Shown: one piece after another, positions 1 to 45,256 of the stretch | Layout: each line of letters opens with the position of its first letter | How positions within the stretch are numbered: position 1 is the first letter of the stretch | NCBI GenBank assembly: GCA_964003875.1 | Contig: CAXFLH010000001.1 | Span: 1-45,256, forward strand | Length of the DNA stretch: 45,256 nucleotides | Direction of reading: 5' to 3' | Source: an uncultured Flavobacteriales bacterium | Lineage (GTDB): Bacteria > Bacteroidota > Bacteroidia > Flavobacteriales > UBA7312 | Made by a program: the position numbers and the translations under genes | Notes under the pieces: model-generated | The model's database searches: none | Told to the model about the DNA's origin: nothing | What the model saw: the letters and a program-made list of their open reading frames with translations, nothing else

Positions 1-354
1 ATTGATTGAAAATAAACAAAACACGCCTACAAGACCCATCGCTAATGACAACGTTAGTGCTTGATTGGTGGTCATTCTTTGTTTTGGCAACGGCCTGTCT
101 TCAGTTCGTCTCATCAATTTATCTAAGTCTTTTTCTATAACTTGATTGAAACCATTCGATGATGCAACTACTAAAAAACCACCCAAAATAAGAGCTATCA
201 AATCAAAGGATTGAAATATTCCTCCTGCAATAAAATAGCCCGCAATGGCTGAAAATACCACACTCGAAGTCAATCTAATTTTTGAAAGTTGTAAAACGTC
301 GTTAATGGACAATTTGTAAGTGTTTAATTTAGAATATTTTAAGACAAAACTCAT
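1..354 (-). CDS. cyoE: Protoheme IX farnesyltransferase (heme O synthase), N-terminal part; the gene runs off the left edge of the window
   Basis: Absent from the ORF track because it is truncated. Reverse-strand translation from ATG 354..352 gives MSFVLKYSKLNTYKLSINDVLQLSKIRLTSSVVFSAIAGYFIAGG...SSNGFNQVIEKDLDKLMRRTEDRPLPKQRM...LAMGLVGVFCLFSIN and stays open to position 1. The N-x4-D-x-D-x3-M-x-RT-x2-RPLP block after a TM helix is the first Asp-rich motif of UbiA-superfamily CyoE/CtaB enzymes. Confidence 0.8.
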   Translation of the reverse strand, partial: MSFVLKYSKLNTYKLSINDVLQLSKIRLTSSVVFSAIAGYFIAGGIFQSFDLIALILGGFLVVASSNGFNQVIEKDLDKLMRRTEDRPLPKQRMTTNQALTLSLAMGLVGVFCLFSIN

Positions 355-447
355 CAATTTCTATCTAGGGGGTAAATTTACCACTTTTTATATTTTCAAA
401 GGCTTTATTTGTTAAATATTTAGCAAAATTTACAATTTATAATTAAT

Positions 448-2028
448 CTAAAAATCGTAGTAAAAATTCTGCAAATCGGTTTTAAAGGAAAAGAAAAGAT
501 ACTGATTTTCATCAGTGGTATTTCTATCACTTAACGACCTATTAGTAAGACCTAACTCTATTCTCATATTAGTTTTTGGATTGACAATATAACCAACTCT
601 AAAGTCTATGATTTGTAAATTAGAAGTGTTTCCTTGGCCAATATCGTTATCAAGCTCTTTATAATTCTCGTCATAAGGCATAAAAATATCACTACCATAA
701 TTTGTAGTATCTCCAGCAATTTCTCCGCCATATTTAGCATGTATCAATTTTAAATCCGCTGTCCATCTATCTTTTCTATAACGAATAAAACTTACATTTT
801 CCAAAAAACTTGTTCCTAAAGGGTGCGCCAGAGGCTGCGCGTAATGAGCATAATTTTGTATAGGGTTAAAGTGAGAATAAGTGAATGGTCTAGCAAAATT
901 AAATTCTGATTGTAGAGTTAGGTTTTCAAACCCAAAGACGTCAAAATATTTCATACCTACTTGTCCTCCATACTTATTACGCCATGCCCCATTTTGAGCT
1001 CTAAAATCACCTATTGCAAACTCATCAAAAATTACTTGTCCATACAAATGAGAAGTAGATGTCAACTTATACTTTAATGACAAACCTAATAATGCGTTAC
1101 CTTGTCTTGAATAGCCAATAGAGTATTCAACAGGTCTATAAAAGATTATAGGGTTCATGTAGTTGATATCAAACACATTGCCCAAACTATCTTCCCCCAA
1201 CATTGTGGATTCGAAAATGCCAACATTCAACCGTTCACCTATATTAACACTTAAGTAATGAATAGCGCTAAATTTTGACTTACTTATATCTTGCGCACCT
1301 ATGTCGAAATTTATATCTTGAAAATAAGAAAATAGATTGACGTACTTAAATTTCCATACATCTGTAGTTATCTTTAAATAAGGATAATTAAATGAGTTAT
1401 CGGAAAGCAACATGGAACGATAACCATCGCCAATAAAATGTTTACCATGACCTAAATGTACGTCAAAGAATTTATTAACACCATAATTTATGTAGCCATT
1501 AGCGTAATAAAAATCCATTACACCCTCATTTGTAAAGGGAAAATACTTTATAATACCCTGACCAGGCAAAACATAATTATTATCTTTTGCATAATTCTCC
1601 ACATAATCTGAAACTACCATTTGATTTTCATAGAAAGATGAATAAAAAGATAACTTTTCACCGATCCTACCTTTTACCTCAAACCCTCTTGTATTTACAT
1701 ATCTTTTTTTGTTATCTTCAGCTATCTCAAAATGAAAAAGAGGATTTAAAGCAAAACTATAATCTGCATGCTCAATACTGAGTAAATCGGAGTTAAGAAA
1801 ATTGTGAATGAATGACTTTTTTGAAACAATTGGCTTAAAAGAATTGTAAAATATGGTGTCATCAGAAGAATATAAAAAAGGCTTAAATGAGGTGTGTTTT
1901 GAAACGCCTATATCATGCATATCCTTTTCTAAATACGAATAATAAGAATGACTTATAGGTGCATTGGTCTGCCCTATCAATATTAGTGAGAATTGTGATA
2001 ACACAAAAATTAATACGTATTTCTTCAT
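448..2028 (-). CDS. Secreted outer-membrane beta-barrel protein, possibly a Wzi/RemB-like capsule-assembly protein
   Basis: 526-aa ORF with signal peptide MKKYVLIFVLSQFSLILIGQ. Y/G/N/F-rich alternating beta-strand pattern throughout, with terminal aromatic residue (...LQNFYYDF) typical of OM barrels. It lies directly downstream of the glycan locus. The Wzi/RemB assignment is a recollection of such barrels beside Bacteroidota polysaccharide loci, not an alignment. Confidence 0.6.
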   Translation of the reverse strand: MKKYVLIFVLSQFSLILIGQTNAPISHSYYSYLEKDMHDIGVSKHTSFKPFLYSSDDTIFYNSFKPIVSKKSFIHNFLNSDLLSIEHADYSFALNPLFHFEIAEDNKKRYVNTRGFEVKGRIGEKLSFYSSFYENQMVVSDYVENYAKDNNYVLPGQGIIKYFPFTNEGVMDFYYANGYINYGVNKFFDVHLGHGKHFIGDGYRSMLLSDNSFNYPYLKITTDVWKFKYVNLFSYFQDINFDIGAQDISKSKFSAIHYLSVNIGERLNVGIFESTMLGEDSLGNVFDINYMNPIIFYRPVEYSIGYSRQGNALLGLSLKYKLTSTSHLYGQVIFDEFAIGDFRAQNGAWRNKYGGQVGMKYFDVFGFENLTLQSEFNFARPFTYSHFNPIQNYAHYAQPLAHPLGTSFLENVSFIRYRKDRWTADLKLIHAKYGGEIAGDTTNYGSDIFMPYDENYKELDNDIGQGNTSNLQIIDFRVGYIVNPKTNMRIELGLTNRSLSDRNTTDENQYLFFSFKTDLQNFYYDF

Positions 2029-2073
2029 TTGTAGATTATTTAATTAAAAATAGTTTCTCTAAAAAAGCCTAAG

Positions 2074-2081
2074 CAAAAATA
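2074..2081 (-). promoter_or_regulatory. Candidate Bacteroidota sigma-A -7 box (TATTTTTG) upstream of the OM barrel gene
   Basis: The minus strand reads TATTTTTG, matching TAnnTTTG, 46 nt upstream of ATG 2028. Motif match only. Confidence 0.3.
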
Positions 2082-2094
2082 ATCAATACTAATG

Positions 2095-3216
2095 TCAAAG
2101 AGTTTTTATTAGCTCAACATAGCCCTCAGCAATAGAATCCCAACAATAGTTTTCTTTCATATTACTAATAGCATTTTGAGGTATTTCATTCATTAACTCC
2201 TTATTATTCATCAAAATATTCAACTTGTTTGCCAAATCGTCTGCATTACCTTTTTCAAAAAGCAAACCGTTTTTTCCATCTTCAATAACTTCTTCAAAAG
2301 AAGGTATTTGTGAAGCTACCACTGGCAAACCATAAGACATTGACATCAATAAAACACCACTTTGAAAAATGAGTTCATAGGGTAAGACTAAACAATCGGC
2401 CGCCTTGAAATAGAATTCTCTTTTTTCTTCGCTGATATAATCAATATCTAAAACTAATCTGCTTGATAAATCCAATTCATCGATAATAGATTGGTACTTG
2501 TTAAAGTCATCTTTTCCTGAATGACCAGCAATAATAAGGTGTATTGAGGAATCAACATTAGGCATCGCTCTAAGCATAAGGTCTAAACGTTTATTGGGCT
2601 TTAAACGCCCAAAAAATAAAATGTATTGCCTTTGCTCGTCCAAATTCAAAGCTTTTCTAGCCAACTTTCTGCTTATTGAATTATCTGGCAAACTAACAAA
2701 TGAGCCGTGTTTTAACACGCTTACTTTGGAATGTATCTTGGACTCAATCTGAGGCAGAAGATGATTTAAAGAAAAACTATTATGTACGATAATTCTATCT
2801 GACCAACGGTTGTATATCAAATTATAATACCACTTGTTGTCTTGATCGGTAAATGAAAAAACATCATGAGATATGGTAATCGTTTTTAGCCTGAACAATT
2901 TGCTAATAGCATAAGTCATTATTGCCATATTGTGTGTAGAAAAAACGTGAATTATAACCGTATTAATTTTGTTCCTTTTACAGTCCATACAAGACTTAAA
3001 CATTCCCTTTATAAAATTTAATATTTGGGGAAATTTATTTTTAAAAAATATTCCGAAAACTGGCTGAGAAACGATATTTTCGGATTTCACATTAAAATTG
3101 GAGTAGATGTAAGTATCAATCCCTAATTTATTCAATGAAGTACACAGAAATGTATCGTAATGATTCATTCCGCTCTTTATTCCTACAGGGTCAATAATAG
3201 CTATTTTATGTTCCAT
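2095..3216 (-). CDS. Glycosyltransferase family 4 (GT-B fold)
   Basis: 373 aa. The C-terminal half carries the GT4 signature: ...ILFFGRLKPNKRLDLML... and ADCLVLPYELIFQSGVLLMSMSYGLPVVASQIPSFEEVIEDGKNGLLF (E-x7-E region). Overlaps the upstream sulfotransferase gene by 16 nt. Confidence 0.85.
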   Translation of the reverse strand: MEHKIAIIDPVGIKSGMNHYDTFLCTSLNKLGIDTYIYSNFNVKSENIVSQPVFGIFFKNKFPQILNFIKGMFKSCMDCKRNKINTVIIHVFSTHNMAIMTYAISKLFRLKTITISHDVFSFTDQDNKWYYNLIYNRWSDRIIVHNSFSLNHLLPQIESKIHSKVSVLKHGSFVSLPDNSISRKLARKALNLDEQRQYILFFGRLKPNKRLDLMLRAMPNVDSSIHLIIAGHSGKDDFNKYQSIIDELDLSSRLVLDIDYISEEKREFYFKAADCLVLPYELIFQSGVLLMSMSYGLPVVASQIPSFEEVIEDGKNGLLFEKGNADDLANKLNILMNNKELMNEIPQNAISNMKENYCWDSIAEGYVELIKTL

Positions 3217-4049
3217 CTATCTAAATCTGTATTTAATAGTTTTTCAAGCTGAAAAACATCGGACTTGTAAAATGCTTTCAACTGTTCCTCTGTATGCTTA
3301 GAAAGTATCGGCTTGGACTTAGCTGAAAAATACTTGGACCTAATTAATGACAAAAGACGTTCAGGCATAATAGTTTTTACTACTTTTCTTATAATGTTGA
3401 ATTTATACAATTTAGAAACCAAAGTGTAAGAAGGAGATAAAAAAGGGTTTTTAATGCTAAAGTTAATCTCCTGTTGTTCGATTTCTAAAAAACTAAAAAC
3501 ACGATTCATCACTTTTTCAGTATAAATCTTGAAATCTTCATAAAAAATAACCAATAGCTGTTCTTTTCCAAAGACATCTAAATACCTTTTCAATTGCGAA
3601 TAATAATTGCCTAACTCTAAGTATTGTTGAAAATATTGCGGATAGATTTGTGGATTAGCTATAATATCTTCTAATTTTTCTGAGCAAAAACCCAAACGAC
3701 AATCCATCAAATAATGAGAAAATGCACGTTCAATAGGCTCTCTAAGCATAATGATAATTTTAGCTTCAGAGTTGTAATCATATATACGCTTAGGCACGTT
3801 TTCATAATACAAATAAGATACACTAGCTTCTCCTCTAATTTGTCTTTTTTCTTTGGAAAATAATTTGTGATAGTCATTGCTATCAATAATACATTTGGAA
3901 TTATAGAACAAAGATTCTACTTCTTTTGAGGAAAAAAAGTTAGGCTCTTTTACACTACTCATACTCACATCAGTATGCTGATTGAGATAATGGTGCAAGG
4001 AAGTGGTTCCTGCTTTTGGGGCGCCTACAATAAATGTATTTACTTTCAT
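3201..4049 (-). CDS. PAPS-dependent sulfotransferase (paralogue A)
   Basis: 282 aa with no signal peptide. 5'-phosphosulfate loop FIVGAPKAGTTSLHHYL and 3'-phosphate block IIMLREPIERAFSHY, as in Sulfotransfer_1-type enzymes. Confidence 0.85.
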   Translation of the reverse strand: MKVNTFIVGAPKAGTTSLHHYLNQHTDVSMSSVKEPNFFSSKEVESLFYNSKCIIDSNDYHKLFSKEKRQIRGEASVSYLYYENVPKRIYDYNSEAKIIIMLREPIERAFSHYLMDCRLGFCSEKLEDIIANPQIYPQYFQQYLELGNYYSQLKRYLDVFGKEQLLVIFYEDFKIYTEKVMNRVFSFLEIEQQEINFSIKNPFLSPSYTLVSKLYKFNIIRKVVKTIMPERLLSLIRSKYFSAKSKPILSKHTEEQLKAFYKSDVFQLEKLLNTDLDRWNIK

Positions 4050-4051
4050 TA

Positions 4052-4954
4052 TTACATTTTAAATCCTTTAAAATAGGACGTTTGTATAAGGTAAAAGATA
4101 CGCCATTTTTTTTCAAACCTATGACTTATAAAAAAACGAATGGTCAAATAAAACCACAAATAAATTAAATTGATATATGCAATTAGTGTTTTTTGTTTTC
4201 TTAAAAAATAGACGTGATTTTTACTATTCTGCTTTATAAAGAACTCTCCATATTTCATGGGTTTATCTTTATTTCTAGAATTGGTAAGACTACCTATTTT
4301 GTGTAAAAAATGAATGTCATGCCTGTATCTAGCTTCGTGTTTTCCATCTTTTAAAACTCGAAAGAAAAAGTCAGTATCATCAAAATACACAAAAAACTTC
4401 TCGTCCATCAAACCAATATCTTCAAAAACAGACTGATGTATTAAGGCACAACATGTTGGTGCATATTCTATCTTATCGTCAACATTGTATTGGTTGTTAT
4501 CAATCTCTCCTTGCCCGCGATGAAAATTTAAAAATGCTTTTTTCCTGCTGTAAAAGCCTCCAGCATACCAAATCATATTGGATGGAGAAAAATAATTCAT
4601 CTTGGGGACTACTATTGATGAGCCATAACTGTTGTAGGTTTGTACTAGTTTTGACAACAATTTAGCTTCAAAAACAGTATCGTTGTTTAACAACAAGACA
4701 AAATAACAACCGTCTTTAAGCGCTAACTTGATACCTTGATTATTTCCTGCCGCAACACCTAAGTTATTGGTGTTTTTTAAAAGTACTTTAGATTTAAAGT
4801 CCCAATTGTCAACTTTTGAAAGTGTATCGTCAACAGAGTTGTTATCGATGATATAAAGATTGAAATCTGAGTAATCTTGTTGCTCAATAGAAGTGAAAAA
4901 ATCATCTAATACAGAAGCACTATTAAAAGTGACTGTTACAATACCTATCTTCAT
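4052..4954 (-). CDS. Glycosyltransferase family 2 (GT-A fold, rhamnosyltransferase-like)
   Basis: 300 aa. IGIVTVTFNS...YIIDNNSVDDT...VLLLNNDT...FFVYFDDTDFFFR are classic GT2 motifs. C-terminal hydrophobic segment. ATGA-type 4-nt overlap with the upstream gene. Confidence 0.85.
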   Translation of the reverse strand: MKIGIVTVTFNSASVLDDFFTSIEQQDYSDFNLYIIDNNSVDDTLSKVDNWDFKSKVLLKNTNNLGVAAGNNQGIKLALKDGCYFVLLLNNDTVFEAKLLSKLVQTYNSYGSSIVVPKMNYFSPSNMIWYAGGFYSRKKAFLNFHRGQGEIDNNQYNVDDKIEYAPTCCALIHQSVFEDIGLMDEKFFVYFDDTDFFFRVLKDGKHEARYRHDIHFLHKIGSLTNSRNKDKPMKYGEFFIKQNSKNHVYFLRKQKTLIAYINLIYLWFYLTIRFFISHRFEKKWRIFYLIQTSYFKGFKM

Positions 4955-6084
4955 TTCATTAGCCCTTTATCTTTCATTTCATTTATGGACTGCTCATAAT
5001 TATCAGAATTGACTTCTTGCTTTTTAACCCATTCTACAAATTGCTTTAGTCCATCTTCAAATGACACTTTTGGACTGAATCCTAAGAGTTTTTTTATTCT
5101 GCTAATGTCAGCTTTATTGTGTCGAATATCGCCTAGCCTATAATTTCCTGAAACGTTAATATCCACATCAGATTGATATAGTTTTTTTAGACTATCTGCA
5201 ACCATTTGAACCGTAGTCGAAACTCCTGAACCCACATTCAATGAACAGGATTTTAATGTATCATCTTGTATAGCCAATACAGTCGCATTTACAACATCGT
5301 CGATAAATACAAAGTCACGACTTTCCTTGCCATCTTCAAAAATATTTATGTGGTTGTTATTCAATATGCGAGTAGAAAAAATGGATAAAATTCCAGTATA
5401 AGGATTACTTAATGACTGCCCTGGACCATAGACATTTTGATATCTCAAAGCAATAGCGGAGATGCCTAAACTTTTACAAGCCACAAGAATCATTTGCTCT
5501 TGATCACTTTTAGTAATTCCATATATAGAAGACGGATGAATCTTTGAATCTTCATCAGTTTCTAACATGGTCAAAGGTTGTTTACAAATACTGCATAATG
5601 GCTCAAATTGCCCGTTTGATATTTGAGTAACTTCTCTTTCATTAGGATATACCTCACCATGCGATTCACAATGGTATTTCCCTTCACCATATATTGCTCG
5701 TGATGAAGCAACAATTACTTTCTTAACAGTATGTTTCTCATTGGCTAATAAATCTAACATTACGGCAGTCCCCCCACAATTCACTTGAACATATTTCTCA
5801 ATTTGATACATAGACTGACCTGTACCAGTTTCTGCTGCCAAGTGTACAATAACAGTACTATTGGCTATAGCCTTTTGCCAATCTTTTCTATTTCTTATAT
5901 CTCCGTTTATTAAAGTAACTTTACCTTTAATGGACTGATATAACTGAGAATTTTCTTTGGAATTGGTATGAATCTGAGGCGAAAGATTATCTAATACCCT
6001 TACATTGTGTCCAAGACTAACAAGCTTCAATGCTAAATTAGAGCCAATAAATCCTGCTCCTCCAGAAATTAATATATTTTCCAT
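4951..6084 (-). CDS. NAD-dependent sugar-nucleotide epimerase/dehydratase (extended SDR) with a Cys/His-containing insertion
   Basis: 377 aa. Rossmann motif GGAGFIGSNL, catalytic Ser region VIVASSRAIYG and YGITK (YxxxK). About 45 extra residues (135-180) lie between Ser and YxxxK and contain HCESH and CSIC. Confidence 0.85.
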   Translation of the reverse strand: MENILISGGAGFIGSNLALKLVSLGHNVRVLDNLSPQIHTNSKENSQLYQSIKGKVTLINGDIRNRKDWQKAIANSTVIVHLAAETGTGQSMYQIEKYVQVNCGGTAVMLDLLANEKHTVKKVIVASSRAIYGEGKYHCESHGEVYPNEREVTQISNGQFEPLCSICKQPLTMLETDEDSKIHPSSIYGITKSDQEQMILVACKSLGISAIALRYQNVYGPGQSLSNPYTGILSIFSTRILNNNHINIFEDGKESRDFVFIDDVVNATVLAIQDDTLKSCSLNVGSGVSTTVQMVADSLKKLYQSDVDINVSGNYRLGDIRHNKADISRIKKLLGFSPKVSFEDGLKQFVEWVKKQEVNSDNYEQSINEMKDKGLMK

Positions 6085-7316
6085 CTAAACTTGTCGATTA
6101 TATAAATACCACCCGACATTACAAAAGTAAGAAAAAAAGGTCTGAGCATAATTGGTTCTGTCATTAACGAAATAATAATGAAAATGAAAAACCATTTACG
6201 CTTTTCAGGAACAAAGTTCTGATGGTATAACATCACAACCAAAATCAGAGTAAATGGTATTCCTGCAGCAGCTAAGAAAAACATAATAGAGTTAGTCGAG
6301 CCCTTGTCGTTTACATTTGAAAAATCAACAGCCTCTAAGTTTAATGAAAATCTAGTCTTTTGGCGAGTTTTAACAAATTGTTCATCGTCCAAACCAACAC
6401 CAGTAATAGGGTTTTCGGCAACCATATATATGGGTTGAACTAAATCAAAAAATCGAGCTTGAAAAGAAAATCGTCCATCACCATTAAGTTTGTCAGAAAT
6501 ATTAATAGCTGTAATGTAATAAACTAATAAAATAATTAATGCTGCTATGGGCAAAAACAAAATATTTTTTCTTATCTCGGAACTAAATGACAATAGAAGT
6601 TGGACAAACATTACGACTAATCCAGTTGTTGAAAATGTTGTAAAAATAGCTAGAATAGTCAACCAAAATATCAAACCTCTTTTCTTTTTAACAAAAGAGA
6701 TGATAAAGAGCAATAGATTAAGAAAAATCTGAAGGACACCAGGTTCCCAAAAAATACCTTGATTTCTAACAAGCTCAATACCCAATACAGAAAATGAATG
6801 CGTATACTTTAGATAAAAGAAAACGTTTAGAAAACTAACGCAGTCATAACGACCATTACTAATATTAATTAAAAAAGGTTTTACAAAAGGAAAAATAAAG
6901 AAGTTAATCAGGGCGTGAATTAAAATTATTTTTAAAATCAAATAAAGATGAGGAATAAATAGATTTTTATTTTCTTCTCTATAATAATACATTGCTGAAA
7001 AAATAGAGGTAGTGAAAATAACAATATTAGCCAATAACTTTTGTGTTGATTGAGGTGATAATGCAAATAAATAGTTGAAAGTAAGTAAGGACAAAAACAA
7101 TACCAAAAGCTGCACAAAAATTAGAAGTTCTCTTTTGTAAAGATTTTTAATGACAAAAAGAGATGAGAATAGAAAAAACACAAAATAAAGCATCTCCTTT
7201 CTAAAAAATATGAAGACCATACTACCTGCAGTTAGTACCAAAAAAAGCATCGGCAACCATGAAAATTTGAGATGTTTTGACGCTAATTTCATGACTGATC
7301 TTTGGTCCTTTCCCAA
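6069..7316 (-). CDS. Wzy-like O-antigen/EPS polymerase (O-antigen ligase superfamily membrane protein)
   Basis: 415-aa F/I/L-rich polytopic ORF. A large late loop ...DKLNGDGRFSFQARFFDLVQPIYMVAENPITGVGLDDEQF... resembles the Wzy_C loop. Located between the flippase and the GTs. ATG at 7292 gives an ATGA stop/start overlap with the upstream acetyltransferase gene and may be the true start. Confidence 0.7.
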   Translation of the reverse strand: MGKDQRSVMKLASKHLKFSWLPMLFLVLTAGSMVFIFFRKEMLYFVFFLFSSLFVIKNLYKRELLIFVQLLVLFLSLLTFNYLFALSPQSTQKLLANIVIFTTSIFSAMYYYREENKNLFIPHLYLILKIILIHALINFFIFPFVKPFLINISNGRYDCVSFLNVFFYLKYTHSFSVLGIELVRNQGIFWEPGVLQIFLNLLLFIISFVKKKRGLIFWLTILAIFTTFSTTGLVVMFVQLLLSFSSEIRKNILFLPIAALIILLVYYITAINISDKLNGDGRFSFQARFFDLVQPIYMVAENPITGVGLDDEQFVKTRQKTRFSLNLEAVDFSNVNDKGSTNSIMFFLAAAGIPFTLILVVMLYHQNFVPEKRKWFFIFIIISLMTEPIMLRPFFLTFVMSGGIYIIDKFRWKIY

Positions 7317-7888
7317 CTTTGTTTAGCGTGGTTGTATGTCTTTATAATGCGAGCAGGTGAGCCCGCTACCATACAATAGTCAGGCACATCATGAATAACT
7401 AAAGAATTTGCTCCTACAATACACTGTTTACCTATCTTAGATGAAATGACACAAACATTTTCTCCAAGCCATGTGCCATCACCAATTTCAACTTCCGCCT
7501 TAAAACCTACTCCTTGCTCTTTGTAGGGCAAATCAACTTTATCAAAACGATGAAAATTATCAGCGATATATACGTTATCGCCCATCAATACATTCTTGCC
7601 AATTCGTATACTTTTCAAAGAAACGATATGAGCATTTCTTCCAATATAAGTGCCTTCATCTATAGAAAGTTTAGTGTCTTTAGAAGTTGAATCGGAATAG
7701 TTTAATGCCAAAAGCCAAGCGTTAGGTTTAATAAAAACTTCTTTTTTGATAGCAATATATCTTGCACCTTCAACAGAAAATGGCATAGATAGTGTTGATT
7801 TAGGTGCTAATTCCTTGAACGAAAAACGATAAAGTAAAGTAAAAATCTTATCCCTTATTCTGCGATATGTATTATGAATTTGTTCCAT
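7289..7888 (-). CDS. Hexapeptide-repeat (left-handed beta-helix) sugar O-acetyltransferase
   Basis: 199 aa. Imperfect hexapeptide repeats ...IGRNAHIVSLKSIRIGKNVLMGDNVYIAD... and ...IGDGTWLGENVCVISSKIGKQCIVGANSLVIHDVPDYCMVAGSPARI, as in WcaF/LacA/NodL-type enzymes. Confidence 0.8.
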   Translation of the reverse strand: MEQIHNTYRRIRDKIFTLLYRFSFKELAPKSTLSMPFSVEGARYIAIKKEVFIKPNAWLLALNYSDSTSKDTKLSIDEGTYIGRNAHIVSLKSIRIGKNVLMGDNVYIADNFHRFDKVDLPYKEQGVGFKAEVEIGDGTWLGENVCVISSKIGKQCIVGANSLVIHDVPDYCMVAGSPARIIKTYNHAKQSWERTKDQS

Positions 7889-8801
7889 TATTTAACCAGC
7901 CTATATTATACTCAGGCAAGATTTTTTTTAACTGAGCAATATCTTCTACAAAATAGGATTCTAAATTGGATTTCAAAGATTCATTTAAAGAAATTTTTGA
8001 CTTAGATAAATTTTTACGCATAATCAACTCTCTAATTAACTTAGTTTTTTGCTCTCCAATAGTGTTGTGAAGTATCTTTTTAATAAGACTAAATTTGGAA
8101 GATGATTGAAGAATTGCGTTTAATTTTTTACTCTTTGGCGCACCCGTACTTTTTTTATTTATCATAAAATGCGACACCTTAAAGCTACTATCAACTTCTA
8201 AAAAATCGAAAATATCAACTAATGATTTATCAATATCGTTTACAAAATCTTCAAAAAAAACAACTTTTACTTCCTTAAATGCATCTTTATAAGCTTTTAC
8301 CGATTCAGCATATGTGCTTAAGCCTTTATAGTGCCAAAAGGAATTAAACCCTTTTGAAATTCGTTCTGACTCTTGCTCAAGTGCATGCTTAAAGTCCAAG
8401 TTTTCATAGGTTGAATAATTATGAGAATAATTTGAAAATGCTCTCTCAATAGGGTTTCTTAAAAGAATTAAAATTTTTGGTGACTTACCATCTTTCAGTT
8501 GTTTAATTTTAGGAATTACTTCATGATGATGGTATAAATATTGTGTGCTCGCGTCACACTTTATTTTTTCACTTTTATTGGCATAAAGATTGGTATAATT
8601 AAGTTCATCAAGCACTGAACTTCTCAATAAATAGGGTTTAATAGGATCAGCTTCAGAAATGTTTTGAATACTGTCTTTTATAAAAAACCGTGGCTCTTTA
8701 TCAGGAATCGCTATATCTGGATGTTGACTAAGATAATGGTACAAAGAAGTCGTGCCTGCCTTCGGTGCTCCTACGATATATAAGTTAGGATAATTCATCA
8801 T
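7872..8801 (-). CDS. PAPS-dependent sulfotransferase (paralogue B)
   Basis: 309 aa. 5'-PSB loop LYIVGAPKAGTTSLYHYL and 3'-PB block ILLRNPIERAFSNYSH. The same motif order as the 3201-4049 product, but otherwise strongly diverged. Confidence 0.85.
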   Translation of the reverse strand: MMNYPNLYIVGAPKAGTTSLYHYLSQHPDIAIPDKEPRFFIKDSIQNISEADPIKPYLLRSSVLDELNYTNLYANKSEKIKCDASTQYLYHHHEVIPKIKQLKDGKSPKILILLRNPIERAFSNYSHNYSTYENLDFKHALEQESERISKGFNSFWHYKGLSTYAESVKAYKDAFKEVKVVFFEDFVNDIDKSLVDIFDFLEVDSSFKVSHFMINKKSTGAPKSKKLNAILQSSSKFSLIKKILHNTIGEQKTKLIRELIMRKNLSKSKISLNESLKSNLESYFVEDIAQLKKILPEYNIGWLNNGTNS

Positions 8802-10132
8802 CTAATACCTGGGAAATAAATTGAATAAAACCCAAAGTTTTTCTTGATGTAAACTATCATAAGAACATTCCATATCACTCCACTAATAGCGCTAGCAAAA
8901 GCTGCTCCATCAATACCATATTTTGGAATTAAAATATAGTTTAAACCGATATTGATTAGAGCTGTAAGGATTAGTATATTCTGAAACACATTTTGTTTGC
9001 CGACCATTTGTAAAAATGTACCTACAGAGCCGGAAATTGCACTGAACATTTTACTTATTGATAAGATAATTAACGCCATAGCTGCTAACTTAAATTCTTC
9101 TCCAAATACACTTAAAATAGATTTAGGAAAGCATAAAAATAATATTATTACTGGAAAAGTAACCCAAAATATGGTTTTAGTTGATTGTTGTACTATTTTT
9201 TTAAGAGCCTCAATATCTCCAGAAGAATGAATTTCTGAAAATTTGGGTGCGGCTATACTATTGACTGCCATAAGACCCATATATGCTAACATAGATAATT
9301 TTAAGGCAATATTATAAATCCCTACTAGGTCTGAAGAGGTCATATTTGCTAACATAAACAAATCTACTTTTCCCATTATCAGCATCATTGACTGACCTAA
9401 CAACAATGGAATAGACACCTTAAAAAGTGCTTTTGTACTGAGTTCTTTCTCGCTATTGCTGTGCTGAGAATTAATCAATTTAGTTTTGTGATAATACCAT
9501 AAAAAATAAGATGAAAATGTCATAATAATAACACTCAACACATAGGCGTAAATAGGAAGTTTTTCTGAGAAGGTATACGAAGTAAATACCACCATAATAA
9601 TGAAAGTAATTAGGGTAATTGCAACATTATTCAAAAAAGAAAAAGAAAGCATTTGCTTCAACCCTCGAATAGCCTGAACATTCATATGAAACAATACTAA
9701 TGGAATGAAGGAGAAGGATACGATTAAAAGATACTCCTCGTCAAGATTCATAAAATTAGCTATGTAGGCAGAAAAAAACAATAATAGTAAGGTGAAAATA
9801 ATAGCAGCTAAAGTGACAATAGCTATTGATTTAAAAAAAAGTTTATTAATTAATTGAGGGACTCCATTGTGCACGTATCTTGAGATAAATCGAACTAAAG
9901 CGGTGTCTATGCCTAACCTTGAAATGATACTTAAAATTTCAACAATTAATAAAGCTGTTACATACTGACCAAATACAAAAGCTCCAAATTTATTAGTAAT
10001 GAAAATAGCAAGAACATACCCAACTAGTATGCCAACAATTTTCAAGATAAAAGTGCTAGACGCTCCCTTGATAAGCTCAATAAAATGAACATCACCTGAG
10101 TACTTTGATAGATATGATTTTATTTTGTTCAA
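8798..10132 (-). CDS. wzx: Wzx-type oligosaccharide flippase (MOP superfamily polysaccharide biosynthesis protein)
   Basis: 444 aa with roughly 12-14 hydrophobic helices along the whole length. First gene of the overlapping glycan string, with a 4-nt overlap to the next gene. Confidence 0.75.
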   Translation of the reverse strand: MNKIKSYLSKYSGDVHFIELIKGASSTFILKIVGILVGYVLAIFITNKFGAFVFGQYVTALLIVEILSIISRLGIDTALVRFISRYVHNGVPQLINKLFFKSIAIVTLAAIIFTLLLLFFSAYIANFMNLDEEYLLIVSFSFIPLVLFHMNVQAIRGLKQMLSFSFLNNVAITLITFIIMVVFTSYTFSEKLPIYAYVLSVIIMTFSSYFLWYYHKTKLINSQHSNSEKELSTKALFKVSIPLLLGQSMMLIMGKVDLFMLANMTSSDLVGIYNIALKLSMLAYMGLMAVNSIAAPKFSEIHSSGDIEALKKIVQQSTKTIFWVTFPVIILFLCFPKSILSVFGEEFKLAAMALIILSISKMFSAISGSVGTFLQMVGKQNVFQNILILTALINIGLNYILIPKYGIDGAAFASAISGVIWNVLMIVYIKKNFGFYSIYFPGIR

Positions 10133-10137
10133 TAATT

Positions 10138-10887
10138 CTAATAGTTTGAATCGGATTCTTTGCCATGTAAAATAGAAACTGCAGAAGATGTTCCAATACG
10201 TTTTACACCCAAATCTACCATTGTCTTAAAATCTTCAATGTTACGAATTCCTCCGGAAGCTTTTACTGGCAAAGGTGACGAATTATCTAACATTAGTTTT
10301 ATAGCTGACACAGTTGCTCCGTTTGGTGCTGAGTCAGGGCTAAAATAAAAGCCTGTCGATGATTTTACAAATACATTATGAGCATTATTTTGACCAAAAT
10401 TATCTATAACAACATCTCTAATGAGCTGACAAATATCAATTATCTCATTATCACTTAATGCCGCTGATTCTATTATCCATTTAATAGTCTTATTATTGGA
10501 CAAACACAGAGCTGTACATGCTTTAACTTGATTGTCAATGTAATCGCTACCCCCTTTTTTGAAAAGCTCATAGTTAATAACAACATCAATATCGTCAGCA
10601 CCTAAATTGATAGCATTACTAATCTCATCTAATTTGTTTTCTGTCGATGAGCTTCCATTAGGAAAATCAATAACAGTTCCAACTAAAACATTACTACCTT
10701 TGTCGGCTATTATTTCTTTTGCTAAAGCAACATGATTTGAACGAATCATTACCAATTTGAAATTATGCTCAACAGCCTCTAAGACAAAAGATTTAACAAC
10801 TTGTTTTTCTTCTTGGTCACTTAGACCTGATTGTTCTTTTGTTTTAAGATATGTGGAATCAAAAAAACTAGTCATATTAAAGTTCAT
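10138..10887 (-). CDS. deoC: Deoxyribose-phosphate aldolase
   Basis: DeoC class I aldolase blocks ...LVGTVIDFPNGSSS..., ...GADDIDVVINY..., Schiff-base Lys block LPVKASGGIRN and ...KRIGTSS. Start placed at ATG 10887 (MNFNMTSFF...) because the longer track ORF (to 10959) runs into the terminator hairpin at 10946-10973. Only 5 nt separate its stop from the wzx start. Confidence 0.85.
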   Translation of the reverse strand: MNFNMTSFFDSTYLKTKEQSGLSDQEEKQVVKSFVLEAVEHNFKLVMIRSNHVALAKEIIADKGSNVLVGTVIDFPNGSSSTENKLDEISNAINLGADDIDVVINYELFKKGGSDYIDNQVKACTALCLSNNKTIKWIIESAALSDNEIIDICQLIRDVVIDNFGQNNAHNVFVKSSTGFYFSPDSAPNGATVSAIKLMLDNSSPLPVKASGGIRNIEDFKTMVDLGVKRIGTSSAVSILHGKESDSNY

Positions 10888-10945
10888 ATTGAGTCTTGTT
10901 TGGGTCAGTAAAAATAACGATTTTAAGCTAGAAAATTCATCATTA

Positions 10946-10973
10946 AAAAGGCCCTCCAAACAGAGAGCCTTTT
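10946..10973 (-). terminator. Rho-independent terminator downstream of the tonB-like gene
   Basis: The minus strand reads AAAAGGCTCTC-tgtttg-GAGGGCCTTTT followed by TAAT. This is an 11-bp stem with one mismatch and a T run, 20 nt after the tonB-like stop. Confidence 0.7.
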
Positions 10974-10992
10974 ATTAATAAATATTAAATTT

Positions 10993-11664
10993 TTAATTCA
11001 ATTTAAAGCTTATGGGTACGTTATATTGCACCTTTACAGGTTTACCTCTTTGTTTGCCAGGCTTAAATTTTGGTAAACTTGAAACTACTCGAACAGCTTC
11101 AGCATCTAAATATTTATCTACTCCACGTAAAATCTTAACATTAGTAACTTTACCTGTTTTATCTACAACAAAACTCACAAAAACTCTACCAGTAATATTA
11201 TTCTCCTTAGCAATTGGTGGATACTTTGTTTTTCTAGCGATAAACTGCATTATCTTGGTTTGGGTACAAGTTTCATCAGCACACCCTTCAAAGCGAGGCA
11301 TATCTTCAACAACCATAAATATTTCATCAGTTGTTTCTTCTTCCTCTTCTATTACTTCAAGATCCTCGTCAGATTCTGTATCTTCTATTTCTACCTCTTC
11401 TATTTCCTCATCGTCTTCAACAATAACGATTTCATCTGGTGGAGGTGGAGGTGGTGGAGGTGGCTTTTGCTCTCTAAATGTATTTTCTATCTCTTCCTCA
11501 AACTCTGCATCTAATACTAAATCACCTAGTGAAGCAACAACTTTTTCGTACGTTCTGTATTCAAAAGCGCCTAAAACAATCAATAGAGATACTGCTAAGC
11601 CGATTTGCATAAACAAACCTCTTTTTTTCTCTAAATCTACTTTTGGGTTTTTTTTTGGTTCCAT
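10993..11664 (-). CDS. TonB-family energy transducer
   Basis: 223 aa. Basic N-terminus plus a single TM (GLFMQIGLAVSLLIVLGAF), a Pro9 run and long Asp/Glu linker, and a C-terminal TonB fold ...YPPIAKENNITGRVFVSFVVDKTGKVTNVKILRGV...AVRVVSSLPKFKPGKQRGKPVKVQYNVPISF. Confidence 0.85.
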   Translation of the reverse strand: MEPKKNPKVDLEKKRGLFMQIGLAVSLLIVLGAFEYRTYEKVVASLGDLVLDAEFEEEIENTFREQKPPPPPPPPPDEIVIVEDDEEIEEVEIEDTESDEDLEVIEEEEETTDEIFMVVEDMPRFEGCADETCTQTKIMQFIARKTKYPPIAKENNITGRVFVSFVVDKTGKVTNVKILRGVDKYLDAEAVRVVSSLPKFKPGKQRGKPVKVQYNVPISFKLN

Positions 11665-11682
11665 AAAATTGGGTTACTTGAG

Positions 11683-11690
11683 CAAATTTA
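11683..11690 (-). promoter_or_regulatory. Candidate -7 box (TAAATTTG) for the tonB-like gene
   Basis: The minus strand reads TAAATTTG (TAnnTTTG), 18 nt upstream of ATG 11664. It overlaps the vanZ-like stop codon. Motif match only. Confidence 0.35.
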
Positions 11691-12065
11691 ATCTTTTTTA
11701 ACTGAATTCATTGATACGGGAAAGGGAAATTTCTTAAAAATCCAAACACCTAAAAATATACCTATGGTGTCTGCTAACCAATCTAAGATATCAGCACTCC
11801 TTTCAACAAAAATAAGGCCTTGAAGCACTTCTAACAATAAGCCATAAGCAAGAAATGAAATAACTATGTAACGTAAAAATTGATTTTTCTGTTGTTCCTT
11901 CAATGCTACAGCAAACAAATAAACCCCAATCATAAATATGATGATATGTATCAATTTATCTAATTGAAAAAAGTCAGAAAAAGAAACTTCTAGAAAATCA
12001 GAACCAGGCATAGCATGTAAAATTGCAATGACAACAACCCACACTATTGCAATAGTATAGCGCAT
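11688..12065 (-). CDS. VanZ-like small membrane protein
   Basis: 125 aa with 4 hydrophobic helices, ...DKLIHIIIF... and ...ERSADILDWLADTIG..., typical of the VanZ family. Its start abuts the gcvH stop. Confidence 0.7.
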   Translation of the reverse strand: MRYTIAIVWVVVIAILHAMPGSDFLEVSFSDFFQLDKLIHIIIFMIGVYLFAVALKEQQKNQFLRYIVISFLAYGLLLEVLQGLIFVERSADILDWLADTIGIFLGVWIFKKFPFPVSMNSVKKD

Positions 12066-12443
12066 TTAGCTGATTAAATCCTTGTATTGTTCAGCTGATA
12101 AAAGTGTATCAACTTCTGAAGCATCAGAAATTTTAACACGAATCATCCAACCAGCTCCATAGGGGTCAGAGTTAACAACTTCAGGAGCATCTTCTAATTC
12201 AGAATTAAAAGAAAGAACTTCTCCACTCAAAGGCATAAAAAGATCTGAAACTGTTTTGACTGCTTCAACAGAGCCAAATATGTCCTCGCTTTCAATACTT
12301 TCACCTTCTGTTTCTACCTCAATAAAGACGATATCTCCTAATTCACTTTGAGCAAAATCAGTAATCCCAATAACTGCTTCATCACCTTCAATTCTTACCC
12401 ATTCGTGATCTTTCGTGTATTTTAATTCTGCCGGAATGTTCAT
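12066..12443 (-). CDS. gcvH: Glycine cleavage system protein H
   Basis: 125 aa. ...YTKDHEWVR..., [17 protein letters not shown], lipoyl-lysine block [18 protein letters not shown], ...DPYGAGWM. Confidence 0.95.
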
Positions 12444-12467
12444 ATGATTTATATTTATTTATTTCTA

Positions 12468-12475
12468 CAAAAGTA
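12468..12475 (-). promoter_or_regulatory. Candidate -7 box (TACTTTTG) for gcvH
   Basis: The minus strand reads TACTTTTG (TAnnTTTG), 24 nt upstream of ATG 12443. Motif match only. Confidence 0.4.
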
Positions 12476-12497
12476 CAATTTATAGTTTAAAATATGG

Positions 12498-15400
12498 CTA
12501 TTGTGCTAATGTGAATCTAACACTAAATCCACCATTTGTAATAGCTGAAGGGAAGGTATTCGAAACATAAGGATTTGTCATTACCTTATCATAGAATAGT
12601 CGTAGGTTAAATCGACTACTAACAACATAGTCAGCCGTAAACTTCAAGGTAATTACACTATTTCCACCTGTTATTTCTTCTTGATTTTCTTCTATTTTTC
12701 TAATTACGACCTTATTACTTCTAAGTGAAAAATCTAATTTTAAATCTAAATCTGAGCTTATTTTTCTTTGTCTACCTGCTGCTCTTACGTTAAAGGCTAA
12801 TTCTTTTATTCTGTACCCTGTACCTATAATCCATTCATCAGAAGAACGGTCCGTGAGTTGGTTATTACTTAAGCCTAAACTTAAAGTTCGTTCTTTCTTA
12901 ATTTCTAGACGAGCTGTCATACTATTTTTGAAAGTCAAATCTATCTTAAACAGGGGGTTCAGAGTTTCTCGTAATGTTACTTGATTAATTTCGTACTTAT
13001 CATAATAGTTTAAGGTAGCCTCATTAATCGCATTGGGCCATTCATCAAAACCAGCCTCATAGTCTAGACTAGTCACATAATTACCTACACTATAAGTTGA
13101 TTGATAAGAGTGGCTTAATACTATGTTATTCATTCTTTTTTTTATCCATTTAAGATTACGCAAACCATCAAAATTAATTCGCCAATTTGGTAAAGGGATA
13201 TTTGGGAAATTATTGAGCCCTACCGAAGAAGCGTTTTTTCCTGAATAAGCTGCTAAAAAGGCAGGTATCAATACCTCTTGAGAAGTGCTTTGATAACCTA
13301 ACGGATATCCAGTACTATCCACAATACTGTTGTCGTATGGATTTGAGTCAGCAAGTCTGTTGGCTATTATTTCTCTATTTTGTCTAAACTGCTGAAAGGT
13401 AGCATTTGAATAATTATCATCGTCTTTAATAAAAGCAGAATTCCAACTAATAAATGAGATGCTGTGACTACCATTTTCGATACTATTAAATGAATCGTAG
13501 TCGCCTAAGTCCGAATCAAATCTATAGATTTCTTGAACGTTATTTGTTTTTGTTCTATTAGCAGTTAGCTCTATTCTAAATCCTTTAAAAGGCTCAAGAG
13601 TTCCTCTCAGGTTGAGAGTTTCGCTATTGGTCAGTTTAAAAAATTGATTCAAATTTGTGCTAGAAGTGAGCCAACCTCCTTGTGAACTTAGCTCTCTAAT
13701 GTCAATATTTTGACTTCCCAAAGCAAAAGGTATACCGGGAGCCATAGCATCCCAATCTTGACCGAAGAAATGAGGCTTTTTATTAAAACCTGGCAAGACA
13801 ACGCCCTGATTTTGTCGGTAAGAAATCGATAAGTTTTTGACTAATAAAGTTGTTTTTAAAAGAGTATTTGCAATCTCTTTAAATGAAACTTTTACAGTAT
13901 CCGAGGCTTGATTTGGCAGTCGAATAGTTTCTCTGCTTGAACCTCTACCTCTTACGCCTACACTAGGACCAGTTCGATTTAACTTTTTAAGGAAAGGTAC
14001 TTTATTGTATAGCTGACCAAAATTGAATGTTGAGTTGATTTGTTTGTTATTGCTATTTTGAATGGTATTGCCCAAACTTTGTAAACTTAATGGTGCTGCT
14101 AACCAATCGTAATTGGCTACATATTTAGTATTCAGATTTATCCAAGAAGTTAGAGGGAATTTATTCAAAGGTACATTATAACTCGCATTTAATGAATGAT
14201 GATATAAAGTCGGTCTTCCAAAATTTAGAATATTGTTCCATATGGAGTCTTTCTTTTCTTGATAATATGAATCTGATTTTACTAACTCACCATCTGGCTC
14301 GTCAATACTAGCTGAATTACGAACCTTAAATTCTGTTTTCAGTGTACGTGTTAAATCATATTTAATGCTATAATTTCTGTTCCAAACAAATGCCTTGTTG
14401 TAATATGGTGGTAAAGTAAAATCAGGGTTATTGATGTTTCTAAATTGTGTTTTATTATAATACCTATCCAAGTCTGTCTGAAATGATATTGATTTTGGTA
14501 AGGTGTAAAAGTTAAAGTCTTTCAATAGTGCAAAATACTTGTTCTTAAATAGCTTTACTTTTTGAAATGGCTTTATATTTTTGGGTTTTGAAGAATAGGT
14601 ATAATTGAGAGAGGCTTTTGTGCTAACCGTTGTTCTTTCTTTAAGATTAACATTTCTAGAAAACGTTTCATTTCTAGAGTAGGTTGCTGAAAGGTTTTCT
14701 ATATCATAAATCTTAGCTTTTTTTCCTGAAGAAGAAGATTTGTTTTTTCTAACATTAGTAAAGTTAATTGACTTTCTTTTTGTCAAATCTTGAGCTATCT
14801 CTTTCAGTTCTTCTTTCTCTTCATTGGATTGTAACTCATCTAAAGATGCTTTTAAAGTGATGTCCGGATCTAGAGGATTATATTGTGGGTTTTGAATAGC
14901 TTCAGAAACACCGACATACATAGGTATTTTTATAGCCGCTTTTTCTCCAAAGAAATTTCCTAAAGCAAAAGTTGACGAAAAATCGTATTGGTAGGCATCA
15001 TACTTTTGTCTTGCTGTTAGACTTTGGTCAATGGAGCCAAAGCCGATAGTGCTCATACTTCCTGTAAGATTAACATTGGCAAAATCAGCCAACCTAGCAT
15101 TAATACGACCATTGGCGGCATAACCTCCTCGTTCGTCAAAGTCAGTTAGACGTAATTCGTTTAACCAAATCTCTCCACATTTGGAAGTTCCGTCATCATT
15201 GATAGTGGAGTTAAAATCACCTTTTCTTGGATTTCTTACTCCCAACATGATGGTTTTTACCATACTAATATTAGGGTTACCAACAACAGTAATTTGCTTG
15301 TCTGTTCCTGAAAAAGGATCGGTGCTACTGTTGTGTATTCCGTCCCTTATAGCTTTGTTTCTTTCTTGTTTGGCATCGAGTAGTTGTTCGAAAGTAATAT

Positions 15401-18400
15401 TTAACTCATTCTCTACTGGCCATATAAGCTGATCATCAAGTCTAGAAACACCCCATGGAGTAACCTTTAGTGGGATTTCATACTCGTAATAATTGTCGTT
15501 AAAATCGGTACCTAATCTAACAAATAGTGATAAATCACCATCTTGTAGAGCTGACTCTATTTCTCCAGATGGTTCTGCATGCACATACATTTTTAGTCGC
15601 TTATAATTTCTAAAGTCGTTGTTGAAGGTTTTATAAGCAGCTCTTGAATCTCCATCTTCCAAATCGCAAACTTTAAGCACTAAAGATTGTTCGTTTTGCC
15701 TTCTAACATAGGTCGTAGTATTATCAACTTCTTGCTCTATACCAGGTGGTAATACATAAGGTACAGGTATTTTTTCAGCATTTTCTTCTATATTTACTAC
15801 AGAAACATCAAAAGAAGTATTACTAGCATTGTCATTTGGAACATATTCTCCTTCTGTTTTGAGACTAAAATTATAGCGTCTCCATTCGCCACGTACGAGT
15901 TCTAATGTTGCAAAACGCATTACGATAGGTTGGTCAAAATCTTTAAGTAGCATACGAATAAATCTTATGGATTTAAAGTCACGAATAGAGCCTACTGTTT
16001 TGTCAGGCTGTTGAACTGGGATTTTAAACTGATACCACTTTATCGTTCTATCCCCAGTTGGCGTCTTAGCCTCCGTTTCTTGTATGTCAGTAATGTAACT
16101 GTCACCAATTTGCATACCTGGAAATAAGGGGATATTGTAATGGTAATAACTTTCTGATTCGTTGAGTGTATTGTCAAAATTTATATCCTCTGTATTAGGA
16201 ATTGTCGTTGACATAGTTGGCAAAGGGTTTGGTATTGCTGAATTGCCATCTATCCCAGAAAAATATTCATATCGCTTTAAAATAGAAGCACTTTCATTAT
16301 CCAAGTTATCACCTAGGAAGTAAGTGTAGTTATCAGAGGAAGGGTCTGTCGATGCTAAGGAGTAAGCATTACTATTGACGCCATAATTGGATTCTATTTT
16401 TTGAATATAAGCCGTATCAAAAAATGTACGTTCATCAACATCCCTTAGACCATCAAGTCCCACATCTTGATATTGACGTGACTCTGCATCTACATCAAAG
16501 GAATTTGTCAATGCAAAAGTAGTAGGCATACGACCCCATACACTACTTTCATCGTCAACATTTTCTACAACATCTGAAGAAGGTAATCCATTTTCAAAAC
16601 TCTTGAAACCATCTTTTAAAACGTCTTCTGAAACATTACCTAAATTCATAATCAAGTTACCCCCACTTTGATTTTCCGAATCGTCATTAAAAGGATCCAT
16701 TATCCAAAACTCTACAAACTCAATATTTTGTAATTCGAAGTCTGTTGTTTCTAACTTACGCATGATTCCAGCCCATCTATTTTCGGGGTTTAGTAATAAT
16801 CCTGAGGTGGTAATATTTTCAGTATCAAAATTATAAGGTCCTCTTTTAGATGGATTATAGGAAAGATTAAAAACTGGTAAATTAGAAACTTGTGTAGCAT
16901 ATTGGGGGTCTCGATTAGGGAATACTTCCTTTTCAAGCACTTCTCTTACATTGTGGTTTGAAAGTTGTACTTCATCGTCAGCTATATGTCTAGGAGTATT
17001 ATTAGTATTTCTGTAAAATACTGGGTCAATATTATACCAAGATAATAATGCTCTATTTGCACCAGAGTTCAAATTTCCAAGTCTAGGACTTTGATTACCC
17101 AATGCAGACTCAGGGAATAAATCAGGGTCGTTTGGTAAACTAGCTAAAAACCAAGCCCCAGGATTTTTTATATCAATTCCTGTGCTACTAGCTTCAAAGT
17201 CATCAATATAAGCTGTTCCATTTTCACCTATTGCTCTTTGATGACCAGGAATGAGATGAGCAAACTCACCTTGAGCAGTAAGCATTGACTTTTCTTTGGT
17301 TTCTAATAGAGGTAAAAAATCTACAATTTTAGTTAATAAGCTAGATTCTCGTCTATATGTACCATCTAAACCCCATATGGTATTTGAGATAGGCTCATCG
17401 CCAGAATTCACTTTTTTGGTATAAGGTTTTTCAGTCAAGTTTAGAATAGTACCACCAAGCATAAAGTCATCAGAAATACGGTAATCTAAGTGAGTACCCA
17501 CCAGAGTTTTTTGTTGTAAGCCAAAAGTGTTGCTTTCAACAGATATTCGAATAGGAGTACCTGACAACAATATACCGTCATTGATGATATTAACTTTACC
17601 CATAGAATAATTAACAGTAAAGTCTTGTCCTTCTTCAAGTCGTAAACCTCCAGCCGTTACTACTACTGAGCCTTGTTCTATTGAAAAAACTCCCAAATAA
17701 ATTTCAGCTCCTGACTCAGATTGATAGCTTCCCTTTATTCTGAATTTGTTGTATTCTGGAAATTGTTGAGCAATGGTTAATGTAGAATCGTAAAGAACAT
17801 CATAAACGTAATTGCTTGCAATGTCATTGTTGCTAAATTTATCTCTTAAATCCTCACCAAAAGGTTCTCTTACTGGAAAAATGATTTTACCGTTTGAGGT
17901 AATTATTGTAATGCCAGGTAAGAAGTCAAAAATACCATCGGCCTTGCGCTCTTGCTGAGCATTTAATTGATCCAATCGTAAAAGATTAATTATAGGTTTA
18001 TCTGTTAGATTTTCTTCAGGAATATAATTCGTAATTGTACCATTATCTCTCGTGTTTTCAAAAACTACGTCTAAATAAAACTCTGTAGGGCTAACGTTGT
18101 ATGCCCCTAAAGAATAAATGTTTTTCATCATCAAGTCCCAGTTAGGTAGTTGTGGAGAAAAACTCAAATTTTTCAATAGTTTAACAAATAATGAGCTTGG
18201 TGCTGACGGCCCATTTGAGCTAAACTCACCCACTTGATAAAGTTCATTTCCTATGGTATATTGAAAAGCTACTGCTAATACCTCATCAGGACCGATAATG
18301 TTGTTTAATGAAATATAACCTAGTTGGGGGTGAAAGGTATATTCAGTCGGCGACAACAATCTTGCTCTTTCTAACTTTTCATAATCTTGAGAGCCTAAAA

Positions 18401-19658
18401 AGTTTGGATAATTAGCAGTGCCAAAAATGCTATTCACTTGATTAATATTTCTTAAAGGTTCACCTTCAGCAAGCATCTGTTGATAAAGTGTATTGTTATC
18501 ATTGTCAGGATACGAAAAGTCAGCATTATCAGAAAATAAAATCGTGTTATACATATCGGACTGAGACTCTCCTAAATCTAAAAAGGCTAAAATATTTCTT
18601 GTGTCTTCAACAGTTCCTGTTTTGTTTGTTACCCAAACCTCGATTTTTGTAATATTTACTGGCGAATTGATAAAAGGTAGCTGTGACATGGCCTCATTAT
18701 ACCTTGACTTAAAGTAATGGGATAGAAAAAAGTGTTTATTGGTTTCGTATTGATCAGCATAGATATCAAAGTCTGTGGTTTGCGCACCCCCTTCAACATC
18801 AATTACTTTAGAATTACTTTTTTGTTGAGAAAAAATAGTAGTTACTGTTGCTCGACCAAATTGCAGTTGTGTTTTTAAACCCAATAAACTTTGACTTCCA
18901 GAAATTAAAGTACCATTTAGAGGTAAGCCTACATTTCCTATTTCGATTTTCTTTATTATTTCATCTTCTTCGCCTTCATATTCCAGCTTGATCTTGTTGT
19001 CAAAATCAAAAATTGCTTCAGTATTGTAATTGGTATTGAGTTGGAGTTTATCACCAATTTTACCGATGACATTCATTTGTATTTTTTGCTTGAAGTCAAA
19101 GCTTGTATTACTTTGTTTATCTATTGGCAAAGCATTATTTTCGGTCTTGTTGTGCTTAATAGAAAATATCAGTTCAGCTGAGCCTTGAGGCCTAATATCT
19201 ACCGTACTATTTCCAAATATCTTATCAAAAATCTCTCCTCCTATGTCTATACTCAAAGGACCTTTATTGGTGTTATCTCCACTAAGCGAAGGGTTTGAAG
19301 TTTTTTCTTTCCAATAGTCTGATATAGATTGTCTAGAATTGTAATTATCGTATTCTTCGGCACTCAGAAATGTAGGGTTTGAAAGTCTAAAACCATTTAT
19401 TTTTTGCTCTACACTGTAAAGCTTTGACTCAGGGTCGTACTCCAATTGAGGCTGTAGGTTAGCGGGAGGATTTAGGTAAAAACCGCTAATCGGATTATCT
19501 AGTGGATTATCCCATGGATTATTTTCTGGCATCTGAAAGATTAGGCTATCATTAGTAGACTGAGAAAATGAAAATTTACTCAGCACTAAAAACAAGAAAA
19601 AGCACCAAAGTGCTTGTTTATGTATTGCCTTATTTTGAAACACTATAAATCCATTCAA
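12498..19658 (-). CDS. sprA: Type IX secretion system translocon SprA (Sov)
   Basis: Single 7161-nt ORF (2386 aa) with an N-terminal hydrophobic signal-like segment. N/S/T/Y/G/D-rich beta-type sequence ends in ...GGFSVRFTLAQ. Size and composition match the roughly 2400-aa SprA barrel of Flavobacterium johnsoniae. T9SS cargo genes lie nearby. The precise start is uncertain. Confidence 0.9.
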   Translation of the reverse strand: MNGFIVFQNKAIHKQALWCFFLFLVLSKFSFSQSTNDSLIFQMPENNPWDNPLDNPISGFYLNPPANLQPQLEYDPESKLYSVEQKINGFRLSNPTFLSAEEYDNYNSRQSISDYWKEKTSNPSLSGDNTNKGPLSIDIGGEIFDKIFGNSTVDIRPQGSAELIFSIKHNKTENNALPIDKQSNTSFDFKQKIQMNVIGKIGDKLQLNTNYNTEAIFDFDNKIKLEYEGEEDEIIKKIEIGNVGLPLNGTLISGSQSLLGLKTQLQFGRATVTTIFSQQKSNSKVIDVEGGAQTTDFDIYADQYETNKHFFLSHYFKSRYNEAMSQLPFINSPVNITKIEVWVTNKTGTVEDTRNILAFLDLGESQSDMYNTILFSDNADFSYPDNDNNTLYQQMLAEGEPLRNINQVNSIFGTANYPNFLGSQDYEKLERARLLSPTEYTFHPQLGYISLNNIIGPDEVLAVAFQYTIGNELYQVGEFSSNGPSAPSSLFVKLLKNLSFSPQLPNWDLMMKNIYSLGAYNVSPTEFYLDVVFENTRDNGTITNYIPEENLTDKPIINLLRLDQLNAQQERKADGIFDFLPGITIITSNGKIIFPVREPFGEDLRDKFSNNDIASNYVYDVLYDSTLTIAQQFPEYNKFRIKGSYQSESGAEIYLGVFSIEQGSVVVTAGGLRLEEGQDFTVNYSMGKVNIINDGILLSGTPIRISVESNTFGLQQKTLVGTHLDYRISDDFMLGGTILNLTEKPYTKKVNSGDEPISNTIWGLDGTYRRESSLLTKIVDFLPLLETKEKSMLTAQGEFAHLIPGHQRAIGENGTAYIDDFEASSTGIDIKNPGAWFLASLPNDPDLFPESALGNQSPRLGNLNSGANRALLSWYNIDPVFYRNTNNTPRHIADDEVQLSNHNVREVLEKEVFPNRDPQYATQVSNLPVFNLSYNPSKRGPYNFDTENITTSGLLLNPENRWAGIMRKLETTDFELQNIEFVEFWIMDPFNDDSENQSGGNLIMNLGNVSEDVLKDGFKSFENGLPSSDVVENVDDESSVWGRMPTTFALTNSFDVDAESRQYQDVGLDGLRDVDERTFFDTAYIQKIESNYGVNSNAYSLASTDPSSDNYTYFLGDNLDNESASILKRYEYFSGIDGNSAIPNPLPTMSTTIPNTEDINFDNTLNESESYYHYNIPLFPGMQIGDSYITDIQETEAKTPTGDRTIKWYQFKIPVQQPDKTVGSIRDFKSIRFIRMLLKDFDQPIVMRFATLELVRGEWRRYNFSLKTEGEYVPNDNASNTSFDVSVVNIEENAEKIPVPYVLPPGIEQEVDNTTTYVRRQNEQSLVLKVCDLEDGDSRAAYKTFNNDFRNYKRLKMYVHAEPSGEIESALQDGDLSLFVRLGTDFNDNYYEYEIPLKVTPWGVSRLDDQLIWPVENELNITFEQLLDAKQERNKAIRDGIHNSSTDPFSGTDKQITVVGNPNISMVKTIMLGVRNPRKGDFNSTINDDGTSKCGEIWLNELRLTDFDERGGYAANGRINARLADFANVNLTGSMSTIGFGSIDQSLTARQKYDAYQYDFSSTFALGNFFGEKAAIKIPMYVGVSEAIQNPQYNPLDPDITLKASLDELQSNEEKEELKEIAQDLTKRKSINFTNVRKNKSSSSGKKAKIYDIENLSATYSRNETFSRNVNLKERTTVSTKASLNYTYSSKPKNIKPFQKVKLFKNKYFALLKDFNFYTLPKSISFQTDLDRYYNKTQFRNINNPDFTLPPYYNKAFVWNRNYSIKYDLTRTLKTEFKVRNSASIDEPDGELVKSDSYYQEKKDSIWNNILNFGRPTLYHHSLNASYNVPLNKFPLTSWINLNTKYVANYDWLAAPLSLQSLGNTIQNSNNKQINSTFNFGQLYNKVPFLKKLNRTGPSVGVRGRGSSRETIRLPNQASDTVKVSFKEIANTLLKTTLLVKNLSISYRQNQGVVLPGFNKKPHFFGQDWDAMAPGIPFALGSQNIDIRELSSQGGWLTSSTNLNQFFKLTNSETLNLRGTLEPFKGFRIELTANRTKTNNVQEIYRFDSDLGDYDSFNSIENGSHSISFISWNSAFIKDDDNYSNATFQQFRQNREIIANRLADSNPYDNSIVDSTGYPLGYQSTSQEVLIPAFLAAYSGKNASSVGLNNFPNIPLPNWRINFDGLRNLKWIKKRMNNIVLSHSYQSTYSVGNYVTSLDYEAGFDEWPNAINEATLNYYDKYEINQVTLRETLNPLFKIDLTFKNSMTARLEIKKERTLSLGLSNNQLTDRSSDEWIIGTGYRIKELAFNVRAAGRQRKISSDLDLKLDFSLRSNKVVIRKIEENQEEITGGNSVITLKFTADYVVSSRFNLRLFYDKVMTNPYVSNTFPSAITNGGFSVRFTLAQ

Positions 19659-19672
19659 TTAGAGAATGATCT

Positions 19673-20254
19673 CTACATTTTTTTAAGTACACGTTTAACC
19701 AATTCTTCGACCTCTACACTTCCATCTTCTTGTAGTTCATTATCAATGTATTTTTCAATACTGTTTTTTGAAAACCCAAGCATGGTTAATGCCGATAACG
19801 CTTCTTCTCGAATAGTATTGTATGAAGTTGAGGAAGAATTTGCGCTTATTCCAAGTTTAGCAATTTTGTCTTTCAAATCTAGAATGATACGCTGTGCTGT
19901 TTTTCCACCAATTCCCTTTACTCCTTGTAAAACGCTGACGTTTTCTGTAACTATTGCTTGTTGTATCTCGTGAGGGGTTAATGAAGACAGTATCATCTGT
20001 GCTGTGTTAGGTCCTACTCCAGAAACAGAAATAAGTAGACGAAATAATTCACGCTCGTCTTTATCGAAAAAACCATAAAGAGTATGGGCATCTTCTTTAA
20101 TCGACAAATGAGTAAAAAGCATACAATGCTCATCATTAGATAACTTGGAAAAGGTTTGTAATGATATTCTCAAGAAATAACCTATCCCATTACAATCAAT
20201 AATGACAAATGAAGGGTTTTTCTCTACTAATTTTCCATGAATGTGTGTAATCAT
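19673..20254 (-). CDS. ruvA: Holliday junction branch migration complex subunit RuvA
   Basis: 193 aa. [12 protein letters not shown]...VIIDCNGIGY, with helix-hairpin-helix motifs LISVSGVGPNTAQMILS and LQGVKGIGGKTAQRIILDLKDK. 4-nt overlap with maeB. Confidence 0.95.
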   Translation of the reverse strand: MITHIHGKLVEKNPSFVIIDCNGIGYFLRISLQTFSKLSNDEHCMLFTHLSIKEDAHTLYGFFDKDERELFRLLISVSGVGPNTAQMILSSLTPHEIQQAIVTENVSVLQGVKGIGGKTAQRIILDLKDKIAKLGISANSSSTSYNTIREEALSALTMLGFSKNSIEKYIDNELQEDGSVEVEELVKRVLKKM

Positions 20255-22521
20255 TTTCTTTTTGTTTGAGCATCAATAACGGCAATAGTTACCATATTTA
20301 CAATTTCACGTACCGAGCAACCAAGTTGTAAAATATGGACAGGCTTTTTCATACCAATCAAAATAGGTCCTATCGCTTCTACATCGTCAAATTCTTGCAT
20401 TAACTTATAGGCTATATTTCCAGATTCTAGGTTGGGGAAGATAAGCGTATTAGCATTCTCTTTTAAATCAGAAAAGGGGAAAATTTGCTCTCTCTTTTCT
20501 TTATTCAAAGCAAAATCTGCCTGTATTTCTCCGTCTACCGATAAATTTGGCTCTGCGTCATTTATTATTTTTAAGGCTTCCGTTATTTTGGCAACCTTTG
20601 AATTCATTGATGAGCCAAAATTGGAATATGACAACAGTGCTATTCTTGGAAATACATTAAATCGGCGTACTGTTTTAGCAGTTAGCATCGCAATATTAGC
20701 TAACTCCTGTGCCGTAGGGTTAATATTTATGGTAGTGTCTGCTAAAAATAGAGTTCCTTTTTTAGTGTTAAGGATAAACATACCAGCGACCTTATCCACT
20801 CCATCTTCAGTTCCTATAATTTGTAAGGCCGGGCGTAATGTACTAGGATAATTTCTACTTATTCCTGAAATAAAAGCGTCAGCCATGCCTTGATCAACCA
20901 TCATTGAGCCAAAATAATTTCTCTCACGCATCAGCTTTTGTGCTTCTGGTAGCGCCATTCCTTTGCGTTTGCGTTTCTCAAAAAGAATCTGTCCAAATTG
21001 ATTCCTCCTTTCCCTTTGCTCATCACTCTTAGGGTCTAGTATCTGAACGTCATCTAAATCTAAAACATTATCCTCAATAAGCTGTCTTATTCTGCCTTCC
21101 CTACCTAATAAAATTGGAATAGCAATACCTTCATCTTTAACTTCTTGAGCAGCTTTCAAAATTTTATAATGCTCGGCTTCTGCAAAGACAATACGCTTGG
21201 GGTTTCTTTTAGCCTTAGTAGTAATTCTTCTGACTAGTTTATTGTCTAAACCCAATCGTTTATTCAATTCTTGGGCATAAGCTTCAAAATTCGAAATTTT
21301 CTTTTGAGCCACTCCAGACTCTATGGCTGCTTTTGCTACTGCTGGAGCTACTACCGATATCAATCGATTATCAAGAGGTTTTGGAATAATATATTCTGGA
21401 CCAAAGGTGATAACTTTTTCTCCATAGGCTAAATTAACTGTATCGGGAACTACTTCTTTAGTCAATTCTGCGATACTACGAACTGCCGCTAATTTCATCT
21501 CTTCATTAATGCTTGTTGCTCTAACATCAAGTGCTCCTCTGAAAATATATGGGAATCCCAAAACATTATTGACCTGATTAGGGTGGTCAGAACGTCCCGT
21601 GGCCATTATGATATCTTCTCTTACAGAAACAGCATTATTGTAAGATATTTCAGGGTCAGGGTTTGCCAAAGCAAATACAATAGGTGTTGCAGCCATAGAC
21701 TTAATCATCTCATTAGATACGATGTTTCCTGAAGATAAACCTAGAAAAACATCTGCACCAGTCATTGCCTCATCTAGTGTACGTAAATTTCTATCTGTTG
21801 CAAAGAATGCTTTTTCTTTAGTTAAATTATCTCTGTCATTTCTTATCACACCTTTACTATCAAGCATTATAATATTCGACTTCTTAGCCCCTAGCGAAAG
21901 GTATAATTTGGCGCACGACATAGCAGCAGCACCAGCACCGTTAATGACAATCAGAATAGCATCTATTTTTTTATCAGCAAGTTCAAGGGCATTCAAAAGT
22001 GCAGCAGCAGAAATAATTGCTGTACCGTGCTGATCGTCATGCATTATGGGAATATCTAATTCCTCTTTAAGACGCTTTTCTATTTCAAAACATTCAGGGG
22101 CTTTTATATCCTCTAAATTGATACCTCCGAAGGTTGGCGCAATAGACTTTACAACCTCAACAAATTTATCTACTTCTGAAGCATCAACTTCGATATCGAA
22201 AACGTCTATATCAGCAAAAATCTTGAATAACAATCCTTTCCCTTCCATAACAGGCTTAGACGCCTCAGGGCCGATATCTCCTAAGCCGAGAACAGCAGTT
22301 CCGTTAGTAATTACTGCTACTAAATTGCTTTTTGCAGTGTATTCGTAAACATCATCTTTATTTTCACTGATTTTGACACAAGGTTCAGCAACTCCGGGAG
22401 AATAGGCTAGAGACAAATCACGCTGAGAGCTATGCTTTTTGGTAGGAATAACCTCTATCTTTCCTGGTCGACCTGATTTATGATAATCAAGCGATTCTTG
22501 TTTTCTTCTTCTATTAGACAT
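20251..22521 (-). CDS. maeB: NADP-dependent malic enzyme with C-terminal phosphate-acetyltransferase-like domain
   Basis: 756 aa. ...[13 protein letters not shown]..., [24 protein letters not shown], Rossmann motif [11 protein letters not shown], then a roughly 330-aa PTA-like C-terminal domain, as in MaeB. Confidence 0.93.
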
Positions 22522-22554
22522 ACGTTTTCTTAGAATAAGCTCGTAAAATTAAAC

Positions 22555-22584
22555 AAAAAAAACCGGCACAAAGACCGGTTTTTT
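22555..22584 (-). terminator. Rho-independent terminator after the small T9SS cargo gene
   Basis: The minus strand reads AAAAAACCGG-tctttgtg-CCGGTTTTTTTT, a short GC stem extended by A/T pairs with a long T run, 19 nt after the stop at 22603. The stem core is only 4 GC pairs. Confidence 0.55.
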
Positions 22585-22602
22585 AAATTTATATTAAATC
22601 GC

Positions 22603-23313
22603 TTATTTGCTAACAACTAAACGCTTCATTGTTTTTAACTGTCCATTAACTGATATATTAGCAAAATACAAACCTGCCTTAGTATCACTCACATCAAATT
22701 TAATCGTGCCACTCTGATTACTAATATTTTCTTTACGAATCACATTTCCAAGCATATCAGTTACTACAATCTCAGCAGCATCAGAATAATTTAGACTGTA
22801 ATCTAAAAAAGCTGTCGAAGACGTAGGGTTTGGGTGAAATTCTGAAAAAGAAGTAACACTAAAATTTTCTTCAACAGAGGTTGGATCTACGTTGTAGTAA
22901 ACAATTGTACAAGCTGAATCAGATGGGTTAGCTTCATTAAAAGCACAATACTTTACAGAAGCAGAGGCTGGCTTATAACCTTTATTGTCATAATGTACCT
23001 GAAAGCTGTTCTCATCAACCTCTTGTGGAGAAAAGGTCTTTGCATCAGGGGAAACACTTGTTTGAGAGCCATAACAAGCATTCCAACAAAAATAATTCTC
23101 AGTTCCTAGTGATTGATTAAGCGTTTGCCTGGAAACGAAAATGTTAATCGTAGCATCAGAGATGTTTCTGACTGTAATCTCAGTACCAATATCACCAATC
23201 AATGTTGTACAACAACTAGGATCAACATTTTTTTTATGAGCCTCAACGCTAATACTCTGAGAGAAAACTGATAAAGAGAGTAAAAGTGATGATATTATTA
23301 GTAAATTTTTCAT
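22603..23313 (-). CDS. Small six-cysteine secreted protein with T9SS type-A C-terminal sorting domain
   Basis: 236 aa. Signal peptide MKNLLIISSLLLSLSVFSQ, a roughly 130-aa domain with 6 Cys (SCC, FCWNAC, YCAF, SACT), and a C-terminal ...FHPNPTSSTAFLDYSL...EIVVTDMLGNVI...GLYFANISVNGQLKTMKRLVVSK matching the Por_Secre_tail pattern. Confidence 0.85.
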   Translation of the reverse strand: MKNLLIISSLLLSLSVFSQSISVEAHKKNVDPSCCTTLIGDIGTEITVRNISDATINIFVSRQTLNQSLGTENYFCWNACYGSQTSVSPDAKTFSPQEVDENSFQVHYDNKGYKPASASVKYCAFNEANPSDSACTIVYYNVDPTSVEENFSVTSFSEFHPNPTSSTAFLDYSLNYSDAAEIVVTDMLGNVIRKENISNQSGTIKFDVSDTKAGLYFANISVNGQLKTMKRLVVSK

Positions 23314-23342
23314 ATAAATCTATGTGTTTAATTTATTCATTA

Positions 23343-23350
23343 CAAATATA
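23343..23350 (-). promoter_or_regulatory. Candidate -7 box (TATATTTG) for the six-Cys T9SS cargo gene
   Basis: The minus strand reads TATATTTG (TAnnTTTG), 29 nt upstream of ATG 23313. Confidence 0.45.
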
Positions 23351-23517
23351 GTAAAAACATACTAAACTAATTAGCGATATAGCTAGGGAATGAACACGCT
23401 TGAAGACGTAAGAAAATACTTTAGCTCAAGCTTTGAGCTTTCAAAAGAGCTAACTTGTAGTTTATTTGGCAGTCCCATATTAAGTGATATATTGTGATTA
23501 TCTGATTTAATAACTTT

Positions 23518-23544
23518 AAAAATAGCCTTCGGGCTATTTTTTTT
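23518..23544 (+). terminator. Orphan intrinsic-terminator-like hairpin in a divergent intergenic region
   Basis: AAAATAGCC-ttcg-GGCTATTTT followed by further Ts (8 T in total), with a UUCG-type tetraloop. No annotated plus-strand gene ends upstream of it. Confidence 0.6.
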
Positions 23545-23647
23545 GTCAACTATTCTATTTTTAATATTATCTAATCATCTGTTAAGTGAAACTGTAAGAT
23601 AGAATAAAATCAACAACGTAATTGACGTAATTAAAATTAAATTTTCT

Positions 23648-23655
23648 TAAATTTG
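23648..23655 (+). promoter_or_regulatory. Candidate -7 box (TAAATTTG) for the T9SS thioredoxin-fold gene
   Basis: The plus strand reads TAAATTTG (TAnnTTTG), 24 nt before ATG 23680, with a TTG at 23622-23624 as a possible -33 element. Confidence 0.45.
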
Positions 23656-23679
23656 CGAATCTAACAAAACAATTCATTT

Positions 23680-25230
23680 ATGACTAACTTTATCAAAAAC
23701 CTACTCATAGTTTTATTTTTATCGACTTCATTTATTGCATCGGCTCAACTTCCTGATGGCTCGATTGCACCTGACTTTACAACTACAGACGTCAATGGAA
23801 ATGAACACAGACTATATGATTACTTAGACAACGGATACACAGTAATACTAGATATTAGTGCCACATGGTGTCAACCTTGCTGGAACTATCACACAGGTGG
23901 TACATTTGAAGAAATATGGGAAGCTCACGGCCCAGCTGGAGAGCCAGGCGTAAGTCCAAACACTACAGACGATGTAATGATTCTCTGGTTTGAAGGAGAT
24001 CCAGGTACTGCTCTTAGTGAATTGGAAAATAGTAATTTTGGAAACTGGTTAGCACCAAATGGAAATGAAGTATATTTCCCAATAAGTAATGACAACAATA
24101 TTGCCAACTTGTACGATCTACCTTATTGGCCAATTATTTACACTATTTGTCCTAACAGAACCCTTACAGAGTCTGGTCAATTGTCAGCATCAGCACACTA
24201 TAACAACTTAGCAAACTGCCCTTCAGAAACTGAAGGAACCAATGCTGCTTTGCTAAATATTGATACTGATATTCTTCCTAACGGATGTGAATCAAGTGCA
24301 TCAGGAAATTTCTCAGTTGTTGTTCAAAATATGGGAACAAATAACCTAACTTCTTTTAGTGTTGAAATAAGTGCTAACGGACAGACTATCGCGTCAGAAG
24401 AATTCAACGGAAATCTAAATACTTTCGAAACAACGACTATCAATTTTGGAAACATTACTGTTGATGTAGAAACGATTGAAGTAAATATTACTTCTTCTGA
24501 TGACAATGCCGATGATAACTCCATGTCTCACTCTGTTGATTTTTCAACTGGTCAGTCTTCTCAGATGGTTAAAGTAAACCTACTTACTGACAACTATGGT
24601 AACGAAACCTATATGCAAATTACTGACGAAAACAATAACGTTATTTGGTTTGAAGGAAATGAAGCTGTTGCTGGAATGGTAGGGACCGGTCAATTAGCAC
24701 CTGCTGATGCAACTAATCCCTTAGGAAACAATCAAATGTATTCGTGGGACGTCACACTTCCAACTACAGGATGTTTTAAATTTGAAATAACTGATTATTA
24801 TGGTGATGGCTTAGCAGCTTCAACTAATACAAGCGGTGGTGTTGATGGAGATTGGTCTATTGAGGATAACAACGGTATCATCATTTCTCAACAAACCGTT
24901 CAGAATTTTGAAAACGAAGATGATACCTATTTTGAAAACACTGAAGCTGGAACATCATCAATTGACGAAAATGACAACTTTGGTTTTGCTATCTATCCAA
25001 ACCCTATGAACTCTAATGCGACAATAAAGGTTAACCTTTCTGAAAGTTCAGATGTTAGGTTAGATGTTGTTAATATACTTGGAGAAGTAAATCTTTCCAG
25101 AACATTTGGATTAAATGTAGGAAATAATTCTATTGATCTAGACGTTAGCAATTTAACTAGTGGTATTTATTTTGCTCACATTACTGCAAATGGTGAAACA
25201 AAAACTATGAAAATCACAGTTACTAGATAA
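23680..25230 (+). CDS. T9SS-secreted multidomain protein with N-terminal thioredoxin/redoxin-like CxxC domain
   Basis: 516 aa. Signal peptide ...STSFIASAQ, then a redoxin-like start LPDGSIAPDFTTTDVNGNEHRLYDYL..GYTVILDISATWCQPCW. The middle contains beta-sandwich-like segments (CARDB-like ...GNFSVVVQNMGTNNLTSF...; ...CFKFEITDYYGDGL...). C-terminal sorting domain ...IYPNPMNSNATIKVNLS...LDVVNILGE...GIYFAHITANGETKTMKITVTR. Confidence 0.85.
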   Translation: MTNFIKNLLIVLFLSTSFIASAQLPDGSIAPDFTTTDVNGNEHRLYDYLDNGYTVILDISATWCQPCWNYHTGGTFEEIWEAHGPAGEPGVSPNTTDDVMILWFEGDPGTALSELENSNFGNWLAPNGNEVYFPISNDNNIANLYDLPYWPIIYTICPNRTLTESGQLSASAHYNNLANCPSETEGTNAALLNIDTDILPNGCESSASGNFSVVVQNMGTNNLTSFSVEISANGQTIASEEFNGNLNTFETTTINFGNITVDVETIEVNITSSDDNADDNSMSHSVDFSTGQSSQMVKVNLLTDNYGNETYMQITDENNNVIWFEGNEAVAGMVGTGQLAPADATNPLGNNQMYSWDVTLPTTGCFKFEITDYYGDGLAASTNTSGGVDGDWSIEDNNGIIISQQTVQNFENEDDTYFENTEAGTSSIDENDNFGFAIYPNPMNSNATIKVNLSESSDVRLDVVNILGEVNLSRTFGLNVGNNSIDLDVSNLTSGIYFAHITANGETKTMKITVTR

Positions 25231-25255
25231 AGGATAATTTGCTCAAAACAAAAAA

Positions 25256-25294
25256 GGTCAGTAGATTAGCCTAACTAATTTACTGACCTTTTTT
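25256..25294 (+). terminator. Strong rho-independent terminator after the T9SS thioredoxin-fold gene
   Basis: GGTCAGTAGATTAG-cctaa-CTAATTTACTGACC is a 14-bp stem with one G-U pair, flanked by an A5 run upstream and TTTTTT downstream. It begins 26 nt after the stop codon. Confidence 0.85.
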
Positions 25295-25317
25295 AATGCT
25301 TTAAAACTAAAAATACT

Positions 25318-25809
25318 ATGAAAAAATTATTGATTTTTACCGCTTTTTTATCTTTCACTTTACTCTCTTTTTCTCAAAATAGAACTTTGCCAAAAGTAGA
25401 CTTGAAAACACTTGACAATAATACTTTTAACACTTCTGACTTCGATAATAATGGCAAACCTATTGTTATTAGCTTTTGGGCAACTTGGTGTAAACCTTGT
25501 ATCAAAGAGTTAAACAATATTGCCGAAGTTTATGAAGATTGGCAAGACGAAACAGGTGTTAAAGTCATTGCAATTTCTATTGACGATGCTAGAAATATGA
25601 GTAAAGTAAAACCTAAAGTAAATGCCTTGTTATGGGATTACGAAGTTTATTGCGACCCTAACAGCGACCTTAAAAGAGCTATGGGTGTTGGCTCAGTCCC
25701 ACACACTTTTTTACTCAATGAAAATAAAGAAATCGTTTATCAACACACTGGCTATAAAGATGGTGACGAATACGATTTATTCAAAAAAATAGAAGCCTTA
25801 TCAAAATAA
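25318..25809 (+). CDS. TlpA/ResA-family periplasmic thiol:disulfide oxidoreductase
   Basis: 163 aa. Signal peptide MKKLLIFTAFLSFTLLSFSQ and thioredoxin-fold motif KPIVISFWATWCKPCIKEL...VKVIAISIDD...VPHTFLLNENKEIVY. Confidence 0.9.
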   Translation: MKKLLIFTAFLSFTLLSFSQNRTLPKVDLKTLDNNTFNTSDFDNNGKPIVISFWATWCKPCIKELNNIAEVYEDWQDETGVKVIAISIDDARNMSKVKPKVNALLWDYEVYCDPNSDLKRAMGVGSVPHTFLLNENKEIVYQHTGYKDGDEYDLFKKIEALSK

Positions 25810-25812
25810 ATT

Positions 25813-27471
25813 ATGAAAAGACTCACTATTATTATTGCCTTTAGTTTTATCGCATTTATAACTTGGGCACAAGATAATTCTAACGGCAATATTCAAGGTG
25901 ATTTTAATCTAAGTACTCAGAGTTATTACGAAGACCCTGCTATAAACGCTGGAAAGGTTGATGAGTTTATGCTCATGAATGCTTATTCCAATATTCGATA
26001 TAACAAAGGTAACTTTACAGCCGGTGTACGTTTCGAAAGTTATTTAAACGTTTTGCAAGGTTTTGAATCAAACTTTAATGGCAATGGCATACCCTATCGA
26101 TTTGCTCAGTATAATGTTAATGGCTTAGATATAACTGTAGGTAACTTTTACGAACAATTTGGAAATGGTCTCATCTTTAGAAGCTACGAAGAAAAAACAC
26201 TAGGCATCGACAATGTTATGGATGGTGTTCGTCTAAAGTATAGTCCACTAATAGGATTATCACTTAAAGGGTTTGTTGCTACTCAACGCTTATTTTGGGA
26301 ACAAGGGCCGGGGATTATAAGAGGGTTCGATGCTGACTTAAACCTGAATGAAGCTATCTCTTCTCTAGAAAGAAGCAAGACAAATGCCATAATCGGAGGT
26401 AGTTTTGTGAGTCGTTTTCAAGATGATAACAATCCCGTTTTTAATTTGCCGGAAAACGTAGCTGCTTATGCTATTCGTTCTACCGTTAACAGAGGAAAAA
26501 TTTCTTTTAATTCTGAATACGCTTATAAATACAATGACCCAGCAGGAGGAATAACCTATAATAATTTTGCTCCGGGAAGTGCCTTAATGACTAACCTTTC
26601 ATATTCTCAAAGAGGCTTGGGTATAATGTTAGAAGCACACAGAGTTGATAATATGGAATACCGTTCCAAAAGAGGTGGGACAGGAAAAGAACTCACTTTA
26701 AATTACATTCCAGCCATAAGTAAACAACACGCTTACACCTTGGCAGCTTTCTACCCTTTTGCTACTCAGCCTTTAGGAGAATTAGGGTTTCAAGGAGAAA
26801 TCAACTATACTTTTAAAAAGAAAAGTAAATTAGGTGGTAAATATGGCACACAAGTTGCTGTCAATTATTCAAGAATTAATGGACTCAATGGCGGTCCTTC
26901 AGAGTTAACATTAAACAGAGACCATACCCCAATGTTTTTTAGTGTTATTAATGAAGAACTCTATTTTAGAGATTTAAACTTCGACCTAAAAAAGAAAATC
27001 AGCAAAAAAGTCAAGGTTATGCTGAACTACTTAGATGTCATTTACAATAAAGATGTCATAGAAGGGAAAATTATTGGCAAAAACGTACACGCTAGAATTG
27101 GAATAGCAGAGGTTAATTACAAAATGAAACCTAAACACACTTTAAGAAGTGAATTTCAATACCTTTCAGTTGATAAAAGTGAAGAATACTACAAAGATCA
27201 AGGCGATTGGGTAATGGGATTGCTAGAATATACCTTTTCTCCACATTGGTTTTTTGCTTTTGTAGATCAATATAATGGTGGCTATACTAGCGAAGGTAAA
27301 ACCTATGAAGCCGTACATTACCTCAACATCAGTTGTGGCTACAGTAAAGGAACCAACCGTTTTGAATTAGGATATGGTAAGGTCCGAGAGGGTATTTTTT
27401 GTGTGGGTGGTGTCTGCCGTAATGTACCATCATCCAATGGATTTACTCTTAATATAACTTCAAGCTTTTAA
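25813..27471 (+). CDS. Large uncharacterised outer-membrane beta-barrel protein (DUF6029-type by recollection)
   Basis: 552 aa. Signal peptide ...AFITWAQ and a beta-strand-patterned sequence ending ...GFTLNITSSF (terminal Phe), with a C-x4-C pair (FCVGGVCRN) near the C-terminus. Starts 3 nt after the tlpA-like stop. Confidence 0.75.
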   Translation: MKRLTIIIAFSFIAFITWAQDNSNGNIQGDFNLSTQSYYEDPAINAGKVDEFMLMNAYSNIRYNKGNFTAGVRFESYLNVLQGFESNFNGNGIPYRFAQYNVNGLDITVGNFYEQFGNGLIFRSYEEKTLGIDNVMDGVRLKYSPLIGLSLKGFVATQRLFWEQGPGIIRGFDADLNLNEAISSLERSKTNAIIGGSFVSRFQDDNNPVFNLPENVAAYAIRSTVNRGKISFNSEYAYKYNDPAGGITYNNFAPGSALMTNLSYSQRGLGIMLEAHRVDNMEYRSKRGGTGKELTLNYIPAISKQHAYTLAAFYPFATQPLGELGFQGEINYTFKKKSKLGGKYGTQVAVNYSRINGLNGGPSELTLNRDHTPMFFSVINEELYFRDLNFDLKKKISKKVKVMLNYLDVIYNKDVIEGKIIGKNVHARIGIAEVNYKMKPKHTLRSEFQYLSVDKSEEYYKDQGDWVMGLLEYTFSPHWFFAFVDQYNGGYTSEGKTYEAVHYLNISCGYSKGTNRFELGYGKVREGIFCVGGVCRNVPSSNGFTLNITSSF

Positions 27472-27473
27472 TT

Positions 27474-28262
27474 ATGAAAAAGACCTATTATTTATTTCTT
27501 AGTTTATTTATACTTAGTTTAACTTTTTCATGTGATGTCATCGAAAAAGATAATTTTACAGACCCTAACGCTGGCTTTCCTTGGCTAGGTAAAAAGGTGC
27601 TAATTGAAGATTTCACAGGCTTCAAGTGTACTAATTGTCCAGACGCATCTGCAGAACTACACAAGATTGAAGAACTTTATCCTGACAAAGTGATTGGCAT
27701 AGCCATTCATGCTGGTTCTTTTGCTGAGCCAAGTGGTGTTTTTGTCACAGACTTTAGAACAAATGAAGGTAATGAAATTACAGATTTGTTCGGTCCTGAA
27801 GGCTTTCCAATAGGTATGGTCAACAGACAAGGTTACCCTGAAAATGTTCTGTTAAGTTACACCGATTGGGCTAGTCAAGCTTTAGAACAATTACTACAAA
27901 CACCAACTATTGAACTCTCTATTTCTGAAGAAAATAATTCCGTTAGTGTTCAAGCAAGACGACTTTCAGAGTCCAATAATAGTCTGAAATTAGTGGTATG
28001 TATTACTGAAGATGGTATCATTGACAAACAAATCGATGGTGGTGAATTAATTGAGGAGTATGAACATAATCATGTGCTTAGAAAAGTAATTAATGGAGCT
28101 TGGGGGAGTAATATACAATTGAGTAGTACTTCAAGCACATATAGCTATGACTATACTTTAGAAGATTCATGGGTAAAAAGTAACTGTAACATAGTAGCCT
28201 ACGTATACGACAATAGCAATAAAGAAATTTTGCAAGTCGAAAAAATACATCTCACGGATTAA
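27474..28262 (+). CDS. Omp28-related lipoprotein with thioredoxin-like CxxC motif
   Basis: 262 aa. Lipobox LSLTFSC, then KKVLIEDFTGFKCTNCPDA in the position where thioredoxin-fold proteins carry their active site. Starts 2 nt after the barrel gene. The family name is a recollection. Confidence 0.75.
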   Translation: MKKTYYLFLSLFILSLTFSCDVIEKDNFTDPNAGFPWLGKKVLIEDFTGFKCTNCPDASAELHKIEELYPDKVIGIAIHAGSFAEPSGVFVTDFRTNEGNEITDLFGPEGFPIGMVNRQGYPENVLLSYTDWASQALEQLLQTPTIELSISEENNSVSVQARRLSESNNSLKLVVCITEDGIIDKQIDGGELIEEYEHNHVLRKVINGAWGSNIQLSSTSSTYSYDYTLEDSWVKSNCNIVAYVYDNSNKEILQVEKIHLTD

Positions 28263-28275
28263 TCACCCAAGTACA

Positions 28276-29238
28276 ATGACAAAAATCTTAACCTTTTTAT
28301 TTATAGTCTGTTCTTCATTTTTTGTTTCAGCTCAGAACATTACAGTCAGTAACACTTCAGATGCTACTAATTTTTTAGGGGCCTATTTCTCTCCCTTTGC
28401 TGAATCTATTGGAGCTGGTCTAAACAAAGGATGGTACAATACAGCAAAGCCACATAAATTGGCTGGTTTTGATGTTAGCCTAAGTCTAAACTTAATTACT
28501 ATATCAGATGAAGTAGCTGCGTTTGATGTCAATAGTATAGACAACTTTAGCAGTACTTCTTCATCAACACCAAGTATCTTGGGAAGCGGAGAAGGTGCAA
28601 CTATAAATTATCAAAACGAAAATGTGAACGGTCAATTTGTAATGCCTGACCAAAATATTGATATAAAAGCTGTACCAATTCCAACTTTAAATGTAGGGCT
28701 TGGCTTAATAAAAGGAACTGAAATTAATGTAAGATATATTCCGACTTATGAGTACAATATAGGCTTTGTAGGAAAAGGGTCTGTAGAACTTTACGGTGCT
28801 GGAATAAAACACGATATTTTGCAATGGTTACCTTTAAATAAATTTTTACCATTCGATTTATCGATTCAAGGTGCTTTTAGTCAATTCAACACCTCCTTTG
28901 AAGTAGAAAGTCAAAGCGTTAGACAAGGAGTAGGTTTAGATATACAAGCAAGTACAGTCAATCTTATCTTTTCAAAAAAGTTTGCTATGATAACTGCTTA
29001 CGCTAGTGTAGGTCAAAATTTTGTAAGTTCTACACTTAATGCCAATTCAAACTTTAGCTTAGGCAGTACAAGTACTTTAAATTTTGATTTCCCCTTAGAA
29101 ATTAATATGCCAAACACTTCTGAAATGCAAGCTTCAGCAGGAGTTCGACTTCAATTTGCTATCTTTACACTTTATGCCAATCAGACCTTTTCTAGCTATC
29201 CAAGTACATCGGCAGGAATTGGCATCAGTTTTAGATGA
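28276..29238 (+). CDS. Uncharacterised secreted/outer-membrane protein
   Basis: 320 aa. Signal peptide MTKILTFLFIVCSSFFVSAQ, S/T/N/G-rich beta pattern, and C-terminus ...SAGIGISFR. No catalytic motif recognised. Confidence 0.65.
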   Translation: MTKILTFLFIVCSSFFVSAQNITVSNTSDATNFLGAYFSPFAESIGAGLNKGWYNTAKPHKLAGFDVSLSLNLITISDEVAAFDVNSIDNFSSTSSSTPSILGSGEGATINYQNENVNGQFVMPDQNIDIKAVPIPTLNVGLGLIKGTEINVRYIPTYEYNIGFVGKGSVELYGAGIKHDILQWLPLNKFLPFDLSIQGAFSQFNTSFEVESQSVRQGVGLDIQASTVNLIFSKKFAMITAYASVGQNFVSSTLNANSNFSLGSTSTLNFDFPLEINMPNTSEMQASAGVRLQFAIFTLYANQTFSSYPSTSAGIGISFR

Positions 29239-29828
29239 CACGATTAATTTTCAAATGTATTTTTTGCCTTGCCATAAGTAGTTATTGCTATGGTCAAAAT
29301 TTCAAAGCAGGACTTATTGCTGGTGTTAGCACTTCGCAGGTATCTGGCGACCAATTAGGTGGTTTTAACAAGTTAGGAATCAAGTTTGGTGCTTCAGTCA
29401 ATCATTTTATAAATTCTGCTAGTCGTGGTCAACTAGCATTGTACTATATCGACAAAGGGAGTAATGATGTTAATAGCGATTTTAGGATTGATTTATCCTA
29501 TATTGAAACGTCTTGGTGCGTTCAGAAAACATCTAAAGGGTTTATTTATGAAGGAGGACTATTATTTGGTGTTTTGGTAGATGGCAAAACATACGATATC
29601 TATGGCTATGAAGACGTCCAAAAAAATGATTTCCATAAATTTGATATCGGTGCAAAGTTAGCTGCAGGAGTCAAACTCAAACCTCAACTGACTATGTTTT
29701 GGGAATTGAGCAATAGTATTCCCTTTTTTCCCATACAAGATCACCCAGGTGGAGCTACCTACGGACTAAACAAAGGCAAATATAATTCCATATTAAGTTT
29801 TTCTTTCCGATATTTGTTCTCTGAATGA
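29235..29828 (+). CDS. Small outer-membrane beta-barrel protein (porin/OmpA-barrel-like family)
   Basis: 197 aa. Signal peptide ...SSYCYGQ, then NFKAGLIAGVSTSQVSGD..., typical of 8-10-stranded OMP_b-brl proteins. ATGA 4-nt overlaps on both sides. Confidence 0.7.
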   Translation: MTRLIFKCIFCLAISSYCYGQNFKAGLIAGVSTSQVSGDQLGGFNKLGIKFGASVNHFINSASRGQLALYYIDKGSNDVNSDFRIDLSYIETSWCVQKTSKGFIYEGGLLFGVLVDGKTYDIYGYEDVQKNDFHKFDIGAKLAAGVKLKPQLTMFWELSNSIPFFPIQDHPGGATYGLNKGKYNSILSFSFRYLFSE

Positions 29829-30391
29829 GTAAGAAACAAAAAATAGTAGTTTCGGTAAGTGGCGCTAGTGGTGCTATCTATGCCAAAGTATTGTTTGACA
29901 GACTACAACAACTACATAATCAGGTTGAAGAAGTAGGTATTTTGATGTCTGATAATGCAAAATACGTTTGGAAAACAGAATTGGGTAATAGCGATTATAA
30001 AGATTTACCTTTTAAATTTTACAAACCACAAGACTTTACCGCACCATTTGCATCTGGTTCAGCACGCTTTGAAACAATGATTATTTGCCCTTGTTCTATG
30101 GGTACATTAGGACGTATTGCCCAAGGCATTTCTAATGATTTAACTACTCGAGCTGCTGATGTAATACTTAAAGAAAGAAGAAAACTTATACTAGTAGCAA
30201 GAGATACTCCCTTAAATCTTATTCATATCAATAATATGAAGACCATTACCGAAGCGGGTGGTATCATTTGCCCAGCTACCCCTTCATTTTATAGCAATCC
30301 TTCTACTTTTGAAGAATTGGCATCTACAGTTGTTGATAGAGTTATTGCTTTAGCTGGACTAGAGCAAGATTCTTACCAATGGGGGCAATAA
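29825..30391 (+). CDS. ubiX: Flavin prenyltransferase UbiX
   Basis: 188 aa. KIVVSVSGASGAIYA..., MIICPCSMGTLGRIAQGISNDLTTRAADVILKERRKLILVARDTPL..., ...GGIICPATPSFY, as in the UbiX/Pad1 family. Confidence 0.9.
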   Translation: MSKKQKIVVSVSGASGAIYAKVLFDRLQQLHNQVEEVGILMSDNAKYVWKTELGNSDYKDLPFKFYKPQDFTAPFASGSARFETMIICPCSMGTLGRIAQGISNDLTTRAADVILKERRKLILVARDTPLNLIHINNMKTITEAGGIICPATPSFYSNPSTFEELASTVVDRVIALAGLEQDSYQWGQ

Positions 30392-30430
30392 TACCTTTTG
30401 TTTTGTAGTTATGTAATAAATTACAAAACT

Positions 30431-30616
30431 ATGCTTCGTTTTTGCAAAACCATTTTACAAAAAGTTTCTTTCGACAAAAACTTATTTAAAAAAGAACTTA
30501 AAAAATCCACTCGTTTAGTCAATAAAAAAGAACAAATGGTATTGAAAATATGGTGTTTAACTACTTTTGCTAACTACAAAGACATTATTCTCGATGTATT
30601 CGAAAATACTATTTAA
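30431..30616 (+). CDS. Small basic hypothetical protein (61 aa from the first ATG)
   Basis: The track ORF starts at a TTG (30398). The first ATG gives [61 protein letters not shown]. No recognisable motif. The 3' end overlaps the queG stop region by 8 nt. Coding status is uncertain. Confidence 0.35.
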
Positions 30617-31532
30617 GAAAGTCTATATTTCTTTTTAAACCTGCAAACTTAGTCCGCTTTACAGCTGATTTCTTAAACACTTTTTTAAAGGTACCTTCCG
30701 TCAGTTCTTGCCAATCGCTTTTATTCATATCTAATAAATCTGAGTGAGGTTTGAATCGCTCTTCGTTATGTGGGCTAGAAAACCTATTCCAAGGACAGAC
30801 ATCTTGACAAACATCACAACCAAACATCCAATCGTCCATTTTATCTTTCATCTCATTTGGAATAGAATCTTTCAATTCGATAGTAAAATATGATATGCAT
30901 TTACTTCCATCGACTTCATAAGGTGCTACGATAGCTTGTGTTGGGCAAGCATCAATACAGGCAGTACATGTCCCGCAATGGTCAAGGACTGGCATATCTG
31001 CTTCCACTTCTAAATCAATAATCAACTCGGCAATGAAGAAAAAAGAGCCTTGTTTCTTGTTAATTAGATTCGTGTTTTTACCCATCCAACCTAAGCCACT
31101 ACGAACTGCCCAAGCTTTATCCATCACTGGCGCACTATCTACAAAAACTCTTCCATTAACTTCTCCAATTTCTTCATGAATAAATTCTAGCAGTTGCTTT
31201 AACTTGTCTTTTATAACAAAATGATAATCCTCACCATAAGCGTATTTGGATAGTTTTGGAGCATCGCTATTTTGTTGCTCATCGGTATAGTAATTGAGCA
31301 AAAGAGAAACAACCGTCTTAGCACCATCGACTAACAAACGAGGGTCTAAACGCTTATCGAAATGATTGGCCATGTAGGTCATTTCGCCGTGTTTTTTCTC
31401 ATTTAACCAGCGTTCTAAACGTGGTGCTTCATCTTCCAAAAAATCAGCTTTAGCAAAGCCACAATGAGAAAACCCTAATCGTTGGGCTTCCTTTCTAATT
31501 AATGAATTGTAAGATTTATTCGAAAAGTCCAC
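30609..31532 (-). CDS. queG: tRNA epoxyqueuosine(34) reductase
   Basis: 307 aa with two ferredoxin-type motifs, [12 protein letters not shown] and [12 protein letters not shown]-terminal ...[13 protein letters not shown]... and ...[12 protein letters not shown]... are typical of QueG. Confidence 0.9.
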
Positions 31533-32541
31533 CGATTTGTGAAGATGGGTTTAGCCCCAAATGCTTGTAGGCTTTTTCTGTTGCTTGTCTTCCTCTTGGC
31601 GTACGCATCAAATAGCCTTCTTGTATTAGAAAAGGCTCGTACACTTCTTCTATGGTACCACTTTGTTCACCTACAGCTGTTGCTATGGTGGTTAGTCCGA
31701 CAGGGCCCCCTTTAAATTTTTCAATTATAGCCGATAAAATACGGTTGTCCATATCGTCTAATCCGTGAGCATCTACATTGAGTGCAGATAAAGCCAAGTG
31801 AGTAATGTCTAAAGTAATACTTCCATCGCCTTTGACTTGTGCAAAGTCCCTCACTCTACGCAGTAGCGAATTAGCAATACGTGGTGTCCCTCGACTTCGA
31901 CCTGCTATTTCTTCGGATGCTGATTTTGAAATGGATATATCCAAAATACTTGACGAACGATTAACGATGTTAGAAAGGGTTTCAATATTATAGTACTCTA
32001 ATCGTGAGTTGATGCCAAAACGTGCTCTTAAGGGGGCTGTAAGCAAACCTGAACGAGTAGTAGCCCCTATTAAAGTGAAAGGATTCAGTTCTATCTGAAC
32101 AGCTCTAGCATTAGGTCCCGACTCTATCATTATGTCGATTTTAAAGTCCTCCATAGCTGAATACAAATATTCTTCAACTATAGGGCTCAAACGATGAATT
32201 TCATCAATGAATAAAATATCGCCACTTTCGAGATTGGTCAATAAACCAGCTAAATCACCAGGTTTATCGAGAACTGGACCTGAGCTAATTTTTATGCCTG
32301 CATCCATCTCATTGGCTATAATATTAGACAATGTAGTTTTGCCCAAACCTGGAGGACCATGTAACAAAACGTGGTCAAGTGCCTCCCCTCGCATCTTAGC
32401 AGCGCTAACAAAAACCTTTAGGTTTTCAACCACTTTAGGTTGTCCACTAAAATCATCAAATTGTTTAGGGCGTAATGCCTTGTCCAATTCTAAATCTATA
32501 TTGGATAGTGAATCTCGTTCTGGGTTTAAATTCTCATTCAT
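31516..32541 (-). CDS. ruvB: Holliday junction DNA helicase RuvB
   Basis: 341 aa. ...[12 protein letters not shown]..., Walker [10 protein letters not shown], Walker B LFIDEIHR, sensor [18 protein letters not shown], ...[17 protein letters not shown]. Confidence 0.97.
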
Positions 32542-32575
32542 CTAGAACAAAGATAAACTAAAATCAAAGTAAACC

Positions 32576-34342
32576 CTAATGTTCTTCTTCGCCTTCTTTG
32601 AGTGGTACTATCTGAGAAATAAAATCTTCATCAGCACCCGGCTTACTGTAATCGTATGCCCAACGGTGTACGCTTGGTATTTCTCCCGGCCAGTTACCAT
32701 GTATTCTATCGTGTGTAGGTGTTGTCCATTCTAAAGTGTTAGAACGCCATGGGTTTTGTGAGGCATCTTTTCCTCTGTATATACTGTAGAAGAAATTGAA
32801 GAAGAAAAAGATTTGTGCCACCGCACCCAAAATAGCAAATACCGTTACTAATTCGTTAATCTCTACTAAGCCATCAAACATTGGGAAGGCAGTATTGGAA
32901 TAATAACGTCTTGGTACACCAGCCAATCCAATAAAGTGCATAGGATAGAATACCCCATAAGCTGAAATGAAAGTTAGCCAGAAGTGTACATAGCCTAAAT
33001 TCTTATTCATCATCTTACCATACATCTTAGGAAACCAATGGTAGATACCTGCAAACATACCAAAGATAGCAGATAGCCCCATTACAATATGGAAGTGAGC
33101 TACTACAAAGTAAGTATCGTGTACATTGATGTCCAAAGCACTATCTCCTAAGATAAGTCCCGTTAAACCTCCCGAAATAAAGGTAGATACTAAACCAATA
33201 GAGAATAACATAGCTGGTGTAAATTGTATATTTCCTTTCCATAAAGTAGTTAAGTAGTTAAATACTTTTACTGCCGAAGGAATAGCAATCAATAAGGTCG
33301 TAAAGGTAAATACAGAACCTAAGAATGGGTTCATACCCGTCATAAACATGTGGTGTCCCCATACAATAAAAGATAAAAATCCAATGGCTAATATTGAACC
33401 TACCATAGCTCTATAACCAAAGATGGGTTTACGAGAACTTGTTGATACTACTTCCGAAGTAATACCTAAAGCTGGTAATAATACAATGTAAACTTCAGGG
33501 TGTCCTAAGAACCAAAATAGGTGTTGGAATAAAATGGGCGAACCTCCAGTTTGAGTTAGCATTTCTCCTTGTATCATAATATCAGAAAGATAAAAGGCTG
33601 TTCCAAATCCTCTGTCGAATATCAACAGTAGAGAAGCTGAAAGTAATACTGGAAAAGACAATACCCCTAAAATAGCTGTTACTAAAAATGCCCACATTGT
33701 TAAAGGCATACGCGTCATAGACATACCTTTTGTTCGTAGGTTTAGAATGGTTACAATATAGTTCAGACCACCAAGTAGTGCTGAAACAATAAATAAAGAC
33801 ATACTAACCAGCCATAGCGTCATACCCAATCCAGAACCCGGCATAGCTTGTGGTAAAGCACTAAGCGGCGGATATATAGTCCAACCAGCAGCGGCAGGTC
33901 CAGAGGTGACAAATAAAGATATAACCATCACTACAGATGACACAAAGAAGAACCAATAGGATAACATATTCAAAAATCCTGATGCCATATCTCTAGCTCC
34001 AATCTGTAGAGGAATAAGTAAATTAAAGAAGGTGCCACTTAATCCTCCAGTCAATACAAAGAATACCATTATAGTACCATGAATAGTTACTAAGGCTAGA
34101 TAAATATTTGGGTCCATTACACCGTCAGGTGCCCATTTACCTAAAAATGTTTCTAGTATAGGATAGCCTTCAGCAGGCCATGCTAACTGCATTCTGAAAA
34201 ATACGGACATCAATATAGCAATGACACCCATTACCATAGCCGTAATAAGGAATTGCTTAGCAATCATCTTATGGTCAGTACTGAAAACGTACTTGGAAAT
34301 GAATGTTTCTTCGTGGTGGTGGTGTTCGTTATGATCTGACAT
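32576..34342 (-). CDS. ctaD: Cytochrome c oxidase (aa3-type heme-copper oxidase) subunit I
   Basis: 588 aa, polytopic. LFWFLGHPEVYIVLLPALG (CuB His/Tyr region), VWGHHMFMTG, VVAHFHIVMG (heme ligand). Confidence 0.95.
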   Translation of the reverse strand: MSDHNEHHHHEETFISKYVFSTDHKMIAKQFLITAMVMGVIAILMSVFFRMQLAWPAEGYPILETFLGKWAPDGVMDPNIYLALVTIHGTIMVFFVLTGGLSGTFFNLLIPLQIGARDMASGFLNMLSYWFFFVSSVVMVISLFVTSGPAAAGWTIYPPLSALPQAMPGSGLGMTLWLVSMSLFIVSALLGGLNYIVTILNLRTKGMSMTRMPLTMWAFLVTAILGVLSFPVLLSASLLLIFDRGFGTAFYLSDIMIQGEMLTQTGGSPILFQHLFWFLGHPEVYIVLLPALGITSEVVSTSSRKPIFGYRAMVGSILAIGFLSFIVWGHHMFMTGMNPFLGSVFTFTTLLIAIPSAVKVFNYLTTLWKGNIQFTPAMLFSIGLVSTFISGGLTGLILGDSALDINVHDTYFVVAHFHIVMGLSAIFGMFAGIYHWFPKMYGKMMNKNLGYVHFWLTFISAYGVFYPMHFIGLAGVPRRYYSNTAFPMFDGLVEINELVTVFAILGAVAQIFFFFNFFYSIYRGKDASQNPWRSNTLEWTTPTHDRIHGNWPGEIPSVHRWAYDYSKPGADEDFISQIVPLKEGEEEH

Positions 34343-34363
34343 ATCTCTAATTATTCTATGTTC

Positions 34364-35395
34364 TTATTGTGCGCTTACTAAAGTTTTAAAGGTTGCTTGG
34401 TCTGCCATCCAAGCATCAAATTCTTCTTGGGTTTCTACAATCACTTTTATCTGCATATTATAGTGGGCAGAACCACATATTTTATTACAAAGTAGGACGT
34501 AATCAAACTCTACAGCTTCTTCACCTTTTTTAGCTCGAGCCTCGTTTATGAATTTCATTCTTTCTATCATCTCAGGGTCTTCACGCATTTCTTTAGTTGT
34601 TTTTGTTGGCGTGAAAGCAAATTGAGTGCTCATCCCTGGAACACAGTTCATCTGTACATTGAAGTGAGGTAAATAAGCTGAGTGAATCACGTCTTGTGAC
34701 CTGAATTTCATTAATACCTGTTGGTCTTTAACTAAGTGTATTTCTCTAACAACTACATCGTCGTGCGATAAAGTGTCTCTCTCATCAACACCTAAAGTGT
34801 TTATACCGCCGATAAGTGTATAATGTGCTTTGCCTAACTGATTATCGTCACCTGCATAACGCGCTGTCCAATTGAATTGCTGAGCATATACTTCCATTAC
34901 TTTAGCATTGGTAGTATCAGGAACCATCGTTTTGTTCCAAGTACTCAAGCCAAATAAAATTAGACCTGTTAAAACAAATGCTGGAACAGAAGTCCAAAGT
35001 AGCTCTAACTTGTTATTGTGTGTTTGGAATAGAGCAGTGTTGCCTTCTCTACCTCTGTATTTGTATGCAAAAACAAATAATAAAGTTTGAGTAATGAAAA
35101 ACGTTACAAGAATTAATATCATCGTTGTATCCCATAACATCTTGATTCCTTCACCGTGTATACTAACAGGATCTGGTAAAACTAGGTGTCCCCATAGCTT
35201 GAAAGAATATGCCACAAAAGCTGTAAAGCCTAAACCGACAATTAACATCGCAAGAGCATTGTAACGATTATCTTGATCAGTCGTAATCTTGTCTTGTGGA
35301 CCTTTTAGTTTAGCAGCAATTTCAATAATTCGTACTACCTGTACGATACCAATTATGGTCAAGACTATGATTAAGAAATTTAAAAAAGTAGTCAT
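34364..35395 (-). CDS. ctaC: Cytochrome c oxidase subunit II (no fused cytochrome c domain)
   Basis: 343 aa with N-terminal TM helices and a cupredoxin domain carrying CuA ligands ...DVIHSAYLPHF... and CNKICGSAHYNM (C-x3-C-x3-H-x2-M). No CxxCH motif anywhere. Confidence 0.9.
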   Translation of the reverse strand: MTTFLNFLIIVLTIIGIVQVVRIIEIAAKLKGPQDKITTDQDNRYNALAMLIVGLGFTAFVAYSFKLWGHLVLPDPVSIHGEGIKMLWDTTMILILVTFFITQTLLFVFAYKYRGREGNTALFQTHNNKLELLWTSVPAFVLTGLILFGLSTWNKTMVPDTTNAKVMEVYAQQFNWTARYAGDDNQLGKAHYTLIGGINTLGVDERDTLSHDDVVVREIHLVKDQQVLMKFRSQDVIHSAYLPHFNVQMNCVPGMSTQFAFTPTKTTKEMREDPEMIERMKFINEARAKKGEEAVEFDYVLLCNKICGSAHYNMQIKVIVETQEEFDAWMADQATFKTLVSAQ

Positions 35396-35431
35396 ATTAG
35401 CCTGTATATTTTATTCGTTATCTCTTTATTA

Positions 35432-36610
35432 TTAAATGTGGTGGTGTATACTTTCATCAGCAAAGGGGTGATTCTTAACAAATAAAGGTGCTTTTGTCAA
35501 AGCTCTATTTACTATAAATAAAAACAACCCTAAGAATCCAGCAAACATGCCTATTTCAGTAAAGCCTATGTGCCAATGATCTTTCATTACTCCTGGTTCT
35601 ATCATTAAAAACACGTTACACCAATGACCAATTAAAACAATAACACCAACAGCCATGATGTAGCCGAAGTTTCTCTTACTATCTCTACTCATAAGAATAA
35701 GTAATGGGAAGATGAAGTTAATCACAGAAGTTATCCAAAATAGAGCGTTGTAATTATCCCAACGTGCCATATAGTAGGTGACTTCTTCAGGAATATTTGA
35801 ATACCAGATTAGCATAAATTGTGAGAACCACATATATGTCCATAGAATACTGAATGAAAAAATCCATTTACCTAGATCGTGAATATGGTTTTCATTAACA
35901 TACTCCAAATAGCCTTTACGCTTTAATACAATGGCAAACATAGCAATCATAGTAAAGCCTGTAACTCCCATTGAAGAAAATACAAACCAACCAAATAAGG
36001 TACTAAACCAATGAGTATCTATTGACATAATCCAGTCCCATGCCATCATAGAAGATGAATAGCCAAAGAATACAATAAAGATAGCTGACAGGGTTATACT
36101 TCTCTTATAGCTACTTAGTCCACCTTCTGTATCTTCTTGTCTTGAAAGTGCAATTAAACGTTTGGCAGCATACCACCATCCAAAGATGTAAGCCGCTGCA
36201 CGAATAAAGAAAAATGGGAAATTTAAGTAAGCTTCTTTACCTGCAATTATAGGGTCATAGTGTTCATCATTAGGATCCATAATACCATCAGCCATCCAAT
36301 GCCAAATGTGGTTCCAATGTAATTTTCCTGCTACAATAATGAATAGCATAATTATACCTCCTACTAGAAAATAAGAAGTGATACCCTCAGCTACACGTTT
36401 GAAAGGAATAGCCCATGCTGCTTCAGAAACATACTGAAGAGCTATAAAGAATATAGCAAATGCTGAAATACCTAAGAAAAAATAATTGTTAACCATTAAA
36501 CTTGGCCATGCACGATGTGCATCATTAATAAATCCGAATACAATAGCGACTAATCCTATTGCAATTAAGACGTAAGAAATTAACTTGGTGTTTTTTGTTA
36601 CTGTGTACAT
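35432..36610 (-). CDS. actF: Alternative complex III subunit ActF (NrfD-like membrane subunit 2)
   Basis: 392 aa, polytopic, W/F-rich, with no cofactor motif. It occupies the position between actE and cox II, as in Flavobacterium ACIII operons. Confidence 0.8.
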   Translation of the reverse strand: MYTVTKNTKLISYVLIAIGLVAIVFGFINDAHRAWPSLMVNNYFFLGISAFAIFFIALQYVSEAAWAIPFKRVAEGITSYFLVGGIIMLFIIVAGKLHWNHIWHWMADGIMDPNDEHYDPIIAGKEAYLNFPFFFIRAAAYIFGWWYAAKRLIALSRQEDTEGGLSSYKRSITLSAIFIVFFGYSSSMMAWDWIMSIDTHWFSTLFGWFVFSSMGVTGFTMIAMFAIVLKRKGYLEYVNENHIHDLGKWIFSFSILWTYMWFSQFMLIWYSNIPEEVTYYMARWDNYNALFWITSVINFIFPLLILMSRDSKRNFGYIMAVGVIVLIGHWCNVFLMIEPGVMKDHWHIGFTEIGMFAGFLGLFLFIVNRALTKAPLFVKNHPFADESIHHHI

Positions 36611-36631
36611 ATACAGTTAGTTTAATCTTAA

Positions 36632-37225
36632 TTAGTTTCCTTTTTGTAATTCTTGAACGTACATTGTAATCAACCAACGTTCCGTATCATTTATTTGTGT
36701 ATTGTGAGGACCCATTGCATTCAGTCCATAATAGATAGCATGATAAATATTACCAGCAGCTAAATCATTCATATTCTCACCCGTTCTACGAATCATTACA
36801 TCATCAGCGTAGGAAGGAATAGCTCCATAAACAGGGTGTGTTATACTTCCTTTACCATCACCATTTTTACCATGACAGTGTGCGCAGAACATTTGATAAA
36901 GCTGTTTTCCTTTTTCAATATTATCTTCCGTATTTTCAAAAGGATTTTGTAGCTCTTTACCTGCTAAAAGATAATCTTCCAAAGTATTATCATAATCGAA
37001 TGCAACAAAACCTCTTGGCATAGTTCCTTCAACAGATGGACGTGCATTCAAACTATCTTTAAAAAATGTATTCGAAGAATAAATTTCTAAGGAAGGTGAT
37101 CGGTACATATCAGGCATAAACTCATAGCCCGGTTTATCAGCTTCATTATTAGAACAGGAAGAAAATAACGATAAGACTAAAAATGGTATCGCTATTAGAA
37201 GAATATTACTACATACTTTTTTCAT
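36632..37225 (-). CDS. actE: Alternative complex III monoheme cytochrome c subunit ActE (lipoprotein)
   Basis: 197 aa with lipobox LSLFSSC and a single heme motif CAHCHG. Confidence 0.85.
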   Translation of the reverse strand: MKKVCSNILLIAIPFLVLSLFSSCSNNEADKPGYEFMPDMYRSPSLEIYSSNTFFKDSLNARPSVEGTMPRGFVAFDYDNTLEDYLLAGKELQNPFENTEDNIEKGKQLYQMFCAHCHGKNGDGKGSITHPVYGAIPSYADDVMIRRTGENMNDLAAGNIYHAIYYGLNAMGPHNTQINDTERWLITMYVQELQKGN

Positions 37226-37227
37226 TT

Positions 37228-37749
37228 TTAGGCAATTTCTTTAACGTTAATTTCAGTAGCACCGGTCTTTTTCAAAAGTGTGCTTATTGTCTTATCATCA
37301 TCTGACTCTATTTCCATAAGAAACTTATCGTCAGTTGTTCTAGGATCAGGACTTGAAGTTTTCTGACCAGGGAACAACTTGCATTTGAAAAGATAAGTTA
37401 TGACCATAAGGTGAGCTGAAAATAATACAGTCATCTCAAATATTACAGGAACAAATGCGGGCATACTTAAATAGTATGCAAAGCTTGGCTTACCACCAAT
37501 GTTCATTGGCCAATCAAGTATCATTATATAGTACGTCAACCAAATAGCAGTAGCACAGCCAATACATCCATAAATGAAAGCTGCAATTGCCAAACGCGTT
37601 CTTTTCAAGCCTAAAGCATGATCTAAACCGTGTATAGGAAATGGTGAATATACTTCTTTAATTGAAATATCTTTAGAACGGACTTCCTTAACACTGTTAA
37701 GAAGTACCTCTTCATCATCAAATATTCCGTAAATGACTTTTTTACTCAT
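37228..37749 (-). CDS. actD: Alternative complex III subunit ActD (DUF3341-type)
   Basis: 173 aa. Soluble N-terminus (VIYGIFDDEE...), two TM helices and a short C-terminal domain. Sits between actC and actE. Confidence 0.8.
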   Translation of the reverse strand: MSKKVIYGIFDDEEVLLNSVKEVRSKDISIKEVYSPFPIHGLDHALGLKRTRLAIAAFIYGCIGCATAIWLTYYIMILDWPMNIGGKPSFAYYLSMPAFVPVIFEMTVLFSAHLMVITYLFKCKLFPGQKTSSPDPRTTDDKFLMEIESDDDKTISTLLKKTGATEINVKEIA

Positions 37750-37754
37750 GTCTT

Positions 37755-39128
37755 TTACTTTTTATATTGTTCGCTAGAAGATTTAACAATCGTTTTTAAT
37801 TCTGCTTGTGCTATTACTGGAAAAGTTCTTGAGTACAATAAGAATAGTACAAAGAAGAAACCAATGGATCCTACAAAAATACCAATATCAACAAATGTTG
37901 GCGAGAACATAGTCCAACTAGAAGGTAAGTAATCACGATGTATAGATGTTACGATAATTACAAAGCGTTCAAACCACATACCGATATTAACAAATAAGGC
38001 TAAAATAAATGTAAACACGATATTTGTTCTTAATTTTTTGAACCACATCAACTGTGGTGATATAACGTTACAGGTCATCATAATCCAATAAGCCCACCAG
38101 TAAGGTCCTGTCGCTCTGTTAAGGAATGCATACTGCTCAAACTCAACACCTGAGTACCATGCCATAAACAACTCTGTAAGATAGGCTATACCAACAAGAT
38201 TACCCGTTAGCATAATAATGATATTCATATACTCAACATGCTTTATAGTAATGTAAGCTTCTAATCCTACTACCTTACGCATAACTAATAATAAGGTTTG
38301 TACCATAGCAAAACCCGAGAATACAGCTCCAGCAACGAAGTATGGAGGAAAAATAGTAGTGTGCCATCCTGGAATTACAGAGGTAGCAAAGTCAAAAGAT
38401 ACAATGGAGTGTACTGAGAAAACCAAAGGTGTTGCTAAGCCAGCAAGAACGAGTGATACTTCTTCAAAACGCTGCCAATCTTTCGCTCTACCACTCCAAC
38501 CAAATGATAATATACTATATATCTTTTTACGTAAAGGCCAATACTTCTCATTAACCTTATCTCTAATCATAGCAAAGTCTGGAATAAGACCTACATACCA
38601 GAATACAAAAGATACAGAGAAATAGGTAGAAATCGCAAATACATCCCATAAAAGTGGTGAATTGAAATTAACCCATAATGATCCGAAATTATTAGGTATT
38701 GGAAAAACCCAATATGCAAGCCATGGTCTACCCATGTGAAGTAAAGGAAAAGTGCCAGCCTGAACAACAGCAAAAATGGTCATGGCTTCTGCTGAACGGT
38801 TAATAGATAATCTCCATTTTTGTCTGAACAATAGCAATACTGCTGAGATTAGAGTACCAGCATGGCCAATACCTACCCACCATACAAAGTTAGTAATATC
38901 CCAGGCCCAGCCGACTGTTTTGTTCAATCCCCAAACACCAATTCCTGTTCCGATAGTATATCCTACGGATAAAATCCACCAAACAAATAATACTAATGAG
39001 ATGCTAAATACTATCCACCACATTTTATTGGCTTTGGCTAATACTGGTTTTGCTACGTCAACAGTAATATCGTGATAGCTTTTATCACCTAAAATCAGAG
39101 GCTCTCTTATTGGACTTTCTTTTTGCAT
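37755..39128 (-). CDS. actC: Alternative complex III quinol-interacting membrane subunit ActC (NrfD/PsrC family)
   Basis: 457 aa with about 10 TM helices. ...WGLNKTVGWAWDITNFVWWVGIGHAGTLISA... is typical of NrfD/PsrC anchors. Confidence 0.88.
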   Translation of the reverse strand: MQKESPIREPLILGDKSYHDITVDVAKPVLAKANKMWWIVFSISLVLFVWWILSVGYTIGTGIGVWGLNKTVGWAWDITNFVWWVGIGHAGTLISAVLLLFRQKWRLSINRSAEAMTIFAVVQAGTFPLLHMGRPWLAYWVFPIPNNFGSLWVNFNSPLLWDVFAISTYFSVSFVFWYVGLIPDFAMIRDKVNEKYWPLRKKIYSILSFGWSGRAKDWQRFEEVSLVLAGLATPLVFSVHSIVSFDFATSVIPGWHTTIFPPYFVAGAVFSGFAMVQTLLLVMRKVVGLEAYITIKHVEYMNIIIMLTGNLVGIAYLTELFMAWYSGVEFEQYAFLNRATGPYWWAYWIMMTCNVISPQLMWFKKLRTNIVFTFILALFVNIGMWFERFVIIVTSIHRDYLPSSWTMFSPTFVDIGIFVGSIGFFFVLFLLYSRTFPVIAQAELKTIVKSSSEQYKK

Positions 39129-39136
39129 AACTTATT

Positions 39137-42121
39137 TTAAGATTTTCTATTCCTAATTTTAGTTTGATAAAATACTGAGTTTTTTGTGTTCAAATGATCA
39201 ATTAATTGATAGGATCTATCATCCTCAACCATTTGAGTTACAGAATGTGACTGATTGTTTACATCTCCAAAGGTAATGGCACCTGTAGGACAAGCGGAAG
39301 AACAAGCGGTTTGTGCCTCATTATCTAATATATTTCTACCATCACGTTTGGCATCGAGTTTGGTTTTTTGAATCATCTGAATACACATACTACATTTTTC
39401 CATTACTCCTCTTGCTCTTACAGTAACATCAGGATTCAATACCATTTTACCTAAGTCGTCATTCATGTTATAATCAAAGGCATCGTTTTCAGCATAATTA
39501 AACCAATTGAAACGACGTACTTTATAAGGACAGTTGTTAGCGCAATAGCGTGTTCCTACACATCGATTGTATGTCATATGGTTAAGACCTTCAGCACTAT
39601 GTGTAGTAGCTGCAACCGGACAAACAGTTTCGCATGGTGCATGATTACAGTGCTGGCACATTACTGGTTGAAAAGCTACATCTGGATTTTCTGATGGAAT
39701 CTCCATAGCTTTAAATTTTGATACTGCTCCAATACCTTCTTCTTTAGCAATTTCTTTTGTCATATCACTGGAATAGTATCTATCAATTCTTAACCAGTGC
39801 ATATCTCTACTTTTTCTTACTTCTTCTTTACCTACAACAGGGACATTATTTTCCGAATGGCATGCGACTACACATGAGTTACAACCAATACAAGAAGTTA
39901 AATCAATACCTAAATTCCAAAAGTGACCCGTCTCGTGATCATGCGCTTGCCAAAGATCTATTTGGTCAGGAGCTAATTTACCAAGATGAGTGTCGTACAG
40001 AAGTGGTTTATTACCAGACTTTGGATTTTCTAAATACTCATTTAAAGTTGTTTCTTTGATCAAATCTCTTCCCATCATTGTGTGATGCAACTGAACTGAA
40101 GCAAAACCGTGTTCGCCTTCAACTTTCTCAATTTTAACATCGGAAGAAGTGTAGCTGTTGTTAAGTACTAATGGATAAGCATTTACTCCTACTCCATTAC
40201 CAACTTTACCTGATGCTGTACGTCCATAACCTAATGCTAAACCAAGAGTGCCTATCGCCTGTCCTGGCTGAATAAGTACAGGAACATTTTCTAATACGAC
40301 ATCACCAACTGTAAGTCTAACCATATCACCATTTAGAGCACCATCAGAAATATTCCAATTAGAGAGACCATTTTCACGAGCAGTAGTCGCCGAAATAGTT
40401 AGATAATTATCCCAACATGACCTTGTAATAGGATCTGGTAACTCTTGTAACCAAGGGTTATTAGCTTGTGAGCCATCACCGATTGAATTCGATTGATAAA
40501 GTGCTAATTCTAATCCTTGAGCTTGTGATAAAACTGACTTGACATTAGCTGCGAAAGAGGACGGTGATCGTGCATCAGTAGAAAGTTCTGCAATTCCATC
40601 ATGTAAAGAAGAAGACCAAGAAACTTTACTTCTCCAATAATTTTTTAAATAGATATAGTATTCTGTATCGTCACCAATCCATACAAGCAAAGATTCTTGT
40701 ATCTGACGGCTGTCAAATAAAGGCTGTATGGTAGGTTGAATAAATGCCACTTGATTTGGTGTTGCTTTGGCATCTCCCCAGCTTTCTAAATAATGGCGAT
40801 CAGGACACACATATTCTACATTAGTAGATGTTTCGTCCATATTTAATGCAGTAGAAATAGTTAAAGAAACTTTTTTCAAACCAGCATTAAAGGCTTCTGC
40901 ATCAGATAAAGTATATGAAGGATTGACACCGCTCATAATTAGTGCGCCAACCTTTCCATCATTCATATCCTTTATCAGTTGAGCAATAGCATTATCATCA
41001 CCAGCTTTCAACAAAGATGGCTGACCCATATCAATGGTCTTACCATAATTACCAAGCATATCGTTTATAGCGTTGACCATAATCTGAATAGCTTTATCGT
41101 TGCTATCACATATCACTAAAGACTTTCCTTTAGCTGAAGTTAACTCCACAACTACATCTTTAATTTTATCGTTTGCTGCAGAGTTTCCATTTAAAGTATC
41201 GAATAAATTTTCTAGTAAGTTTAGCTTCTCAGAAGGCTTTACTGGAATTCTTACATCAGCATTAGAGCCCGATAATGACATGTTGGTTTCAATCTGGAAA
41301 TGACGAGACATTTTACCTGATTTCGGATTTCTATTTGCTATATATTGTTTTTCTAGTGAGGTGCTTAACCAACTTCCTAAAAAGTCAGCACCAAAAGAAA
41401 CAATAACATCAGCTTTATCTAAATGGTAAGTAGGTATTACTCTTTGCCCAAAAGATTCTTTATTTGCATCTAGCATTCCTTGAACAGAAATAGCGTCATA
41501 TTGGACGTGCTTTGCTGCATACTTTTTACTAAATTCCTCAATAATAGCCTGTGTAGTAGGGCTAATAATTGTATTCGTTAATACTACAACATCACCCTCT
41601 ACATTTGAAAGCCTAGTTGTAATATCAGTATCAGCATCAGACCAAGTAACTGACTCTCCATTTTTCATCGCACCTTTAAGGCGATTCGAGTCGTACAGTG
41701 ATAAAACAGAAGAAATAACCCTTGCATTTGGAGATGATGATGATGACAAATCGTTTCCTTTAATAAATATAGGTCTTCCCTCTCGAGTTTTAACAAGAAT
41801 ATTAGCAAAATCATTACCATCATAAAAGGTCGATGCATACCAATTGGCAACACCAGGGGTAATCTCTTCCGGCTTTACTACGTAAGGTATAGACTTAATA
41901 ATTGGCGTTTCACAAGCAGCAAGTGTAGCCGCGGCTGTACTAAATCCTAAAAATTTTAAGAAATCTCTTCTTGAAGTACTTGTTTCTGATAAATTTTTGT
42001 CGTCTCCCAAAAAATCATCTACAGGGATTTCTTCAACAAATTCATTTTCTTTTAGTTTATCAACTAATGGATCATTAGCTAATTCCGCTAACCCCTTCCA
42101 ATATTTTTTTTGTTTAGTCAT
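39137..42121 (-). CDS. actB: Alternative complex III subunit ActB (Tat-exported molybdopterin-oxidoreductase-like domain fused to an Fe-S domain)
   Basis: 994 aa. Twin-arginine motif TSRRDFLKFLG followed by TLAAC (lipobox-like). C-terminal ferredoxin-type clusters CIGCNSCVVACHSENN, CQHCNHAPCETVCP, CVGTRYCANNCPY, CSMC...CSSACPTGA. Confidence 0.92.
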   Translation of the reverse strand: MTKQKKYWKGLAELANDPLVDKLKENEFVEEIPVDDFLGDDKNLSETSTSRRDFLKFLGFSTAAATLAACETPIIKSIPYVVKPEEITPGVANWYASTFYDGNDFANILVKTREGRPIFIKGNDLSSSSSPNARVISSVLSLYDSNRLKGAMKNGESVTWSDADTDITTRLSNVEGDVVVLTNTIISPTTQAIIEEFSKKYAAKHVQYDAISVQGMLDANKESFGQRVIPTYHLDKADVIVSFGADFLGSWLSTSLEKQYIANRNPKSGKMSRHFQIETNMSLSGSNADVRIPVKPSEKLNLLENLFDTLNGNSAANDKIKDVVVELTSAKGKSLVICDSNDKAIQIMVNAINDMLGNYGKTIDMGQPSLLKAGDDNAIAQLIKDMNDGKVGALIMSGVNPSYTLSDAEAFNAGLKKVSLTISTALNMDETSTNVEYVCPDRHYLESWGDAKATPNQVAFIQPTIQPLFDSRQIQESLLVWIGDDTEYYIYLKNYWRSKVSWSSSLHDGIAELSTDARSPSSFAANVKSVLSQAQGLELALYQSNSIGDGSQANNPWLQELPDPITRSCWDNYLTISATTARENGLSNWNISDGALNGDMVRLTVGDVVLENVPVLIQPGQAIGTLGLALGYGRTASGKVGNGVGVNAYPLVLNNSYTSSDVKIEKVEGEHGFASVQLHHTMMGRDLIKETTLNEYLENPKSGNKPLLYDTHLGKLAPDQIDLWQAHDHETGHFWNLGIDLTSCIGCNSCVVACHSENNVPVVGKEEVRKSRDMHWLRIDRYYSSDMTKEIAKEEGIGAVSKFKAMEIPSENPDVAFQPVMCQHCNHAPCETVCPVAATTHSAEGLNHMTYNRCVGTRYCANNCPYKVRRFNWFNYAENDAFDYNMNDDLGKMVLNPDVTVRARGVMEKCSMCIQMIQKTKLDAKRDGRNILDNEAQTACSSACPTGAITFGDVNNQSHSVTQMVEDDRSYQLIDHLNTKNSVFYQTKIRNRKS

Positions 42122-42143
42122 ATATTAAACTAATTTTTATATT

Positions 42144-43394
42144 CTAATGATGACACTTACCACATTCAAGACCCCCTATAGCTTCAACATTAAATGCTTC
42201 TCCAGGATGATTCTCTTTAAATTTGGCATGCATTTCTTCATAATAATCGTTGTCTGCCACTTTAACTTCTGTTTGTCTATGACAGTCGATACACCAACCC
42301 ATTGTTAATTCGGCATGTTGTTCAACAACCTCCATTTCTTCAATGGCACCATGACAATCTTGACATTCTAATCCCCCAGCAACAACATGCTGTGAATGAT
42401 TAAAATAAGCATGATCTGGCAGGTTATGAATCCTAACCCACTTAATAGGTTTTTGCTCGTAGCCCTCGATATATTGTCCTTTTTCAGGATCAAAACCAAC
42501 TGCATCATAAATCTTTTGAATCTCTGCTTTTCCTGAGGGGCCTTCGTTAATGTAAGTATGACAATTCATACAAACATTAGCAGATGGTATAGCAGCAGAC
42601 TTACCATGTCTTGCAGAATGGTGACAATAATTACAGTCAATTCCATTAATACCAGAGTGTAATTTATGAGAGTACGCAATGGGTTGCTCAGGTGCATATC
42701 CCTTAGTAACGCCGACTCCTAACATTAAATTCCAGGCAGAGTTCACTCCAAAACCTAAAATAATAAGTACAGTAAGAGTAACTAGAGACTTTCTCGCAAA
42801 GAAAGCATTTACTAGCGTAATTGTAGAACTAAATAAATCTTCACTTTCTTCTCCTGCAACTTCTTTAAGCGTATTTTTAATTTTCCATAAACCTGCAATA
42901 ACAAGCAACAAGACAATGGCAATAGTCAGTATTATATAGTCCGATGTTTGGTCTTCAACAACAATCGCTCCACCATCGGTAGAAGTTGTTGCTACAACGG
43001 CTTGTTTTTCAGGAGCTTGCTCAATATAAGCCAAGATATTTTTCACATCGTCATCAGAAAAATAAGGAAAAGCTGTCATCGGAGATTTGTTATACTCTTC
43101 CCATATTGCAATAGCATCTGGATCGCCTGCGGCTATCATTTCAGCCGAATTTTTTATCCATTTAATCAACCATTCCTCAGAATATTTATCGCTAACACCT
43201 CTTAAAGCTGGACCAATTAACTTGTTATCAATTTGGTGACAGGCTGTACAATTAGCTTTATATAATTTCTCACCTTCTTCAACATTTTGTGCTGATAAAG
43301 AAGCGGAAACAGCAAATAATAGGATAATTAGCGAAGAGAATATTGTGAAAGGATACTTACTTAAATTAATAAATTTAGTCATGTTTATAAACAT
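42144..43394 (-). CDS. actA: Alternative complex III multiheme cytochrome c subunit ActA with an extra N-terminal monoheme domain (6 CxxCH)
   Basis: CxxCH motifs: CTACH (N-terminal class-I-like domain), then after two hydrophobic segments CNYCH, CMNCH, CQDCH, CIDCH, CGKCH. The track ORF begins at TTG 43412; ATGs at 43394 and 43382 are alternative starts (signal ...FAVSASLSAQ). Confidence 0.88.
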   Translation of the reverse strand: MFINMTKFINLSKYPFTIFSSLIILLFAVSASLSAQNVEEGEKLYKANCTACHQIDNKLIGPALRGVSDKYSEEWLIKWIKNSAEMIAAGDPDAIAIWEEYNKSPMTAFPYFSDDDVKNILAYIEQAPEKQAVVATTSTDGGAIVVEDQTSDYIILTIAIVLLLVIAGLWKIKNTLKEVAGEESEDLFSSTITLVNAFFARKSLVTLTVLIILGFGVNSAWNLMLGVGVTKGYAPEQPIAYSHKLHSGINGIDCNYCHHSARHGKSAAIPSANVCMNCHTYINEGPSGKAEIQKIYDAVGFDPEKGQYIEGYEQKPIKWVRIHNLPDHAYFNHSQHVVAGGLECQDCHGAIEEMEVVEQHAELTMGWCIDCHRQTEVKVADNDYYEEMHAKFKENHPGEAFNVEAIGGLECGKCHH

Positions 43395-43433
43395 ATAATT
43401 CAATTGTAGCAAAAGCTTAATTTTTCTCGACTA

Positions 43434-43441
43434 CAAATGTA
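43434..43441 (-). promoter_or_regulatory. Candidate -7 box (TACATTTG) for the act-cox operon
   Basis: The minus strand reads TACATTTG (TAnnTTTG), 22 nt upstream of TTG 43412 and 40 nt upstream of ATG 43394. Confidence 0.4.
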
Positions 43442-43564
43442 TTACATTCCACTATTTTTAATCATATGAGTTTTATTTTTTTATCCCAATTTATACTGAT
43501 TCTAAATAAGTTGCGTTTAATCTTATATTACACTCAAATTCACACACTTAGAAACATAAAAATC

Positions 43565-43572
43565 TATATTTG
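43565..43572 (+). promoter_or_regulatory. Candidate -7 box (TATATTTG) immediately upstream of the SPOR gene ATG
   Basis: The plus strand reads TATATTTG (TAnnTTTG), ending 4 nt before ATG 43577. Confidence 0.4.
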
Positions 43573-43576
43573 CAAA

Positions 43577-43975
43577 ATGAAAGGTTTAATATTTATTACA
43601 ATTTGTCTTTTTTCTGGCTCAATTGTAGCCCAAAACACTGAAAATATGACAATTAATGATAGTCGAATTGATAGCTTAATGTCAACTCAAATCAAACTAA
43701 ATATTGCAAAACGTGGCATCGATGGCTACAGGGTCCAAATTCATCATAATCAAAGTCAAAGTAGAGAAGAATCTCAAAAAGTACGCGCCCAATTTTCATC
43801 AGATTTTCCTCACCTAAAAACTTACCTAGAATTTAAGTCTCCTTATTATAAAATACAAGTTGGAAACTTCGTAAACAAACTTGATGCTCATAAAGTTCAA
43901 AAAGAAATAAGCAGAAAATATAGAGGCACTTACATCGTTCCAGCTACGGTTCCGTTCGAGGAAGTCGTAAACTAA
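43577..43975 (+). CDS. SPOR-domain (peptidoglycan-binding) protein
   Basis: Start taken at MKGLIFITICLFSGSIVAQ (signal peptide). C-terminal SPOR-like repeat ...GYRVQIHHNQSQSREESQKVRAQFSSDFP...YYKIQVGNFVNKLDAHKVQKEI. The 37-residue N-terminal extension of the track ORF covers the promoter region. Confidence 0.75.
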   Translation: MKGLIFITICLFSGSIVAQNTENMTINDSRIDSLMSTQIKLNIAKRGIDGYRVQIHHNQSQSREESQKVRAQFSSDFPHLKTYLEFKSPYYKIQVGNFVNKLDAHKVQKEISRKYRGTYIVPATVPFEEVVN

Positions 43976-45256
43976 TTAAAGTTTCTTTTTTACTTCAACT
44001 TCTTCAAATCCTTCAATAATATCACCAACCTTAATGTCATTAAAGTTTTTGATACTTAATCCGCATTCATATCCGGAAGAAACTTCCTTAACGTCATCTT
44101 TAAATCGTTTTAAAGTGGATAGTTCACCGGAATATACTACTATTCCATCTCTAATAACTCTTACTTGGGTGTTTCTAGTCATTTTACCATCAAGTACATA
44201 GCAACCTGCAATGGTTCCAACTTTAGAAATTTTGAAGGTTTCTCTAATTTCAATATTACATACTATTTTCTCTTCAATGTCAGGAGACAACATACCTTCC
44301 ATTGCTTTTTCAAGTTCTTCAATAGCATTATATATCACGGAATAAAGACGGATATCAATTTGTTCGTTTTCTGCTAATTTTCTAGCATTAACTGATGGTC
44401 TTACTTGGAAACCAATAATTACCGCATCTGAAGCTGCTGCTAACATCACATCAGACTCTGAAATTTGACCAACAGATTTATGTATGATATTTACCGCTAT
44501 TAAATCCGTTGATAGCTTCTGAAGAGAATCTGAAAGCGCTTCTATAGAACCATCAACATCACCTTTTATAATAATATTGAGTTCCTTAAAGTCTCCTAGT
44601 GCCAATCTTCTACCGATTTCATCTAGAGTAATATGCTTTTGAGTTCTTACCCCTTGCTCTCTTTGAAGCTGCATACGCTTTGTAGCGATATTTTTAGCCT
44701 CTCTCTCATCGTCCATTACATTGAACTTATCACCAGCTTGAGCTGCTCCGTTTAAACCTAACAGTATGGCTGGTGTAGAAGGCCCTGCATCGGTCATTTT
44801 AGCATCTCTCTCATCTAATAAGGCTTTGACTTTACCGGAATAGCAACCGGCTAAGACGTAATCTCCAACTTTCAAAGTTCCTGCTTCAACTAATATAGTT
44901 GTTAAGTAACCTTTGCCTTTATCTAGAGATGCTTCAATTACAGTTCCTGTAGCGTTTTTATTAGGATTAGCTTTGAGATCAAGTAATTCCGCCTCTAACA
45001 ATACCTTCTCCAATAACTCATTTATCCCCTGCCCTGTTTTAGCTGAAATCTCTTGTGATTGGTATTTACCTCCCCAATCTTCTAGTAAAATGTTTATTGC
45101 TGATAACTGCTCTTTAATTTTATCAGGGTTGGCAGTTTCTCTATCTATCTTGTTGATTGCGAAAACCATAGGAACACCGGCTGCTTGAGCATGACTAATT
45201 GCTTCTTTGGTTTGAGGCATTATATCATCATCAGCAGCTATGACAATAACTACTAT
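43976..45256 (-). CDS. infB: Translation initiation factor IF-2, C-terminal part; the gene continues beyond the right edge
   Basis: The frame stays open to 45256 ([39 protein letters not shown], the G3/G4 NKxD region). Then IF-2 domains ...[20 protein letters not shown]..., ...[13 protein letters not shown]..., ...GFQVRP..., ...[13 protein letters not shown].... Confidence 0.95.

What the first reader, a model, noticed from the sequence alone, without database searches (positions are those of the whole stretch)
2095..10132. Wzx/Wzy-type glycan locus encoding two sulfotransferases: predicted sulfated, acetylated surface polysaccharide
Seen: nine co-directional genes are linked by overlaps of 4-28 nt: wzx, sulfotransferase B, LbH acetyltransferase, Wzy-like polymerase, SDR epimerase, GT2, sulfotransferase A, GT4. 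Both sulfotransferases have intact 5'-PSB (GAPKAGTTSL) and 3'-PB (R-x-P-I-E-R-A-F-S) motifs and no signal peptide, so sulfation would occur on the cytoplasmic, lipid-linked repeat unit before flipping. Established: PAPS-dependent glycan sulfation is well known in animals but documented in only a few bacterial systems, such as rhizobial NodH/LpsS and mycobacterial Stf enzymes. With only two GTs, and with no initiating phosphoglycosyltransferase, Wza/Wzc or PAPS-synthesis (cysDNC) genes in the window, the locus is either a compact module relying on genes elsewhere or part of a larger split locus.
Basis: partly seen in the sequence, partly recalled or inferred. Interest (0 to 1): 0.62.

Follow-up and report, generated by a model that had tools for sequence, protein, structure and literature searches.

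The report
Conserved sulfated surface-glycan operon
An uncultured ocean flavobacterium carries a tightly packed eight-gene operon, shared with dozens of related species, that most likely builds a short cell-surface sugar unit bearing two sulfates and an acetyl group. It is a sound but unsurprising new example of a system known from cyanobacteria and a few marine bacteria, and it is still unknown where this lineage gets its sulfate donor.

Summary
Window 2095-10132 (minus strand) has eight, not nine, coupled genes: wzx, sulfotransferase B, LbH acetyltransferase, Wzy_C protein, GalE-like epimerase, GT2, sulfotransferase A and GT4. Both sulfotransferases are intact PAPS-type enzymes close to heparan-sulfate 3-OST/NDST. 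They are under purifying selection, and metatranscriptome contigs cover the locus.

The locus is not a variable serotype island. The same genes sit at the same site (SprA-GcvH-VanZ-TonB-deoC | locus | 18-strand barrel-UbiA-COX) in about 40 uncultured marine Flavobacteriales species. In every sister lineage with enough flank, cysQ is fused in front of wzx. Where the flank reaches far enough, cysC (with cysD-cysN in several) lies divergently beside deoC. Most also carry a WecA-like initiator. This supports PAPS-dependent sulfation of an undecaprenyl-linked repeat unit.

The window's own clade (11 of 11 loci) has lost or moved that PAPS module and the initiator.

Wzx/Wzy clusters with sulfotransferases are already published (synechan, Vibrio, Cobetia). 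This is a new member of a known kind, of moderate interest.

The parts
10138..10959 (-). deoC-type aldolase, the first co-directional gene, 5 nt upstream of wzx; probably the head of the operon
   Evidence: TIGR00126 deoC scores 153 bits against a cutoff of 117. It holds the same position in nearly all syntenic loci. In L064 it is translationally coupled to cysQ-wzx. A hairpin plus T-run lies between TonB and deoC (by eye).
8798..10132 (-). Wzx/MOP-family flippase
   Evidence: PF01943 79 bits, PF13440 and MatE; orthologues in all syntenic loci.
7872..8801 (-). Sulfotransferase B (309 aa), PAPS-type, cytoplasmic
   Evidence: PF00685 E=3e-13. PDB 3RNL E=1e-37, then HS 3-OST-3 and NDST. 5'-PSB and 3'-PB motifs are intact. 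dN/dS is 0.07-0.12.
7289..7888 (-). Left-handed beta-helix O-acetyltransferase (WbbJ/WcaF-like)
   Evidence: Hexapep. The best NCBIfam hit is WbbJ at 98.6 bits, below its cutoff.
6069..7316 (-). Wzy_C-domain multi-pass membrane protein: polymerase, or a ligase/O-OTase. The likely start is the ATG at 7292 (407 aa).
   Evidence: PF04932 38.5 bits against a cutoff of 31.7. A 23-sequence profile hits only WaaL 7TPG, at E=0.36. The 407-aa start is the one called on other contigs.
4951..6084 (-). Extended-SDR nucleotide-sugar 4-epimerase-like enzyme with a 40-aa CxxH...CxxC insert
   Evidence: PF01370 162 bits. The best PDB hits are GalE 4ZRM (E=5e-41), WbgU and WbpP. The match is split around residues 136-175.
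4052..4954 (-). GT2 glycosyltransferase
   Evidence: PF00535 76 bits. The best hit is the rhamnosyltransferase subfamily TIGR01556, below cutoff.
3201..4049 (-). Sulfotransferase A (282 aa), PAPS-type, cytoplasmic; the most widely conserved gene of the locus
   Evidence: PF00685 E=1e-19. 3RNL E=5.5e-38, HS 3-OST-5 E=4e-9. K12, G14, T15, S17, E35, R103 and S111 are invariant in 20 orthologues down to 49% identity. dN/dS is 0.13-0.18.
2095..3216 (-). GT4 glycosyltransferase
   Evidence: PF00534 99.8 bits.
448..2028 (-). Conserved 526-aa outer-membrane beta-barrel (signal peptide, C-terminal YYDF), 66 nt downstream of GT4; candidate outer-membrane partner of the glycan
   Evidence: No Pfam, NCBIfam or PDB sequence hit. 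The AF2 model (pLDDT 64, pTM 0.68) is a barrel of about 18 strands. Foldseek hits are OccD2, AlgE and Wzi 2YNK; Wzi has the best TM-scores among the hits, 0.51/0.59. The gene follows the locus in most lineages and overlaps the WecA-like gene by 4 nt in L011.

Best explanation
The stretch is the core of a vertically inherited operon, probably deoC-wzx-STB-LbH-wzy-SDR-GT2-STA-GT4 with the barrel gene following. The inferred pathway is as follows.
1. A phosphoglycosyltransferase encoded elsewhere starts the unit on undecaprenyl phosphate. It is WecA-like in relatives.
2. GT2 and GT4 add two sugars. One is probably supplied by the GalE-like 4-epimerase.
3. The two cytoplasmic PAPS-dependent sulfotransferases each add one sulfate at a different position, and the LbH enzyme adds an O-acetyl group.
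4. Wzx flips the decorated unit.
5. The Wzy_C protein polymerises it in the periplasm, and it ends on the cell surface. This resembles an O-antigen or enterobacterial-common-antigen type of glycan. The adjacent AlgE/Wzi-like barrel may take part.

Shown here: the gene identities, intact catalytic motifs, purifying selection, clade-wide synteny, and the linkage of the same operon to cysC (with cysD/cysN in several lineages), cysQ and a WecA-like gene in sister lineages.

Inferred: the order of steps, the number of sugars, polymerisation, surface location, and that this lineage obtains PAPS from genes elsewhere in its genome.
For: - Family assignments pass curated thresholds.
- Both sulfotransferases align full-length to bacterial sulfotransferase 3RNL (E about 1e-37) and then to HS 3-OST/NDST, with the PSB lysine, the 3'-PB Arg/Ser and the K-E-P-x-F-F glutamate conserved.
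- Translational coupling: overlaps of 4-17 nt.
- The identical eight genes in the same order occur in 11 loci of the window's clade.
- Sister lineages L064/L025 have the same eight genes plus cysQ overlapping wzx and a divergent cysC-cysD-cysN. These are confirmed above NCBIfam cutoffs: CysQ 280 bits against 228.8, CysC 247 against 138.7, CysD 454 against 195.
- 28 of 28 other syntenic Flavobacteriales loci with a full upstream flank carry cysQ, and most carry a WecA-like Glycos_transf_4 gene.
- dN/dS is 0.07-0.18 for both sulfotransferases within the cys-less clade.
- Metatranscriptome contigs at 93-95% identity tile the locus. One is a 2.1-kb contig spanning Wzy-LbH-STB-wzx.
- PMC11641403 states that PAPS genes plus sulfotransferases in a polysaccharide cluster are a hallmark of sulfated polysaccharide synthesis. 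PMC8205485 shows a Wzx/Wzy cluster with two sulfotransferases making a polymer with two sulfates per unit.
Against: - No PAPS-synthesis gene, cysQ or initiating transferase lies in the 45-kb window or in the 10-kb flanks of any of the 11 loci of this clade.
- Two CysC searches found no adenylyl-sulfate kinase on this clade's long contigs (774, 641, 630, 544 and 441 kb) by contig-length matching. That test is weak: only the top 120 hits are listed, and a length filter excludes fused CysNC.
- The Wzy_C protein cannot be distinguished from a ligase.
- No Wzz, Wza or Wzc appears in any annotated locus.
- There is no chemistry for any member of this clade.
- Metatranscriptome contigs can contain DNA carry-over.
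Confidence: 0.65

Rival explanations
1. The same lipid-linked, doubly sulfated, acetylated unit is made and flipped but not polymerised. The Wzy_C protein acts as a WaaL-type ligase or a PglL-type O-oligosaccharyltransferase. The product is then a short sulfated oligosaccharide on lipid A-core (LOS-like) or on many surface proteins, as in the general O-glycosylation of Bacteroidota.
For: - Pfam Wzy_C covers ligases and PglL O-OTases as well as polymerases (PMC3643930). The only PDB sequence hit of the 23-sequence profile is WaaL 7TPG, and it is weak (E=0.36).
- No chain-length regulator appears in any locus.
- The locus is conserved rather than hypervariable, which fits a core glycan.
- There are only two GTs.
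Against: - Nothing positively identifies ligase or OTase motifs.
- Wzx plus a single Wzy_C gene inside the locus is the classical polymerase arrangement.
- ECA shows that a conserved Wzx/Wzy polymer locus exists.
Confidence: 0.2
2. In this clade the sulfation arm is dead or repurposed. With cysC-cysD-cysN and cysQ lost from the locus, the cell makes no PAPS. The operon then yields an unsulfated, acetylated glycan, and the sulfotransferase-fold proteins serve another role or another donor.
For: - All 11 loci of the clade lack the linked PAPS module that every sister lineage has.
- No CysC could be tied to the clade's long contigs.
Against: - Both sulfotransferases keep every PAPS-binding and catalytic residue across 55-94% identity.
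- They evolve under dN/dS 0.07-0.18, like their neighbours.
- The CysC test could not see divergent or fused kinases.
- Dedicated second copies of cys genes are dispensable when housekeeping copies exist. PMC11641403 describes the Vibrio cluster genes as second copies.
Confidence: 0.07
3. The sulfotransferases act on a non-glycan acceptor (a lipid, sterol-like molecule or small metabolite) and are only neighbours of the glycan genes.
For: Bacteroidota sulfotransferases acting on sterols are known (own knowledge; see also PMC13696130 listed). Acceptor specificity cannot be read from sequence.
Against: - Each gene is translationally coupled between glycan genes (wzx/LbH and GT2/GT4).
- This interleaving is conserved across about 40 species.
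- The closest characterised relatives are carbohydrate sulfotransferases.
Confidence: 0.03

Closest known systems
Synechan (xss) cluster of Synechocystis sp. PCC 6803 (PMC8205485)
   Same: A Wzx/Wzy-dependent pathway with two sulfotransferase genes of distinct subfamilies inside the cluster. Two sulfates per repeat unit are shown chemically. The outer-membrane component is encoded apart from the core.
   Different: Synechan has eight GTs (an octasaccharide unit), a PCP/OPX export pair, a plasmid location and a dedicated regulator set. Here there are two GTs, no PCP/OPX, an acetyltransferase, and a fixed chromosomal site conserved across an order-level clade.
Sulfated capsule clusters of Vibrio sp. 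KMM 8419 and Cobetia marina KMM 1449 (PMC11641403, PMC11766843)
   Same: Sulfotransferases embedded in a surface-glycan cluster. cysNDC (and cysQ in Cobetia) are linked to the cluster, as in this locus's sister lineages. The Vibrio paper also predicts a Wzx-dependent sulfated O-antigen.
   Different: Those capsules use ABC (Kps) export in 70-80-gene regions and vary between strains. This locus is Wzx-dependent and compact, and in the window's clade it lacks the PAPS genes.
Enterobacterial common antigen (wec/rff) locus (own knowledge)
   Same: A conserved, non-serotype, Wzx/Wzy-dependent surface glycan with a trisaccharide-size unit and an acetyl modification. It is initiated by WecA and kept at one chromosomal site across an order.
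   Different: ECA is not sulfated and its locus contains wecA and wzzE. There is no sequence orthology beyond the generic families.
PDB 3RNL sulfotransferase (Alicyclobacillus acidocaldarius) and animal heparan-sulfate 3-OST/NDST sulfotransferase domains
   Same: Full-length sequence similarity to 3RNL (E about 1e-37). The 5'-PSB, 3'-PB and K-E-x-x-F-F catalytic-base region are shared with 3-OST-5, 3-OST-3 and NDST1.
   Different: 3RNL has no known substrate. The animal enzymes are Golgi-lumenal and act on finished polymer chains. These enzymes are cytoplasmic and presumably act on a lipid-linked unit. Identity to the HS enzymes is low.
Rhizobial NodH/NoeE/LpsS and mycobacterial Stf sulfotransferases
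   Same: Bacterial PAPS-dependent carbohydrate sulfation.
   Different: Those act on Nod factors, LPS or glycolipids outside a Wzx/Wzy operon. The only match is a weak N-terminal hit of ST-B to NoeE (19.6 bits against a cutoff of 500).

Membership tests
PAPS-dependent sulfotransferase, Sulfotransfer_1 (PF00685), HS 3-OST/NST-like branch | Profile match above the curated threshold | tested here: met
   ST-A 71.1 bits and ST-B 50.2 bits against a gathering score of 22.
PAPS-dependent sulfotransferase, Sulfotransfer_1 (PF00685), HS 3-OST/NST-like branch | 5'-phosphosulfate-binding loop (PKxGTT/S) with the catalytic lysine | tested here: met
   GAPKAGTTSL is present in both. K12, G14, T15 and S17 are invariant in 20 ST-A orthologues.
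PAPS-dependent sulfotransferase, Sulfotransfer_1 (PF00685), HS 3-OST/NST-like branch | 3'-phosphate-binding Arg...Ser motif | tested here: met
   LRxPIERAFS is present in both. R103 and S111 are invariant.
PAPS-dependent sulfotransferase, Sulfotransfer_1 (PF00685), HS 3-OST/NST-like branch | Catalytic base (Glu of the E-x-H-F-F-D region in 3-OSTs) | tested here: met
   K34-E35-P36-x-F-F aligns with QEIHFFD of 3-OST-5. E35 is invariant. That this Glu is the base in 3-OSTs rests on my own knowledge.
PAPS-dependent sulfotransferase, Sulfotransfer_1 (PF00685), HS 3-OST/NST-like branch | Sulfate transfer from PAPS to a sugar hydroxyl or amine | not testable with these tools
   Needs an enzyme assay.
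Wzx/Wzy-dependent glycan assembly pathway | Wzx (MOP) flippase | tested here: met
   PF01943 79 bits, PF13440 54 bits.
Wzx/Wzy-dependent glycan assembly pathway | Wzy polymerase | tested here: inconclusive
   The Wzy_C domain scores 38.5 bits against 31.7, but the domain is shared with WaaL and PglL. The profile against PDB gave only WaaL, at E=0.36.
Wzx/Wzy-dependent glycan assembly pathway | Initiating phosphoglycosyltransferase (WecA/WbaP type) in the locus | tested here: not met
   None in the scanned ORFs of the window or in 11 loci of the clade. A WecA-like gene (PF00953 151 bits; TIGR02380 153 bits, below its cutoff of 326) closes the syntenic locus in most sister lineages.
Wzx/Wzy-dependent glycan assembly pathway | Chain-length regulator or export pair (Wzz, Wzc/Wza) | tested here: not met
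   No Wzz or Poly_export family in the window or in the annotated loci L001, L002, L009, L011, L013 and L084.
Sulfated-polysaccharide gene cluster as defined in PMC11641403 (PAPS genes plus sulfotransferases in one cluster) | Sulfotransferase genes inside the glycan cluster | tested here: met
   Two, each translationally coupled to glycan genes.
Sulfated-polysaccharide gene cluster as defined in PMC11641403 (PAPS genes plus sulfotransferases in one cluster) | cysC, cysD, cysN (and cysQ) linked to the cluster | tested here: not met
   Absent from the window and from all 11 loci of its clade. Among the other syntenic Flavobacteriales loci with enough flank, cysQ is present in 28 of 28, and cysC (with cysD/cysN in several) where the flank reaches it.
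Wzi capsule-assembly barrel / AlgE-type exporter (for the 526-aa protein) | Sequence membership (Pfam Caps_assemb_Wzi or Alginate_exp) | tested here: not met
   No Pfam or NCBIfam hit even at E up to 10.
Wzi capsule-assembly barrel / AlgE-type exporter (for the 526-aa protein) | 18-strand barrel fold | tested here: inconclusive
   The model has pLDDT 64. Foldseek E is about 1e-8 to OccD2, AlgE and Wzi, with TM 0.38-0.59 and rmsd about 9 A. This is generic large-barrel similarity.

The most novel reading that the evidence does not exclude
The locus does not make a strain antigen. It makes a clade-wide 'common antigen': a small, densely anionic (sulfated) glycan that is a core envelope trait of abundant, streamlined pelagic Flavobacteriales. 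It would be handled by the co-inherited AlgE/Wzi-like barrel. It might serve a housekeeping role comparable to the anionic A-LPS of Porphyromonas that anchors T9SS cargo; the locus lies in a conserved block with sprA. The window's clade would then be a natural experiment in which the dedicated PAPS factory and the initiator were stripped from the operon while sulfation was kept.
Probability: 0.12. Interest if true: 0.7.

Novelty: new member of a known kind. Interest (0 to 1): 0.4.

Why it matters
Marine Flavobacteriales are studied as consumers of sulfated algal polysaccharides, not as producers of sulfated glycans. A conserved sulfation operon in many uncultured, abundant species suggests they coat themselves with sulfate esters. 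That would bear on phage and grazer recognition, metal binding, and the pool of sulfated organic matter in seawater. The two compact, soluble sulfotransferases of the HS 3-OST/NDST type are also candidate tools for enzymatic glycan sulfation. The concept itself (sulfotransferases in Wzx/Wzy or capsule clusters, with a linked PAPS supply) is already published for cyanobacteria, Vibrio and Cobetia.

Tried and rejected
2. Tracing CysC in the window's clade by matching 'longest_contig' lengths between the ST-A hits and two CysC searches. Matches exist only for the 50-52% sister lineages (109994, 111543, 107171, 71017, 28677, 19132). None exists for the clade's 774, 641, 630, 544 or 441-kb contigs. 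The result is inconclusive: only the top 120 hits are listed, identity bottoms out near 60%, and the length filter excludes fused CysNC.
3. The lead that CysC P0158 (440,872-bp contig) and ST-A P0043 (441,034-bp contig) lie on the same genome segment. Rejected: P0158 sits in an L011-type locus of another lineage.
4. Looking for single-cell or isolate sequencing runs of this species in order to test for cys genes. Only metagenomes were returned.
5. Sigma-70 promoter and terminator scan. Counts were no better than in shuffled sequence, and the consensus does not suit Bacteroidota.
6. Telling Wzy from WaaL/PglL by a profile search of PDB. Only one weak WaaL hit came back.
7. Sequence identification of the 526-aa barrel protein. 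No hit in Pfam, NCBIfam or PDB.
8. The 496-aa 'GT4' on contig L001. It is a 369-nt (CT)n insertion, an assembly artefact and not a variant gene.

Full report
**What is in the sequence.** All genes of the finding lie on the minus strand. Pfam places each above its gathering score:
- wzx 8798-10132 (Polysacc_synt, 79 bits)
- sulfotransferase B 7872-8801 (Sulfotransfer_1, 50 bits)
- a hexapeptide-repeat acetyltransferase 7289-7888
- a Wzy_C-domain membrane protein 6069-7316 (38.5 bits)
- an extended-SDR epimerase 4951-6084 (162 bits)
- a GT2 4052-4954
- sulfotransferase A 3201-4049 (71 bits)
- a GT4 2095-3216

That is eight genes, not nine. The ninth co-directional gene is deoC (10138-10959; TIGR00126, 153 bits against a cutoff of 117), 5 nt upstream of wzx. 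With the ATG start that gene callers used on other contigs (Wzy 6069-7292), the junctions are overlaps of 4, 17, 4, 16, 4 and 16 nt plus one 2-nt gap. This is typical translational coupling. The large ORFs scanned in the rest of the 45-kb window are housekeeping: SprA, GcvH, RuvAB, malic enzyme, T9SS cargo, alternative complex III, cytochrome oxidase and IF-2. None is a cysDNC, cysQ, phosphoglycosyltransferase, Wza or Wzc gene. A few ORFs, including 39137-42121, were not scanned.

**The sulfotransferases.**
- ST-A and ST-B are 31% identical paralogues.
- Both align over their full length to the uncharacterised bacterial sulfotransferase 3RNL (E about 1e-37), and next to heparan-sulfate 3-O-sulfotransferases and the NDST sulfotransferase domain.
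- The 5'-PSB loop (GAPKAGTTSL) starts at residue 9-11, so there is no signal peptide or membrane anchor.
- In 20 ST-A orthologues down to 49% identity, the PSB lysine K12, G14, T15, S17, the 3'-PB R103 and S111, and E35 are invariant. E35 aligns with the Glu of the 3-OST E-x-H-F-F-D region.
- Within the window's clade, dN/dS is 0.13-0.18 for ST-A and 0.07-0.12 for ST-B, like the neighbouring genes.
- Contigs from four metatranscriptomes, 93-95% identical to the window, tile the locus. One 2.1-kb contig runs across Wzy, LbH, ST-B and the end of wzx. The usual caveat about DNA carry-over applies.

**Where it comes from and how conserved it is.** The proteins are found only in uncultured marine Flavobacteriales. 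The exact ST-A protein occurs on long-read contigs of 774 and 544 kb with the same gene order. A scan of one genome per GTDB species with an ST-A alignment returned 69 loci, which I mapped by tblastn.

In the window's clade (ST-A at least 55% identical; nine species genomes plus ENA contigs) all 11 loci with full flanks have the same eight genes at the same site: SprA-GcvH-VanZ-TonB-deoC | locus | 526-aa protein-UbiA-COX. So this is not a serotype-like variable island.

The closest sister lineages (L064, L025; ST-A 50-52%) have exactly the same eight genes. They also have cysQ overlapping the start of wzx, and cysC-cysD-cysN divergently transcribed upstream of deoC. NCBIfam confirms these above curated cutoffs: CysQ 280 bits against 228.8, CysC 247 against 138.7, CysD 454 against 195.

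A larger set of about 28 species (ST-A 42-49%) has deoC-cysQ-wzx, two to four sulfotransferases, Wzy, the same SDR, ST-A, GT2 and GT4. Often it also has GDP-mannose dehydratase and a reductase. Most end with a WecA-like Glycos_transf_4 gene that overlaps the 526-aa gene by 4 nt. cysC lies beside deoC where the flank reaches it.

In a quick ML tree of ST-A, the window's clade is monophyletic (SH-aLRT 89). It is nested inside a 95%-supported group with the cys-bearing L011 and L064 lineages. That group sits inside a 96%-supported Flavobacteriales clade in which every locus with enough flank has cysQ. One loss or relocation of the linked PAPS module is the simplest history.

**Mechanism.** The operon is physically and translationally tied to PAPS synthesis (CysDN, CysC), PAP removal (CysQ) and an Und-P-dependent WecA-like initiator in its relatives. 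The sulfotransferases therefore most likely use PAPS on a lipid-linked sugar unit in the cytoplasm, before Wzx flips it.

Two GTs plus the initiator predict a unit of about three sugars. The GalE/WbgU/WbpP-like SDR probably supplies a 4-epimerised hexose or HexNAc. Two paralogous sulfotransferases predict two sulfate positions, and the WbbJ/WcaF-like LbH enzyme predicts an O-acetyl group.

What happens after flipping is not settled. The Wzy_C protein may be a polymerase, which is my preferred reading. It may instead be a WaaL/PglL-type ligase; the domain is shared (PMC3643930), and a 23-sequence profile found only WaaL 7TPG at E=0.36. No Wzz, Wza or Wzc is present in any annotated locus.

The 526-aa protein that follows the locus has no sequence-family hit. 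With a 24-sequence alignment it models as a beta-barrel of about 18 strands (pLDDT 64). That model resembles OccD, the alginate exporter AlgE and the capsule lectin Wzi, and Wzi has the best TM-scores, 0.51/0.59. It is a candidate outer-membrane partner, no more than that.

**The open problem.** The window's clade has no linked PAPS genes, no cysQ and no initiator. Two CysC searches tied kinases to ST-A contigs only in the sister lineages. They found none on this clade's long contigs. The lists stop near 60% identity and exclude fused CysNC by length, so this is weak evidence. Purifying selection on both enzymes argues that PAPS is available. In Vibrio the cluster-linked cys genes are described as second copies (PMC11641403), which would make their loss tolerable.

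**Comparison with what is known.**
- A Wzx/Wzy cluster with two sulfotransferases producing two sulfates per unit is established for synechan in Synechocystis (PMC8205485).
- Sulfated capsules with cluster-linked cysNDC (and cysQ in Cobetia) and sulfotransferases are described for Vibrio sp. KMM 8419 and Cobetia marina (PMC11641403, PMC11766843).
- Pontiella also makes sulfated exopolymers (PMC7356697).
- I found no paper describing such a locus in pelagic Flavobacteriales.
- Earlier notes of this scan describe the same locus family in several other genomes.
- In behaviour the locus is closest to the enterobacterial common antigen: a conserved, order-wide, WecA-initiated, acetylated Wzx/Wzy glycan.

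**Verdict.** This is a real, expressed, well-conserved operon for a sulfated, acetylated surface glycan. It is a new member of a known kind and of moderate interest. The particular twist here is the clade-specific removal of the PAPS module and the initiator from the operon.

Noticed in passing
window 4951-6084 (residues ~136-175 of the SDR): The GalE-like epimerase carries an insert of about 40 aa (YHCESHGEVYP...EPLCSICKQPL) with a CxxH...CxxC pattern, possibly a zinc-binding knuckle. It splits every Pfam and PDB match into two pieces. The insert length is conserved in orthologues (377 aa throughout the clade).
   Followed up: partly
window 10138-10959; L064 2488-3974: A bona fide deoC-type aldolase always heads the operon. 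In sister lineages it is translationally coupled to cysQ-wzx (1-nt overlap). Why a deoxyribose-phosphate aldolase travels with a sulfated-glycan operon is unexplained.
   Followed up: partly
L016 (CAJWWC010000005.1) versus the window: Divergence inside the locus is mosaic. wzx, ST-B, LbH and GT2 are 87-89% identical to the window, but Wzy is 74%, SDR 76%, ST-A 65% and GT4 71%. dS is about 0.5 for wzx, ST-B and LbH, and 1.05-3.3 for Wzy, SDR, GT2, ST-A and GT4 (GT2 keeps 87% protein identity at dS 1.05). This suggests recombinational exchange of sub-modules between lineages, a limited form of antigenic variation.
   Followed up: partly
L001 11420-11790: The 774-kb long-read contig of the same species has 369 nt of (CT)n inserted in frame in GT4, giving a 496-aa ORF. 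The window has no repeat there, so this is almost certainly an assembly artefact.
   Followed up: yes
L011 11964-13851; L012; L024, L029, L038, L040, L046, L048, L072, L073, L081: Many sister loci add GDP-mannose 4,6-dehydratase (438 bits) and a second reductase/epimerase between GT4 and the WecA-like gene. This predicts a 6-deoxyhexose (fucose or rhamnose type) in their units, together with three to four sulfotransferases.
   Followed up: partly
L042, L056, L067, L068, L069, L070, L077: ST-A homologues at 38-45% identity, next to wzx and GT4 in most of these loci and with cysQ/cysC or cysCDN in some (L042, L067, L077), occur outside Bacteroidota: anammox Planctomycetota, Sulfurovaceae/Sulfurimonadaceae, Desulfocapsaceae and Chlorobiota. 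The sulfation cassette has spread horizontally.
   Followed up: no
window 12498-19658, 22603-23313, 23680-25230, 25813-29238: The T9SS translocon SprA (2386 aa) lies four genes upstream of the locus in all syntenic genomes. Two proteins with Por_Secre_tail sorting domains and a DUF6029-Omp28-DUF6588 gene set lie nearby. There is no evidence of a functional link to the glycan.
   Followed up: no
window 11012-11701 (+): A 229-aa ORF antisense to the TonB gene is a low-complexity mirror of its proline/acidic linker (runs of S and G) and is almost certainly not a gene.
   Followed up: no
L084 and L087: Two different lineages give long-read contigs of nearly equal length (440,872 and 441,034 bp), with the locus about 30-50 kb from one end. 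This suggests that conserved repeats (perhaps rRNA operons) bound a syntenic segment.
   Followed up: no

What the first reader, a model, noticed from the sequence alone, without database searches (positions are those of the whole stretch)
25318..29828. Tight envelope operon pairing a TlpA-like reductase with a 552-aa OM barrel, a CxxC Omp28-like lipoprotein and two more OM proteins: candidate uncharacterised outer-membrane thiol-redox system
Seen in the sequence: five ORFs are separated by 3, 2, 13 and -4 nt, and ubiX follows at -4 nt. A 14-bp terminator (25256-25294) isolates them from the upstream gene, so this looks like one transcription unit. All five products carry a signal peptide or lipobox. 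ORF1 is a TlpA/ResA-type thioredoxin (WATWCKPC). ORF2 is a large barrel ending in Phe, with a C-x4-C pair (FCVGGVCRN) close to its C-terminus. ORF3 is a lipoprotein (LTFSC) with a second thioredoxin-like site (EDFTGFKCTNCP). ORF4 and ORF5 are further OM-type proteins. A third CxxC thioredoxin-fold protein, exported by T9SS, is encoded immediately upstream. Established knowledge: TlpA-family proteins pass reducing equivalents in the periplasm, for example in cytochrome c and CuA maturation. To my knowledge the barrel (DUF6029-type) and Omp28-type partners have no assigned function. Inference: this could be a relay that carries thiol-redox chemistry from the periplasm to the outer membrane or cell surface. 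That compartment is not normally considered redox-serviced in diderm bacteria.
Basis: partly seen in the sequence, partly recalled or inferred. Interest (0 to 1): 0.72.

Follow-up and report, generated by a model that had tools for sequence, protein, structure and literature searches.

The report
Conserved Bacteroidota outer-membrane thiol-redox gene cassette
A periplasmic TlpA-like reductase, a 24-strand outer-membrane barrel with an invariant cysteine pair and a thioredoxin-fold lipoprotein are encoded together from marine Flavobacteriales to Porphyromonas gingivalis, usually beside type IX secretion cargo genes, and no paper I could search describes what this cassette does.

Summary

The core is three genes, not five: TlpA-like reductase, DUF6029 barrel, Omp28 lipoprotein. 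In 80 loci from different species the trio is intact in 61 of 67 loci with enough flanking DNA. WCxPC, the barrel's C-x4-C and the lipoprotein's CxxC are essentially invariant. ORF5 (30/70), ubiX (23/67) and DUF6588 (6/67) are lineage add-ons.

AlphaFold2 gives ORF3 a thioredoxin domain plus a beta-sandwich. Its best structural match is P. gingivalis HBP35, a type IX secretion system (T9SS) surface protein with CxxC-dependent thioredoxin activity and hemin binding.

The barrel has about 24 strands. Its Cys pair staples the tip of the last, outward-facing hairpin.

- T9SS cargo genes are about 22-fold enriched just upstream, many of them HBP35-like.
- The 236-aa gene at 22603-23313 is a PorA homologue.
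- P. gingivalis carries the same trio, with its porA homologue directly downstream; its reductase matches PDB 2M72 and its Omp28 matches 2R2C.

Verdict: a real, phylum-wide, uncharacterised envelope thiol-redox module. A redox relay across the outer membrane is possible but unproven. A metal or haem-binding role is a serious rival.

The parts
22603..23313 (-). PorA-like small T9SS cargo protein (236 aa). It has conserved Cys residues, including C-x3-C, and a C-terminal sorting domain.
   Evidence: Por_Secre_tail hit, 44.5 bits. A profile of the N-domain only hits P. gingivalis PorA at E = 1e-16 and finds a homologue in 40 of 80 genome loci, mostly divergent upstream of the cassette. Pairwise BLASTP against P. 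gingivalis PorA gives E = 4e-4.
23648..23655 (+). TAAATTTG, a match to the Bacteroidota -7 promoter box (consensus recalled from memory), 24 nt before the cargo gene's ATG. It is a candidate promoter for the cargo gene and possibly the cassette.
   Evidence: Pattern search and sequence. There is no such box in 25100-25320.
23680..25230 (+). T9SS cargo protein (516 aa) with an N-terminal thioredoxin-like WCQPC motif (W63). It sits where most other loci carry an HBP35-like cargo gene.
   Evidence: Por_Secre_tail 55 bits; AhpC-TSA and ResA hits are partial (residues 17-68) and below cut-off. It is not a clear Omp28-type domain. In 44 of 62 loci the nearest upstream gene is a T9SS cargo gene.
25250..25294 (+). 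Terminator-like hairpin plus T-run between the cargo gene and ORF1. Its stem sequence is conserved in relatives.
   Evidence: dG -25.2 kcal/mol, z = -6.7. The same GGUCAGUAG/CUACUGACC stem and U-run occur in L001, L002, L004 and L013. No Rfam family matches.
25318..25809 (+). ORF1: soluble periplasmic TlpA/ResA-like thiol-disulfide oxidoreductase, WCKPC (C58 at 25489-25491, C61 at 25498-25500).
   Evidence: Pfam AhpC-TSA, Redoxin and Thioredoxin_8 above cut-off. Best solved relative is 2M72 (E = 8e-47), which matches the cassette reductase of P. gingivalis. ORF1 is 48% identical to that protein. A homologue lies immediately upstream of DUF6029 in 67 of 73 loci.
25813..27471 (+). ORF2: DUF6029 outer-membrane beta-barrel of about 24 strands, with an invariant C530-x4-C535 (27400-27417) at the tip of the last hairpin and a C-terminal Phe.
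   Evidence: PF19494 over the full length, 583.6 bits. C530 is conserved in 99% and C535 in 100% of 124 representatives at 30-52% identity. AF2 model pLDDT 89.7 with its strand map. Foldseek finds only generic similarity to large barrels.
27474..28262 (+). ORF3: Omp28-family lipoprotein (lipobox Cys20). It has a thioredoxin domain with C52-T-N-C55-P, cis-Pro candidate P112 and His79, then a beta-sandwich carrying E-H198-N-H200.
   Evidence: NF033782 at 190 bits, above the 150 cut-off. AF2 pLDDT 90.6. Foldseek: HBP35 5Y1A E = 1.4e-12, 2AXO, 2R2C. Profile search: 2R2C 5.5e-34, 5Y1A 2.7e-5. C52, C55 and P56 are present in 77 of 77 orthologues. A homologue lies immediately downstream of DUF6029 in 72 of 74 loci.
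28276..29238 (+). ORF4: DUF6588 exported protein. It is a lineage-specific add-on, not part of the core.
   Evidence: PF20230 over the full length. Present after Omp28 in only 6 of 67 loci. No solved relative.
29235..29828 (+). ORF5: small putative outer-membrane barrel and a frequent accessory gene.
   Evidence: Weak OMP_b-brl_2 hit, 20.4 bits against a cut-off of 27. Homologues follow Omp28 in 30 of 70 loci. No solved relative.
29825..30391 (+). ubiX (flavin prenyltransferase), overlapping ORF5 by 4 nt. It is a frequent downstream neighbour and its link to the cassette is unexplained.
   Evidence: TIGR00421 at 179.6 bits. Follows the cassette in 23 of 67 loci.

Best explanation
This is a phylum-wide three-protein envelope thiol-redox module.

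Proposed mechanism:
1. ORF1, a soluble periplasmic TlpA-like reductase, takes electrons from a CcdA/DsbD-type inner-membrane protein that is not encoded here.
2. ORF1 keeps the CxxC of ORF3 reduced. ORF3 is an Omp28 lipoprotein with the same thioredoxin-plus-beta-sandwich build as the surface thioredoxin/hemin-binding protein HBP35.
3. ORF3 works in complex with the dedicated 24-strand DUF6029 barrel (ORF2). That barrel's invariant Cys pair sits at the outward tip of its last hairpin.
4. The module thereby provides reduced thiols at or through the outer membrane. It probably also serves the HBP35-like and other CxxC-bearing T9SS cargo proteins encoded next to it.

Shown here: gene linkage, motif conservation, the predicted folds, homology to HBP35, and the association with T9SS cargo genes.

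Inferred: the direction of electron flow, a physical ORF2-ORF3 complex, the side of the membrane ORF3 faces, and the substrate.
For: - Linkage. TlpA-like lies immediately upstream of DUF6029 in 67/73 loci, Omp28 immediately downstream in 72/74, and the full trio is present in 61/67 loci from different species. These span Flavobacteriales, Bacteroidales, Cytophagales, Sphingobacteriales and others.
- The same order recurs with unrelated flanks in L005-L008 and in P. gingivalis.
- Motif conservation. WCxPC is found in 71/72 reductases. CxxC, the following Pro and the cis-Pro candidate are in 76-77 of 77 lipoproteins. The barrel Cys pair is in 99-100% of 124 representatives.
- ORF3 has a confident thioredoxin fold with the CxxC at the start of helix 1.
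- ORF3 is homologous to HBP35. Recombinant HBP35 reduces insulin in a CxxC-dependent way and is surface-located (PMC2907840).
- NCBIfam holds a model named 'Omp28-related selenoprotein', so some relatives contain selenocysteine, as redox proteins often do. I did not check where the selenocysteine lies.
- T9SS cargo genes make up 74/168 genes within 4 kb upstream against 12/351 elsewhere in the same loci (odds ratio 22, p = 6e-30). Of the large upstream proteins, 21-30 carry an Omp28-type domain with one CxxC.
- The cassette reductases form a distinct orthologous group: 2M72 scores E = 8e-47, the next solved relative 7e-15.
Against: - There is no experimental or structural evidence for any contact among the three proteins. 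Multimer modelling was not available.
- The barrel's Cys pair lies on the extracellular side by topology. A C-x-G-G-x-C hairpin staple could be purely structural.
- Barrels that lack adjacent partners still keep the pair (L017, L038).
- The lipoprotein also conserves His79 (99%), His198 (90%) and His200 (79%). That pattern fits a metal or haem site as well as catalysis.
- No CcdA/DsbD gene was noted in the loci whose gene tables were read, and I did not search for one.
- The 80 loci analysed are the closest of at least 598, so linkage in more distant family members is untested.
Confidence: 0.45

Rival explanations
1. Ligand acquisition rather than redox catalysis. Omp28 would be a Sco1/HBP35-like binding protein whose reduced Cys2 plus His residues hold a metal ion or haem. 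The TlpA-like protein would only keep those thiols reduced, as TlpA does for ScoI, and the barrel would be the passive channel for that ligand.
For: - His79, His198 and His200 are conserved alongside the CxxC in the lipoproteins, and partly in HBP35 and the cargo paralogues.
- HBP35 binds hemin and is needed for growth in low hemin (PMC2907840).
- In locus L038 the barrel is followed by COX3 and a SCO1/SenC gene instead of Omp28.
- The window and L004 carry cytochrome oxidase genes a few kb downstream.
- TlpA-to-ScoI reduction is established biology (from my own knowledge).
Against: - No binding data exist for any Omp28 protein.
- Whether the His residues lie next to the CxxC in three dimensions could not be checked, because no coordinates are returned.
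- A selenoprotein branch of the family points more towards catalysis.
- The cassette occurs in P. gingivalis and in other Bacteroidales and Lentimicrobium loci. These are mostly anaerobes by my own knowledge and I did not check them for cox genes, so a role tied specifically to cytochrome oxidase seems unlikely.
- The barrel has no TonB-type plug, so it could not drive energised haem uptake.
Confidence: 0.25
2. Outer-membrane export or assembly device. The DUF6029 barrel would move its own lipoprotein, and perhaps the neighbouring small cargo protein PorA, to the cell surface. The TlpA-like protein would keep these Cys-containing passengers reduced while they cross.
For: - A PorA homologue is a conserved neighbour, found in 40/80 loci.
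- In P. gingivalis the PorA-like gene lies directly downstream of omp28.
- PorA reaches the P. gingivalis surface without the T9SS machinery by an unknown route (PMC7712824; discussed in PMC12152298).
- The mature N-terminus of Omp28 is a conserved acidic motif, C-D-K-I-[DE]-x-P-Y. It resembles Bacteroidota lipoprotein surface-export signals, which I recall from memory.
- A 24-strand barrel is usher-sized; FimD and PapC are among the best Foldseek hits.
Against: - This rests on synteny alone.
- The Foldseek similarity is generic (TM-score 0.47 or less).
- PorA also uses PorV and the T9SS, and its four Cys residues are not needed for its signalling role (PMC12152298).
- An export role gives no reason for the barrel itself to keep an invariant Cys pair.
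Confidence: 0.1
3. Loose association. The barrel would be an ordinary porin whose Cys pair is a structural disulfide. TlpA and Omp28 would act on unrelated periplasmic clients, and the gene order would be inherited synteny without a shared mechanism. This includes the published suggestion that DUF6029 is a polysaccharide-export porin.
For: - Extracellular-loop disulfides are common in large barrels (from my own knowledge).
- Partner-less barrels keep the Cys pair.
- PMC9603273 reports HHpred similarity between DUF6029 and the Wzi barrel.
Against: - The order and adjacency survive complete turnover of the flanking genes across orders of Bacteroidota. In my experience that is unusual for genes with no shared function.
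- The genes are tightly packed or overlapping (median gaps of 12-28 nt).
- In these loci the barrel's immediate neighbours are TlpA and Omp28. No polysaccharide-export gene appeared among the upstream-neighbour families, though I did not scan for such genes systematically.
- Wzi is not among the top 50 Foldseek hits.
Confidence: 0.15

Closest known systems
HBP35 of Porphyromonas gingivalis (PDB 5Y1A)
   Same: It shares the two-domain build of ORF3: a thioredoxin-like domain with a CxxC, then a beta-sandwich. It also shares the conserved His positions. Foldseek gives E = 1.4e-12 with TM 0.67, and the profile search E = 2.7e-5. HBP35 is located at the outer membrane or cell surface, and CxxC-dependent reductase activity was measured in vitro (PMC2907840).
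   Different: HBP35 is exported by the T9SS and anchored through A-LPS by a C-terminal sorting domain. ORF3 has no such domain and is a lipoprotein. Their CxxC dipeptides differ: CGYC in HBP35, C-x-N-C-P in the Omp28 lipoproteins. HBP35-like proteins are separate genes that often sit upstream of the cassette.
TlpA / ResA / CcmG periplasmic reductases fed by CcdA or DsbD
   Same: ORF1 has the fold, the WCxPC motif and an export signal. The proposed role is the same: handing reducing equivalents to a specific thioredoxin-fold or Cys-pair client in an otherwise oxidising compartment.
   Different: ORF1 scores far below the cut-offs of the ResA, TlpA and DsbE equivalog models. It belongs to its own orthologous group, represented by PDB 2M72. 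Its genomic partners are an outer-membrane barrel and a lipoprotein, not cytochrome c or CuA maturation genes.
TlpA-ScoI/CoxB copper-site maturation (Bradyrhizobium)
   Same: A TlpA-type reductase is paired with a membrane-tethered thioredoxin-fold protein whose Cys pair plus His must stay reduced to function.
   Different: Omp28 is not a Sco family member. It is tethered to the outer membrane, not the inner one, and it comes with a dedicated barrel. Metal binding has not been tested.
MtrCAB porin-cytochrome conduit (Shewanella)
   Same: The gene triad has the same logic: a periplasmic redox protein, a large outer-membrane barrel and an outer-membrane lipoprotein redox protein. MtrB appears among the generic Foldseek hits to ORF2.
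   Different: There is no homology, and the chemistry would be thiol-disulfide exchange rather than haem electron transfer. Nothing shows that either soluble partner sits inside the barrel.
SprF-GldK and PorG-PorK disulfide links in gliding motility and the T9SS (PMC12635249)
   Same: This is a precedent that invariant Cys pairs in Bacteroidota outer-membrane barrels are functional and form disulfides with lipoproteins.
   Different: Those cysteines form a Cys-x-Cys motif in a periplasmic C-terminal tail. Here the motif is C-x4-C in an outward-facing hairpin just before the terminal strand, and the family is different.

Membership tests
TlpA/ResA-like thiol-disulfide oxidoreductases (Pfam Redoxin / AhpC-TSA) | Thioredoxin-fold domain scoring above the family cut-offs | tested here: met
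   AhpC-TSA 79.1 bits (cut-off 26), Redoxin 69.8 (26.6), Thioredoxin_8 47.2 (27).
TlpA/ResA-like thiol-disulfide oxidoreductases (Pfam Redoxin / AhpC-TSA) | WCxxC active-site motif and export to the periplasm | tested here: met
   WCKPC at residues 57-61. The N-terminus looks like a signal-peptidase-I signal (...LSFSQ), judged by eye. WCxPC is present in 71 of 72 orthologues.
ResA, TlpA or DsbE/CcmG equivalogs (NCBIfam) | Score at or above the curated equivalog or subfamily cut-off | tested here: not met
   ResA 81 bits against 170, TlpA 42.6 against 230, DsbE 52.6 against 123. ORF1 should not be named as any of these.
DUF6029 (PF19494) | Full-length match above the gathering score | tested here: met
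   583.6 bits, residues 1-552 against model positions 1-538.
DUF6029 (PF19494) | Outer-membrane beta-barrel with a C-terminal aromatic residue and the conserved C-x-G-G-x-C-R motif | tested here: met
   AF2 model pLDDT 89.7 with about 24 strands. The Cys pair is conserved in 99-100% of 124 representatives and the terminal Phe in 94%.
Omp28-family outer-membrane lipoprotein (NF033782 / PF11551) | Score above the curated cut-off over the full length | tested here: met
   NF033782 190.4 bits against 150, residues 3-260. PF11551 107 bits against 34.9. The A1 profile matches P. gingivalis Omp28 (2R2C) at E = 5.5e-34.
Omp28-family outer-membrane lipoprotein (NF033782 / PF11551) | Lipobox cysteine after the signal peptide | tested here: met
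   LTFSC20 in ORF3. A lipobox Cys was located in 73 orthologues, followed by the conserved motif D-K-I-[DE]-x-P-Y.
Thioredoxin-fold CxxC oxidoreductase (applied to ORF3) | beta-alpha-beta-alpha-beta core with the CxxC at the N-terminus of helix 1 and a cis-Pro loop | tested here: met
   In the AF2 model strand 42-48 is followed by C52-x-x-C55 and helix 55-68, and P112 precedes strand 113-116. C52, C55 and P112 are conserved in 99-100% of orthologues.
Thioredoxin-fold CxxC oxidoreductase (applied to ORF3) | Measured thiol-disulfide exchange activity | not testable with these tools
   Activity has been shown only for the homologue HBP35 (PMC2907840).
T9SS cargo protein (HBP35-type) | [quoted passage not shown] | tested here: not met
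   ORF3 has no such hit. The neighbouring genes at 22603-23313 and 23680-25230 do.
Trans-membrane disulfide relay (DsbD/CcdA-like logic) | A membrane-embedded redox-active Cys pair that both compartments can reach | tested here: inconclusive
   An invariant Cys pair exists in the barrel. By topology it lies at the tip of the last extracellular hairpin. Its redox activity and its accessibility from the lumen could not be assessed.
Single operon | Co-transcription of ORF1 to ubiX | not testable with these tools
   Gaps of 3, 2, 13, -4 and -4 nt and the conserved gene order support it. The promoter was not located.

The most novel reading that the evidence does not exclude
The cassette is a thiol-based counterpart of the MtrCAB porin-cytochrome conduit. 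Reducing equivalents would pass from periplasmic TlpA, through a thioredoxin-fold lipoprotein lodged in or on a 24-strand barrel and through the barrel's outward-facing Cys pair, to the cell surface. There they would recharge the T9SS-anchored HBP35-like CxxC proteins. The outer face of a diderm cell would then be an enzymatically reduced compartment.
Probability: 0.2. Interest if true: 0.9.

Novelty: new variant of a known kind. Interest (0 to 1): 0.72.

Why it matters
Periplasmic reducing pathways are known to end at periplasmic clients. This one is hard-wired to an outer-membrane barrel and to a lipoprotein homologous to a surface thioredoxin. It is conserved across Bacteroidota, including abundant marine Flavobacteriales and the pathogen P. 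gingivalis.

It could answer several open questions:
- How surface CxxC proteins such as HBP35 stay functional outside the cell.
- What Omp28 and DUF6029 do.
- Possibly how PorA reaches the surface without the T9SS.

P. gingivalis carries the same trio (W83 locus tags PG2175-PG2173, inferred from published locus numbering), and solved structures already match two of its proteins (2M72 and 2R2C). The hypotheses can therefore be tested directly by genetics and thiol trapping.

Tried and rejected
- Selenocysteine idea. Six 148-159-aa 'short Omp28' database entries suggested an in-frame UGA at the CxxC. Only P0042 was examined, and its contig shows a frameshift-split gene in a low-coverage assembly. 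Rejected for that entry.
- The upstream 516-aa cargo protein is not a clear Omp28/HBP35-type domain. hhalign gave a probability of 1.7%, with only the CxxC stretch aligning.
- ORF5 is not related to the gene that follows omp28 in P. gingivalis. That gene is PorA-like instead.
- Foldseek found no specific solved homologue of the barrel, only generic large barrels with TM-score 0.47 or less.
- Sequence searches of ORF4 and ORF5 against the PDB found nothing.
- SprA lies 6 kb upstream, and within 8 kb in 17 of 80 loci. In 16 of those 17 it travels with ruvA, so I treat it as lineage synteny rather than evidence of function.
- Rfam has no match to the hairpin region.
- Searches of the paper library for DUF6029, Omp28 with thioredoxin, PG2172-PG2175, PGN_0123-PGN_0126 and surface thioredoxin lipoproteins found no description of the cassette.
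- The homologous-protein run on ORF2 returned only near-identical sequences. Diversity came from the representative library instead.

Full report
**1. The observation**

The gaps are 3, 2, 13, -4 and -4 nt.

The intergenic hairpin at 25250-25294 folds at -25.2 kcal/mol with z = -6.7 and is followed by a T-run.

Pfam and NCBIfam confirm the assignments:
- ORF1 is a TlpA/ResA-like redoxin. It scores above the Pfam cut-offs but far below every NCBIfam equivalog cut-off.
- ORF2 is a full-length DUF6029 protein (583.6 bits).
- ORF3 is an Omp28-family lipoprotein (NF033782, 190 bits against a cut-off of 150).
- ORF4 is DUF6588.
- ORF5 gives only a weak small-barrel hit.
- ubiX is confirmed.

The cysteine motifs sit at ORF1 C58/C61, ORF2 C530/C535 and ORF3 C20 (lipobox) and C52/C55.

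The upstream 516-aa protein has a T9SS sorting domain and WCQPC, but only a partial, sub-threshold thioredoxin-family hit.

One correction concerns the hairpin. There is no Bacteroidota -7 box (TAnnTTTG) between it and ORF1, whereas TAAATTTG sits 24 nt before the cargo gene's ATG. The operon's promoter is therefore unresolved, and read-through of the hairpin is possible. The hairpin's stem sequence is conserved in relatives whose proteins are only about 50-65% identical.

**2. The unit is three genes, and it is conserved across the phylum**

Contexts of distant Omp28 homologues (35-50% identity) show the same order, TlpA-like, DUF6029, Omp28, with unrelated flanking genes.

I analysed the best 80, from Flavobacteriales, Bacteroidales, Vicingaceae, Hymenobacter, Sphingobacteriaceae, Lentimicrobium and others, using HMMs built here. 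Counts are over loci with enough flanking DNA.

| Feature | Loci |
|---|---|
| TlpA-like gene immediately upstream of the barrel | 67/73 (two more are fused or displaced) |
| Omp28 gene immediately downstream | 72/74 |
| Whole trio | 61/67 |
| ORF5-like gene after Omp28 | 30/70 |
| ubiX after the cassette | 23/67 |
| DUF6588 after Omp28 | 6/67 |

The last three are add-ons rather than core parts. The 80 loci are the nearest relatives of ORF2 (41-65% identity), so more distant DUF6029 members remain untested.

**3. Cysteine conservation**

- In 124 full-length DUF6029 representatives (30-52% identity), C530 is present in 99% and C535 in 100%. They sit in the motif G-x-x-C-x-G-G-[VI]-C-R-x-x-P. 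The third Cys of ORF2 is not conserved.
- WCxPC is present in 71 of 72 cassette reductases.
- In 77 Omp28 lipoproteins C52, C55 and P56 are invariant. H79 and P112 are present in 99%, H198 in 90%, H200 in 79% and R203 in 97%.

**4. Structures**

AF2 models ORF3 at pLDDT 90.6 as a thioredoxin-like domain followed by a beta-sandwich (residues 146-259). Strand 42-48 leads into C52-x-x-C55 at the start of helix 55-68, and the cis-Pro candidate P112 precedes strand 113-116.

Its best solved matches are:
- P. gingivalis HBP35 (5Y1A): E = 1.4e-12, TM 0.67.
- The DUF1223 protein 2AXO.
- The Omp28 C-terminal domain 2R2C.

A profile of the family also finds HBP35 by sequence (E = 2.7e-5), aligning the CxxC and the His positions.

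HBP35 is a T9SS-exported, A-LPS-anchored surface protein. It shows CxxC-dependent insulin-reductase activity and hemin binding, and it is needed for growth in low hemin (PMC2907840).

AF2 models ORF2 at pLDDT 89.7 as a barrel of about 24 strands. Short and long connections alternate consistently from both termini. On that reading the last two strands (515-531 and 534-551) form a long hairpin closed by G532-G533, and C530 and C535 face each other at its outward tip.

This topology is inferred from the secondary-structure string and the usual rules for outer-membrane proteins. No coordinates were available. Foldseek finds only generic large barrels such as FimD/PapC, TonB-dependent transporters, MtrB and LptD, all with TM-score 0.47 or less.

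**5.

- In 44 of 62 loci the nearest gene upstream of the reductase carries a Por_Secre_tail domain, and three more carry CHU_C. Twenty-one of these hit Pfam Omp28.
- Thirty of these large upstream proteins contain a full Omp28-type domain by my HMM. Twenty-nine of the 30 keep the CxxC pair. They are HBP35-like.
- Within the same loci, cargo genes make up 74 of 168 genes in the 4 kb upstream against 12 of 351 elsewhere (odds ratio 22, p = 6e-30).
- The 236-aa gene at 22603-23313 on the minus strand belongs to a family found in 40 of 80 loci. A profile of its N-terminal domain alone hits P. gingivalis PorA at E = 1e-16 (pairwise E = 4e-4).

**6. P. gingivalis carries the same trio**

In CP024594 the order is:
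- a TlpA-like gene of 160 aa, which matches PDB 2M72 at E = 5e-96;
- a DUF6029 gene of 581 aa, with the motif NCSGGVCR;
- Omp28 of 290 aa, with lipobox VASC followed by DIIDKD, and the CxxC motif CLNC;
- a 240-aa protein with a weak sorting-domain hit.

These proteins are 48%, 35% and 32% identical to ORF1, ORF2 and ORF3.

Published locus numbering gives PG2173 as Omp28 and PG2172 as PorA (PMC9722745). The 240-aa gene is therefore most probably porA, and the two upstream genes are PG2174 and PG2175. That mapping is inferred from the numbering, not read from an annotated W83 record.

PorA regulates T9SS genes through PorXY-SigP. [quoted passage not shown]

None of the searchable papers discusses PG2174, PG2175 or PGN_0124-PGN_0126. 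DUF6029 appears in the library only as a speculative polysaccharide porin.

**7. Interpretation**

The linkage, the three invariant Cys pairs, the thioredoxin fold and the HBP35 homology together make a dedicated thiol-redox module at the outer membrane the best-supported reading (confidence 0.45). In it, ORF1 reduces ORF3, which works with ORF2, and the module probably serves the adjacent CxxC-bearing T9SS cargo.

A true relay across the outer membrane is attractive. Surface thioredoxin-like proteins need a source of electrons, above all in oxic seawater. The gene triad also mirrors MtrCAB. But it is unproven, and the outward position of the barrel's Cys pair argues against direct reduction by periplasmic TlpA. 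I put it at about 0.2.

The main rival is ligand binding (0.25). Conserved Cys2 plus His79, His198 and His200, the hemin binding of HBP35, the TlpA-ScoI precedent and the COX3-SCO1 neighbours in locus L038 all fit a metal or haem site that merely has to be kept reduced.

An export role for the barrel (0.1) and mere synteny with a structural disulfide (0.15) are not excluded.

**8. Novelty**

The component families are catalogued, and solved structures match two of the P. gingivalis proteins. The cassette as a system, its phylum-wide conservation, the invariant Cys pair in the barrel and the link to HBP35-like and PorA-like cargo are not described in the literature I could search. I rate it a new variant of a known kind, namely a TlpA-type reducing pathway. 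If the relay across the outer membrane is real, it would be categorically new.

Noticed in passing
window 22603-23313 (-); L089 8899-9621: The 236-aa T9SS cargo gene is a PorA homologue. PorA-like genes accompany the TlpA-DUF6029-Omp28 cassette in 40 of 80 species loci. In P. gingivalis the PorA-like gene lies directly downstream of omp28. None of the papers I searched or read mentions this synteny.
   Followed up: partly
window 25250-25294; L001 3430-3474, L002 5777-5822, L004 5789-5816, L013 197-224: The hairpin between the cargo gene and tlpA keeps the same stem sequence (GGUCAGUAG/CUACUGACC plus U-run) in relatives whose proteins are about 50-65% identical. That is more sequence conservation than I would expect for a plain terminator. 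No -7 promoter box follows it, so it may act as an attenuator or processing site.
   Followed up: partly
window 29235-30391: ubiX overlaps ORF5 by 4 nt, and ORF5-ubiX follows the cassette in 23 of 67 loci across several orders. Why a flavin prenyltransferase travels with an envelope redox cassette is unexplained.
   Followed up: partly
window 12498-19658 (-): The 2386-aa ORF is SprA, the T9SS translocon, 6 kb upstream of the cassette. SprA lies within 8 kb in 17 of 80 loci, in 16 of those 17 together with ruvA, so this looks like lineage synteny.
   Followed up: partly
L038 7923-12420: One DUF6029 barrel lacks TlpA and Omp28 neighbours. It is followed by COX3 and a SCO1/SenC copper chaperone, and preceded by a 1649-aa Peptidase_C25 protein. 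It still keeps the Cys pair.
   Followed up: partly
window 27534-27557 (ORF3 residues 21-28): The mature N-terminus of the Omp28 lipoproteins is a conserved motif, C-D-K-I-[DE]-x-P-Y (Asp/Glu 92% at +2, 79% at +5; Pro 85% at +7). It could be a lipoprotein surface-export signal or a docking peptide for the barrel.
   Followed up: partly
L001 5658-6447: Six database entries for 148-159-aa 'short Omp28' proteins start at about residue 116 of the full protein. The one examined (P0042, on L001) is half of a frameshift-split gene in a low-coverage assembly, not a distinct isoform or a selenoprotein.
   Followed up: partly
window 30398-30616 (+): A 72-aa TTG-start ORF lies between ubiX and queG and has no family hit. 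A 61-aa gene is called at the same position in L001.
   Followed up: no
window 7872-10132 (-): A sulfotransferase and a Polysacc_synt/MatE-type flippase point to a sulfated-polysaccharide biosynthesis cluster at the left end of the window.
   Followed up: no
L043 6282-7960; L049 508-1302: In two Flavobacteriales loci the TlpA gene upstream of the barrel is replaced by a UbiA-family prenyltransferase, with a methyltransferase before it in L043. This is a second link to prenyl or quinone chemistry besides ubiX.
   Followed up: no
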